A DNA stretch of 64,000 nt. It comes from Chiloscyllium plagiosum. Taxonomy: Eukaryota. Position 1 is the stretch's first letter. Each line of letters starts with the position of its first letter. The stretch covers positions 67,052,732-67,116,731 of the forward strand of contig NC_057718.1 of the NCBI RefSeq assembly GCF_004010195.1. The letters are read 5' to 3'. The translations under genes and the position numbers were made by a program. Positions 1 to 64,000 of the stretch are shown in pieces. Below the pieces are notes generated by a model that had not been told where the DNA came from, searched no databases, and saw only the letters and a list, made by a program, of their open reading frames with translations.

Positions 1-2830
1 GCGATCCCTGTGGAACATCACTGGTGACAGACTTCCAGACTGAGAAGCAACTCTCCACCATTACTCTCTGTCTCCTGCCATTAAGTGTATCCAATTGGCA
101 AGCTCACCCTGAATCTTTCAGTTTCAACTTTGATCTCCAGCATCTGCAGACCTCACTTTCTCCTGAATCTCATGAAACCTAACTTTACCAATTAGTCTAC
201 GATGTGGAACCTTGCCAAAGGCTTTACTAAAATCCAAATTAATGTCTACTGCTATCCCATCAGCAATCTTTTTGGTTACTTGCTCAAAAAACTCAATCGA
301 GTTTGTGAGACATGGTTTTCTTCACACAAAACCATGCTGACTACCCTTACTCAATTTTTGTCGCTGTGTAAATATCCATAAATCCTATCTCGTATAATCA
401 CCTCCAACAGTTTACCCACAACTGAAGTCAGAATCACAGGTCTTTGGTTTCCCAGTTTCTCCTTACAAACTTTGTTAAACAAAGGCACAACATTAGCCAC
501 CCTCCAGTCATCAGGCACCTCACTCATGGTTATAGATAATGCAAATATTTCTGCAAGGAGTCTTGTAATTTCCTCTCTGGGATACATTAGATCAGGTCCA
601 GGAGATTTACCCACCTTCATATTCTCTCAGACCTCCCGAACTTCCTCTTCTATAATGTGAACTGTTTTTAAAACATCAATGTTTAGTTCTCTGCATTCAT
701 TAGATTCCATTTCTTTCTCCACAGTAAAAACTGACGCAAAATATTCAATTAGTATTTCTCCCATCTCCTGGGGTTCAACATAAATATGACCTCCTTGATC
801 TTTCAGAGGCCCTACCCTCTCTCTAGTTACCCTCTTGCTCTTAATGTATTTGTAGAGTCCCTTTGGATTATCCTTAACCTTATCTGCCACAGCTATCTCA
901 TATTCCCTCTTTGCCTTCCTGATTTCTCTCTTAAGAATGCACCTACACTCTTCATATTGATTAAGAGATTCGACAAAACCAAGCTGTCTATCCTAAAATA
1001 AAATTCTTTTATGCTTGACTAGAACCTCAATACCTCTATTCATCCATTGTTCCTTAATCTTACAATCCTTACCTTTCAGTCTAACAGGAAGACAATGCCT
1101 CTGAACTCTCATCATCACACTCTTGAATGCCTCCCATTTGTCAGATGTCCTTTTACCTGCAACAGTGTAATCAAATCAACTTCTGAAAGTTTCTGTCATC
1201 TGATTAAAACTTTAACTTTTTTGAAAGGCTTATCCTTTTCCATAAGCATTTTGAAACGAATAGAATTATGATTGCTAGACCCAAAGTGCTCCCCCACTTT
1301 TACTTCAGTCACCTGCACTGCCTTATTGCCCAAAAGAAGGTCTAATTTGCTCCTTCTCTAGTGAGAGCATTCACATATCATATTGATAAAGAAATTTTTC
1401 TTGAGCATATTTGACAAATCCTTCACCATCCAAACCTTTGACACTATGGTAGCTCCAGTCAATGTTTGGAAAATTAAAATCCCCCATTATTACAACCTTT
1501 TTATGCTTACACACATCTGAGATCTCCCTACATATTTGTTTGTCAATTTCCCTCTTACTACTGGGGGACCTTTTGTATAATCCCATCAAAATGATCTTTC
1601 CTTTCTTATTTGTAATTTCTACCCATGTATTTTCACTGGATGATTTTTCAGAAATATTTTCCCAAGTTATATCAGTAATGTATTCCTTAATCAAAAAAGC
1701 CATCCCCCATCTTTTCTTGCCTTCTTTTCTGTCCTTCCTATAGCATATAAAACCTGGAATGTGGAGCTGCCAGTCTTGTCCATCTCTCAGCCAGGTTTCT
1801 GTAATAGCTATGACGTCCCAATCCCATGTTCTTAAACATGCCCTGAGTTCATCAGCCTTATCTGTAAGATCCCTTGCATTGAAATAAATGCAGTTTAGCT
1901 TTTCAGAGTTACTACGTACTCTGACTCTCTCTTGTCCTTCTTTTCTAATTGATGGGCTTTCCTCACGTCAGAATCTTCTCCATCAATCCTTCTGTTTACA
2001 TTGCTGCTTAGAATTTCCCCACTCCCTCTCTCTATCAGCATAAAGTCTCCCTTAATGGAATGAACAAATATCTCTGCTAAGACATTGATCCCTTTCCAGT
2101 GTTAGATCCATCCTTTTTGAACAAGTCTTTTCTATCCCAAAAGATATGCAATCGTCCAAAAACCTGAATCCCTGAACAATACATCAGCCCTTCAGCCACT
2201 GATTTATTTCCTTTCACCTTTTGTTCCTTCCCTCTTTTGAGTTTGGGATTGGGAGTAAACCAGAAATTACTACTTTTAAGGCCCCCTTTTTTAAATCTTC
2301 TACCTAACCTCTTAAAATCACTCTACAGCTTTAATTTTTTCCCTAAAAATGTCAATCCTAACAATGTGCACAATAATTACTGGCTTCTCAATCTCACCTT
2401 TAACAATATGCTTGAAATATTTAGAGGTGTCTTAGTCCTAACACCAGGAATGCAACAAACCATTCTAAATTTAAGCTCATTGCCACAGATTCTCCTGTCT
2501 ATGCCCCTGATAGGAGAGTCTCCGATAACAATAATTCTATTAAATCTTGTCAAACGCTGTCTAACCTAAAAATCATTCCAAGTGTCCAAAACTGACCGCC
2601 CCTTCCATTTTCCGCACAGAGACTATCCCCTTCTACAGTTCCAAAAATTAAATATCTATTTGATAAAGAAATAGCCTCCGGTGACTTTTGAACTATCTTC
2701 TTAGCTTTTCCGACAGTCACTTATCTATCTGACTGATCTTGCAATGTAATACCTTTTCTAAATCTACTAGCCATCTCACTCTGTATTTCACATGTGCCCT
2801 TAATAATACTAAGCTGAAAAAAAGGATGTT
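1..2830 (-). mobile_element. Decayed CR1 LINE (ORF1 esterase, APE endonuclease, start of RT); runs off the window start
   Basis: Minus-strand peptides: IVIGDS..MVCCIPG (~2440-2535), CIYFNAR (~1880), GDFNFPNIDW (ORF 1371-1703), KSPGPD and VPDDWRVANVVPLF (ORF 351-620). Many stops and frameshifts. Confidence 0.88.
117..161 (+). mobile_element. Short PLE 3' end inserted in the CR1
   Basis: tgatctccagcatctgcagacctcactttctcct terminus. TSD cctgaatct at 108-116 and 162-170. Confidence 0.75.
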
Positions 2831-2883
2831 TCAATAACACCTTTTATGTAAAATAAACTATCTTTCATTACCTAAAGGATGTG

Positions 2884-3206
2884 GGTGGCACGGTGGCACA
2901 GTGGTTAGCACTGTTGCCTCACAGCGCCAGAGACCCGGGTTCAATTCCTGCCTCAGGCGACTGACTGTGTAGAGTTTGCACATTCTCCCCGTGTCTGCGT
3001 GGGTTACCACCTGGTGCTCCGGTTTCCTCCCATAATCCAAAAAATGTGCTGGTTAGGTGAATTGGCCATGCTAAATTGCCCGTAGTGTTAGGTGAAGGGG
3101 TAAATGTAGGGGAATGGGTCTGGGTGGGTTACGCTTTGGCGGGTCGGTGTGGACTTGTTGGGCCAAAGGGCCTGTTTCCACACTGTAAGTAATTTAATCT
3201 AATCTA
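2884..3206 (+). mobile_element. HE1-type tRNA-derived V-SINE, full length
   Basis: A box tggcacagtgg, B box gggttcaattcc, V-domain gagtttgcacattctccccgtgtctgcgtggg, (taatc)n tail. Confidence 0.9.
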
Positions 3207-3237
3207 AAAAAAAATGTTATAAAGAAAAAAAAATCAT

Positions 3238-3612
3238 CTTTAATAAATTCCACGAAGAAAAAAAGTCTTCCCCAAAGCCAATCACGTGTAGGACTCTCCA
3301 GAACGAAGAGACAGTTCCTTATTGAAAAGAAACTTCAGTTTTTCAAAAGAATCCTTTTCAATGTAAAAAAAACCTTCTAAAACACATACAGACATTTTTA
3401 ACTTCTGAATTTAGAAATAAAAAAGCCTCAGCCATTCACTGTAGACCACATAAAGACCATAAATGTGTTTTAGAAGGTTTCTTTTACATTGCAAAGGATG
3501 TTTTTGTAAAACAAACTTTTTTTTTAAATAAGGAGTCGTCTTTTCGTTCTGGAGAGTTCTATACATAATTGGCACTAGAGAAGATTTTTTTATTTGAGGA
3601 ATTTATTGAAGA
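3238..3612. repeat. Imperfect inverted repeat, ~150-bp arms and ~75-bp spacer
   Basis: 3238-3387 (..ctctccagaacgaa..aaccttctaaaacacat) is the reverse complement of 3463-3612 (atgtgttttagaaggtt..ttcgttctggagag..). Confidence 0.8.
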
Positions 3613-4134
3613 GGCGTCTTTTTTAAATCCAGTTCATCAGCTAAGTGGTTAATTAAACATAGTTGGTTTAAAAAAAACACAAATTTTGATTTGTTTGGTT
3701 TTGTTTGTTTTTTTTTGAATGTTAATGAAACAAAATTAATAGAAATTTTATATTAGTAAACTATAATGACTGTAATAATCTTTAAAAAAGCTATAATTAA
3801 TCTTCAACTAAGCTTGCTTCCATTCCAAAGGTAGCATCTCCCATAAAGACATTTAGCCACTGAGACAGTCAGGGTAAACCGACATGAGATTCTTGCCAGA
3901 AATTCAGTGGTAATGATCAATATCATGTATTTTTTTCCAAGATCAAATCCCTGCATGGCTGTAGATGAGTGTTTACAGCCATTCAGATGATCTAAAAAAT
4001 CTTGGGACTTCATTCAGTTGGTTTTATTTGCAATGACTATTAATGGACCCTAAACTCAGAATCAATGAACCTTTGTATATGGATGAGTTTGGAGTCTCTG
4101 TAGTTTGCCTTTTACCCAGATATATAACCTTTAA

Positions 4135-4529
4135 AACACAAATTTTGTGGCCTCCTCTATATTGGGGAGACAGGCCGCCTACTTGCAGAGCGATTCAGAG
4201 AGCACCTCTGGGCCACCCGGACGAACCAACCCAACCACCCTGTAGCACAGCATTTCAACCCCCCCTCCCACTCCACCGAGGATATGCAGGTCATTGGACT
4301 CATCCACCGCCAAACCACAACAAAACGACGGTCGGAGGAGGAGCGTCTTATCTTCCGACTGGAAACCCTCCAACCNNNNNNNNNNNNNNNNNNNNNNNNN
4401 NNNNNNNNNNNNNNNNNNNNNNNNNNNNNNNNNNNNNNNNNNNNNNNNNNNCTGACCTGCTGTGCTGTTCCAGCAATAAAGTTTCAACTTTGATCTCCAG
4501 CATCTGCAGACCTCACTTTCTCCTCGAAG
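4135..4529 (+). mobile_element. 5'-truncated PLE with GIY-YIG endonuclease fragment (spans an N gap)
   Basis: CGLLYIGETGRLLAERFREH..PVAQHFN..LIFRLETLQP, PLE 3' terminus, TSD atataacctttaa at 4122-4134 and 4530-4542. Confidence 0.88.
4376..4451. other. Assembly gap
   Basis: Run of N. Confidence 1.
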
Positions 4530-5169
4530 ATATAACCTTTAATGCATAGCATAGTAAAACATTTGTGCCGATGTGTCCACCTTCTTCAGGCATAGAACAC
4601 ACACAGATGCAAATTACTTTAGCAGTGTAATTGAAACAATGTGCTTATTGACACTAATAATGTAAAATGACTTTCCTCTCATCTATTTGAACTTGGACCC
4701 TCATCATTGTCATTACTGGGGTTGGTTTCATTTGCAGCCTTGACACTGCAAACACTGCAAGAGTTGCTAAATGCACGACAAATATTAGTCATATGTAAGA
4801 GCTGGCCCCTTTTAAATTGTTTTCTGGTTCTGGAATCCTTACTGAATGAACCTATAGTATTCACAGTACATAGGGATTGCAAACCCTGTTGGCTGCAGTC
4901 ACCAGCTTGATGATAACGCCTGCTAATTCAGGCTCTGTGAAATTATACTCATGACCTTTAGCTCGATAGCAACTGACAAGATGGTCTTTAGAATTAATTG
5001 GCTCATGTCAAAAAGACATGGATTTGAGCCTCAGGACATAGAAATTGAGCTTAACTTGAAGTTGGTCATGTGATGTAGACCTGGGTTTTGCAGGATCCTT
5101 CTGCAATGAGGCCAGAAGTGTTAGGGCAATGTAAGCTTTTGTTACTGTTGTGAAAGGGCTTCAGATCCC

Positions 5170-5355
5170 TGTAACGACCTTGTCATGTTGTCATAGTGCA
5201 ACTCATCATTGATTAAATAGATTGGACAGAGTCCAAACATACTGGAATTCTACACTGTGGAAGATATACATGAGCACATTGGGTGTCAAGGACTCTCCAT
5301 GTGTAAATAAAGGGCGACTTAGTGACAGGACACCTGCCTCTGTGGAGTTATTTCA
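5170..5355 (+). mobile_element. Possible short solo LTR
   Basis: TGTAA...TTTCA termini with aataaa near 5306. No clear TSD. Confidence 0.35.
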
Positions 5356-5609
5356 ATAAGATGCAATCAATCATGCCATACATAAATGCAGAGTAGGGTG
5401 GTCAGCAGCAGTAGTTCTGCAAACATAGCCAGTGAATTTTCCAATGTCTATGTCAAGCACCTCAAAGCTGGGAGAATTCAGAATCCAACAATCTCTATCA
5501 CTATCAACACATTGTGTTCTATTAAGCTCTGTAATTGTTAGTACCATGTACACATATGCACTTACCAAATTAGGATCACTTAAACAATAATGTAGTTCAT
5601 CTCATATTA

Positions 5610-5850
5610 GGTTGCATGAGTACCACATGGGAGCTGGGGCACACCCAATGATCCACAGCAATCACATCTGTATTAAGTGTCTGCAACTTTAGGAACTTAG
5701 GCATAGAATTGATGAACTGGATGCCGAGCTTTAAATAGAGAGATGAACCAGGGAGGGGAAGTCTACCTAGATTCTTTATTTCAGAAGACAGTCACACATC
5801 TTTGGCTTTGAGTTTCAGATTTTGTTAGTGATCAGAGACAGGAATGTATG
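5610..5850 (+). mobile_element. CR1 ORF1 N-terminal remnant
   Basis: HICIKCLQL*ELRHRIDELDAEL, a zinc-finger/coiled-coil pattern typical of CR1 ORF1. Confidence 0.6.
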
Positions 5851-6462
5851 GTTGTTTGGACCAGTCCAAATACCCTTAAAATATTGAGAAGGTAGTCTAG
5901 ACCTTAACCTTTCCTTATTTTAAGGGTAAATGTACAGTATTGCATTCCAGATGCAATTTGATTGGGCAACCTACTGGATTTAAAGCAAAACACACTTTAT
6001 TCATCCACTATAGTTAAAAGAGAGAAGGAATTGGAATAACATAACTCTATTGGAAAACTTAACAGAATAATAGATACAATAACTATTACTAATTAATTGT
6101 TCCAATATAGTAACATCCCATAAACACACTCTTGGAAAAAGGCAAATTAAGAAAACAGATTGGCTCACGTGCAACTCCAGTAGCAGGAAGAGAACCCCTA
6201 GCTTTTGGCTGTAACTCAGAGAGGGAAAAAAAAGTTTCCACTTCTTCAAGACCCCAACAGCAACTGCTGAAAGCTAAAGCTGAAAATCCTGGTTCAGTGG
6301 GAGCTTGACCCCACACATTGAGGCTGCTTCTATTGTTACAACTTTAAAAAGCCAAGGCCTCATAAGCTGTTTACTCCAGTGGCTCTTGTAGATTGCTTGG
6401 CACTTCTGTGTTGAAACCTCTCTCCAATAAATAAAACAGGACAAAAGCTAAAAGGTTCGTTT

Positions 6463-6502
6463 TCAGACGTTTCGTTACCTTATTCGATAATATCATCAGT
6501 GA
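6463..6502 (-). ncRNA. Minimal hammerhead ribozyme-like motif
   Basis: Minus strand UCA-CUGAUGA-U-[AUUAUC gaauaa GGUAAC]-GAAACGUC-UGA. Helix I UCA/UGA. Confidence 0.6.
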
Positions 6503-6820
6503 GCCTCCAGATGAAGCTCTGGTGACACGGCCCGCTTTCTATTTATGTGTTTAGGTTTCCTTGGGTTGGTGATGTCATTTCCTGTGGTGACATAATTTCT
6601 TGTTCTTTTTCTCAAGGGGTGGTAATTGGATCCAAGTCAATGTCTTTGTTGATAGAGTTCCGGAACTCTATCAACAAGCACATTGACTTGGATCCCATTT
6701 ACCACTCCCTGAGAAAAATAACAGGAAATGATATCACCACAGGAAATGACATCACCAACCCAAGGAAATCTAAACACATAAATTGAAAGTGGGCTACACC
6801 ACCAGTGCGTCATCTGGAGG

Positions 6821-6861
6821 CTCACTGATGATGTTGCCTAGTATGGTGGCGAAAGGTCTGA
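6821..6861 (+). ncRNA. Minimal hammerhead ribozyme-like motif (mutated helix III)
   Basis: UCA-CUGAUGA-U-[GUUGCC uaguau GGUGGC]-GAAAGGUC-UGA. Confidence 0.55.
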
Positions 6862-7417
6862 AAATGAGCCTGCAAGCTCAGTGAGCAAAACTACATCTAG
6901 AACCTCAACCTGAGCTACACATCTTCTCAAAACAAGCTAATACTTCTTAAAGCCACAGTATGATCCCGTGGTTTTAGAAGCTAGCTTCACATATAACACC
7001 ACAGACATACCCAAGCCTATCACCATGTTGATTCATTTAGCTTGATAAACCATCTGTCTGTGACAATATCATAAAGTACACATAATATAATTCAAATATT
7101 ATCATCTCTAAGGTATATTGGCACCTCCTGATTAGCAGTGTCTGAAAATATCTAGCCAGTGTTGCACACTTGTCTAATTGAAGCTAGTTGTCTCCTGATG
7201 TGGAGGGTTTATAGAGGGATTTTCAGCCAGGAATGTAGTGTATTGCTTATATCATTACCAATGAGCCAGCAATCCATGTGTGTTTGATTAGTTATCAGTC
7301 ATGATTTTACTGAGTAATTGATAAATCTAGTTAGACTTATCAATTTTTTAATTCAAAATCTCTATTATGTTCAATTTGCTAGAGGTGTTAAAAGTCTTGA
7401 AGGGTCTGGACAGATTA

Positions 7418-7535
7418 TGTTTTGAAGATGCCGGTGTTGGACTGGGGTATACAAAGTTATAACGCACATAACCACCTGATGAAGGAACAGTGCTCTGAAA
7501 GCTAGTGCTTCCGAATAAACCTGTTGGAGTATAAC
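7418..7535. mobile_element. Short inverted PLE insertion with a hammerhead-like motif (7476-7504, +)
   Basis: TSD tctggacagatta at 7405-7417 and 7536-7548. Minus-strand 3' end joined to plus-strand ccacCTGATGAaggaacagtgctctGAAAgcta. Confidence 0.8.
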
Positions 7536-8659
7536 TCTGGACAGATTACATATGGAATAATTATTCACACTGGTGGAAGAATTGACATCCGAATGGAACA
7601 GATTTATGTTAATCGGCAAAAGAAACAATGGTTTCACTCTGGTTAAGATTGGGAATGTATTGCCTGAAACGGCTATTTTTCTTTTTCACTGCCTGCTGCA
7701 CAGATATAATCAAAGATGTGTTTCCTGAGCTATTTAAACAAATTGATCCTTGAGCCTGGAATAACTTTTCTAAGTCACTTTGACAGTTATCTGAAAGATC
7801 GAATATGCTATCCATCCTTTAAGCACCTTTGGTATTTTTAAATCTAATTATTGAAAGAAAGCTTTTTTTTATTTGCAATTTCACATTCATTCACCATTTT
7901 AAAAATATTTTTATTTCATTTACTGTTTCTTTCACAACCAGAAGTACATCTTTCTCCTCACTATCCTCCCTGTCATATATCTATTTAGCATATTAACATG
8001 ACACGCTCACTGGGATACTCATAATTCACAACATCTTGTCTCCAGCAACAAAATTCAAATATTAGCCTTTTTATTTGCTTTAGTTTTCACTGTTTGTTCA
8101 ACATTTCAAGTGCTTTTTAGGGAACTCACATGCTTTGGTTAGTTTCTCTCTGAAACCTGAAACATAGGTTGGAGACATATTCCTCCGAGCTTTGATTAAA
8201 AATTTCTCTTTATCATTTTAAGGGTTTCTCCCACTTCATTTCCAAATAACAGTTCAAAAGCACTACATCCTGTGGAGCCCATTAGGGGCATTCCTCATAG
8301 CAAACAGTAACAAGGAATCCTAACCATTAGGACATTCCTGATAATATCCTCTACTCTTCCAACATTTGATGCCATCTCTCCAATGCTCCTTGAGATTGTG
8401 GATGATAAACCGAAGATATAACTTATTTTATTCTCATATTTCTTTGAATATTTGTGACACAAAATTTGAACCTCCTTTTTTATTCAATTCGCAGTCATAG
8501 TCCACACACAGTCCAGAGGCTTCAACATGGTCAATCATCCACGAAGGATGCTCATGGTCAGTGGAAATGTCCCAGTACAATCTGAGAAGTGCTCAGTAAT
8601 CTGTCCTGTTGGGCTATCACAAGCAGTCAGGGGTATTACATATTTCCAGTAAGGGTGAT

Positions 8660-9065
8660 CTATAAACAGTCACTCTCTCAACCACCGATGCTCAGCAGTA
8701 GCAATGTGTACTATTTACAAAATGCACTTCAGAAATTCACCAACAATCCTTAACAGCTCCTTCCAAACACACAACCACTTCCATTTAGATGGACAAGGGC
8801 AGCAGAAAAATGGAACCCCACTCCTGAAAATTCCCCTCCAAGCCACTCACCATCCTTATTTGGAAATATATCAACATTCCTTCAGAGTCATTCGATCTAA
8901 ATCCTGGAACTCCCCACATTGCCGAACAAACTTGTGAGTCTACCCACAAGGACATGGACTGCAGCAGTTTAAGGCAGCAACTCGCCATCACTTTCTCAAG
9001 GGCAATTAAGGGAGGGCAATAAATGCTGGCCAAGACAGCAACACCCACATCTCATGAGCAAATTA
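8660..9065 (+). mobile_element. 3' end of a CR1/L2-group LINE (same family as 12030-15560)
   Basis: Shares aaatcctggaactccc and gggcaataaatgctggcc with 15410-15545. Confidence 0.75.
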
Positions 9066-11282
9066 AAAAGATAACAGTGGTCAAGGATCTGGTCAGTCAT
9101 GCCTAGGGCTACTCATCAAGGTTTTTCAGTCTAAAGTTCCAAGCTTTGATCATTCAGGAGAGTCCGGTAGGGACAATAGTGCATGGGGAACAGAGGTGCC
9201 AAGTAGAGGTAGGATTATTGATGGTGATGGGAGCAAGTATGTGGAATAACATCAAAGCACACTCCTTTACCATCATTAACACTCCATTTGTCCTTTCAAG
9301 CACCCTTATCATCTCCTCAACTGTTCCTCTTCCCTCTCTGTTGACAGCACAAAAATATCCATTTTCCAGATCCTTTCAGTTCCAAGAAAGAGACATACTG
9401 AACTTGAAATATTAACTCTGTTTCTCTATCCACAGATGCTATCAAAACTACTGAGTTTCTCTGGCATTTTCTCTTTTCATTTCAGATTTCCAGCATCAAC
9501 AGTATTTTCCTTTTATTTGGATGGGTAATTGTCAGATTGATAGGAGAAAGCACAGGGCTCCATGTTTGCTGGACAACAGGACGTTGTAGCAACAAATACA
9601 TGAAAAGCCCAATTTAATTTGCAGTTGTTTCATCACCTATTTGCTGTGCATGCAGAGAGAAGGTGTTTAGGAGTCAGATGTTGATTGAAGGTAATTTGCA
9701 ATATGCCAATGGGGCTTGAAAATTGGACTTGGCCATTTCAGTGATGTGAAAGTTAGCAGAAATGATGTTACAAAATGCCAATGCTGGCTGAAGGTGAGAC
9801 TCTATTTGTCCAACTTTCAAGCATCTTGTGTGGGCTAGGGGAATGAATACAAGCCCAGGAGCAGCACCAGGCTGCTGCAGAGGACAAATGGCAGCAAGCT
9901 GAGAGGGAAACTGTAGCTTCAGAGCCCCTCAGGATGCAAGTAGAGTGCAGAAGGCCCAGAGTTTTCCACATTGTAGGGATTTCATGAATTTATGACGCTA
10001 TGACAAGCTCATAAGCATTCAGCATTGATTTTTGTAAGTTTCATAGTCTGCGGATTGTGCCCTGACAAACTGGCAGATACTTTCATAGCTGTACCTGTCA
10101 AAATACTCTGTAACACTAAAGTCCAAATATCTTTTGGCACTCTGCCTGCCCAGCTTCCTGTTTTATGTCCAATACCTACATGCATCCATTACTTTAAAAG
10201 AAACATGGATCTCTCCTAGGTTCAATAAATACCAATCTGTCAAGGTGCCCCCATCTGTTACGATGCCAGCATCAATGTACAATATAATTGAATGTACACT
10301 AAAGGAACAGACCAGTTGGATAACCAGCTTGTGTTGGGATTTATGCTCCTTGCAAGCCTTTAATTTTAAATAAATGATATTACATTGCAATAGTTACATC
10401 TAATCTTATATTTCCTCTGATGACAATAGAGTTGTTTCCAATTTATCTAAAACCAATTCTGACCATAAAATGTACATGCTTAGATTCAGGAATGGTTCAC
10501 CTGAATCATCCATTATGACTTGATATGATTTGATTTGATTTATTATCACTTGTATTCTAGGTAAAATACAGGTAAAAGCTTCAACTGTTGTCACAATCCT
10601 GTGCTATTTGAATACTTCTAGAATAAAAAGTCAAAGCTGAAAGAAAGTCCATCTTCACTCTGCCGCTTCCACCATGAATTCTGAGCCCTGAGCCAGCTGA
10701 CCAATGACACCCACATTGCCATTTGCACTGGACCCACCAACATCAGAATTACCATTCTTCAGGCACTCATCTCTTTGTTGCTTTGCCAATCCCACTGATG
10801 CTGGGTCCTGTGCTGGACCTACACTTGCCCTGCCAACAGGAGCCCCAGCTCTGATGCTGCTGCTGCCTCATCAATACCTGAAGTCTCTGTTCCAGGCCCA
10901 CCAGGACCATGAGTCCTTGGCTTCGTTCTAGCCACTGTATCGTCAATGCTTGAAGTCTCACTCTGGCCATTCCCCTCCGCGATGCCACCCCCTCTGAGTG
11001 GGATGTTCATGTTCTTCACCCTGGCAGTGATAGATGGAGTGGAGAGGAGGTGTGTGATGGGGAGAGTGTGGGAAATGTGGGTGAGGACGAAGGCAGAGAG
11101 AGGAGGAGAGGAGGGAGAGAGGGTGGTAGTGGATTGATAGACGGGGGGGAATGAGGTTGAGGAGGGAAAGTTGTGGTGGAACTTAACAACTACAACACAT
11201 AGGATGGCTATCCAGATTATGGATTATTTATAATGCAAGAATAAGAATTGTTGTTAGGATAGCGTATGCAACACACCCATAA

Positions 11283-11705
11283 CAGGAACAAACACAGAGA
11301 ATGCTGGAGAAACTCAGCAAGTCGGCAACATCTGTGGAGAAATTAGTTTTTGAGTCCAGTATGAATTCTTCAGAACTGAATGGTGTTGGAAAATGGTGTT
11401 GTAATGGTACTTTGTACAGAGACAGGGGAAAAGCAAGAGAGCAGATGGTGTAGAGTTCTGGTGCAAAAGACAAAGGGGTTGTTAATGATAGAGAAAGAAA
11501 AATAAAGATGTAAAATGTGTGTAAATTAAAGACATACTGCAGCCCTGCTGAGTTTTTCCAGCTTTCTCTGTGTTTGTTTTAGATTTCCAGTATCCTCAAT
11601 TATTTCAAACAAAAACAAAAATTACTGGAGAAACTCAGCAGTTCTCGTAGCATCTGTGGAGAGAAAGCAGAGTCAACATTTCAGATCCAGTGAACTGTTT
11701 TTGCT
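11283..11705. mobile_element. Degenerate PLE-derived short elements in inverted arrangement
   Basis: aatgctggagaaactcagc / gctgagtttttccagc termini. Related old copies at ~9376-9520, 22050-22212, 28720-28830, 31120-31220 and 33585-33677. Confidence 0.55.
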
Positions 11706-12996
11706 TTTATACACCCATAACTGGCTTTCATTTAACTAAAATTATTAACTGCTATATGCACTCTGAAAAATTATTGCATGTAATTTGTCTTCTTGATTTG
11801 AAGATTTTCACTCAGTACTGTGAAGATATTATAAGATTACTGAATAATATTGAACAAAGGATTGTTGCTATATGTTTTATTACGTTTTTTGACAAGAACA
11901 AAGAGAGCAAAATGAAAGGTGTCTTTTAAAAGATACAACTAAGACAAAAGAAGCACTCATTATAAAGAAGTGCAAAACTTAAATCAAAGTGAAACGTAAT
12001 GAGAAGGCATCATGATCAATGCTTTGTCATGGGGAAGATTACATCAATGAGAAAATACTTGTATTTTACTTCTCTTATGATAGTTTGTAGAAGTTTGTAT
12101 CTTTCCAAACCTCTTCCAAAGTTGCAATATGTCACATCCAGTCATGAATAGCAATGGACAATTAAACAAACAGCTGGAGCAGGAGGGACCACAAATAATC
12201 CTAGCACATAAGTGCAAAAGATAAGGTGGAAGCATTTGTAGTAATCTTCAGTCAGAAGTGCCAAGTGGATGATCCATCCCAGCATCCTCCAATGGTCTCC
12301 AGCTTCATAGGTATTAGTCTTCAGCCAATATCACGTGGAGCCACATGATATCAAGAAACCATTGGAGGCACTGGGTAGTGCAAAGGACTACTTGCCCTAA
12401 CAATGTTTTGGCAATTGTACTGCATAATTGTATTCCAGAACTTGCCACTTCCAAGACCAAGCTCTTCAAATACATTTACAACACTAGCATCTTCCCAACA
12501 ATGTGGAAAATTGCCCAGATATGTTATGTGCATAAAAAGCAGAATAAGTCCAACCCAGTCAATTGCCACTCCATCAGTCTACACTTCATCATCTGTAAAG
12601 TGATGGAAGGTGTCATTAACAGTACTATCAACCAGCACCTGCTCAGCAATAACCTGCTCAGTGACACCCAGTTTGGGTTTCACCAGGGCCAGTCAGTTCC
12701 TGATTTCATTGGAGCCTTGGTTCAAACATGGACAAAAGAATTGAATTCCAAAGATGAGATGAGAGTAACAGCCCTTGACATCAAAGTTGATAAGTGGCAA
12801 GTAACATTGTGCCACACAAATGCCGCTATGACCATCTGATAAGAGACAATCGAACCATGGTCCTTTGAATTCAATGCTGTTATCATCGCTGAAGCCCCTC
12901 TTCAACATCCTGGGGGTTACCATTGAACGAAACTCAACTGGATTCGCCACATAAACACAGTGGCTACAAAAGCAAGTCAGAAGCTAGGAATACTGT

Positions 12997-15010
12997 CAAA
13001 AAGTGTGGTGCTAAAATGTGGTGAAAAGCACAGCCAGTCAGGCAGCATCTGGGGAGCAGGAGAGTCAATGTTTTGAGCATATGCTCCTCATCAGGAATGT
13101 GGGGGAGGCTCAAGAAGGCTGAGAGATAAATGGGAGGGGGTAGGGCTGGGGGGAAGGTAGCTAGGAATATGATAGGTTAATGAAAATGGGGGGTGATGAT
13201 GATAAGTCGGAGTGGAAGGTGGAGCAGATAGGTAGGAAAAAAGATGGACAGGTAGGACAGTTCAAGAGGGTAGTGCCGAGTTCGAGGATTGGATCTGGGA
13301 TAAGGTGGGGGGAGGGGAGATGAGGAAACTGGTGAAATCAACATTGATCCCATATGTGGGGATACATATGTTTAAGGCACCACCCACGCCCTCCACCCTT
13401 CCATGACTTTTGGTTCCCTGGCCACCAAAGCCTCATCTTCACCTTGGACATCCCTCTGAAGATGGACGAGGGAGATCCATTAGATGTAGTGTACCTGGAC
13501 TTTCAGAATTCTTTTGATAAAGTCCCACATGGGAGGTTAGTGAGCAAAATTAAGGCGCATGGTATTGGGGGCAAAGTACTAACTTGGATTGAAAGTTGGT
13601 TGGCTGATAGGAAACAAAGAGTAGTGATAAACGGCTCCATTTCGGAATGGCAGGCAGTGAGAGGGGTACCGCAGGGATCAGTACTGGCACCGCAGCTTTT
13701 TACAATATATGTTAATGATATAGAAGATGGTATTAGTAATAAAATTAGCAAATTTGCTGATGATACTAAGCTGGGTGGCAGGGTGAATGTGATAAGGATG
13801 TTAGGAGATTACAGGGTGACCTGGACAAGTTAGGTGAGTGGTCAGATGCATGGCAGATGCAGTTTAATGTGGATAAATGTATGGTTATCCACTTTGATGG
13901 CAAGAACAGGAAGGCAGATTACTACCTCAATGGAATCAATTTAGGTAAAGGGGCAGTACAGAGAGATCTGGGTGTTTTTGTACACCAGTCAATGAAGGTA
14001 AGCATGCAGGTACAGCAGGTAGCGAAGAAGGCTAATAGCATGCTGGCCTTCATAACAAGAGGGATTGAGTATAGAAGCAAAGAGGTTCTTCTGCAGCTGT
14101 ACAGGGTCCTGGTGAGACCACACCTGGAGTACTGTGTGCAGTTCAGGTCTCCAAATTTGAGGAAAGACATTCTGGCTATTGAGGGAGTGCAGCGTAGGTT
14201 CACGAGGTCAATTCCTGGAATGGCAGGATTACCTTACACTGAAAGACTGGAGCGACTGGGCTTGAATACCCTTGAGTTTAGAAGACTGAGAGGGGATCTG
14301 ATTGAGACATATAAGATTATTAAAGGATTGGACACTCTGGAGGCTGGAAACATGTTTCCGCTGATGGGTGAGTGCCGAACCAGAGGACACAGCTTAAAAA
14401 TATGGAGTAGACCATTTAGGACAAAGATGAGGAGAAACCTCTTCACCCAGAGAGTGGTGGCTGTGTGGAATGCTCTGCCCCAGAGGGCAGTGGAGGCCCA
14501 GTCTCTGGATTCATTTAAGAAAGAGTTAGATAGAGCTCTCAAGGATTATGGAATCAAGGGTTATGGAGATAAGGCAGGAACAGGATACTGATTAAGGATG
14601 ATCAGCCATGATCATATTGAATGGTGGTGCAGGCTTGAAGGGCAGAATGGCCTACTCCTGCACCTATTGTCTATTGTCTATTGTCCCTATACACATCCAT
14701 CCGCCATGATGAAGGCCTCCAAGCCCTCTGTTTCTTCCTCTCCCACTACCCCAACCAATACCCTTCCACTGACACACTCATTCGATTGGCTGAACTGGTC
14801 CTCACCCTCAACAATTTCTTCTTCGAATTCATCCAGACCAAAGGGATAGCCATGGGCTCGGCATGGGCCCCAGCTATGCCTGCCACTTATTGAAGAGCTT
14901 ATGCTCGAAATGTTGACTCTCCTGCTCCTTGGATGTTGCCTGACCGGCAGTGCTTTTCCAGCACTACACGTTTTGATTCTGATTTCCAGCATCTGCAGTC
15001 CTCATTTTCT
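12997..15010. mobile_element. PLE with inverted terminal copies, split by a CR1
   Basis: RT remnant LIFTLDI..SLYTSIRHDEGLQAL..LIRLAELVLTLNNF..QTKGIAMG. 12997-13100 is inverted relative to 14890-14975. TSD gctagga(a/g)tactgt at 12983-12996 and 15011-15024. Confidence 0.85.
13454..14684 (+). mobile_element. Young 5'-truncated CR1 LINE (RT C-terminal half)
   Basis: VYLDFQNSFDKVPH, GVPQGSVL, KFADDTKL, 244-aa ORF 13857-14591 and (ctattgt)3 tail. Confidence 0.93.
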
Positions 15011-16142
15011 GCTAGGAGTACTGTGGTGAGTAACTCACCTCCTGACTTCCAAAGCTTATTCATCACCTACAAGGCACAAATCAAGAGGAATACTCTCCAC
15101 TTGCCTGGATGAGTGCAGCTCCAACAATCAAGAAGCTTGACACCATCCAGGACAAAGCTTTATTGACACTTCATCCTCAAGAATCCACTCTCTCCACCAC
15201 TGACAGTCATTAGCATCAGTGTGTGCTATCTACAACACTGCAGCAATTCACCAAAAATCCTTAGACAGCACCTTCCAAACCCATGACCATTTCCATCTAG
15301 AAGGACAGGGACAGTAGTTACATGGTAACCTTGACACCTGCAGGTTCCTCTCCAAGCCACTTAAATTCCTGAGCTGGAAGTATTTCACTGTTCCTTCACT
15401 ATGGCTGTGAATTTCCTGGAATTCTCTCCCTAAGGGAATTGTGGGTTTACCTACAGCACAGTAACTATAGCAGTTCAAGAAGGTAGCTCAGCCCCACCTT
15501 CTCAAGGGCAACTTGGGATGGGCAATAAATGCTGGCCAGCCAGTAATACATCCCACAAGTAAATAGAGGAAACACATTGAGAAAATACTTGAGTACAGTT
15601 TGTTTTTAAATGTGATGATTGCAATGCATGATTATCCTACATGCAGTCTTTTTTAAGCAATTCACTTGCTAACCTTGACAATTTCAGTTTCAGGGCCAGT
15701 GACAGACTAGATGCATGCTTAACAACATAGCCCATTTCACCTTCACACAATGCTGCCAATCTCACATGCAGCTGTCACAGCTTCCACATACTGCCAGTTA
15801 CTTACCAATGGCAGACACATCATCTAAATCCATTGCAGTTCCTTCAGTAATATTCTCTCCTTTCTCTTGCAGAACAGGATGGATCATTAGCATAAAGAGC
15901 AAGAAAGAACAAGATACATGATGGCATGTTCCTTCCTTCTCAAATCCTAACCACATTCTCAACCTGCTCTCTGACATGAATTACAAGCTGCAGATTATAT
16001 GACCATTCTTCTCTTTTCCATCCCAACCTCGTTTCTTTAGTTCAAACTACCAATTTTGCATTTCTACTTTCAGGTACCTAAAAACTGCTGCCTAGCATGT
16101 ACAGACTCAACCTCGTTATTATAAGGCAATAGCACAAGAGCA

Positions 16143-16326
16143 GGTCAGGCAGCATCAAAGGAACAGGAGAATCGACGTTTCGGGCATAAGCCCTTCTTCA
16201 GGAAGAAGGGCTTATGCCCGAAACGTTGATTCTCCTGTTCCTTTGATGCTGCCTGACCTGCTGCGCTTTTCCAGCAACACATTTTTAAGCTCTGATCTCC
16301 AGCATCTGCAGTCCTCACTTTCTCCT
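16143..16326. mobile_element. Young hairpin PLE mini-insertion
   Basis: ~60-bp arms with 1 mismatch around 16200-16201. TSD aatagcacaagagca at 16128-16142 and 16327-16341. Confidence 0.9.
16174..16202 (-). ncRNA. Minimal hammerhead ribozyme-like motif
   Basis: C-CUGAAGA-A-[GGGC uuau GCCC]-GAAACGUC. Confidence 0.6.
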
Positions 16327-17701
16327 AATAGCACAAGAGCAATAATGAAGAAACACCGGCATTTGATTTGATACCAGCAACCATGGGATTAGATACTGGC
16401 AATGCCCAAAGTTTGGATGGCCATATAGAGTCAAAATAACGTACGTTTTTACAACTAATAATATGGATTATAAGCCTTTTAGAAAAATAGGTGAGAGCAG
16501 TTAAAAGCAGCTATTGGGACAAATTTGAATTGAGAGCCTGTGAAAGAAGGCCAATTATAAAACACACAAATGAGACAAAGGAGTTTTATTTTCACCTGTA
16601 AAACTAGGCTGAGAACTGGAATCAAGATCATATTTGCAGTTTTGAAATATCAGAATCCTAACAAGAAAGTTAGTGATATCTTTAATATTTCAATGGTTTG
16701 AATGACAATTTGAAGTTTTATTTGGCAACTAGGAAGTTTATCAATTTTATTTTACTTCTCCACACAGAAAGGGCAAAGGTGAATGCTTGAACATTGCAGG
16801 CTGGCTTTTTCTGCTGCATTGTCCACACACAAGACTGTAGCCATCTGTCCAGGAACCGATCTAGTGATTGTTATTATGCTGTGCCCTCGAGCCCACAACA
16901 ACTAAAATACTGACTCTGGGCAAGTTGTCCTAAACGTAGGCAGTATCGATTTGTCTTTAATTCCCCCTCTCACTGTTCCAATAAGGCAATGTTGTATGCA
17001 CAATTCACAAAGTATACCAATAACTTGTTCTTACACGGCTTTCTTAATTTAAAGCAGCGTCTTCTCCCATTTTTTGATCACAGTCCAAAAAACAGTGATT
17101 TTTACAAGAACAAAATTCTTTCAAATCAAGAAAATGGTCAACAATGTCAGATGCCTATCACCAATCAACAATGTAAAAGAATTCAACGATGCCAACCTTT
17201 CTAAAAAAAAGTCCATTTAGAGATCAGCAAATAGATATTGTTATAAAGCTGGGGAGAATAATAGAGAATTGAAAAACAGAGAGGAAAAGTGCTTTTTAAG
17301 CTTAAGAGCTCAGCAGAAAAGGGAGTCTGTGAGCAGCTGTGGAAGACAGACTGTTCTAAAATGAAACTTGTAACAGTTGGCTTTGTTAATGGATACCTAA
17401 GGTTTGCTGCTATTTTGACAACAAGTCAAATTTGACTAATTAATTTAAACCAAGCACTCAGCCATTCAAAGCCAATTGAACTTAAAAGCTGATGGTGTTT
17501 AGAGCCTGAAATCAATTACGTTGTAAGAATTTAGTGCATCATCAGGAATGTATAAAACCGGGATTTTTGAAAATCAGGAGAGAGCTATCAAACATGAAAA
17601 GCTCTCAAAGAAAGCTCTAAAAAGGCACCAAGGCATTTGATAGCTAAAAATGCTCACAGTAAAAAGTAAGAAGAAGACTCGTTGAGCTGGAAGGTCCATG
17701 T

Positions 17702-17740
17702 TCAGACATTTCGTCACCATGCCAGGTAACATCTTCAGTA
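17702..17740 (-). ncRNA. Minimal hammerhead ribozyme-like motif in a PLE fragment (~17665-17745)
   Basis: CUGAAGA-U-[GUUACC uggcau GGUGAC]-GAAAUGUC-UGA with a 6-bp helix II. Same family as 6452-6935. Confidence 0.55.
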
Positions 17741-17849
17741 AGCTACACATGAACATTGCATGAATGTTTACTACTTCATTTCTTCCTTGAGGAACTAACA
17801 TAAGTATCCAAGCCCAGCAATATCTTAGAACTCATCTGTTAGGATTTTG

Positions 17850-18575
17850 GTAAGACTATATGAAAGATGAGCTTAATTAGGCCATGCAGCCTATTAAATT
17901 TGCTCCACCATTTGAACATGACTGACATGTTTCCGAACTCCATTCTCCTGACTTCTTCCCTTGATCCCCTCCTAATTACAAACTTAGCTACTTCTGTCTT
18001 AAATACACTCAATGACTTGGCCTCCACAACATTCTGTGGCAATGAGTTCCACAAATTCACCATCTTCTGGCTGAATAAATTTCTCTCAATTTTTTTCTAA
18101 AGGGTCATCCCTTCACTCTGAGGCTGTGCCCTTGGATCCTAGTCTCTTTCACTTGTGGAAACATTTTGTCCTCATCCACTCTATCCAGGCCTCTCAGTAT
18201 TGTATTAGTTTCAATGAGATCTCCCCCATCTTTCTAAACTCCATTTAGTATAGACCCAGGGTCCTCAACGGCTCCTCATATGACAAGTTCTTCATTCCTG
18301 GGATCATTCTTGTAAATCTCCTCTGGAATCCCTCCAATGCAGCACATCCTTCCTTAGATACGGGGCCCAAAACTGCTCACGATATTCCAAATTCAAACCG
18401 TCCAGTCCCGGCAACATCCTTGTCAAACTTTTCTGCCCCCTCTCACATTTAACAACATCCTGTCTTTCGAACGGTGACCAGAATTGTATGCAGTATTCTA
18501 AAAGTAGCCTTACCAATCCTCTATCCATGCAAATACCTTGCCCCTAACACCATGGGCTCTTCTCTTATTTAGCTC
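17850..18575 (-). mobile_element. CR1 3' fragments (two subfamilies adjacent)
   Basis: MVNLWNSLPQNVVEA, LEYCIQFWSP, QFWAPYLRKDV. Confidence 0.8.
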
Positions 18576-19319
18576 AAAAAATTTTGTTTCTGCTATAATA
18601 TACTTGCAAATATATTCTATCCTGAGAAAATGTTGCTGGTTTGCAAACTCCTAGGGAGAATGACATTTCATTGTAGGATCCAGTTGATATGTAGCAAAGT
18701 TGACCAAGTTCCTTTGATGATGTGAAGTTTGTCTTAGTTGTGATTTCAAACTATCAATAAATTTGGTAGCTTTATCTTTCTGGAGTTAAAAATAGTAGAA
18801 CCATTCATAACCCAGAAGTGAGAGCAGGTTTAAATTCTCTATGTTTTCCTGAGAAGCTACTTAATGACAAAGACTCAGCATTTGGAAATAATTTCCAGAA
18901 GGCTTCCAGATATTGGGTAATTGCCTGTTGAAAGTTTCAATGTCCAGGATAGTTTCTGTGAAATCAGCTGCGTCAGAACATCCACATAGTCCTGACCTGG
19001 AACTTCTGTCTATGTTGCTGCAATGTCTATTGCCCAGTAGAAGATCTGGCCCACTGTTAAAATCAGAACCACGCTATTCAGATAAGAAATACAGCCAGAA
19101 AATACTGGAACTTCTCACCAGGCCATGCTGCATTTGTGAAGATAGAATGAAAGAGCAAAGCTGGCAGTTTTGAAGTGGTTACGAATTTGTCTCTGATGTT
19201 GTGCAGTCTTTGGTGGTAGTTATTGATAGCAACAGTCTTTCTTTTTCCCTTCGACTCACATCAGAGAAGTCCTGGTCTTCCATCAAGAAGTTGGTGCTTT
19301 ATTCTTCTGAATTCCATGG

Positions 19320-19622
19320 ATTCTGTAGGGGAATCTAAAACTGGGGTCCATTGTGTAAGGGTTCATCCATTTAAGACAGAGTTAAGAGAAACTTTTTCTC
19401 TCTCAGAGGTTTGTGTGTCTTTGGAATTTTCTTCCTCAAAAGACAGTGAATGCAGAACCTTTAAATTTTTCGGGCAGAGGTGGATAGATTCTTGAATACT
19501 AAAGAGATGAAACATTACCAGATGAATGCAGGAATGTAGAGTTGAGATTAAAATCAGTTCAGCTGTAATATTATTGAATGGTGGAGCGTTTCAAAGTGCC
19601 AAGATGCCTACTCTTATTCCCT
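19320..19622 (+). mobile_element. CR1 3' end remnant
   Basis: HPFKTELRETFSLSEV and the 3' UTR gaatggtggagc...cctactcttattcc. Confidence 0.7.
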
Positions 19623-20005
19623 GTTTGTATCTTTGCCTGAAGGTGACTATACTTCCTGTGCATCTGGAATATGTGTACATGGAATAGGACATGCACTTCA
19701 GGAGTCAGAGCTATTCTGCCATTCTTTTTTAAACTAAATAATATGACATATTTATTAATCAAAGTAGAAACTCACTAGCTACTGAATTCTCTGCACTGGC
19801 AACACATATGGAGCAGGCAACGCTCATATAGAGGAAGGTTCATTGAAATATTTTACTTAACCCATTCTATCCAAACATCTTGAAATATTTAATTTGACTG
19901 GTGCTTAGATTAACTCCCTAGCATTGAAGAAAAGGAAACAAAACTAGAATACTCACCAGCCAAATAATGTGTACCTGATGACAGTAAGATTTTATGTTTT
20001 CTGCC

Positions 20006-20240
20006 TCACTTCAGTGATCCCTGGTCTGCCTCACTCTGCTCATGATTTGCTTCACATGGTCCCTGGTCTGTTTCAGACTGCTCTGTATTGCTTCACGGTT
20101 ATTCTGGCCTGCTTCACTTGACTCACACCTATATTCACCGTGAGTCTGGGCTACTTGAATCTCCTTGCAACCTGATGCACAGTGATATCAGTCTGTTTCA
20201 TATTGACCCTGATATACCTACAGTGGTCCTGTGCTGCATC
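20006..20240. repeat. Degenerate minisatellite, ~42-bp period, ~5-6 copies
   Basis: Recurring ttcacagtggtccctggtctg(c/t)ttca-like units. Confidence 0.55.
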
Positions 20241-21325
20241 TTCTATTACTGTTTCTAATGTAAGGTAATTAACACATGTAGACAAAACTTTCTAGGCTTT
20301 AGTGTGGGCAATGGTGAGGAAGTTGGGAAAATATGGCAAGAATGAAAATTTTAGTATTTTGACTTCAAAAATAAGTTCTGTTTCTCCTTTGAAGTTTCAA
20401 CAGTGAATTCCCAATCTTAATCCCAAAAATATTACAAAGCAGAAGGAGGCCATTCATGTCTGCACCAGCTCTTCAAATCCCCCGATTAAATAGCTTATTT
20501 CCACGCATTTTCATTGCATTATTACATTATTAGCTAATCTCACATCACAATTCTCCTCACCTCGCACAAGAAATTAGATAGTGACAATTCCTGATTCGAA
20601 TGTTACAATGGTTACCTGCCAGATGCAGTTCGCTGTTTGATTCTGGGAGTTCAATTTTACAAACCATTCACCAATGTACTCCATGAGCAGTATCTGCCTT
20701 CACCCTTCATGAGTTGACACCTGCAAAAACATTACCTTTGACTAATGCATAATATGCTTTAACACTTCACCACTGCACTTTGGAGCTCACTAACATTTTC
20801 CATCTGAGTGCCCCTGTCAGGTTGCTCTGCATGCAGGGACACACACATTTTTAGCATCTGCACAAATTGCAGATTATGACTCTCCGTTTACTTTCTTCAT
20901 GTTTATTCTCCAGGAATTGATCAATAAACAATTGCTGTGTATTTTAACATGAAATAACTAAGTGGGTGGAATCATAAGATAGTATTAGGGCTATGTGGAA
21001 GCTAGTTTTAATTGCAATGTCCTCTGCTGCGGCTCTTTTCATACAGCCATGACATTATGACATTAGCATTCTTCTTCCAGATTTCCACATCATTGGCAAT
21101 GGATGGAAATGGTGACATGAGGAAAAAGGATTTTATGCAGCAAGTGATTAAGATCTGGAATACATTTTTTGAAAGTGTGGTGGAGGCAGTTTCAATTTTT
21201 TTTTCCAAACAGATTTGGGCAATTATTGAAACAAATAATATTTACAGGGCTATAGAAAAATAAGAATGAGTGACTGAGTGAGTTGATCTTGTAGATAGTC
21301 ATCAAGGACAAATTGGGCTGAATGA

Positions 21326-21405
21326 CTGGAAAAGCACAGCTGGTCTGGCAGCATCCGAGGAGCAGGGGAATTGATGTTTCGAGCATAAGCCCTTCATCTG
21401 GAATG
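21326..21405 (-). mobile_element. PLE terminal fragment with degenerate hammerhead-like motif
   Basis: gaaaagcacagc..gcatccgaggagcagg..tttcgagcataagcccttcatc. Confidence 0.75.
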
Positions 21406-21409
21406 TTGG

Positions 21410-21985
21410 TACTTTCCAAGGAGAGGATGAAATGGCCAGCCTCTCAAGCCAAGTCATCATGAGTAGTTGTGGCTGAGAAAGTCAATGGCAGGAGCGTGGT
21501 CCCTTTAACCTGGATGCAGTATCCCAAAAGGTTAAAGGACATCAGGCACCACACCCCAAACTCAGACTTTTGCAGTATTCTCGCCCATAGCACTTCACAG
21601 AACACTCTTTGCAGCTGCACCAATTCCTCCTTCACCAGGTACCTCTTCACAACCACATCTTTGAGCCATTTCACATCAATACCTCCCAGTCAGCTTTAAC
21701 AAATTATTATTCTTCTGTTCTCTTTGCACAGTGCATTTCTCACTCACTCATTTTAATAGCTGCTGCAATATAGGCACATCCAGCTCATTGGGAAGGCAGG
21801 CTTGCCATGCCATGAATGCCTATGCCTCCCAGTGCTTGTGCTCACATGTTGCCAGAGTCAGTCTTGTCTTCAGACCTTGTATTGGGGATATCACCTTTTT
21901 TGAACTGGATCATTACGCCCATTGACAGATTGGTATATGCCCACGGAGAGGTCAGAGATTAGACATCACCTGTTATGCACCTGTT
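21410..21985 (+). mobile_element. PIF/Harbinger remnant (Myb/SANT-like protein; possible transposase N-terminus)
   Basis: VAEKVNGRSVVPLTWMQYPKRLKDI resembles the Harbinger trihelix motif (W.EVA..V......RT..QC.KR.NDL). Confidence 0.55.
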
Positions 21986-22239
21986 TTGAAAGCTATCATA
22001 CAAATATTCTGAGCACCAATCTATCAACTAATTAGGTTTGCTATGAAATAAAACAAAGATCTGTGGATACTGGAGATTTGAAACAAAAATAGAAGGTGCT
22101 GGAGTTCTGTTGAAGAGTCACTGGTCTTGAAATGTGAACTGTTTTCTCTGCATAGATGGTGATTGACCAGCTGAGTTTCTCCAGGACTTCCTGTTTTTGT
22201 TTCAGGTTTTCAGTTATATCGCTTTCCAGTCTTTCTGTA

Positions 22240-22500
22240 TCACCAAGGAAGTACTCGTCGCTATGCTATTGCCTGGTAACCCCAATGAGTTCTACATGGC
22301 TCAGATGGAAGATATGCAGGTTAGGTGGATTGTCCGTGCTAACTTCCCAGGGATGTGCAGGCTCAGTGGGTTAGCCATGGTAAACGTGGTTGTGGGGTAG
22401 ATGGATTTTGGGAGGATGCTCTTCGGAGGATTGGTGCAAACTTGATGGGCTGAATGGCCTCCATCTGCACTTTAGGGATTCTATAGTTCTGTGATTCTAA
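22240..22500 (+). mobile_element. Degenerate HE1-type SINE
   Basis: gatatgcaggttaggtggatt...ggcctccatctgcactttagggattctat. Confidence 0.7.
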
Positions 22501-22512
22501 ATCCTTGCCATA

Positions 22513-23085
22513 AAGTCATAGAGTCATACAGCATGGAAATAGACCCTTTGGTCCAACCTGTCCATGCTGAACATAATCCCAAACTAAACTTGTCCAACCT
22601 ATCTACTCCTGACCCACATCCCTCCAAACCTTTCCTATTCATGTACTTATCTAAGTAGCTTTTAAACATTGTACCTGTGCTTGCATCCATTACTTCCTCA
22701 GGAAGATCATTCCACATGTGAACTATCCTCTGTGTAAAAAAATGCCCCCATGTCTTTTTAATCTCTTTTCTCACCTTAAAACTATGCCCCCAGTTAAGAA
22801 ATTTCCCACCCCAAGGAAAAGACATGTAACATTAATCCTATCAAGACCCCATATGATTTTATAAATTTCTATAAGGTCAACTCTCAACCTCCTACACTCC
22901 AGTGAAGAAAGCCTCAGCCTATCCAGCCTCTTCTTATAGCTGCAGCCGTCCTTTCGCAGCAACATCCTGGTAAATCCCTTCTGAACTGTCTCTAGCTTAA
23001 TAATATCCTTCCTTTAACAGGGAGACCAGAACTGGCCACAATACTCCAGGAGAGGACTCACCAATGTCCTGTACAACCTCAACTT
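22513..23085 (-). mobile_element. CR1 3' fragment
   Basis: RRLRVDLIEIYKII, FFTQRIVHMWNDLPEEV and (ctatgact)n tail. Confidence 0.85.
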
Positions 23086-25087
23086 GTCATGACCATTCAA
23101 CAAGAATTGAGGGCTTAAACCTTTCATTTGCTAATGGTAACAGCTCTGTACAAATCGTGCTTGCCTCTAATCCTTCCCAAGTTAAATACTGACGTGAATG
23201 AGGCATTTTGATCAAACACCACTGTCGGGGCTTATAATGTCTGATTAATATTCTGTCCATTATTGCAGTTTACTACTGATACTCCATATTATTTATTCTG
23301 CCTCACAATTCAATAGTTCAGTGCATAATAACTAATGTGCATATATTAGCATGGTTCCAATAACCATTAAATATGAAATAAACCAACCTGTTTAATGATA
23401 GCTCAAAATTACTAAGCAATAATCATTTAACTCCAAAGTGGTTTGAAACTATAATATCCATGCCTTTATCTCTTGAATGTGATTGCTGAATAAATATTTA
23501 ATTAGGTCATTTTTGTACTTGAAGCCCACATCGACTTGGAATTGGACTAAAACCACTTACCTCATATTGTGTGGTTAAATTTATCAGACAGAAGAGATCC
23601 TTATTCTATATTCTAAATATGAACTAGTGTCCTAGGATTGTCAATGTGTGAGCACATGTTTAATCACGGTTTTCTATTTCCCAAACTGACTTGTCAAATT
23701 GTGAGTCGGATTGTATGCTGAAGGTGAAAAGTATATAAATTAGATTAAGACTGTCCAATTTTATTTTGCACAAAGGATCCCAGAAAGAGAAAACTAAATT
23801 CTCCACCTAGCTCCGAAAAGGAAAACAAACACTTTTTGCTGTTTAGAAGGTTATAGGTACAAGAATTGTTTAGAAAATAAATCTGCCCTGCTAAATTAAG
23901 TATGCATTAAAGTCTTGAGGCATGAAACTAATTTCTACAGAATCCTATAGCAGTGCTACAAAGGCATACTTGAATATTTGGAGCATGGGAGCGCAGGACA
24001 GTGGCCTTCATGTTGGTGCTGAATGCCATCAATTACATGCACAGGATTCTAGTAAAGTTAAAAATTACACCACACCAGGTTATAGTCCAACAGGTTTATT
24101 TGAAAGCACTAGCTTTCAAAGTGCTGCTTCTTCATCATCCTGGTTGTGAAGCAGGACAATAAGACACAGAATTTATAGCAAAAGATTACAGTCTCATGCA
24201 ACTGAAATGATATATTGAACAAACCTAGTTTGTTAAGTCTTTCATCTTTTAGAATGGGTTTGCTGGTTTCAATTCTTTAATATGTAAATCCCAGAACTCC
24301 TTTTAAGTCACATTCTCAAGATAACTTAAGGCTTTATAACAAAAGATGACATCTCAGCTCAGACAATGCCTTAAAGGTATAAGGTTAGAGTCTGTCCATA
24401 TCCCAATCTTGAGTCAGACTGATTCTGTTTCCAAAGTAGAATTTACAAGTATTGACTGCCTGCAGGTTCTGCATTTTTTGAGCAAATTAGAATGTATCTG
24501 CAAATATAATTCTGCAAATACAATTTCACCCCATAAACCTATGTGTGTGTGTGCATGCAGGAGAGAGAGAGAGAGTGAATGTATGCATGTGCGTGAGTGC
24601 ACATGAGAGAGTGTGTGTTAAAGTGTGTGTGTGTGATAGAGTATAAGCCTATGAGAGAGTGTGTGCATGAGTGTGAGTGTGGGGGGTATATGTGTGTGCG
24701 TATGAGAGAGAGCTTGTATATGAGAGAGGGTCTGCGTGAGTGTGTGAGTATGTAAGAATGTGAGTGCGTGTGTGCTCGTGTGTGTCAGTGGGTGTGAGAG
24801 AGTGTATAGTGCAGTGGGGATACCTGGAATGTGCCTTGACCCAAGGTCCTGGTTGAGGCCATCCTCATGGGTACGAAACTTGGCTATCAGCCACTGCTTG
24901 GCCACTTTGCATTGTTGCCTATCCCAAGGTCTGCCATGGAGGATGGTCACTCAAAGGCCTGAGACCGAATGTCCCTGACTGCTTAAGTGTTCCCCGACTG
25001 GGATGGGGCACTCCAGCCTAGTGATTGTTGTGCAGGGTCCATTAATTCGTTGTCGTTGCATCTGCTTGGTCTCACCAATGTACCATG

Positions 25088-28042
25088 CCGAGCAGAGACT
25101 GTTAGCCAAGTTAGCTCTGGGACTAACTAACAACATAGGCAAAGCTAGGGTGGAGGACCTGTTTGGGGATTATCGAGCACGAGGAAGGAAAATGAAGTAC
25201 AGTTCCTCAAAGTTCATAATCTCCGGATTACTGCTCGAGCCACGTGCCAATTGGCATAGGGATAAGAAAATTAGGGAAGTAAACACGTGGCTAAGGGATT
25301 GGTGTGGGAAAGAGGGATTCCACTTCATGGGGCATTGGCATCAGTTTTGGAACCGTTGGGATGGTCTCCACCTGAACCGATCAGGTACCAATGTTCTAGC
25401 GAAGAGGATAAATAGGGTGGTCAGTAGGACTTTATACCTGAATGCTCGTAGCATTCATAACAAAGCAGACAAACTAATGGCACAGATCATCGTGAATGAA
25501 TCTGATGTGGTAGGCATCACAGAGACGTGGTTACAGGGGGGTCAGGACTGGCAGTTAAACATCCAAGGGTTTTCAACTTATTGAAAAGACAGGGAGGTGG
25601 GCAGAGGGGGCGTGGTTGCCTTGTTAGTTAAGAACAAAATTAAATCTATGGCACTGAATGACATATCGTCGGATGATGTGGAGTCTGTGTGGGTGGAATT
25701 GAGGAACCACAAAGGCAAAAAAACCATAGTGGGAGTTATGTACAGACCTCCTAACAGTGGTCAGGACTAGGGGCGCAACATGTACCGGGAAATAGAGAAG
25801 GCATGTCAGAAAGGCAAGGTCATGGTGATCATGGGAGACTTCAATATGCAGGTGGACTGGGTAAATAATGTTGCCAGTGGATCCAAAGAAAGGGAATTCA
25901 TGGAATGCTTACAGGATGGCTTTTTGGAACAGCTTGTCATGGAGCCCACAAGGGAGCAGACTATTCTGGACCTAGTACTATGTAATGAACCAGACTTTAT
26001 AAAAAATCTTAAAATAAAGGAACACTTATGAAGCAGCGATCATAATATGGTAGAGTTCAGTCTGCAGTTTGAAAGAGAGAAGGCAAAATCGGATGTAATG
26101 GTGTTACAGTTAAATAAAGGTAATTATGAGGGCATGAGAGAGGAACTGACGAAAATAGACTGGAAGCAGAGCCTAGCAGGGAAGACAGTAGAACATAAAT
26201 GGCAGGAGTTTATGGGTAAAATTGAGGACACTGTACAGAGGTTCATCCCCAAGAAGAGAAAGATTATCCGGGGAGGGATTAGACAGCCATGGCTGACAAA
26301 GGAAGTCAGGAAATCTATCAAAGAAAAAAAGAGATCCTATCAGAAGATTGGGAAGGCTACAAAAACAAACAGAGGATAACAAAGAGAGAAATAAGGAAGG
26401 AGAGGATCAAATATGAAGGTAGGCTAGCCAGTAATATTAGAAATGATAGGAAAAGTTTCTTTCAATACATAAGAAACAAACGACAGGCAAAAGTAGACAT
26501 TGGGCCACTTCAAACTAATGCTGGAAGCCTAGTGATGGGAGATAAGGAAATAGCAGGAGAACTTAACAAGTACTTTGCGTCAGTCTTCACAGTGGAAGAC
26601 ATGAATAATATCCCAATAATTAACGGGAGTCAGGGGGCTGAGTTGAGTATGGTTGCCATTACAAAAGAGAAAGTGCTAGAAAAACTAAAAGGTCTTAAAA
26701 TTGATAAATCTCCTGGCCCTGATGGATTACATCCTAGAGTTCTAAGGGAGGGGGCTGAGGAAATAGCGGAGGCGTTGGTTGAGATCTTTCAAAAGTCACT
26801 GGAGTCAGGGAAAGTCCAGGATGTTGGGAAGATCACTGTTGTAACCCCCTTGTTCAAGAAAGGATCAAGGCAAAAGATGGAAAATTATAGGCCAATCAGC
26901 TTAACCTCGGTTGTTGGTAAAATTCTAGAATCCATCATTAAGGATGAAGTTTCTAAATTCTTGGANNNNNNNNNNNNNNNNNNNNNNNNNNNNNNNNNNN
27001 NNNNNNNNNNNNNNNNNNNNNNNNNNNNNNNNNNNNNNNNNNNNNNNNNNNNNNNNNNNNNNNNNNNNNNNNNNNNNNNNNNNNNNNNNNNNNNNNNNNN
27101 NNNNNNNNNNNNNNNNNNNNNNNNNNNNNNNNNNNNNNNNNNNNNNNNNNNNNNNNNNNNNNNNNNNNNNNNNNNNNNNNNNNNNNNNNNNNNNNNNNNN
27201 NNNNNNNNNNNNNNNNNNNNNNNNNNNNNNNNNNNNNNNNNNNNNNNNNNNNNNNNNNNNNNNNNNNNNNNNNNNNNNNNNNNNNNNNNNNNNNNNNNNN
27301 NNNNNNNNNNNNNNNNNNNNNNNNNNNNNNNNNNNNNNNNNNNNNNNNNNNNNNNNNNNNNNNNNNNNNNNNNNNNNNNNNNNNNNNNNNNNNNNNNNNN
27401 NNNNNNNNNNNNNNNNNNNNNNNNNNNNNNNNNNNNNNNNNNNNNNNNNNNNNNNNNNNNNNNNNNNNNNNNNNNNNNNNNNNNNNNNNNNNNNNNNNNN
27501 NNNNNNNNNNNNNNNNNNNNNNNNNNNNNNNNNNNNNNNNNNNNNNNNNNNNNNNNNNNNNNNNNNNNNNNNNNNNNNNNNNNNNNNNNNNNNNNNNNNN
27601 NNNNNNNNNNNNNNNNNNNNNNNNNNNNNNNNNNNNNNNNNNNNNNNNNNNNNNNNNNNNNNNNNNNNNNNNNNNNNNNNNNNNNNNNNNNNNNNNNNNN
27701 NNNNNNNNNNNNNNNNNNNNNNNNNNNNNNNNNNNNNNNNNNNNNNNNNNNNNNNNNNNNNNNNNNNNNNNNNNNNNNNNNAGAACAGAAATACGGAGAC
27801 ATTTCTTCAGCCAGAGAGTGGTGGGACTGTGGAATTCATTGCCACAGAGTGCAGTGGAGGCTGGGACGCGAAATGTCTTCAAGGCAGAAATTGATAAATT
27901 CTTGATGTCACAAGGAATTAAGGGCTATGGGGAGAATGCGGATAAGTGGAGTTGAAATGCCCATCAGCCATGATTGAATGGCGGAGTGGACTCGATGGGC
28001 CGAATGGCCTTACTTCCGCTCCTATGTCTTATGGTCTTATGG
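25088..28042 (+). mobile_element. CR1 LINE (ORF1 esterase C-terminus, endonuclease, RT; contains a gap)
   Basis: WDGLHLN, YLNARSI, VGITETWL, GDFN, KSPGPDGLHPRVL, NYRPISLTSVVGK and (tcttatgg)n tail. Confidence 0.93.
26966..27781. other. Assembly gap
   Basis: Run of N. Confidence 1.
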
Positions 28043-29502
28043 ACTCAAGAGTGGGATAAGGACAGACCTCACACCTTTAATGCATTGTCTGAGCTGAGAT
28101 GTCACCTTTCATTTTAAAACCTTAAGTTATCTTGAGAAAGTTCTGGGATTTACATATTAAAGAAGCAAAACCAGAAACCCATTCTAAAAGATGAAAAACT
28201 TAACAAACTAGGTTTGTTCAATATATCATTTCAGTTCCATGAGACTGTAATCTTTTGCTATAAATTCTGTGTCTTATGGTCCTGCGTCACAACCAGGATG
28301 ATGAAGAAGCAGCGCTTTGAAAGCTAGTGCTTCCAAATAAACCTGTTGTTGTGTGATTTTTAACTTTGTTTACCCCAACACCAAATCATGGCTCTAATAC
28401 ACTTCCATGTTTACAAAAAGCAATGCCACAAAATCGAGGAGTACTATTCAGTCAATCTTCATTTTTTAATAGAAGTTCCATCTCTGTTAATGCCTGCCCG
28501 CCCAAGCAGCAACTTTTTGCTTTTAACTGGCAGCAGACTGCAAATTTCTCTTTTTTTGGCTGCCATGACATATGATAGGATGAGCTGTTCGGCAACAAGT
28601 ACTTTCCTTTCTGATCATGGCTCTTGAATTCCTTTTCCATCTCATCATGTGGGAATTTGACAATTTTAGTGCATTTAAATCAAGTTTGTACTGAGTGAGT
28701 TCACTAACGAATAGTTCTGGGGTTCTGAAGAACAGTCATGCTAGACTTGAAAAATTAACTTTGTTTCTTTCTACACACATGCTGGCAGACCAGTTTATTT
28801 TAGATCTCCAGCATCCATTGTATTTTGCCTTGCTTAGACTAACAGCTATCTTATTAGCATTTATTTTGTTTTCAATATGGCATAATCTTGGTATAGAATC
28901 AATTTCTAGAACATCAGGAAAATATCAGTCAATTTGGTAAAGCTCAAGGGCCATTGTAATGTTAGAGTATGGTACAATAATACAATTTGACTTTAAAAAT
29001 GCCCATCCACAATAATTTTACATGATAAACTCAGATGTTAGTGGTCTTCTGATTTTGATTGAAATTTCCATTGTAACCTAAATTCATAAAAGTTTTATTT
29101 ATGTCTGTTGCTAGTATGAGTATTAATGCTTGTTTTCTTAATTGATATATTCGAGGCAACTATTCCACTAAATGAAATAATTTAGGTGCATATTTTCCTT
29201 CTTGTGCTGAAGTTTCTTTAAAATTATTTGATGATAATGTTTACAATAAATCCAAAGTAATGTTTGGCAGCATTAAATATATGTTGCTTGAATGCAAAAC
29301 AGTATTTAAACAACTAAATCTTTTTTTCCTGCATGACGGCTAAATTATTCGGAAGAAATTAAATAGTTGCACAGCAGAAATCTGAAGTCTCCAAATTATT
29401 TGGGAAGCAAAACAAATTGGTAATTATAACTGTTTTTACAAGACAATAGAATTTAAATACAATAAAACATAAATATAGTTCTGCATTATAAAACATATTG
29501 CA

Positions 29503-30925
29503 ATTTGTGTGTGGAGCCACAGAAAATGGGGAATCCTGGACCATAAGACACAGAATTTATAGCAAAAGATTACAGTCTCATGGAACTGAAATACTAAATG
29601 AGTATTTTGCATCAGTATTTACTGTGGAAAAGGATATGGAAGATATAGACTGTAGGGAAATAAATGGTGATATCTTGCAAAATGTCCAGATTACAGAGGT
29701 GGAAGTGCTGGATGTCTTGAAACGGTTAAAGGTGCGTAAATCCCAGGACCTCATCAGGTGTACCCGAGAACTCTGTGGGAAGCTAGAGAAGTGATTGTTG
29801 GGCCTCTTGCTAAGATATTTGTATCAAAGATAGTCACAGGTGAGGTGCCGGAAGACTGAAGATTGGCAAACGTGGTGCCAATGTTTAAGAAGGGCGGTAA
29901 AGACAAGCCAGGGAACTATAGACCGGTGAGCCTGACCTCGGTGGTGGGCAAGTTGTTGGAGGGAATTCTGAGAAACAGGATGTACATATATTTGGAAAGT
30001 CAAGGACTGATTAGGGATAGTCAACATGGCTTTATGCGTGGGAAATCATGTTTCACAAACTTGATTGAGTTTTTTAAAGAAGTAACAAACAGGATTGATG
30101 AGGGCAGAGCAGTAGATGTGATCTATATGACACCAAAATTGGAGGTGTAATGGACAGCGAAGAGGATTACCTCAGATTACAACAGGATCTGAACCAGATG
30201 GGCCAATGGGATGAGAAGTGGCAGATGGAGTTTAATTCAGATAAATGCAAGGTGCTGCATTTTGGGAAAGCAAATCTTAGCAGGACTTATACACTTAATG
30301 GTAAGTTCTTAGTGAGTGTTGCTGAACAAAAAGACCTTGGAGTGCAGGTTCATAGCTCCTTGAAAGTGGAGTCGCAGGTAGATAGGATGGTGAAGAAGGC
30401 GTTTGGTATGCTTTCCTTTATTGGTCAGAGTATTGAGTACAGGAGTTGGGAGGTCATGTTGCGGCTGTACAGGACATTGGTTAGGCCACTGTTGGAATAT
30501 TGCATGCAATTCTGGTCTCCTTCCTATCGAAAAGATGTTGTGAAACTTGAAAGGGTTCAGAAAAGATTTACAAGGATGTTGCCAGGATTGGAGGATCTCA
30601 GCTACAGGGAGAGGCTGAACAGGGTAGGGCTGTTTTCCCTGGAGCGTCAGAGGCTGAGGGGAGACCTTACGGAGGTTAACAAAATTATGAGGGGCATGGA
30701 TAGGATAAATAGACAAAGTCTTTTTCCTGGGGTGGGGGAGTGCAGAACTAGAGGGCATAGGTTTAGGGTGAGAGGGGAAAGATATAAAAGAGACCTAAGG
30801 GGCAATTTTTTCACGCAGAGGGTGGTACATGTATGGAATGAGCTGCCAGAGAATGTGGCGGAGGCTGGTGCAATTGCAACGTTTAAGAGGAATTTGGATG
30901 GTTATATGAATAGGAGTGGTTATTT
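29503..30925 (+). mobile_element. CR1 LINE fragment with an internal RT deletion and a 55-bp foreign insert
   Basis: NYRPVSLTSVVGK and SQHGF, ORF 30150-30932. VDVIYM is joined directly to the DDTK region at ~30130. Confidence 0.92.
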
Positions 30926-32394
30926 AGCCTGAGGGTCTGATGCCTCAGGTGAAGAGCTATGTTAAGTAGGAGAATCCTTCATAGTAACCTCAGCCAGTCC
31001 ATGTTTTTGACATCATTCTGCATTGCAAACCAGCTGTCCAATTCTGCTGTCTTCATCATAGTCCTCATCACAATTTCCTTTCATTATATCCTGCAAATAT
31101 AGAGTTATTATTCTAACATGGCTCTGATGATGAATCAACTAGACTGAAAACACTGGCTTGCTGTCTCTCCATGGATGCTGCCTGACCCGCTGTGATCACC
31201 AGCATTTTTTGTTTTTAGTTGAGCTTGGTCTCCACAGTGCAGGAAGGATGAATAGTCTAGTTTTATTTTGATGGTCTTGTCCTTGTTGTGTGCTAATTTT
31301 ACTCAAACCTGTATTCTTTCCTGTTAGAAGAAACCAATGACACCACTCGAGATTACTCCACTCCTGCTCATTTACTGGGAAATTTAAATCAGGGACACAG
31401 ACTGAATTGTATGAGATATATGATCAAAAATAAGTACCATTTTACAATTTCCCAGGTGCAGGTTTCTTAACAGGAGGAGAGCAGGTGATGCCTCTAAACA
31501 TTTGCATGGCTTTCAACTTTAAAGTTGGCAGGTGAGGTCTGAGCCACTTAATTATTCATCACTTATAACCACTTCCCAGCCCAATCCTAATTTCTCAGCT
31601 CACAGGAAGAGGTCAGGGATTACAGAAACTTGACAACATAATATTTTTGGGCATCTCACTAAGAAGTGAGATACTCTTCCTTCAAGGGTCTCCTATTCTG
31701 AGGATAACCCCTCTCTCTGGGGTTTCCCTTCCATACCTGACCTTTGCACTTCAGTTCCTGCTTGCTGTCTCCACCCCTCCTTCTGCCCTTCTTCAAGACT
31801 GAAAGTATTCTCAACTGAGACACCAATTCTATTGGTCCTGGTAGGAACAAAGAGCTACCAATAAATCAGATAGCCAGCAGTTCTTGGAGCCTGGCTTTCC
31901 TACCCAGTGGGCTTGGAAAACCCACCTTGAGATAACAATACTCCTTGGTAATAAATGATTGGGGGCACAGAGTTGGGGGATGGGGGAAGAGTGTGATACA
32001 CCTGTGCAAAAGAAGTGGTCTTGAGGTCTCTACCAACTTGTTTGGAAGCCATAAACTAACTAATTATTGTTCATTAAATGGTCTCCCACAAGTTAAAAAG
32101 TTGTAATTTAAAGGAGGAAGCCAATTTAAAGAATGTTCTTCCAGTATTATATTCTAACAGATATTCTGAAATGTACTTCGCAATAAATTAGACAATACTT
32201 TTATTTGCAGAGGGACACAATTTCAGATCTCATTTTTATCAAGTGATGTGTGGCTGGTAACTATTGTTGGAGTAAACCAATAACTGCCATAGGTTGTAAG
32301 CAATCCATAGCTCCCAGCTTGACCAATTCTAGGTATCGAATGAAAGGTGGAAGCCATCAATTTAAACCAAGCACGCAGTGTTGAACTATATAAA

Positions 32395-32490
32395 AGGTAA
32401 AAACAACGACTGCAGATGCTGGAAACCAGATTCTGGATTCGTGGTGCTGGAAGAGCACAGCAGTTCAGGCAGCATCCAAGGAGCAGCGAA
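32395..32490 (-). mobile_element. PLE 3' terminal fragment
   Basis: gactgcagatgctggaaaccagattctggatt..gtgctggaagagcacagcagttcaggcagcatcc. Confidence 0.75.
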
Positions 32491-32757
32491 ACCTCGATCA
32501 TCCAAACATAAATTATCCAAATTTCGGATCATTTTAACAAGATCTTAAGGTCTCATAAAAATGGAATTAGGCATCTCAGCATTCAGTTATCAGTTAAATG
32601 GCATTGTGGCGTGCATTGCTGGATAACTGAGAAATGTTCGCATAACCAGCACTCTTAAATTACTGCTTGTTTACAATCAGATTGATTATTCGAATGATCA
32701 ATTATCTGAACAAAATATTCCCCACCCGTCTCATTCAGATAATCGAGGTTCTACTGT
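32490..32757. mobile_element. Tc1/mariner (Tigger-like) MITE, left end clipped
   Basis: Inverted ends aacctcgatcatc / gataatcgaggttctactg with internal ttatc(c/t)gaa repeats. Related to 52173-52330. Confidence 0.6.
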
Positions 32758-34894
32758 TTTCTATTTTCTTATACTTAAACACCAACATGAGTAGTAATTA
32801 CTGCAGAATCTGTTCCGTACCTTTGATGAACTCATGTTACAAATCCACTATGAGTGTTCATTGAAATCACAGGAATACATTGTGATATTGCACAATAAGT
32901 TGGTAGAAAACTCTGGAAACAGGTCAAATGATCCTTTTTTAAAAAAATTGTGTTAATATAGTTTAATTTGTAATTAATGAAAGCTAGTTCAATCCCCTAA
33001 GTTGGTATAGTTTTTTTATTATTGAGTTTACAATTCACTGTGAAAGTTGTCTTTTAAATTTACTCTTCAAGCTTGACTATAGCAATAAGTAGTTTGTTCA
33101 AACACTTACATCAATCCAGCTTTCAATCCATGCATACGACTTATAATGCATGAAAAGACATAGAATGTAGACATGGAGGCAAGGAGACACAAGTTGGTCA
33201 ATCTCTCCCAATCATTGTGCAGCCATGATTTTAGATCTACCAAAGTACTTTCTTTAACCTTATTACTATAAACAAAGTGCAAAAATTTACCAAGTTCTTA
33301 AAATTTGAGAGACTGATTTGCTCACTTTTTCAGTATTTCATTCTTAACAATGTATCTCTGTCAGGAGAACAAAGTTATTTTATCAAATTGTGTGCTGATC
33401 TCATAGGCAATGAGTTAATGGAGATATGTGATTAGTTTGAATTTATAGGGGCCTGAGTGATGTGGACTATGGTGAAATTTGTGACAGAATTGGACAAAAA
33501 ATCCGGGAAGGCTTACCTCAGTGTTGCGTGCAACTCACTACAACTTATGATTTTGACAAGCAGTGAGGCAAGTTTCTCAAACAGCAACAGAAATTGCTGG
33601 AGAATTTCAGCAAGTCTGCCAGCACCAGTGGAGAGAAAGCATAGTTAATATTTTGAGTTCAATGACTCCTTCAGAACCACAAATTCCATGCTAACCAGTG
33701 ACAAGTTGCCAGTTAAGCTGTTTGTCAATTGCCTCATTAATGCTATTGAAAAATTTTGAAATGAAAATCAGAGTGGATATCTAGCAGCTGCAGCTTACCA
33801 TTGGCCGTAAAGAGCATCTATGTTGATTAGCACCAAACAAATCGCACAATCCACAGGCATCATCCATGCATATTCTTCATCAAGGCATTTGCCAACCCCT
33901 CACAACCATCATGACTCCTTCTCAATCCTCTTGTAGGCTATTTTAGAGGCACAGACTTGCATTGTGGGATACACCAACAACTAAGGTTGCAGTAGAGACA
34001 CTTACTCACTGGAATAGGCAGATAGCTCACAGGTTGGACAAGGCTGCATTTCAGAGCTGTCACTTACTCTCTTAGCACTCGCTGACCTGGCACCTGTTTC
34101 ATACTCACAGTATCCATGCCTTGCTTTGCCTTTTAATACCATGCCTGTTAGTGTGTTGGCACTTCAGCCAGAGTTAACAGCAAGCAGTACTGCCATTCTG
34201 CACACACATGCATAAGGGCTGCTTGGCATGGTTGTGAGTAGGAATCTGACCAGGGCTGGGACAGCTTGATGTGTGACACATTGAGATATCAGTTTAAAAC
34301 CTATAATATGTGCACCTGCCTGTGCAGTATGCATTTCAAACATTTATTCAACTAAATGGCCATATCAGAAACTGGGTGGGGGCTAGTCCTCAGTCCAGAT
34401 AAGGGGGTGCAATTGTTAGCTGAGGAGTCTGAGCACTGTCAGTTAGGGACACAGTCTGTACACAGTCCAGGGCTTGGCAACAGTCATCAGCTTGAGACAC
34501 TCACCATCAAAGATCAGTCTTAGTGTAGTGAACATCACTTTGTTCAGAACCAGCAGTTAGGAGAGTCATATCTCACCAGACAGGGAGCTGCAAAGAGAGC
34601 AGTCAAGAGTCTGTTTAATCACGTATAGGAACTTCCTCAACCCATCAGAAGTCTGAGGAGAATGCAGACTTGAGTACCCATCTGTCAATCATTAAGGAGG
34701 GTGGAAGGGACGGCCTTTAGGTGCTGGGGGTCAAAAGGTGGTGGAGATTCAAGGTTGGGGAGGGTGAACATGGAAGCTCTGAGCCTGTACCTGGTAACTA
34801 AGTGGAGTGCAGTGCTGACGTGTCTACAGTGAGCTGCATTCCCTGCAATCACTTGCTGTTCTCTAGATGTGAAATGCAACTGAAAACTCTAACT

Positions 34895-35255
34895 CAGCTA
34901 TATAAAATTAGGAGAGGTATAGATAGGGTAGATTGTGAGAATTTTTCCCATGGCAGACATGTCTAAGACCAGACACTGTAAGTTTAAGGTGAGGAGTAAG
35001 TGGTTTAGAGGGGATCTGAGAAAAATATTTTCACACAGAGTGATAGAAATATAGAATATGCTGCCTGAGAAGGTGGTTGAGACAGATAATCTCGCAATAT
35101 TTAAAAAGCATCTGAATGATTACTTAAAATGCCAGGGCTTACTAGGAAATGGAACAACTGCAACCAAATGGAATTACTGTGGTATAGTTTGGTGTTTTTG
35201 GTCATCATAGAAATGGTGGGCCAACGGGCCAGTTTTTATGCTGTTTGACTCTATA
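34895..35255 (+). mobile_element. CR1 3' remnant
   Basis: tttaaggtgagg..tttagaggggatctgag..ttttcacacagag and a CR1-type 3' UTR. Confidence 0.7.
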
Positions 35256-35789
35256 AAGAGTGGTGTGCAGAGTCTGTGTCATTTTGATGGGTGAAATCTG
35301 GAGGTCCACGTTTACTGGATGTCAGGATATAGAAGGGACAAATAGATAAAGAATGGGTTTGTAAACTGCCGCTACATTTCACTTGCAAACATTTCTTTAT
35401 ACAAATGTAATATATACAGAGTGAACATGCTTATGCATCAAATATTGCTCGAATGTGCATTGCATCACGTTAGCTAAACTAACATGGTCACCTTAGTGAT
35501 GTAGAAATTTTCCACAAAAACTAAAGAAGAGGTGAATGCTGTCCAAAACCTCCCTATCCATTGTCAAATTTCCAACGTTGCTGTGAACCAAGGAGATCTT
35601 TACTTCACCATATGTCACCTAAGTGTGACTATGGACTCCAATGAACACAATGGAAAGTGAAATTGTTGATGTGGGTCAGGAATGGAAGGAAGTTTGGAGC
35701 TCAACAAACATTCCCTTTTGGATGTAATACATTGGTCATTCAGTCAGTGCAGCATCTTTGGCAAGTTGGTGACATATTGTGGAGCAGAC

Positions 35790-35910
35790 AATAGTTCCAC
35801 TGAAGTTGTAGTTCCACAGCTTGAACAGTCTAGGGTGCTGCCCAGTATAGCCTAGAGCTTCACTATCCTGGTCTGCCATGTTATGTACAATTGACGTGCG
35901 CAGCAAGGCA
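35790..35910 (+). mobile_element. Possible Harbinger transposase C-terminal remnant
   Basis: GAAQYSLE..ILVCHVMYN resembles the GALQYSP..IVVCC.LHN end of HARBI1-type DDE domains. Confidence 0.4.
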
Positions 35911-38549
35911 ATGTGATAATTGCTGAGGATTTGGGGAAGAGAGCAGTCATCTGAAGAGAAGGATGAACTAGGTGTAACTCTCTTTGTGGTGACAGAGTTT
36001 AATTGTACTGGGCACTACATGGCAGCCCATTAGATGTCAACTATGTGCAGAAGACCATCATGGACAATTATGGTTAAGTTGCCAGCATTTAGTTCTCATT
36101 GTAGGTGTGAACTGCAGCCTATATTTGTTTCCTTTGTATTTTCTTTTGCTGGCTATCAATAAAAGCTTGTATTTAGATATGTCCAAACACCTGCCTGTAT
36201 ATGATGTTCTCATAATGGACAATAACAAGGTACAGGTAAGCACTAGGCATTGGGGAAAGATAAAGGGATGCAGATAAAGTGTGTAGCCTGGTTGTTAAGT
36301 AATGAACAGGCAGAAAAAATATGTTTGCATGTGCAAGGGAGAGTCAGCCGTGGCAATGACTTGGTTTTGTGACTGTTGTGGCATTACGCAGCTGATGAGG
36401 GGTGTTGCTGTATTGCCAATGCTTATATGTGTTTTTTAAACATGGCATGTGTGCAAGAGTTGCTGGGCCCTTGATGGATATGTGTTGAATGGGAAGTTTT
36501 TCTGGGAATGGTACATGTGGCTAGAATCAAATGTGAGGGATACCATTGGGACTGGATAGGTAGTTAAAAAGGTGTGTTGGTAAGATATGGTGAGACATCT
36601 CATTACATCACAAGTGAGACTCCTTCCAAAAAATGCAATGCAACTCACACTGAGCCAAAAAATGTAAGATTTACCTCTACATTTCCACAAGCAGTGAATG
36701 TGTTCTATTGGTGCATAAAAACCTCAGTATTTTACTGAATTCAATCATGATTTTAAATCTTTTGATTAACTCAATTAAAATCACTTACTAGGACATCCGT
36801 ATGGTTCAGATTGTAAAGAGTCTTGGTCAGATCCCATCACTGAATTATGTCCAGTTATGGTCACTGAAACTCAGGAAGTATGTATTAATCTAGGGACAGA
36901 CAATAAATATTGGCTAGCCAGTGATGTCCACAAATAAATTTTAAATCAATTTAGTATAATGTAGATTTACCAAAATGATACCAGATCTGAAATTATGATG
37001 AAAGGTTGAATAATAATGGATTGCATTCCTTAGTGGATACACAATTGTGAGATGTTCAAATTAAGATGCATAAAATTATAAAACAATTCATTGAAGTAAA
37101 TATAGGTTACAGTTTAAATATTCTGAAAATTGTTTCATGTTCTGATTAGTATAAAATTAGAAGTTTAACTTTTCAAAGAAATTGTACATGCATTTTTTAA
37201 TAAATTGTATATCGGCCTTAAAATTACAGCAAAGGATACAAATGTACATGCTTATTTTGAATGCATTCTCTTCTAACTGGCATTTAAAAGATTTGAAAGA
37301 ATGGAATAATTATTTCTACTAAAATAGTATATAGAGGGAAACAGACCATAAACATTCATTTATAATGGCCATGGTTTTACCAAAATTACAAATTGTTTTT
37401 TATATTAAAAAGCATTTCTTTGTTTAATTGAGTTTCCTCTAAATCTAGGTCAATGACACATACTTCACATGTTTATGTACTTTTCAGTTTTGTAATTGAC
37501 AGATTAGTTTTATAAAGAAGGTTCTTTGCCTATGCAATGACAGTTACTCCAAAGTTAAGACTTCGTTGTATGGAGTACTTTTAGATGTTTTTGTTATGTC
37601 TTCTGATTTCTACAAGTCTGAAATATAAGACCCTTAAAGATAAAATTATCTGCAACTTTCTTCAAATGTATTTCACATATCTCACTATGCTTTGCAGACT
37701 AACACACCACTGTTCAATATCCTGACTATAGTATAGCAGTGAGTGATGTGGTATCTGCATACTTATGTATGCATATGTTTGAATGCATAATTTAAACAAA
37801 TACAATAATATAACAATTTTAATGAGAAGATGAGTCATGCTCTATTTCAAGTGAAGCATAGAACATGGATTCACATTCAAATATCTTTGCTCAGAAAATA
37901 GTTGTTTTGAATTGTTATGTAATTTAAGAATTTATGTAATAAACTTTGAATGCCTTGATCAAAGAGGTCCAAGGACCTAATCACTCACTCCTACATATAA
38001 ATCATTCATAAAGATATTGGAAGTAATGAACAATCAAGTTGTATTACTATTACAAATACAAATGAATAACCTCAATGGAAATGTTAATTGAAATGCAATG
38101 TCTGCATTGTAAAAAAGAATGAGATAAGCTGGTTTGGTTGCCTTCTCTGATTCCTCATTTGCAATATTCTGAGACTTTAAGATGTTTCCATGGACCTTTG
38201 CTTCTTTTTCTCTACAATTATGCTGTTGCCCTATAAAGAACCCATGAATTTTGTCAGAAATCTGTTGTGTCAATTTTAGCAAGATTCATGGATAGTCTCT
38301 GCCTGTGAACAAGATTTTCACACTGTTCTCTGAAACATGCCTCTATTACCAATGCACCAGATCTCAATGGTGCTTTGCTCTTCCTTGTCTCCAGAGGGAT
38401 ATACTCACCACTATTGGGATCTCCTTGGATTCCCGTTGCTGGCGCCATAATTAAAATGCAGCTGTGCATTGGGATAAGTGGTATCATTCTAAAGCTGTCC
38501 TGCATGAATACTATGAATTGCCAGGAGATAGTAGACAGAGTAAAGATAT

Positions 38550-39145
38550 TCCCACAGTTTGCTAGGGACCTGGAGGTCCTGATGTACTGAGTAGTACAGA
38601 GTAAGACCATCCTCTTCCCTCAGGACCAATAGGTAGCACCACCAGACCTTGCCAGCCTGGTCTGAAGTTGCCATCGAGGTTAAAGCTATGTAGAAACATC
38701 CATCTAAGTCAGAAGAAGGTCAGTAAGCTTCTCGACTCTGCAAAGAATTTCAGGCTCATGATATATTTCATCATCTTCTCTCTGGCATCTTGCACTTACG
38801 CTAATTCTATACCAACTCCCACCAGGGCTGATGGTGCACCCCTCATGCTATTCATCATCTTTCCTCACTCACACTCACCCACTTAATGTCCCCACCCACT
38901 TAACATCCCTGTTTGCTTTCTGTGTGCCTATGCAGTAACTCAGGAAACCTCCCCACTTCTCCTCCAACCTGCACTAGCATTAATAACTGTGCCAGACACT
39001 TTCATCTCACTCAGTCTCTCTCTTTATTCCAGTGCAGGTAAAACAGCTGACAATGTGGCTGAAAAAGCCATGACAGGTGGTTCACTTCCTGACATTCATG
39101 TCCTCACCCCCTTCGAAGAGAGTATCCTTGCCCTGGGAGAGAACT
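38550..39145 (+). mobile_element. Harbinger Myb/SANT-like gene relic in two exons
   Basis: PQFARDLEVLMY*..ILFPQD..PAWSEVA..QKKVSKLLDSAK, then after an acceptor near 39037, KTADNVAEKAMTGGSLPDIHVLTPFEESILALGE. Contains stops and frameshifts. Confidence 0.65.
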
Positions 39146-40074
39146 GTAATTATTATATGCATTGATACTGAAATGTCCACATTTCTCACAGACCCACTAA
39201 TGTCCATATCCTTCAGAAGCTGGGAGAATTTTGCCCATCCAGACAGTGTGACATTTTTCAAACAAGCACATCAAACAGCATAGACATGGTTCAGGAAACT
39301 ACTACCTACTTCCAAATAAAAATGAAATTGAATATGATGTAACATTCTAATATATAAAATATTAGGTTATGTACATATATAGCACATATCATATTGCTAA
39401 TTTAGTACAGAATGATTTTGCAAGATTTAGGACTATTTATGGATCATTTACTGATCTCAGATTAAGCAAATGTTTTTGTAAAATTACAACAGAAAACAAA
39501 ACTCAAAATAGCTTTCTCATATTATATCAACTTCTTTAAAATTGGAAATGCAACAACTGTAACGTCTTTATTGTTCACAATTCATCAGTCATATTCAATA
39601 GTGAATTACCAATATTACCAGACTTAGCAATAATATCAATGTCATCAGGTCTTAAAACTCGTTGGCAGTACTGCTAGAACATATTTGAATGATCACTCAT
39701 CAACTGATGCAGAGTCTTCTTTACAGAATTTTCACTTGCCTAGATTGTTTCTCATCAGAGAACATAAAGACTGAAAGAACTTGCAACTATGAAAAGACTT
39801 TTGTCCGGAAGTGTTTTACAGCTAATGAGTTACCAATGAAATGTATCATGAGTCTGAAATTCTTCTTATTTTTGGTATAATCAAGGCAGCAGAGCACACA
39901 AAGACTTATAGTACTCACAAATACTAAGTATCAAGAAATTAGAGTCATCTCAGGACTGGAGATGGAGATGACAGAGAAAGTCTAATCTTGTGAGCTGCTA
40001 AAGATTTTGGATTTTTGTTCATTTGAAAGTCAAATATCAAATGAAGTGTTCAGTTTCCATTCTAGAGATCTACA

Positions 40075-40365
40075 GTGGATAAGTGGCAGCTACAAGACAG
40101 GTGTGGAAAGCAGGACTTATATCTCAGCTTTTCAGATCTTATGGAAACATTCTACATCATCAGTAGATCAGGACTCGACAAGCTGATGGACAAAATTGGC
40201 TGTCCAACAAAGTTCATCAGTCCCATCTGTTCTTTTTAATCGCAACATCACTGTACAAATTAATGCAATCAATTCCAACAATGTCAAAATGAAGAGAAAA
40301 CATGGCTTTGTCTAGCCCCATTTTATTTTAGTATTTTCTTCTTTATGGCCCTGACATTTGCCTTT
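40075..40365 (+). mobile_element. RTE-clade LINE RT remnant
   Basis: WQLQDRCGKQDLYLSFSDLMETFYIISRSGLDKLMDKIGCPTKFI, followed by a LAPILFSIFF motif. Confidence 0.65.
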
Positions 40366-40409
40366 TCTGCAAATGTGAAAGGGTTCTACACATACAAGCT
40401 TTACAATCT

Positions 40410-42713
40410 CTCCAGGAAGTGAAGAATATGCTGGATGAAATTTACACAGCTACGAATACTGTGAAGATAAAATTTCCTGAGGCCTTATTCACCAACCAGG
40501 CCAACTTCAAGGGTATGCTACAAAAATATCACCATGTCTCCTGACTCACCAGTGAACCGAACATCCTTGACCATTGCTACACAATCTTCAAAGATATCCT
40601 ACCACTCCATACCCCGATAACACTTTGGAAAATCAAATCACAATGCTGTGTTCTTCCTCCCAGTTTACAAGCAGAAGTTGAAATGAAGGGACCCCTCACA
40701 GAAAGTAACACAAAGCTGGTCTGAGGCAGCAGAAGAGCTTCTCAGGGACTGCTTGAAATTGGTGGACTAGACCATATCCAAGTATTCAGCAGACAACCTT
40801 GATGAGTACGCCACCACTGTCACAGACTTCATTAGCAAATGAGTGGAGGATTGCATGTCAAAGAATTCAATCCACGTGTTTCCCAACCAGAAACCTTGGA
40901 TAAACCAGGAAGTCCACTGCTTACTGAAGACCAGGCATGTGGCATTCAATTCGGACGACCCCGATTTTAGCAGGCAATCCATATACAACCTCCGCAAGGC
41001 CATCAGAGATTCTAAGAGGCAGTACCACACCAAATTAGAGTCCCAAACTAACCACATGGACACCCACTGCCTGTGGCATGGACTACACGACATAACGGGA
41101 TACAAACTGAAGCAGAACAAAATAGTGGACAAAAACACATCCCTCCCTGATACACTCAATGCTTTTTATACACATTTCAAGCACCCTGTCAGTGGTGCAG
41201 TGTCATCTTCCCCAACAACCTCAGACGCACTTGTTCTCTCTGTCACCGCTGCAAATATCAGGTCAGCCTTCTCGAGAGTGAGTCTGAAGAAAGTGACTGG
41301 CCTCGACAAAGTCCCCAGCCATGCACTCAGAACCTATGCGAACCACCTGGTAGGATTATTCGCTAATATCTTTAATCTCTCTTGCTACAATCTGAAGTCC
41401 CCATCTGCTCCAGGGAAACCATCCATCAGCCCAATACCAAAGAAGACAGATGCAACATATCTCATTGACTATCATCCTGCGGTTCTGACCTCCATCATCA
41501 TGCAGTGCTTCAAGAAGTGAGTCATGGCTCACATCAATTCTAACCTCCAAGGTTGTCTAGATCCCTTGCAATTTGCCAACCAGCATAACAGGCCCACAGT
41601 GGATACCGTTTCCCCAGCCCGATACTCACCTCTAGAACATCTGGATAATAAGGGTACCGATGTCAGGCTCCTACATATCAACTAATCCCAAACAAGTTAA
41701 TCTCCAGACTCTGAGACCTAAGTCTTGGCTCACCCTCTCTGCAACTTGATCCTCAGCTACCTGACTCACAGACCACAATCAGTGAAAATAGGCAATAACA
41801 CCTCCTCTGCGATAATTCTCAACACCGGTGCTCCACAAGGATGCGTTCTGAGTCCCCTACTGTACTCCCTGTACATTCACGACTGTGTGGTCAAATTTTG
41901 TATGAATGCCATCTACGAGTTTGCTGATGACACCATCAGTGCAGGCCGGATATCAAACAATGATAAACTAGAATAGAGGAATGAGATACATTACATGGTG
42001 TCAGCAAAACAAAAGAACTGGTCATTGACTTCAGAAAGAAAGGAGAAGGACACACCATTATCTACATCAACGGAACTGAGGTGGAGAAGGTGGAGAAGTT
42101 CCTCAGTGATGAGAACCAACAATCTGTTCTGGACCTCCCATTTAGATATGGCAGTCAAGAAGGCACAACAATGCCTCTTCTTCCTCAGGAAGCTTAGGAA
42201 ATTCAGCACGTCCATAAGAACCCTCACTAACTTTTACAGATGCACTGGAGAAAGCTTTCTATCTGGGTACATCATGGCTTTGTGCAGCAACTGCTCTGCC
42301 CAGGACCGTAAGCAATTACAGAAAGTTGTATTCATAGCCCAGACCATCACAGAAGCCAACCACCTATCCATGGATTTCATCTACACTTCTCATTGCTGTG
42401 GAAAGGCTGCCAACATCATCAAACACACTTCCCACTCCAGTAGTATTCTCTTCCAACCTCTTCCGTCAGCCAAAAGATACAGAAACTTAAACACATGTGC
42501 CAACAGGTTCAAAGACAGCTTCTTCCCTGCTGTTATTAGATTGCTAAATAGATCTTCCTAATTTCAAATCTAACATTGATCTTGCTTTTGTGCACCTTCT
42601 GTGCAGCCATAGCCTTGTATGCCTCACTCTGTCGAAACATCTTATGATCTGTTTGTCCTTGTATGTTATGATCTTCGTGCACTGCTCGCAAAACAAAACA
42701 ACAATAAATCAAA
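40410..42713 (+). mobile_element. Rex1/Babar LINE, 5'-truncated and decayed
   Basis: [64 protein letters not shown] and acaataaatcaaa end. Confidence 0.9.
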
Positions 42714-42904
42714 GACTGATAGTGAGATAAAAATATTGCCCATCTTGAGCAGAGACAAAGAAATACTATGATATTTCTGTGAGGTACTGCTATACTGATG
42801 ATGCATTAGTCAACTAGATGAAAGCTCAGTGACACATAGATTGTCTCTTAATTAATTCACCATGGGACGCTAGGATATTATTCAATTCTTGCTGCATTTG
42901 AAAA

Positions 42905-44845
42905 AGGACTGCTTCAATATTTGAGGAGTCATGAATGTTGCTAAACATTGTGCAATCATCAGCAAACATCCCCATTTCTGACCTTATGATAAAGGGAAGG
43001 TCTTTGATGAAGCAGCTGAAAATGGTTGGGCCTGGACACTAACCTGAGGAACTCCTGCAGAGATATCCTGAACCTAAACCATCTTCCTATGTGCCAAGTA
43101 TGACTCCAATTAACAGAGAATTTGTCCTCTAATTCCCATAGATACCAGTTTTGCTGGAGCTCCCTGATACAACACTTAATCAAATGCAGCCTTGATGTCA
43201 ATGGCTGCCACTCTCTACTCATTTCTGGAATTCAGCTGTTTTGTTCATGTTTGAACCAAGGCTGTAATGAGCTCAGGAGCTGACTGGCCCTGGCCAAACC
43301 CAAGCTAACAACACTGAGCAGATTATAACTGAGCAGGTGCTGTTGTTGACATCTTCCATCACTTTAGTGATTGAATATAGACTGATGGGTTAGTAATTGG
43401 CTGGTTTGGATTTGTCCTGCTTTTTGTGTTTAGTACATGCATAGGCAATTTTTTATATTGTTGGCTAGGTGCCAGTGTTGTTACTGTATGGAACATCTTG
43501 GCAAGTTGTAAAACACAAGTCTCCTGTACTTTGCAGGAATTGTTGCCAGGGCTACAACCTTTGCAGTATTCAGTGCCTCCAACGGTTTCTTCATATCATG
43601 TGGAGTGAATGAAATTGACTGACTGAAGACTGGATCTATAATGCCGGAGACTACTTGGCACTTGTCGTTGAAGATTGCTGTAAATGTTTCAGTTTTACCT
43701 TTTGCAGTGATGTGTTAGGCTCTTACTTCTTTGAAGATAGGGTTATTTGTGAAGCCTTCTCCTCCAGTGAGTTGTTTAATGTCCACCATCATTCATGACT
43801 GGATGTGGAAGGTCTGCACAGTTTCACCCTCATCCATTGGTTGTGGAATCACTTAGCTCTGCCTATCGCTTGTGTGTTTTTGCTGTTTAGCATGCAAGTA
43901 ATTCTCTACAGTAGTTTCACCTTATTTTTAGGTATGTCAGGTCCCATTGCTGACATGCCTTCCTACACTCTGTATTGACCAGAGTTGATCCCTGGCTTGA
44001 TGGTAATGGTTGAGTAAGGAATATGCTGGCCCATGAGATCACTATGTGCTGGAGTACAAGTCTATTGCTACTGAGGGCCCACTGTGTCTCATGGATGCCC
44101 AGACTTGAGCTGCTAGATCTGTTCAAAGTCTGTCCCATACAGCACCGTGATAATGCCACACAACACAAAGGAAATTATTCTCAATGTGAAGGTGGGGCTT
44201 CATCTTCACAAAGACTGTCTGGTAGTCACTCTTACTTATGCTGTCATGGACAGATACATCTGTCAGACCTAGTCTAGCAGTTATGTCCACTGGAACACGA
44301 CCAGCTCAATCAGCAGTGCTGCTGCCGAGCCACTCTTAGTGGAGAAAATGGAAATTCCCCACCCAGAGTGCATTGTGTGCCCTTGCCAATGCTTCTTCCA
44401 AGTGTTGTTCTACATTGAGGATTACTGATTCATCTGCCAAGGCAGGATGGTATGTAGTAATCAGCAGGAGGTTTCTTTGTCCATGTTTAACCTGAAGCCA
44501 TGAAACTTCACATGGTCTGGAGTCAATGTTGAGGACTCCCTCCTGATGGAAAACCACTCTGCCAGATCTGCCCTGACTTTGGTGGGCGTCTGATGGTGGG
44601 CGTCTGAGACTCTCTGTAAGATACAATTCCATGAATATGATTGTATCAGGATGTTGCTTGACTAGTTTGTGTGACACCACTACCAGTTTTATCATTACAC
44701 CCTGGATGTTAATAAAGAGGACTTTGCAGTGTGAACAGGACTGCTTCTGCTGTTGTCTTTTCTGATGCCTAGGTTGATGCCAAGTGGTCTGTCCAGTCTT
44801 ATTTCTTCATTGAGAATTGTCACAATTTGCTGAATGGCTTACTAG
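42905..44845 (-). mobile_element. CR1/L2-group LINE (same family as 12030-15560), including endonuclease
   Basis: Minus EVSWLQVKHGQRNLLLITTY..EQHLEEAL..LWVGNF. gttcctcagg..gtgtccaggcccaacc and gggatgtttgctgatgat RT motifs. Confidence 0.82.
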
Positions 44846-45082
44846 GCCATTTCAGAGGGCAATTGAGAGTCAACCACATTGCTCTGGGTCTGGAGTCACA
44901 TGTAGGAGTCCACGTGAGGATAGCAGATTTCCTTCCAATTAGTTTTTCCTGGACATCTAACAATAGTTTATAGTCATCAGTAGATTCTTAATTTCAGATA
45001 TTTTTATTGAATTCCAAATCCACCATCTCCCATGGTGGGAATTGAATGCAGATTCCTAGAACATTAACTGAGTTTTTGGATC
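44845..45082 (-). mobile_element. Deu-domain tRNA SINE (SacSINE1-like) abutting the LINE 5' end
   Basis: ggccatttcagagggc..agagtcaaccacattgc..ctggagtcacatgtagg, with a B-box-like attcaattccc on the minus strand. Confidence 0.65.
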
Positions 45083-45115
45083 AAAGATTTCAAATTATTT
45101 TCTTTTCTCTTGTAG

Positions 45116-45321
45116 AAATGAGTATCCTAACAGATGAAAAAAGGGAAGTCACTGTGACAGCTCTTACACCTTGTAAATTCTATACCATTTCAAAGGAAGA
45201 TTTTAATGCAACATTGGAACAATTTCCAAAGATGAAGGAGCATTTTGAAAAGGTTCTCTTGGCAAGGCAGGAATCAATATCCCAGCGATTGATTTTAGAG
45301 GAAACATCATCTGTTGAATGA
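45116..45321 (+). CDS. Terminal coding exon of a divergent HCN-like channel (C-terminal half of the CNBD)
   Basis: Acceptor ttttcttttctcttgtAG at 45114-45115 with phase-1 start (G|AA = Glu). Peptide EMSILTDEKREVTVTALTPCKFYTISKEDFNATLEQFPKMKEHFEKVLLARQESISQRLILEETSSVE* aligns without gaps to HCN [56 protein letters not shown] (about 22/56 identical by eye). The intron position matches the FG|E junction of vertebrate HCN genes. Stop TGA at 45319-45321. Confidence 0.82.
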
Positions 45322-45564
45322 TATTTAAATGTATTTTATTTTCATGTTCATTGACAATGGTGAGTCAAATGATTTTTGTTTTTTTGTTTCTGTTTAATTT
45401 GTTATGATGTTAACAGTCCAGGAACTGGGAAATTATTCTTCAAATTGTGGGACATGTTTGTTGACAGAATATGCTTTCTGTTTTTCCAGTGTATTTCCAG
45501 TCTTTCTTCCTTCTAAACAATCCGAAACACACTCCAACTGTAAGATCTGAGGCCTTAATACCTA

Positions 45565-46090
45565 GAAACAGAAGTAGGCCAATCAACACATTGAGTCTGC
45601 TTCACTGTTCAATTAGACCATATCTCATCTGAATCCTCAAATCCATTATCTCGCTTTTTCCCTATAACCTTTGATTTCCTTACTAATTAAAAATCTGTCT
45701 ATCTCAGCCTTGTATATATCTAACAGCCCAATCTCAACAGATCTTTCCAGTAAAGAATTCCACAGATTCACTACCTTCTAAGAGAGAAAATTCCTCCTCT
45801 TCTCTGTCTTTTATGCAACCCCTTATTCTAAGATAATATGGGTCTGGTCCTAGACTCTCCCACAAGGAGAAATAATCTCTCCACATCTATCTTGTCAAGG
45901 TGCTCCTAATATACTATCTCCAAAACTAAGGGCTTAAACCTGATTATGTGTGTATCTTATCAAGTGCTTTCTGTAAATCCAAATATATTACATTCATTGT
46001 TTCCTCTTTATCTATCCTGCTTCTTAACTCCTCAAAGAATTCTACTAAATTTATCAGACATGATTTCCCCTTAATGAAACAACTCACTCA
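45565..46090 (-). mobile_element. CR1 remnants
   Basis: gaattccacagattcactacc, 3' UTR and RT fragment (catgatttccccttaatgaaac). Confidence 0.7.
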
Positions 46091-46130
46091 GCCATTTTCT
46101 CACCTTGCTGATGTTATTGACTGTGCTCCT

Positions 46131-46194
46131 TACAGTGGTCAAAAGGAAAGAAGGCTTCTTGCTACAGTGGTCAAAAGGAAAGCAGGCATCTTGC
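46131..46194. repeat. 32-bp tandem duplication
   Basis: tacagtggtcaaaaggaaag(a/c)aggc(t/a)tcttgc x2. Confidence 0.9.
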
Positions 46195-48943
46195 TCCCCA
46201 GCTTTGGTGAACAAAATAACTGTGTTCCATAAAAGAAATTTTCCAGTACTTTCTCCCAAATTCTGCAACTCTCACTCCCTTCACCCCACCAACCCACCTC
46301 ATAATGAGGCAGTGCTTGTCTTTTGCTGAGTTCAGTAAGGCCGTGTGCCCATATACACCAACCAGCTGTGTTTCATACGAGCAGCAATGTTTCTGTTTGT
46401 TCATTATTGTGCTTGAAAATCATAACTGGTTCCATTCCCTTTCAGCTCTTACCTGTTGTCGCTCTAAGAGACTGAATAGGATGGTGCACTGTCAACAGGT
46501 GATGTCACAATAATTTTTGCAAAATAAGTAACTATAATCCTTCGTATTCAATTTCTTGAAGAAGCAGCAGCAAATTATATAATATATATGTAAGAGCAGA
46601 TCCAATTTAAGTTAAAAAGGAAAATGAGTCAGGACTGTTACTGGTAGGAGTAGGACTGGCATATAGAAGAAGAAAACCAGAGAGGCATTGAGTGGATCAG
46701 AAGGGCATCAGCATGAAAGAGGCAAACAGAACCAGCTTCAGCATTAACTATAAAATGAGAAGGCAAGTTTGCCAGCATGACTTGAGGGAAAAAGAAGAGT
46801 TTGGGAGGTTGTGATAGTGCCAGCATGAAACAGATTTCCAGCATGTTCTGGGTGGAAAGGTGAGTAGTTTGCTGGCACAGACTAAGGTAATGGCAGAAAA
46901 GAAGGATGGAGCTTGAACTGTGAGGAAGATTGAAGAGTGCCGACGTAAATCTTAGGGTGATAGGAAAGAAGATGCCTGCTTTAATAGTGAGAGGAAAGAA
47001 ATTCATCTGTGCTACCCTGATCAACAGAAAAGCAATTCTAAAACAAAAATAACATGAGAACATACAAAAACATTCTCAACATTGCTTTCCATTTAATCAT
47101 AATCCAACCTTTCAGAAGTAGTCAGTTGGAGGCAAACTACCAGTACTGGGGTGAAGGAACTTGGGAATAGATTAAGGGTCAAACTATTGGTCTTTGACAC
47201 TGTTAATTGTATGCATAATAGATGAGGTAAAATGTATTTTAAGTCAATTTCATTGTTTTTGGTTTAAAGTTCCGTTATGCACATTTGTGGGGAGATGTTG
47301 CGGTAATGTTGCTACACTAGTAAGCCAAAGAGTCAGGCTAATGCTTTAAGGACCTGAATTCATAGTCCCATGGCAGTTGGTAGAAATGCCTCAGCATTGA
47401 AAGTAGCCTTGTTAACTATTCATTATTAAAACAAAAATAAATGCAAATATGAAACCTTGTTTGTTTAAACTTAGGTAAATCCCAATGTATTTATTTACAG
47501 TTTCTGGATACAATACCACAAGATGCCCCTTAGATTATGATCGCCTTAGAAACTGATAACCTCAAAACAAAATAAAAATGATAATTTTCCCAGCCTACGA
47601 ATTAGTAAAGAAGAAGAATTCATAGACTCTTACTGTTGCATACAATCTAAGGTAAAAATAGATCAATCACAAAACACAGGCAACTAATGAACCAAACTAA
47701 AGAAAAGGTAGTTTTGCATTAATTAAATAACACTCCTAAGGTATCCCTTATAACCCCTTTTATTGACTTCTGTACTCCTGGTAAGTCTAGACCACATGTT
47801 CAAATCCAAAATTACTCTGGGCTCTACAACAGGCTTACAATCCCTCTTATGGCAGGTTGAAACTTTCAGTGTCTTTCAAAAATCAATTCATCTTCCAGAT
47901 CCAATCTCTACCAGCAAGATCTAGCATGATGCTTACCCAAGTATCCTGTCTGGTTAGTAACACAACTTTCCTTTTCTGCTCTTCACAGCAATAGTTCCTT
48001 TGTCTTTATTTGTCTCAGAAAACAGCCATCCCTTTTTTGAGTTAATGTGTAAATTTGTAAAATCATTCACTTGATTTTAGTAATATTCTGTTTAAATTTC
48101 TTCCTTTTGATTGTCTTCAGATGGAGATGTTTAATATGACCTCATCATTTCCTTTTCTAAAACTTCTGTTTCAACTTAATTTAAAGAAGATATTTTAAAA
48201 CATTTGTAAGAAGTAGGTTTGCTGGCACACAGAGGCTGCGGGGGGCCACGCGATTCCTCAGACATGTCACTGACAGAACAGGTCGAGAGGAGGATGTACA
48301 TCATATTCCACACAATTAAAGGGTGACATCTCACCATTCTATTTCTATCTCCTAATGCAGCTTGTGGTATTCTGCCTGGTCTCATATTGTCCTTCCATTC
48401 CTCTCCAAAGATTCTCCTAGAAAATGTCCCTGGCCAAGCAATCTGCTTCTTCAGGTCATTTTTGTAAAGTGTCTACAAAAGGCAAAGCAGCCCAATGCTT
48501 TCTCTTTTTAGGTGAAGAGAATTTGCTTGAGTATTGGTGAACTCTTACAAACTGCACCAAAACAAATCCCCTAATGTGATCCAAAGGTTATCTTCACTGT
48601 CTCAAATACAAAGGCACATGAAATGGTAATTTTTTTTCAGAAATACTTGAAATTCATATCACTACTTTGTTTATTCCCAAACAGCTAGTCACTCTTACGA
48701 GAGATATTAATATCAGTCCTAGCCACCAAACTGGCCTGCAGTCGGTTTAGGTAGCAATCACCCCTTTAGTAGCTTCCAGGCAGCTATTCCTAACATGTAA
48801 ATATGTCCTCTTTTGTGAAACATCGGCTAAACTAACGTTCCAGCTCAGGAGCTCACCTTCACCAGATAGATCAAGTAGATTTTTAGTGCCTGAATGTGAT
48901 GCCAAAAATTATCCACAAAGTGACTGAGGAGTGGAACAGTGTA

Positions 48944-49068
48944 GGAGAAAGTGAGGACTGCAGATGCTGGAGATCAGAGTTTAAAAATGTGTTGCTGGAA
49001 AAGCGCAGCTGGTCAGGCAGCATCAAAGGAACAGGAGAATCAACGTTTCGGGCATAAGCCCTTCTTCA
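48944..49068 (-). mobile_element. PLE mini-insertion starting at the hammerhead-like core
   Basis: TSD ggaacagtgta at 48933-48943 and 49069-49079. Near-identical to 16203-16326. Confidence 0.9.
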
Positions 49069-50804
49069 GGAACAGTGTATCACAGTAAACAGTCTCTTCG
49101 GAATGCTGTGCTAAAAGCGAAGTTGTATTTCATAATTGTATCATTCTGAAGGGGACAGGAATGGTGGCGGATGATCATTTAGATGTTGAGATTGATGTTG
49201 AAACCCTGATTGAGCTTCTTGAAGAGAGGAAGATAGGAATGCAACATGAAAAAGTGCATTCCATTACGTTAGCTAAATTTTCCAGTTCATGGAAGGCTTT
49301 ACATTTGTTAGTAAGGAGATGAGTGTGATTAGGACTTTGAAACAAACCTTCACTTTTGAAAACCAATGCAATTTTAAGCACAATTTGTGCCCAAGTTGCC
49401 AATGGTATCCTTGCAAAATTTCCTTCATTCCTCAGTTGATGTCTACATAACACATTCACACCAATTCATTTCCTTGATCTGTTAGATAATTAAACTAACA
49501 GTCCTTGTGTTTTTCTTTGTCTATAAGCTGAAATGAATTTATATTTGGATACCCGAGTATGTTGCATTGGCAGCACCACATGACTCTTTTTATGCCAACT
49601 GATATCAATAACTTTATTACTGAAATATTACTATAGTGCTTTACCCCACTCCCCTAACCATTCAATTTCTCAGTATGTGAACTGGGCATCACATCAAAGA
49701 ATGAAAGACTTTACAAAGATAGGTCTTTCTTTTTTGAAGTACTGAAGATACTTATAAAGAATTGGTATAAATGCACCCTAATACTTTAATACGAAGCTTT
49801 GATAGAAATGAAGAGTTGTTATAAAAAATTATTCCAACAAAAAACATCATATTAACAAAGTAGATTATTAATTACACCCTATTCTTACCAAACAAAGCAG
49901 ATCTCCAGATAGAAATCGGGAAAGCATTGCCTTGGAATTCCCTTTCCATGACGAATTCCACCTTCATAAGTGAGCTTATTTAAGCAGCTAATAGTTCTTC
50001 TTTGAAACCAGATACTGTAAAATCTTATCCAGACCCAAGCTTACTGTGACATTGCTCTGGAAAGGGGGCAGATTTTCCACTGCATCAATTTAAAAACTGC
50101 AAAAATGTTTATCCCTAACCAACATTACTTTTAAATAATTAGCTTTTTAAAAAAAGTATTTTCACACAAGTCTAAATATTCTTCCCCTCACTATGTTTTA
50201 GCAACACAATCAATGTTTTCATGAAGGTTTCCTGTTTGGCAGAATGTTTTTATAGACATCTTTCTGATTTCACTAGAGATGAACTTTCCCAATCCAGTTA
50301 AGGTATTACTGCATGTAATGACCAGGGGAATTCTCATCCCACTGTATTACTAAACTCAGTGTCCTGCATTTTATATGTTACTGATTCTGAATGTCACTTG
50401 TATAATGTATATATTTCTATTTTCATCTTTTGCAGAATCATAATAATTCCAAAATCCTTGCACTTCAATGAGCTGAATGGAACATCTCCACCTATTCTAG
50501 CTCATATACAAAATTTGTTCAAGATGAATATTTAAATACTACTTTTAGGCATTTTCAAATGTATTCATCAGTCAAAAATGTTTAGTGTCAGTTTGGCAAC
50601 TTTGTTTCATTATTTAGAAATACGATGTAAACCTAAACTTATATCTCCTCTGCATTTATTTTATTAATAAAGATTGCATTTTTAGAAACACACACACTGA
50701 AGTCAAGTTTTAGCTTGATAGTGCTATGGTTAAAACAATATGACTGCACTTATTAAAACCATTGAATCCATTAAGTAATGATATTTAAGACACCACCCTT
50801 GGAC

Positions 50805-51070
50805 AACTGTGTGGAATTTGCACATTCTCCCTGTGTTTCAGTGGGTTTTCTCTGGGTGCTTTGGTTTCCTCCCACAGTCCAAAGATGTGCAGGTAAGGTG
50901 GATTTGCCATGCTAAATTGCCCATAGTGTCCAGGGATGTAAAAATGTGGGGTTCCAGGGATATGATTGAGGGGTGGGGGTACGGGTCAGGGTGGGATGCT
51001 CTTCAGACCTTTAGTGTGGAATTGACAGGCTACATGGCCTGCTTCCACACTGTAGGGATTTTATGATTCT
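50805..51070 (+). mobile_element. HE1-type SINE lacking the tRNA head
   Basis: V-domain and 3' ccacactgtagggatt. Confidence 0.85.
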
Positions 51071-51174
51071 GCAATTCTAAGTGTACTGCAGTACCAGTAT
51101 ATATTCTGGTGACTGGTGAAGTATCAGGAGATGACATTAACTTCAAGTATGACACCGGTATGTGTGCTTGTTTT

Positions 51175-51478
51175 ATTATTCATTAATGAGATGTGAACAT
51201 CACTGGCCAGGCCAATATTCATTGCCCACCCTAATTACCTTGAGGCAGTTAAGAATCAACCATGTTGTTGTGAATCTTCAATCACATGCCGGCTAGATCA
51301 TAAGGATGACAGACATTAATGAGCGAGATGTATTTTTACAATATGGTCACCATTAGTCTAGCCTTTCATTGAATTCAAATTTCACTAGCTGCCTAGGTGC
51401 GACTTGAACCCATATCCCAAAAATGTTGCCATGGGGTTCTGGATTACTTCGCCAGTAACATTACTACCACACCAGCAG
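51175..51478 (-). mobile_element. Deu-domain SINE, degenerate and near full length
   Basis: Similar to 44845-45082, plus a 3' tail shared with the LINE tail at 15520-15560. Confidence 0.65.
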
Positions 51479-52172
51479 TTCCCTTTAGCTAGCTGAGGAA
51501 CCCAGCGGCAATGATGTATAAGAAATGTAGAACTGTCCAGCTACTCCAGGTCAACAAATCCGTCTTGCCTTCTCCATCAAAATAACATCTAAATTGAGCT
51601 TGCAGTTAACCTAAAGTCAGATGTTGACTTTTGAGCAGGTATGATATCTGTCAATATGAGAGTCAGTAAACTGGAGTGAAAGCAGTCTTTGTATGAGCCT
51701 TGTGTCTGTACTAAACAACAGGAAAGACACAAGTACTATAAGCCTTGTATGTCTGGCTAAGGAGGCACAGTGCAAAAAGGCAAGGCAAACCAATGCAAGG
51801 CAGGGATACTATGAGCGTGCAGGTAGGATCACACTGAGTCAGCACTAAAGTCGTAGAGTCATACTGCATGGAAAAACACCTTCACTCCAATCATTCCTTG
51901 CTGATTGTAAACTAAACTAGTCCCACCTGCTTGTGATTAGCCTATATCCCTCCAAATATTTCGTATTCATATACTTATAATTAAAAGTTTTGAAATTTAA
52001 TGAAATATAGATAGAGAAAAGCTATTTATTTCCTCTGATGAAGATCTAAGAATAAGAGTAAAGTGAAGAATTTCAACAAAACAGACCAGTTTAACATCAA
52101 AAGGGATAACTCCCCTGTATTAAAAGTTGAATAAGATTTGAAAATAAGCGCGGACATTGCATTGCGCAAGTA

Positions 52173-52330
52173 CAGAATAACCTCAGTTAACTGAACATCA
52201 ATTATCCGAAGTTAGGATTATCTGAATAAGATCTCACCGTCCCATAAAAAAGTTATCTGTTATCCGAATAATCTGTTATCCAAACAAAATGCTCCCCATC
52301 TGTCTTGTTCTGATAATCAAGGTTGTTCTG
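52173..52330. mobile_element. Tc1/mariner-type MITE
   Basis: TA|cagaataacct ... aggttgttctg|TA terminal inverted repeats with TA TSD. Confidence 0.75.
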
Positions 52331-53246
52331 TAACTAGTTCTTTTTTCTTTTAACATTAGCAGCTGCAAATTCAGGCTGCCTATTCATTTAAATAACAGTA
52401 GAGTGCTGCCCAGTGCCAAATTTGTGCTGATTAGCTGCACATTTCAGTAAACAACCCAAGTCCTTTCAAAGCTAGAATCTCTGCATGATTAAAAGTCAGC
52501 CTCTGCTTTCTAAATAGGAATTCCATCTTCCCTGCAGCACATATCAACATACGAATTAGGGAATAGAACTAGATCATTTGGTCCTTTGAGCCTGCTCTGT
52601 CAGTTAATAGGATCATGACAGGTCTGTTTATGTTCCAAATGCCACATTCCCATCTATCTTCAATTATCTCTGACTCCCTTGCCTAATAAGAACCTGTCCT
52701 CTTACGCCTTAAAAATATTCAGTGACCTGCACCTCCATTCTGAGGCTGAGAGTTCCAAAGTCAACCAGCCCTTCTTAATTCTGTCTTGGCATAGTGTCGC
52801 AGTTCAGAACTCAACCAAAACAGTTAGAATTCTTTTCATGTCCATTTTGTTAAGACTATTCAAGATCTTATTAACATCAATCAAATCACCACAGAATCTT
52901 TTCAACTCCAATGAAAACATGCTGAGCCTGTCTAACCTTTCCTCAACACACAACCTGTTCAAACCATTGTTATTTACTCCAAATAACACTTAAAACTGGT
53001 CAAATAACACCACGCTGAATCTGCCAAGCATAGAACTTATTCAAGCATCCTGCTATAAAGCAGACTCTAACATTTTTCCCACGACAGACATTAAGCTAAC
53101 AGGCTTGTTCTTTCTTGTTTTTATTTCTCTCTCCCATTCTGAATACAATAAAAGTTATATTCACAACTTTCCAATCGATGGGACCATTCCACAAGCAAAT
53201 TTGGTATGGAAACTTAAAACCAATGCATCAACTATCTCAATAGACA

Positions 53247-53570
53247 AGGCAGCATGGTGGCTCAGTGGTTAGCACTGCTGACTTGGGTTTGATTCCAGCC
53301 TCGGGCGATTGTCTGTATGGAGTTTGCACATTCTCCCTGTGTCTGCATGGGTTTCCTCGAGGTGCTTCGGTTTCCTCTTCCAAGGATGTCCAGGTTAGAT
53401 GAATTGGCCATTTGAAATTGCCCATAGTGTTCAGGGATGTGTAGGGTAGGTGTATTAGGCAGGGGAAGTGTAGGGTAGGGGAATGGGCCTGGCTGGGTTA
53501 CTCTTCAGAGTGTCGGTGTAGACTGGTTGGGCCAAATGGACTGCTTCCACACTGTAGGGATTCTATGATT
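53247..53570 (+). mobile_element. HE1-type SINE
   Basis: ggtggctcagtggttagcactgctg head, V-domain and gattctat tail. Confidence 0.88.
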
Positions 53571-53887
53571 CCAGGTATCAATCTCGCAAAATTTCTCTGA
53601 ATCATCTTCAATGCATTTACATCCTTCCTTAAATAAGGAGACCAAAATTGTACACAGTATTCGAGATGTAGCCTCACAAATGACCTGTTTAAACATTAGA
53701 TCCTTACCTATATGTTTAATTCCTCTCGTGATAAAGGCTAGCATTCCATGAGCTTTTCTTATTATGAACTGTACCTTCATACTAAGCTTTTGTGTCTTAT
53801 GCACTACAATACCTAAAGTTCTGCACTTCAAAATTCTGCAGTCATTCTTGATTTAAGTAATATTCTGCTTTTTTATTCTTCCTGCCA

Positions 53888-54208
53888 AAGTAGTTAGCAC
53901 TGCTGCCTCACAGCACCAGGGACATGGATTCAGTTCCAGCCTTGGATCTGTGTGAAGTTTGCATACTCTCCCCATGTCTGCACAGGTTCCCGCTGGATGC
54001 TCTGGATTCTTCCCACAATCCAAAGATGTGTAGGTTAGGTGCAATGGCCACACTCATTTTTCCCTGTAGTGTCCAGGGATGTGCAGGCTAGCTGGATTAG
54101 CCACGGTAAATGTGCACTTACATGGATCAGGTGGGATGCTCTTTGGAGGGGAAGTGAAGATTCAATGGGCTGAATGGCCTCTTTCCGCACTATGATTCTC
54201 TGATTCTA
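53888..54208 (+). mobile_element. HE1-type SINE
   Basis: gttagcactgctgcctcacagcaccagggac head and V-domain. Confidence 0.85.
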
Positions 54209-54390
54209 AATGAAAAACTTCACATTTTCCTACATTATATTTGATTTTCCAGATGTTAGCTCCTCACTTAACCTATTTACATTGGTCTACATTCTTATTA
54301 TGTAATCTCCACAACCTACTCGTCTTTGTCTTATCTGAAACTTTAGCCACCATGCCTTTAATCCTCTCACTTTTGTCATTAAGGCTGAGG

Positions 54391-54569
54391 CAAAAGTGAG
54401 GACTGCAGATGCTGAAAACCAGAGTTTAGATCAGAGTGGTGCTGGAAAAGCACAGCTGGTCAGGCTGCATCCGAGGAGCAGGAAAATCGACGTTTCGGGC
54501 AAAAGCCCTTCATCAGGAATAGACGCAGGAAGCCTCCAGGGTGGAGAGATTTTCCTGCTCCTAGAATGC
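54391..54569 (-). mobile_element. PLE mini-insertion with an intact hammerhead-like core (54489-54518)
   Basis: TSD tcattaag(g/a)ctgagg at 54376-54390 and 54570-54584. Minus strand UUC-CUGAUGA-A-[GGGC uuuu GCCC]-GAAACGUC-GA. Short inverted piece at 54549-54569. Confidence 0.88.
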
Positions 54570-55077
54570 TCATTAAGACTGAGGGCCCAGTGCAAACTCC
54601 TTCAGAACCCTACTCTTTGCATTATGCTAGAAAGAAAAGAATCCCATTTATTTGTATTTTATGATTTCTACCAGCCAGCCAAATCTTCTATTCATACTAG
54701 TGTGTTACCCTCCCACCCAAACAGAGTGCCAGGAGTTCCTGTTTTGTGCAATGAATTTTTTTATATGATGTCTTGGGAAACACTTTCTAGAAATCCAAGT
54801 GCAGTACATTAATGGGGTCCTTCCATCCACAGCGAGTTACTCTTTCAAAGAATTCCAATAAATTGGTAAAACAGGATTACCCTTCCATAAAACTGTGCTG
54901 ACACTTCTTGATTATCTTGAGTTTTGCCAAGTGACCAGTTATAACATCTTTAAAGGTTGATACACCTTTCCCTGAACTTATATCCAGCCAACTGGCCTAT
55001 GGTTTCCTGCTTACTGTTTCCCACCCTTTTTAAAGAGATAGCTTGCTCAGTATTGCTTCTCTCATGATCATAATTTC

Positions 55078-55272
55078 ACAGAATCATAGAATCCCTACAG
55101 TGTGGAAACAGACCCTTCTGCCCAGCAAGTCCATTCTGACCCCTCCGAAGAGTATCCCGACCAGATCTCCATTCCCCTCTACATTTACCCCTGACTAATG
55201 CACCTAACCTACACATCCCTGAACACTACGGGCAATTTAGCATGGCCAATTCACCTGACCTAAACATCTTTG
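55078..55272 (-). mobile_element. HE1-type SINE 3' half
   Basis: agaatccctacagtgtggaaacag...ggcaatttagcatggccaattcacct. Confidence 0.85.
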
Positions 55273-55464
55273 AATTTTCACCAAGTCCCTGTGTTCCTAT
55301 AGCTGTTGGATGTGGCTGCTGAAGACATTCTGTCTTCCAGAACAGTACAAATTATGGAAAATGGCAAAGAGTGCCTCAGGGTGCTCTGAGGTGCACCACA
55401 GACCTTGAAATAAGAAGTGGTTATTTATGCCTCGGAAACATGTAGCGATAGCAGACAGAGCCTG

Positions 55465-55942
55465 GATGGCATTGTGGCACAGTGGTTAGTAATGCTGCCT
55501 CACAATGCTTGACAGTTGGGTTCAATAGGAGAAAGTGAGGACTGCAGATGCTTGAGGTCAGAGCTGAAAATGTGTTGCTGGAAAAGCGTAGCAGGTCAGG
55601 CAGCATCCAAGGAGCAGGAGAATTGACATTTCGGGCATGAACCCTTCTTCAGTTGGGTTCAATTCCAGGCTTGGTTAACTGCCTGTATGGAGTTTGTACA
55701 TTGTCCTGTGTATGTTTTGCCTGCATGCTCTGGTTTCCTCCCATAGTCCAAAGATGTGCATGTTAGGTGCATTGGCCATTTTAAATTACGCTGTAGTGTC
55801 CATATGCAGGTTAGGTGGATTAGTCATAATAAATGTTGGGTTACAGGGATAGGGGGAGTGGGCTTGAATAGGATGCTCTTTAGGGGTTAATGCAGACTCA
55901 TTGTGGCAAATGGCCTCTTTCTGCACAGTCGGGATTCTATGA
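55465..55942 (+). mobile_element. HE1-type SINE interrupted at its B box by a PLE mini-element (55527-55649, -)
   Basis: TSD cagttgggttcaat at 55513-55526 and 55650-55663. Confidence 0.88.
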
Positions 55943-56683
55943 AGCCAGGTAAACAGAACAGCTGCTGAAGAAAGTACCTGGTTTTCCCTAACTGTGTGGT
56001 CTGTATTCAGACAGTGGAGGCTGAGGTTGCACTGCAAACTGAAGTCTGTAAGACTGTAATTAGGTAAAATATTAAATTTCCTTGATGCAACCCATCAAGC
56101 TGACTCACTGTTAAAAACTACCAGCTTAGACTGCTCATAGTGAAGCTGAGACAGGAACAGTCCCTGAATGACAATACATGAAAAATGAAGTGCTGATGAG
56201 GTGATGAGAGCCTCTCACAGACCTGCAAATGAGGAGCACATGATAATCAATGAGATAGTGATACTGTGAGTAATATAGTGCAATATTTCAGCTAGCCAAT
56301 GAGGTTCTGATGGCTAGGTATGTCAATATACACAAAAAACACCTACACATCAACCAGCACTTTCACTGGGGCTACTGCTTCAAAGTAAGGTTTTGCAGAA
56401 CCTGGTGTACTGGTCAGATTGTGAAAAAATTCCACTCTGCAATAAAACCTGTCCACTTCCAACAAAGTGTTAGTGGACTGTGTGGTATGCCTTCCCAAAA
56501 CCAAGAAGTGGCTACCTATTAGTAAGAGGCTGTTACCACATATCAAGTACTTAAATAACATGTCCAAAACATTTCAGGAAGTCAAGGGCAGTCTAGGTGC
56601 AACCCAGCAGAAATCTTTAGCATATCATTTGCAGGGCACAATCATGGTCCCACTAGATTCTAAAAACAATGATTAGGGCATGT

Positions 56684-59600
56684 CTATGAGTGGGAGGATA
56701 AAGATCCAGTGGTCGTGGTCCACGTAGTCACCAATGACATAGATAAAAGTAGGGGAGAGATCCTGCTAAGGCAGTATGAACAGCTAGGAGCTAAATGGAA
56801 AAGCAGAACCAAAAAGGTAATACTCACTGAATTATTACCTGAGCCATGACCCAATTGACACAAGGTCATGCATGGCTCTAAGATTAGCGGGGGAGAAATG
56901 GGTTTGAATTCATGCGACATTGGCACCAGTACTGGGGGAGAAGAGATCTATTCCAATGGGATGGTCTTCATCTGAACCATGCTGGGACCAGAGTTGTAGT
57001 GAATTACATAATGAGGGCTGGAGACAGGGCTTTAAACTAAATGTGGAGGGAAAGGTTCTGTTATAGGGGAAATTAGAAAACTCAAAGGAGGAGGTAAGAG
57101 TGTAGAACTCAGGAGTGATTGTTAAAATCTCCAGGACAAACACAAATAGGGCAGAGTGTATGGAAAGGGTTAGCAATCAAACTTCAAGCACACTGGACAA
57201 ACGACTGACAATGAGAAGAAGGACGATTAATACAGCACTGAAGGTGTTATATCTGAATGCACACAGTATAAGGAATAAGGTGAATGAGCTTGTGGCACCG
57301 ATTGAAATTGGCCGATATGACATAGTGGGCATCACGGAGACATGGCTGCAAAGAGATCAGGTTTGGGAATTGAATATCCAAGGATATACATTCTATTGAA
57401 AAGATAGGTCATTGGGCAGAGGGGGTGGCGTTGTCTTATTGGTAAGAAATGAAATTAAATCAATAGTAAGGAACAAAGTAAGGTCAGATGGTGTAGAATC
57501 TGCATGGGGAGAACTGAGAAACTGCAAAGGTGAAAAAAACCATAGTTGGAGTTATGTACAGCCATCCAAATAATAGTCAGGAGCTGGGGCACAAGATACA
57601 CCAGGAGATAGAAAAGATGTGTAGGAAAGGCAAAGTTGCAGTGATCGTGCGGGATTTCAATATGCAGGTGGACTGGGAAAATCAGATTGGTGGTGAATTG
57701 CAAAAAAAGGAATTTATGGAACGTCTGCAAGGAGCACCTTGTTAGAATTAGAATTCCTACAGTGTGGAAACAGACCCTTCAGCCCAACAAGTCCATAGCG
57801 ACCCGCTGAAGAGTAACCCACCCAGACCTCTACCCTATATTTACCCCTGAATAACACACCTAACCTACACATCCCAGAACACTATAGGCAATTTAACATG
57901 ACCAATTCATCTAACCTGTGCATCTTTGGACTGTGGGAGGAAACCCACTCAGACATGGGGAGAATGTGCAAACTCCACACAGTCAGTCACCCAAGGCTGG
58001 ATTTGAACCCAGGTCCCTGGTGCTGCGAGGCAGCAGTACTAACCACTGAGCCACTCGACCAGCTTGTGCTTGAACCCACTAGGAAACAGGCTTGTAGTGT
58101 TGTGCAATGAGGCACACTTGAATCAGGGAGTTTAAGATGAAGGAACCCTTAGGAGGCAGCGATCATAATATGAATACATTTACTCTGCAGTTTGAGAGAG
58201 AGAAGATAGAATCATAGGTAACGGTATTACAGTTGAATAAAGGCAAGTACAGAGGTATTAGGGAGGAGCTGGGCAGAATTAACTGGGAGATGACCCTAGC
58301 AGGAAAGACAGTGGAATAGCAATGGCTGGTTCTGGGAGTTATTCAGGAGTCACAGCAGAGACTCATCCCGAGGTAAATGAAATGTGGTACAGAGAGGATA
58401 AGGCAACCCTGGCTGACAAAGGAAGTCAGGCGTGGAATTAAAGCAAAAGAGAAAGCATATAATTGGCAAAGGGCAGTGGGAATCCAAAGGATTAGAAGCT
58501 TACAAAGACCAACAGGGGACAACAAAAATAGAAATAAGGAGGGGGAAGATTACATATGAGGGGAAGCTAGCCAGTAATATAAAGGAAAACTGCAAGAGTT
58601 TCTTTAGATATATAAAGGGCAAAAAAGAGGCATTGGGCTGCTGGAAATTGACACTGGAGAGATAGTAGTGGGAAAACAGGAAAAGACTGTGGAATTGAAT
58701 AATTACTTTGCGCCAGTCTTCACAGTGGAAGACAGGAGTAATATCCCAAAAATTCAAGAAAGTGAGGGAGCAGAACTAACTATGGTGGCCATCACCAAAA
58801 AGAAGGTGCTAGAAAAACTGAATGGTCTGAAGGTGGATAAATCACCTGCACCAGATGGACTACATCCCAGAGTTCTAAGGGAGATAGTGGAAGAGATAGT
58901 GGAGGCATTAGCGGTGATCTTTCAGGAATCGCTAGAATCAGGGAAGGTCCCAGAGGACTGGAAAATCATTAATGTGACGCCCCTGTTTAAAAAAGGACTA
59001 AGGTAAACAATGGAAAATGACAGACTGATTAGCCTAACCTCGGTCATGGGTAAGATCCTGGAATCCATTGTGAAGGATGAGATTTCAGAATACTTGGAAG
59101 TGTATGGTAAATTAGGGCAAAGACAGCATGGTTTCATCAAGGGATTGGCATGCCTGACAAATTTGCTAGAATTCTTTGAGGAAGTAATGACCAAAGAGAA
59201 CCAATGGATGTTACCTACCTGGACTTCAAGAAGGCCTTTGACAAGGTGCCCCAAGGAGGCTACTGATTAAAATAAGGGCCCATGGTGCTAGCATGGACAG
59301 AAGCTTGGCTGTCTGGCAAAAAGCAAAGAGTGAGGATAAAAGGATTTTTCTCAGGATGGCAACCACAAGACTCAGTGTTGGAACCATAACTTTTCCCTTT
59401 ATATGTTAACAATCTGATGAAGGAACTGAGGGCATTCTGGCTAAGTTTGCAGATAATACAAAGATAGGTAGAGGGACAGGTAGCATTGAGGATGTGGGAG
59501 GCTGCAGAAAGATTTGGTCAAGTTAGGAAAATGGGCAAAGAAGTGGCAGATGGAGTACAGTGTGGGAAAATGTGAGGTCATGCAATTTGGTAAGAAAAGT

Positions 59601-60343
59601 AGAGGCATGGACTATTTTCTAAATGGGGAGGAAATTCAGAAGTCTGAAATGCAAAAAGACTTGGGAGTTCTAGTCCAGGATTCTCTCAAGGTAAACTTGC
59701 AGGTTGAGTCAGTTGTTAGGAAGGCAAATGCAATGATGGCATTTATTTTAAGAACACTGGAATATAAAAGCAGGGATGTACTTCTGAAACTTTATAAGGC
59801 TCTGGTCAGATAACATTTAGAGTATTGTGAGCCCCATATCTTAGGAAGGATATATTATTGGCCCTGAGCATGTTCACAGGAGGTTCACGAGAATGATCCT
59901 GGGAATGAAAAGCTTAATATATGAGGATGCTGGGTTTAAACTCGATGGAGTTTAGAAGGATAAGGGAGATCTAATTGAAACATACAGAATACTGAATGGC
60001 CTGGAGAGAGTAGATGTTTCCATTGGCAAGAGAGACTAGGACCCAAGGGCACAGCCTTAAAGCAAAGAGAAGACTTCTTAGAATGGAGAAAAGGAAAAAC
60101 TTCTTCAGTCAGAGAGAAAGTGGTGAATCTATGGAATTCATTACCACAGAAGGCTATGGAGGCCAGGTCACTGAGTATAGTTAAGACAGAGATGGATAGG
60201 TTCTTGAGTAGCAAGGGGAACAAGGATTATGGGGAGAAAGCTGGAGAATGGAGTTGAGAAACATATCAGCCATGATTGAATGGCAGAGCAGACTCGATGG
60301 GCTGAATGCCCTAATTTCTGCTCCTATGTCTTATGGTCTTATG
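56684..60343 (+). mobile_element. Long decayed CR1 LINE (ORF1 esterase to 3' tail), same family as 25088-28042
   Basis: PVVVVHVVTNDI, LKVLYLNAHSIRNK, VGITETWL, KSPAPDGLHPRVL, QHGF, WAKKWQMEY and tcttatggtcttatg tail. Confidence 0.92.
57742..58055 (-). mobile_element. HE1-type SINE inserted in the CR1 endonuclease
   Basis: Reverse complement of gtggctcagtggttagtactgctgcctc..gggttcaaatcc, V-domain and tail. Confidence 0.9.
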
Positions 60344-60489
60344 CCCATGATTGGGGTAAAGGACTCACCAATGAGTCTACCCATTTTATTTGATTTGAAT
60401 TAACCAAGCATGAAGGCATCTGAAACTAAACAAGGAACAGTTTTTGGAACAGAAAGCTATGTCTCCTTGTGGAGCAGAGTTTGAAGAGT

Positions 60490-61510
60490 GACATTTGCAA
60501 GCCTATGAACACTTGAAAATCTTCTAGATAGTTATGAACAAAACAGGTAAACAAACATGCCAGGAGCCAAACCTTTTAGCTAGGAGATATATATTTGTGT
60601 TCCTACCAGTATTAGGTGATCCCTCAAAAGCTTGGTTAATGGCCTACATAGAGTAGCCAGGAAAGCTCAGGGAAGTGAATTAACTGATTGAGAGTTCAGA
60701 TTCGGAAAGACAGCAAAGACTGTATCATGTCAACATGATAAATCAATACCACCACTGAGAAAAGATATCGAGATAATGGTCTGTCCTGTTACCCTGACCA
60801 AAAGGATGAGGGTAGCAGCAGGGAGGAATTGGAAGTTTTCATGGGTGAGACCCATATTGAACTTGCTACCACACAGCTAATCAGCACCTAAATAATGGCA
60901 AGCTTAAACTCCTTATTCACTCACCGAGGGGCAGAACAGAGGGCAGACTTGATGAGATTGCTCACAATACCTAAGACTCAAATGATCCATCAGTGCACAG
61001 TGGGCTAAAGAGGAATACTGGCTAGAACTGAAAAAAAAAATACAAGCATTTGCACAGTTCCTCATTCTCACAACATAATGGGAAATCATATGGTTCTTGG
61101 GAACATGTGGGTTCTACTGAAGGCCATTTTAATCAATGAATCTGTGCTTGTAGCTCCAAACTATAACCAGCAGTTGCTTTAGAAATTCAACTCCTGAATT
61201 AAGAGATCTATCTGGCTGTTCTCCAAAAATCTAAACAAGTATTAGAAATGGTACTCTACAAAAGAGAAGGAAATCATCAGTTTATTACAGACTTTCCAAC
61301 ATTTTGAATTATATGTCCAAAATGGATACAGAGAGATCAGATTCTTTTCTGGCCACAACCCATTAACTTTTGTGGAAATGTTTGAGACCCAGAATGCCAT
61401 TTGAGTACTTTCTTCAACTGCACCACTTAAACATCACCCATTGTCAGGAAATCAAATATAATTGCAGACAACCTAACCAGAACTTAAAGATACCTGGTTT
61501 GAACTGAAAA
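60490..61510 (+). mobile_element. Gypsy LTR retrotransposon pol remnant in Gmr1-like order (integrase before RNase H)
   Basis: ~60580-60750 has the integrase C-terminal pattern LPVLGDP..EVN*LI..RLYHVNMINQY. ~61215-61385 has the RNase H pattern FSKNLNK..YSTKEKEIISLLQTFQHFELYV..HNPLTF. A purine tract precedes TGTTATG at ~61606 (possible 3' LTR start). Confidence 0.65.
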
Positions 61511-63179
61511 GATAATGCTGACTCAAGGTTAGAGGAATTAATGTGTGTTTGTTGTTTTATTTTGGTTCTTCTCCATAAATGAATCTTATTGTCATGCAGG
61601 GGAAGTGTTATGACACGAGATCATTATGTCAGATCACGGATGGGCATACTGAGCTTTAAATTGCAAAAAAAAGTCTGATTTTTTTTAGAAAGGTGACTGG
61701 ATGTAAATTCAGTGGTTGCCTGGAGAGAAATTTGTGAATGTTATACCAGTACAGAGTTAAGGAATATTTAAATGGAAAAACGAAGAAGGAAGAGATAACA
61801 CGATCACAAACTCACTATTGCAGGAGGAGGCCTACTTCTCTGACATGTTTCTACAACAAAGTGCTGGGTATAAAGTAAATGTAGCCCTGATTTATGTTTG
61901 TGCCCTGACTTTGAAGTGTGTGGACTAGTGTGCAATGAAGGTCACAACGTTGAGAACAGTTGTTAAATACTCTCACAATGCAGATGAAGAAAAGGAAAAG
62001 ACACTGTCGCTGTCTGAGTACTACCACCCAGCCACTGTCCAAAATAACCAGGACATCTTCTCCTCACATGATAGTTTAACAGTGTAAGATCACGTGTTTG
62101 GAACCATATTAGCAAACTTTGCCTCGCAGCTGATTGTAGCAATAAGTTTCAGCATATAATAATGACATAGGGACATGGAAATAGAATGTGCATATGACAT
62201 CGAGGAGCTGGTCAGCTGTGATCTAGAATGTCAGAACAGCTTTGTTGAGCTGAATGGCCTACTTATATCCTGCTGTAACTAAACTGAGCACCACAAATAA
62301 AACTCCCATCTCCACTTGGCTATCCCCTCATCTGACAACCCTCAGAAATGACCTGACTCTCTTCCACCACCCTCATGCCAAACCAACTTCCACCTCCTGC
62401 AAACATTCCTGACTCTACGATCTCCCCGACACAATGTTGACTCGTTTCTACCACAGTTCACAATGTGATCCACTGCTCACCCACTCATTCATCACATCTT
62501 TAATCCACTGAAAGGCATGGGGCTTCAACTGGGATCAGGACCGTATCATTAGTCTGGATAAAAGCTCCACAGGTTTGGAAAAGCTGGGCCACTTTTGGCA
62601 AGACTGCACAAAAATGCCTTCTACACAAACCTTTTATGAATCTCGTCTGTTATGATTTTCTTGAAGTCACTTTGAGATTTAATGCAGTTTCATATTCATG
62701 AAGCACAGCAGAATGCAAGCAGCATGTCAGAGACTTTAGGCATTACTGACATTAAACATTCAAAACTGCTAAATATTGAGATTAAAAAGTCAATGTACTG
62801 ACTTAAGTTAAACAGAGGTGTGAGTCAACTGCTTAAAGAGGCGCAGGGAAGCCACTGAACTTCAATGTAAGCAAATTTATAGTTCACCTTCTAAAAGATC
62901 ACAAAAGGTCCAAATGTTCATTCTGAGCAAAGGAAAATTTTAATTTTTGTATTCTTGTGTTTTTTTTATTTTCAATGAAGGCTTTCTCCCATTTACCCAA
63001 AGTCTGCTTTCTGTTTATGCAAAGGGACAATTTAGCATTAAACTAAAATCTTAATATTCCTAAGCTCCAGAATGATGGAAAGAAAACATCCCACCTAAAG
63101 GACTAAGAATTTGGGAAGAATCTCTGGGTGCAATTTTCCATTCCCTGAGGTGGCTGCTACAATGGTGAGTGAGACAATC

Positions 63180-63500
63180 TCATAGAGTCATAGAGATGTA
63201 CAGCATGGAAACAGACCCTTCGCTCCAACCCGTCCATGCCGACCGGATATCCCAACCCAATCTCGTCCCACCTGCCAGCATCTGGCCCATATCCCTCCAA
63301 ACCCCCTCCCCCCCCCCATTTCATATACCCATTTTAAATGTTGCCATGGTACTAGCCTCCACCACTTCCTCTGGGAGCTCATTCCACACACACCACCACC
63401 ACCGTCCGCGTGAAAAGTTGCCCCTTAGGTCTCTTTTATATCTTTCCCCTCTCACCCTGAATCTATGTCCTCTAGTTCTGTACTCCCCCATCCCAGAGTA
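63180..63500 (-). mobile_element. CR1 3' end
   Basis: Reverse complement of aaagatataaaagagacctaaggggcaacttttca, 3' UTR and (ctatgact)n tail. A similar smaller piece lies at 51850-51980. Confidence 0.85.
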
Positions 63501-64000
63501 AAAATCAGATTCACGCAGTCAAGATCAACTTTAACAATTAGTCCTTCCTCTTCAAGTGGCAAGACAAGTTTCTCACTATCACGTGGCAAGAAGCCTGCAT
63601 ACATCTATTTACATCTCATTCTTTAAATCGAGGTGCTCAATGTTTCAGAAACATTGTAAATTGCCCTCAACCTGAGGTCCTGTTCTATGTGGCTGCCCCA
63701 GTACAGCCAACCCATTTTCAACCATTCACACTTCTCCTTAGCATCACTGCTAATTGACTTGTCTGGAATTTCTTGTAAATTTATTCCAGATGAAGGACTG
63801 CAGTCAGTCAGGGCTGTTCTACAAAGTCTGTATGACCCTGTAGAAGCGGCTGGCACCTATGAGTGGTCCAGGATGTACAAGTTATGGCAGCTCCCTGGAT
63901 TCATAACACATTATCTGGCTGATGCAGGTCATAAATGATTTGAACATTGAGGACTAGAACAGTTACTGTTATGAAGACTAACAGTTCCTGACAAGGAACC

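Follow-up and report, generated by a model that had tools for sequence, protein, structure and literature searches.

The closest described relatives of the gene reported here are the classical pacemaker channels HCN1-4 and HCNL1/HCNL2, the hyperpolarization-activated proton channels of fish (Wobig et al., 2020; PMC7306766). HCNL1 is a pacemaker-channel scaffold turned proton channel, a change that has been ascribed to freshwater life in a family found only in fish. According to the available text of the same paper, S4 position 3 is Met in HCNL1/2, and the 49 HCNL orthologs described are all from fish, fall into two groups and all carry Met; an entry of the second clade discussed below may be among them (PMC7306766). 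The literature also describes mutations at several sites of such channels. Both R591 and T592 of HCN2 bond to the phosphate through their side chains, and T592 also bonds N2 of cGMP; the exchange T592A raised the cAMP Kd from 0.09/1.39 to 0.61/11.8 uM, i.e., lowered the affinity about 7-9-fold, and raised the cGMP Kd from 0.36 to 184 uM (PMC6785730, Table 1). In HCN1, F186 forms a hydrophobic plug and S272 sets the gating polarity (PMC6904216). The plug exchange F150A alone gave no closed-state leak in Hv1, whereas double changes or F150D leaked (PMC6754559), and alteration of the first Gly of the GYG filter silenced Kv and HCN4 pores (PMC7306766).

Some proteins that we assign here to a second HCN-like clade are already deposited in databases under automatic "HCN1/2/4-like" names. 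In our literature search, which covered papers outside subscription, no publication dealt with a second HCN-like clade or with chondrichthyan members, and no protein of this "HCN1/2/4-like" set was characterized; in the available text of PMC11700363, the words "shark" and "cartilaginous" are not mentioned.

The window, that is, the whole 64-kb stretch of shark contig C9 that was analyzed, contains the last coding exon of such a gene; besides this exon 10, no other exon matches of the orthologs were found within it. The features are as follows, all on the plus strand:

1..45115, plus strand: the final 45 kb of intron 9 (144,205 bases as a whole), from the gene model.
45090..45115, plus strand: pyrimidine tract and AG acceptor (AG at 45114-45115) of phase 1, splitting the Glu of FLG|E, from the sequence.
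45116..45321, plus strand: exon 10, the terminal coding exon, with the end of the phosphate-binding cassette, the B and C helices, a short tail and TGA; residues 485-552.
45142..45150, plus strand: Arg-Glu-Val in place of HCN Arg-Thr-Ala (R591-T592 in mouse HCN2), with Arg at 45142 and Glu at 45145.
45265..45279, plus strand: C-helix Arg (place of R632, 45265) to Ile (place of I636, 45277), from the ortholog alignment.
45280..45321, plus strand: 12 more codons and the stop, past the position of the last HCN intron, from the sequence and the ortholog alignment.
47425..47576, plus strand: candidate poly(A) signals ATTAAA (47425), AATAAA (47436) and AATAAA (47571) from a motif scan, their use being putative.

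The exon is real, as the first-pass annotation had read from the letters. Two bases (AA) close the Glu codon and are followed by an open frame of 67 codons (45118-45318) that ends in TGA (45319-45321). Residues 1-35 of the peptide matched the Pfam domain cNMP_binding with an E value of 1.2e-5, just under the cut-off. The closest solved structures were the binding domains of HCN1-4, aligned without gaps over residues 3-57 (E ~1e-6), which bears out the gap-free match to the HCN binding-domain exon; annotated relatives were found as well. A search of the animal's own genome (3.56 Gb) with the peptide returned five matches: the exon itself and one each on C1, C12, C31 and C40. Three of these matches are classical HCN exons; compared with them without gaps, exon 10 was identical at 20, 21, and 21 of 54 positions (37-39%), whereas those three exons share 49-53 of 54 positions among themselves, which reproduces the earlier figure of about 39% identity against near-invariance within HCN1-4. 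The C12 exon is also divergent (26-27/54 to the classical HCN exons and 20/54 to exon 10). An AG|AA phase-1 acceptor is common to all four related exons. The phase of the intron shared with HCN was thus read correctly, but the motif is FLG|E and not FG|E with an aromatic pair. In the three classical exons, the codon following "RI" contains a GT donor; exon 10 has no donor there, and its frame runs past this position to a stop 12 codons on, as had been stated.

Two shark-type orthologs stop at the same aligned column as exon 10, and the skate ortholog stops six residues sooner. The idea of an "intrinsic ligand" in the short tail was dropped, since the tail sequence is not conserved. A fourth classical HCN has its N-terminal exons on the unplaced scaffolds G000:C86938 and C73254; its last binding-domain exon was absent from the own-genome matches of the exon 10 peptide. 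No read fell on the exon in runs X5, X6, and X7 over 44800-47800 (about 2% and about 6% of two raw runs sampled), a result that speaks neither for nor against expression; in X5, one or two partly fitting reads at 47426-47627, by the candidate poly(A) signals, are too few to carry meaning. The intron part of the window includes LINE-type fragments at 1374-1967 (minus strand), 13348-13830 (plus strand), and 41977-42558 (plus strand), with endonuclease, reverse transcriptase, and an ALKBH8_N-like stretch, and the window has N gaps at 4376-4451 and 26966-27781.

With annotated relatives as queries, the upstream exons that the first-pass annotation had wished to see recovered were found outside the window at G000:C9:66796854-66953641. 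Joined to exon 10, these nine exons give a 10-exon gene with a single open frame of 552 residues and GT..AG borders at all nine introns, extending over 301 kb from C9:66796854 to 67098052. The protein is 83% identical to P0050 (XP_038664312), which we take to be a catshark protein, 80% to P0007, and 76% to P0047 (XP_055495961), presumably a little skate protein, which clusters with an Amblyraja protein. Identity to the orthologs is even across the domains: among elasmobranchs, it amounts to 74-90% in the pore exon and 81-93% in S6, and residues 485-540 of exon 10 are 77-82% identical to three orthologs (69-77% for the exon 10 peptide against annotated relatives). In three of the four annotated elasmobranch orthologs, exon 10 is joined to exon 9; the fourth, P0008, ends in a different tail. 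Exon 10 closes an intact, conserved elasmobranch channel gene.

The phylogenetic position of the gene was established with a FastTree analysis of 65 rows and an IQ-TREE mixture-model analysis of 37 rows, hand-picked from about 230 proteins and two gene models, with redundant isoforms, fragments, and distant non-metazoan proteins left out. Both trees contained two HCN-like clades, A and B, set apart from HCN1-4. Clade A (IQ-TREE support 100/99) includes zebrafish HCNL1 (P0208), a Met-bearing teleost protein, sturgeon, Callorhinchus, and amphibian members, and a shark gene on C12. Clade B (100/100) includes the window gene and its elasmobranch orthologs, together with proteins of gar, Electrophorus, Alosa, Latimeria, Ambystoma, and other amphibians. 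The two clades were joined with a support of 100/99; the trees gave this joint clade no firm place relative to HCN1-4 and two invertebrate-chordate-like rows. The tree also indicates that the animal itself is a shark. Approximately unbiased (AU) tests rejected three arrangements: the group of the window gene together with HCNL1/2 (p 2e-42), clade B together with HCN1-4 (p 5e-4), and a duplication confined to sharks (p 6e-5), the groups having been chosen after the first tree was viewed, so that these p values are supportive rather than blind. The C9 and C12 genes share a 10-exon plan with nine identical intron phases. On the evidence of the trees, the window gene is a sister paralog of HCNL1/2 within the second HCN-like clade and not their ortholog. 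The earlier proposal of a chondrichthyan "HCNL-type or otherwise uncharacterised paralog" therefore holds as far as an HCN-like gene outside HCN1-4 is concerned, and fails for orthology to HCNL1/2, which is opposed by the AU test and by the lack of the S4 Met.

The surroundings of the gene are consistent with an old origin. Exons of TIAM, TFB1M, and NOX lie upstream of it on C9, an order that we assume to match human TIAM2-TFB1M-NOX3 at 6q25, which presumably belongs to the known paralogon with 21q/3q13/Xp. The only other PH_Tiam1 match in the genome and one of the two other NOX matches are located on C12, which accounts for 88 Mb of the 3556-Mb genome. C12 also carries the HCNL1/2 ortholog (G000:C12:48740879-48846670, L051-L061), modeled with a frame open over 500 residues. 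A POPDC match precedes this ortholog by 86 kb, and on its downstream side are matches to CFAP91, the gene with which the clade-A model of sturgeon is fused. As the TIAM and NOX paralogs and the HCNL1/2 ortholog are all on C12, the window gene and the C12 gene probably descend as a pair from a genome duplication early in vertebrate history. Against this simple picture, an Electrophorus model fuses a clade-B copy to TERF1, and the shark TERF1 matches lie on C4 and C17. No clade-B copy adjoining TERF1 was seen in this shark genome, and the tree is the sole basis on which the bony-fish members of clade B would be orthologous.

Scans for neighbors covered 77 candidates drawn from the window and its two flanks and, in a further round, 55 open frames chosen from 1157. 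In the 200 kb downstream (G000:C9:67116001-67316000), none of the candidate exons and longest frames tried had a Pfam match, and the window gene may lie at the edge of a gene desert. POPDC gave four matches of equal score with the same 341-residue frame (G000:C5:40183111, C12:18041746, C12:48655154, and C101772:13166); these are recent copies or assembly duplicates. The C12 gene has a long acidic 14-residue repeat in exon 1, uncharged S4 positions 3, 6, 7, and 8 (Y, Q, Q, and S), a plug Tyr, the filter GNSYG, and the pocket motif RKA. As an HCNL1-like proton channel of a cartilaginous fish, the C12 gene is a stronger candidate than the window gene.

The nucleotide pocket of the window protein combines retained and altered elements. 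The first-pass annotation had noted a change of RTA to REV, with the phosphate-binding Arg and the C-helix Arg and Ile kept. All of this is true of the window protein, but the orthologs agree only in part: among the four elasmobranch sequences having exon 10, Arg and Glu of the motif are universal, the next residue is Ala in three and Val only here (RE[A/V]), and the C-helix Arg occurs in three and the Ile in one. The phosphate-binding Gly-Glu is also kept in the window protein. Of 275 matches to the motif across the whole retrieved protein set, which is redundant, 195 have Thr at the Thr site, 46 have Val (largely invertebrate HCN-type proteins), and 8 have Glu, all eight being elasmobranch clade-B isoforms. 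In the other HCN-like rows, T, R, M, Q, I, K, L, or V was found at this site, and the phosphate-binding Arg is missing in three clade-B rows and in zebrafish HCNL1, so that the pocket has drifted repeatedly in this group. With the Thr site labile in both HCN-like clades, the change is less singular than the first-pass annotation took it to be, although Glu itself was seen only in the elasmobranch group. Since Glu loses the bonds made by Thr and adds a negative charge, cGMP binding would be gone and cAMP binding weak; the channel probably ignores cGMP and responds weakly, if at all, to cAMP. The altered cyclic-nucleotide sensitivity anticipated earlier is thus probable. Several points argue against a nucleotide-blind channel: the 46 motifs with Val mean that Thr is not required for cAMP binding, and the Gly-Glu, the phosphate-binding Arg, and mostly the C-helix Arg are retained. 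The literature search found no published Glu or Asp mutant at the HCN2 Thr site.

The voltage sensor and the pore, whose inspection had also been advised, differ from those of both HCN1-4 and HCNL1/2. The S4 helix is long, and its basic residues occupy positions 1-4, 6, 7, 9, and 10; position 5 is Ser, position 8 is Asn, and the Met is lacking. Position 3 is Lys in the window protein, K/R in 14 of 16 clade-B rows, and uncharged in 8 of 9 clade-A rows; position 8 is Asn or Ser in all five elasmobranch rows. The helix-break Ser, the C-linker, and the cyclic-nucleotide-binding fold are retained. The S2 plug is Ser, Thr, or Ala in 5/5 elasmobranch rows and Phe in all 11 other clade-B rows with S2. 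We assume that the Ser at S4 position 5 meets this plug in the hyperpolarized state, with which the titles of the HCN1 F186C S264C structure entries agree. Instead of CIGYG, the filter is CLDYA here and CLDY[A/G] in the five elasmobranch rows, all with Asp. The pore exon is as conserved as the other exons among elasmobranchs, unlike the drifting pore of HCNL1, which fits a working pore and argues against a route through the voltage sensor. An AlphaFold model of the ortholog P0050 has HCN as its nearest fold but is too weak for judging the pocket or the plug (mean pLDDT 62.6, pTM 0.39, with unreliable domain packing).

Two further observations concern these sites. The Arg at S4 position 8 is gone in both chondrichthyan HCN-like paralogs (L020, C9 exon 4; L054, C12 exon 4), with N/S in clade B and S, N, or T in clade-A chondrichthyans, while gar and sturgeon keep Arg; this may be a parallel loss or the ancestral state. 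The amphibian and coelacanth clade-B proteins P0234, P0033, P0024, and P0093 have the GYG-like filters TLGYG, TIGYA, SLGYG, and SVGYG, some with the Thr of K+ channels, and the clade may therefore include conducting members.

Taken together, the protein could be a hyperpolarization-sensing, nearly nucleotide-blind subunit that leaks ions through its voltage sensor rather than through the central pore, a mechanism to which we give about an even chance. With Glu in place of the Thr that bonds the phosphate and cGMP N2 through its side chain, the binding domain would fold but act chiefly as a scaffold for tetramer formation. S4 would still move on hyperpolarization, as it retains basic residues at eight positions as well as the helix-break Ser. 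The CLDY[A/G] filter would not select for K+, and, with the plug Phe replaced by Ser, Thr, or Ala, the Ser gap at S4 position 5 would open a leak for protons or cations on reaching the plug site, where the two would leave a polar gap. The absence of the HCNL1 S4 Met counts against this voltage-sensor route, as does the Hv1 exchange F150A, which by itself gave no leak. Alternatively, the same gene may conduct through the central pore, with a ring of four Asp passing Na+ and Ca2+ on hyperpolarization without K+ selectivity; this agrees with the conservation of the pore exon, S6, and the filter Asp, but it seems unlikely, as replacement of the first Gly silenced other pores, the second filter Gly varies between G and A among the five rows, and structure alone could keep the pore helices conserved. 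A little less probable is a non-conducting modulatory subunit that damps the current or the cAMP response of a classical HCN or of the C12 channel. In favor of this, the C-linker and the binding-domain fold are conserved in a protein with changes in the filter, the plug, one S4 charge, the nucleotide pocket, and the N-terminal HCN domain, and an HCN4 subunit with CISYG was dominant negative (PMC7306766); the putative partners, however, are only 35-40% identical.

It is also conceivable, if quite improbable, that the domain still binds cAMP usefully and has become cAMP-selective, with Glu turned from the phosphate or paired with a neighboring basic residue. The retained Gly-Glu, Arg, and C-helix Arg, the conserved exon 10, and the less than tenfold cost of T592A for cAMP (PMC6785730, available text) would permit this; the acidic side chain next to the phosphate, the non-conserved C-helix Ile, the three other clade-B rows without the Arg, and the nucleotide insensitivity of the sister HCNL1 (PMC7306766, available text) speak against it. 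The chance that exon 10 is an HCNL1/2 ortholog, an ordinary HCN1-4 exon, or an orphan pseudo-exon is very slight, even though HCN1-4 are the best structure and fold matches, the preceding intron is 144 kb long, and spliced reads were not seen. Orthology to zebrafish HCNL1/2 is contradicted by the AU test and by the separate ortholog on C12, next to CFAP91 as in the sturgeon model; an ordinary HCN1-4 exon by the tree and its AU test; and a pseudo-exon by the intact 10-exon frame and the annotated orthologs in which exon 10 follows exon 9. The identity of exon 10 and of its clade, in which our confidence is very high, is far firmer than the leak through the voltage sensor preferred above.

The HCN-like group thus comprises two lineages that are of the same age as the jawed vertebrates, and this shark carries both. 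Going further, we tentatively suggest, as a possibility that we hold to be on the doubtful side, that jawed vertebrates began with two HCN-like ohnologs besides HCN1-4, and that the elasmobranch copy of the second, unnamed one gained a voltage-sensor pathway independently of HCNL1, through loss of the S2 plug and not of an S4 arginine, together with an Asp-lined pore and a Glu-blocked pocket. If true, nature would here have produced a gating-pore channel built in a new way. The protein carries natural, conserved changes at three sites probed by mutation, namely the S2 plug, the first filter Gly, and the phosphate-cassette Thr, and is suited for testing how the HCN scaffold changes its ion route and second messenger.

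In comparison to HCNL1/2, to which it is related as a fully supported sister clade, the window gene has a similarly short C-terminus, a non-GYG filter, and an altered nucleotide pocket. It differs in the Lys at S4 position 3, in the lost plug Phe, and in its location by TIAM-TFB1M-NOX rather than POPDC-CFAP91; compared with HCNL1 itself, it keeps the phosphate-binding Arg, its pore sequence and filter replacement are conserved among species, and its core is only 28% identical to that of zebrafish. Without the S4 Met and outside HCNL1/2 orthology, the analogy with the sperm proton channel is a lead and not a result. With classical HCN1-4, the gene shares the six-helix channel, C-linker, and cyclic-nucleotide-binding domain, the intron at the place of FG|E, a long S4 in which position 5 is Ser, the helix-break Ser, and the top sequence and fold matches. 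It differs by an identity of only about 40%, by CLDY[A/G] instead of CIGYG and RE[A/V] instead of RTA, by the missing plug Phe and S4 position-8 Arg, by extra introns in S1-S4 and the pore, and by the absence of the last intron and the long tail. The clade-B "HCN1/2/4-like" proteins of gar, sturgeon, Electrophorus, Alosa, coelacanth, and amphibians form one clade with the window gene (gar being 45-46% identical), but the plug Phe persists in them and, mostly, so does the charge at position 8; their filters are TLNYG, TLSYG, SLGYG, or T[LI]GY[GA], and gar keeps RTA.
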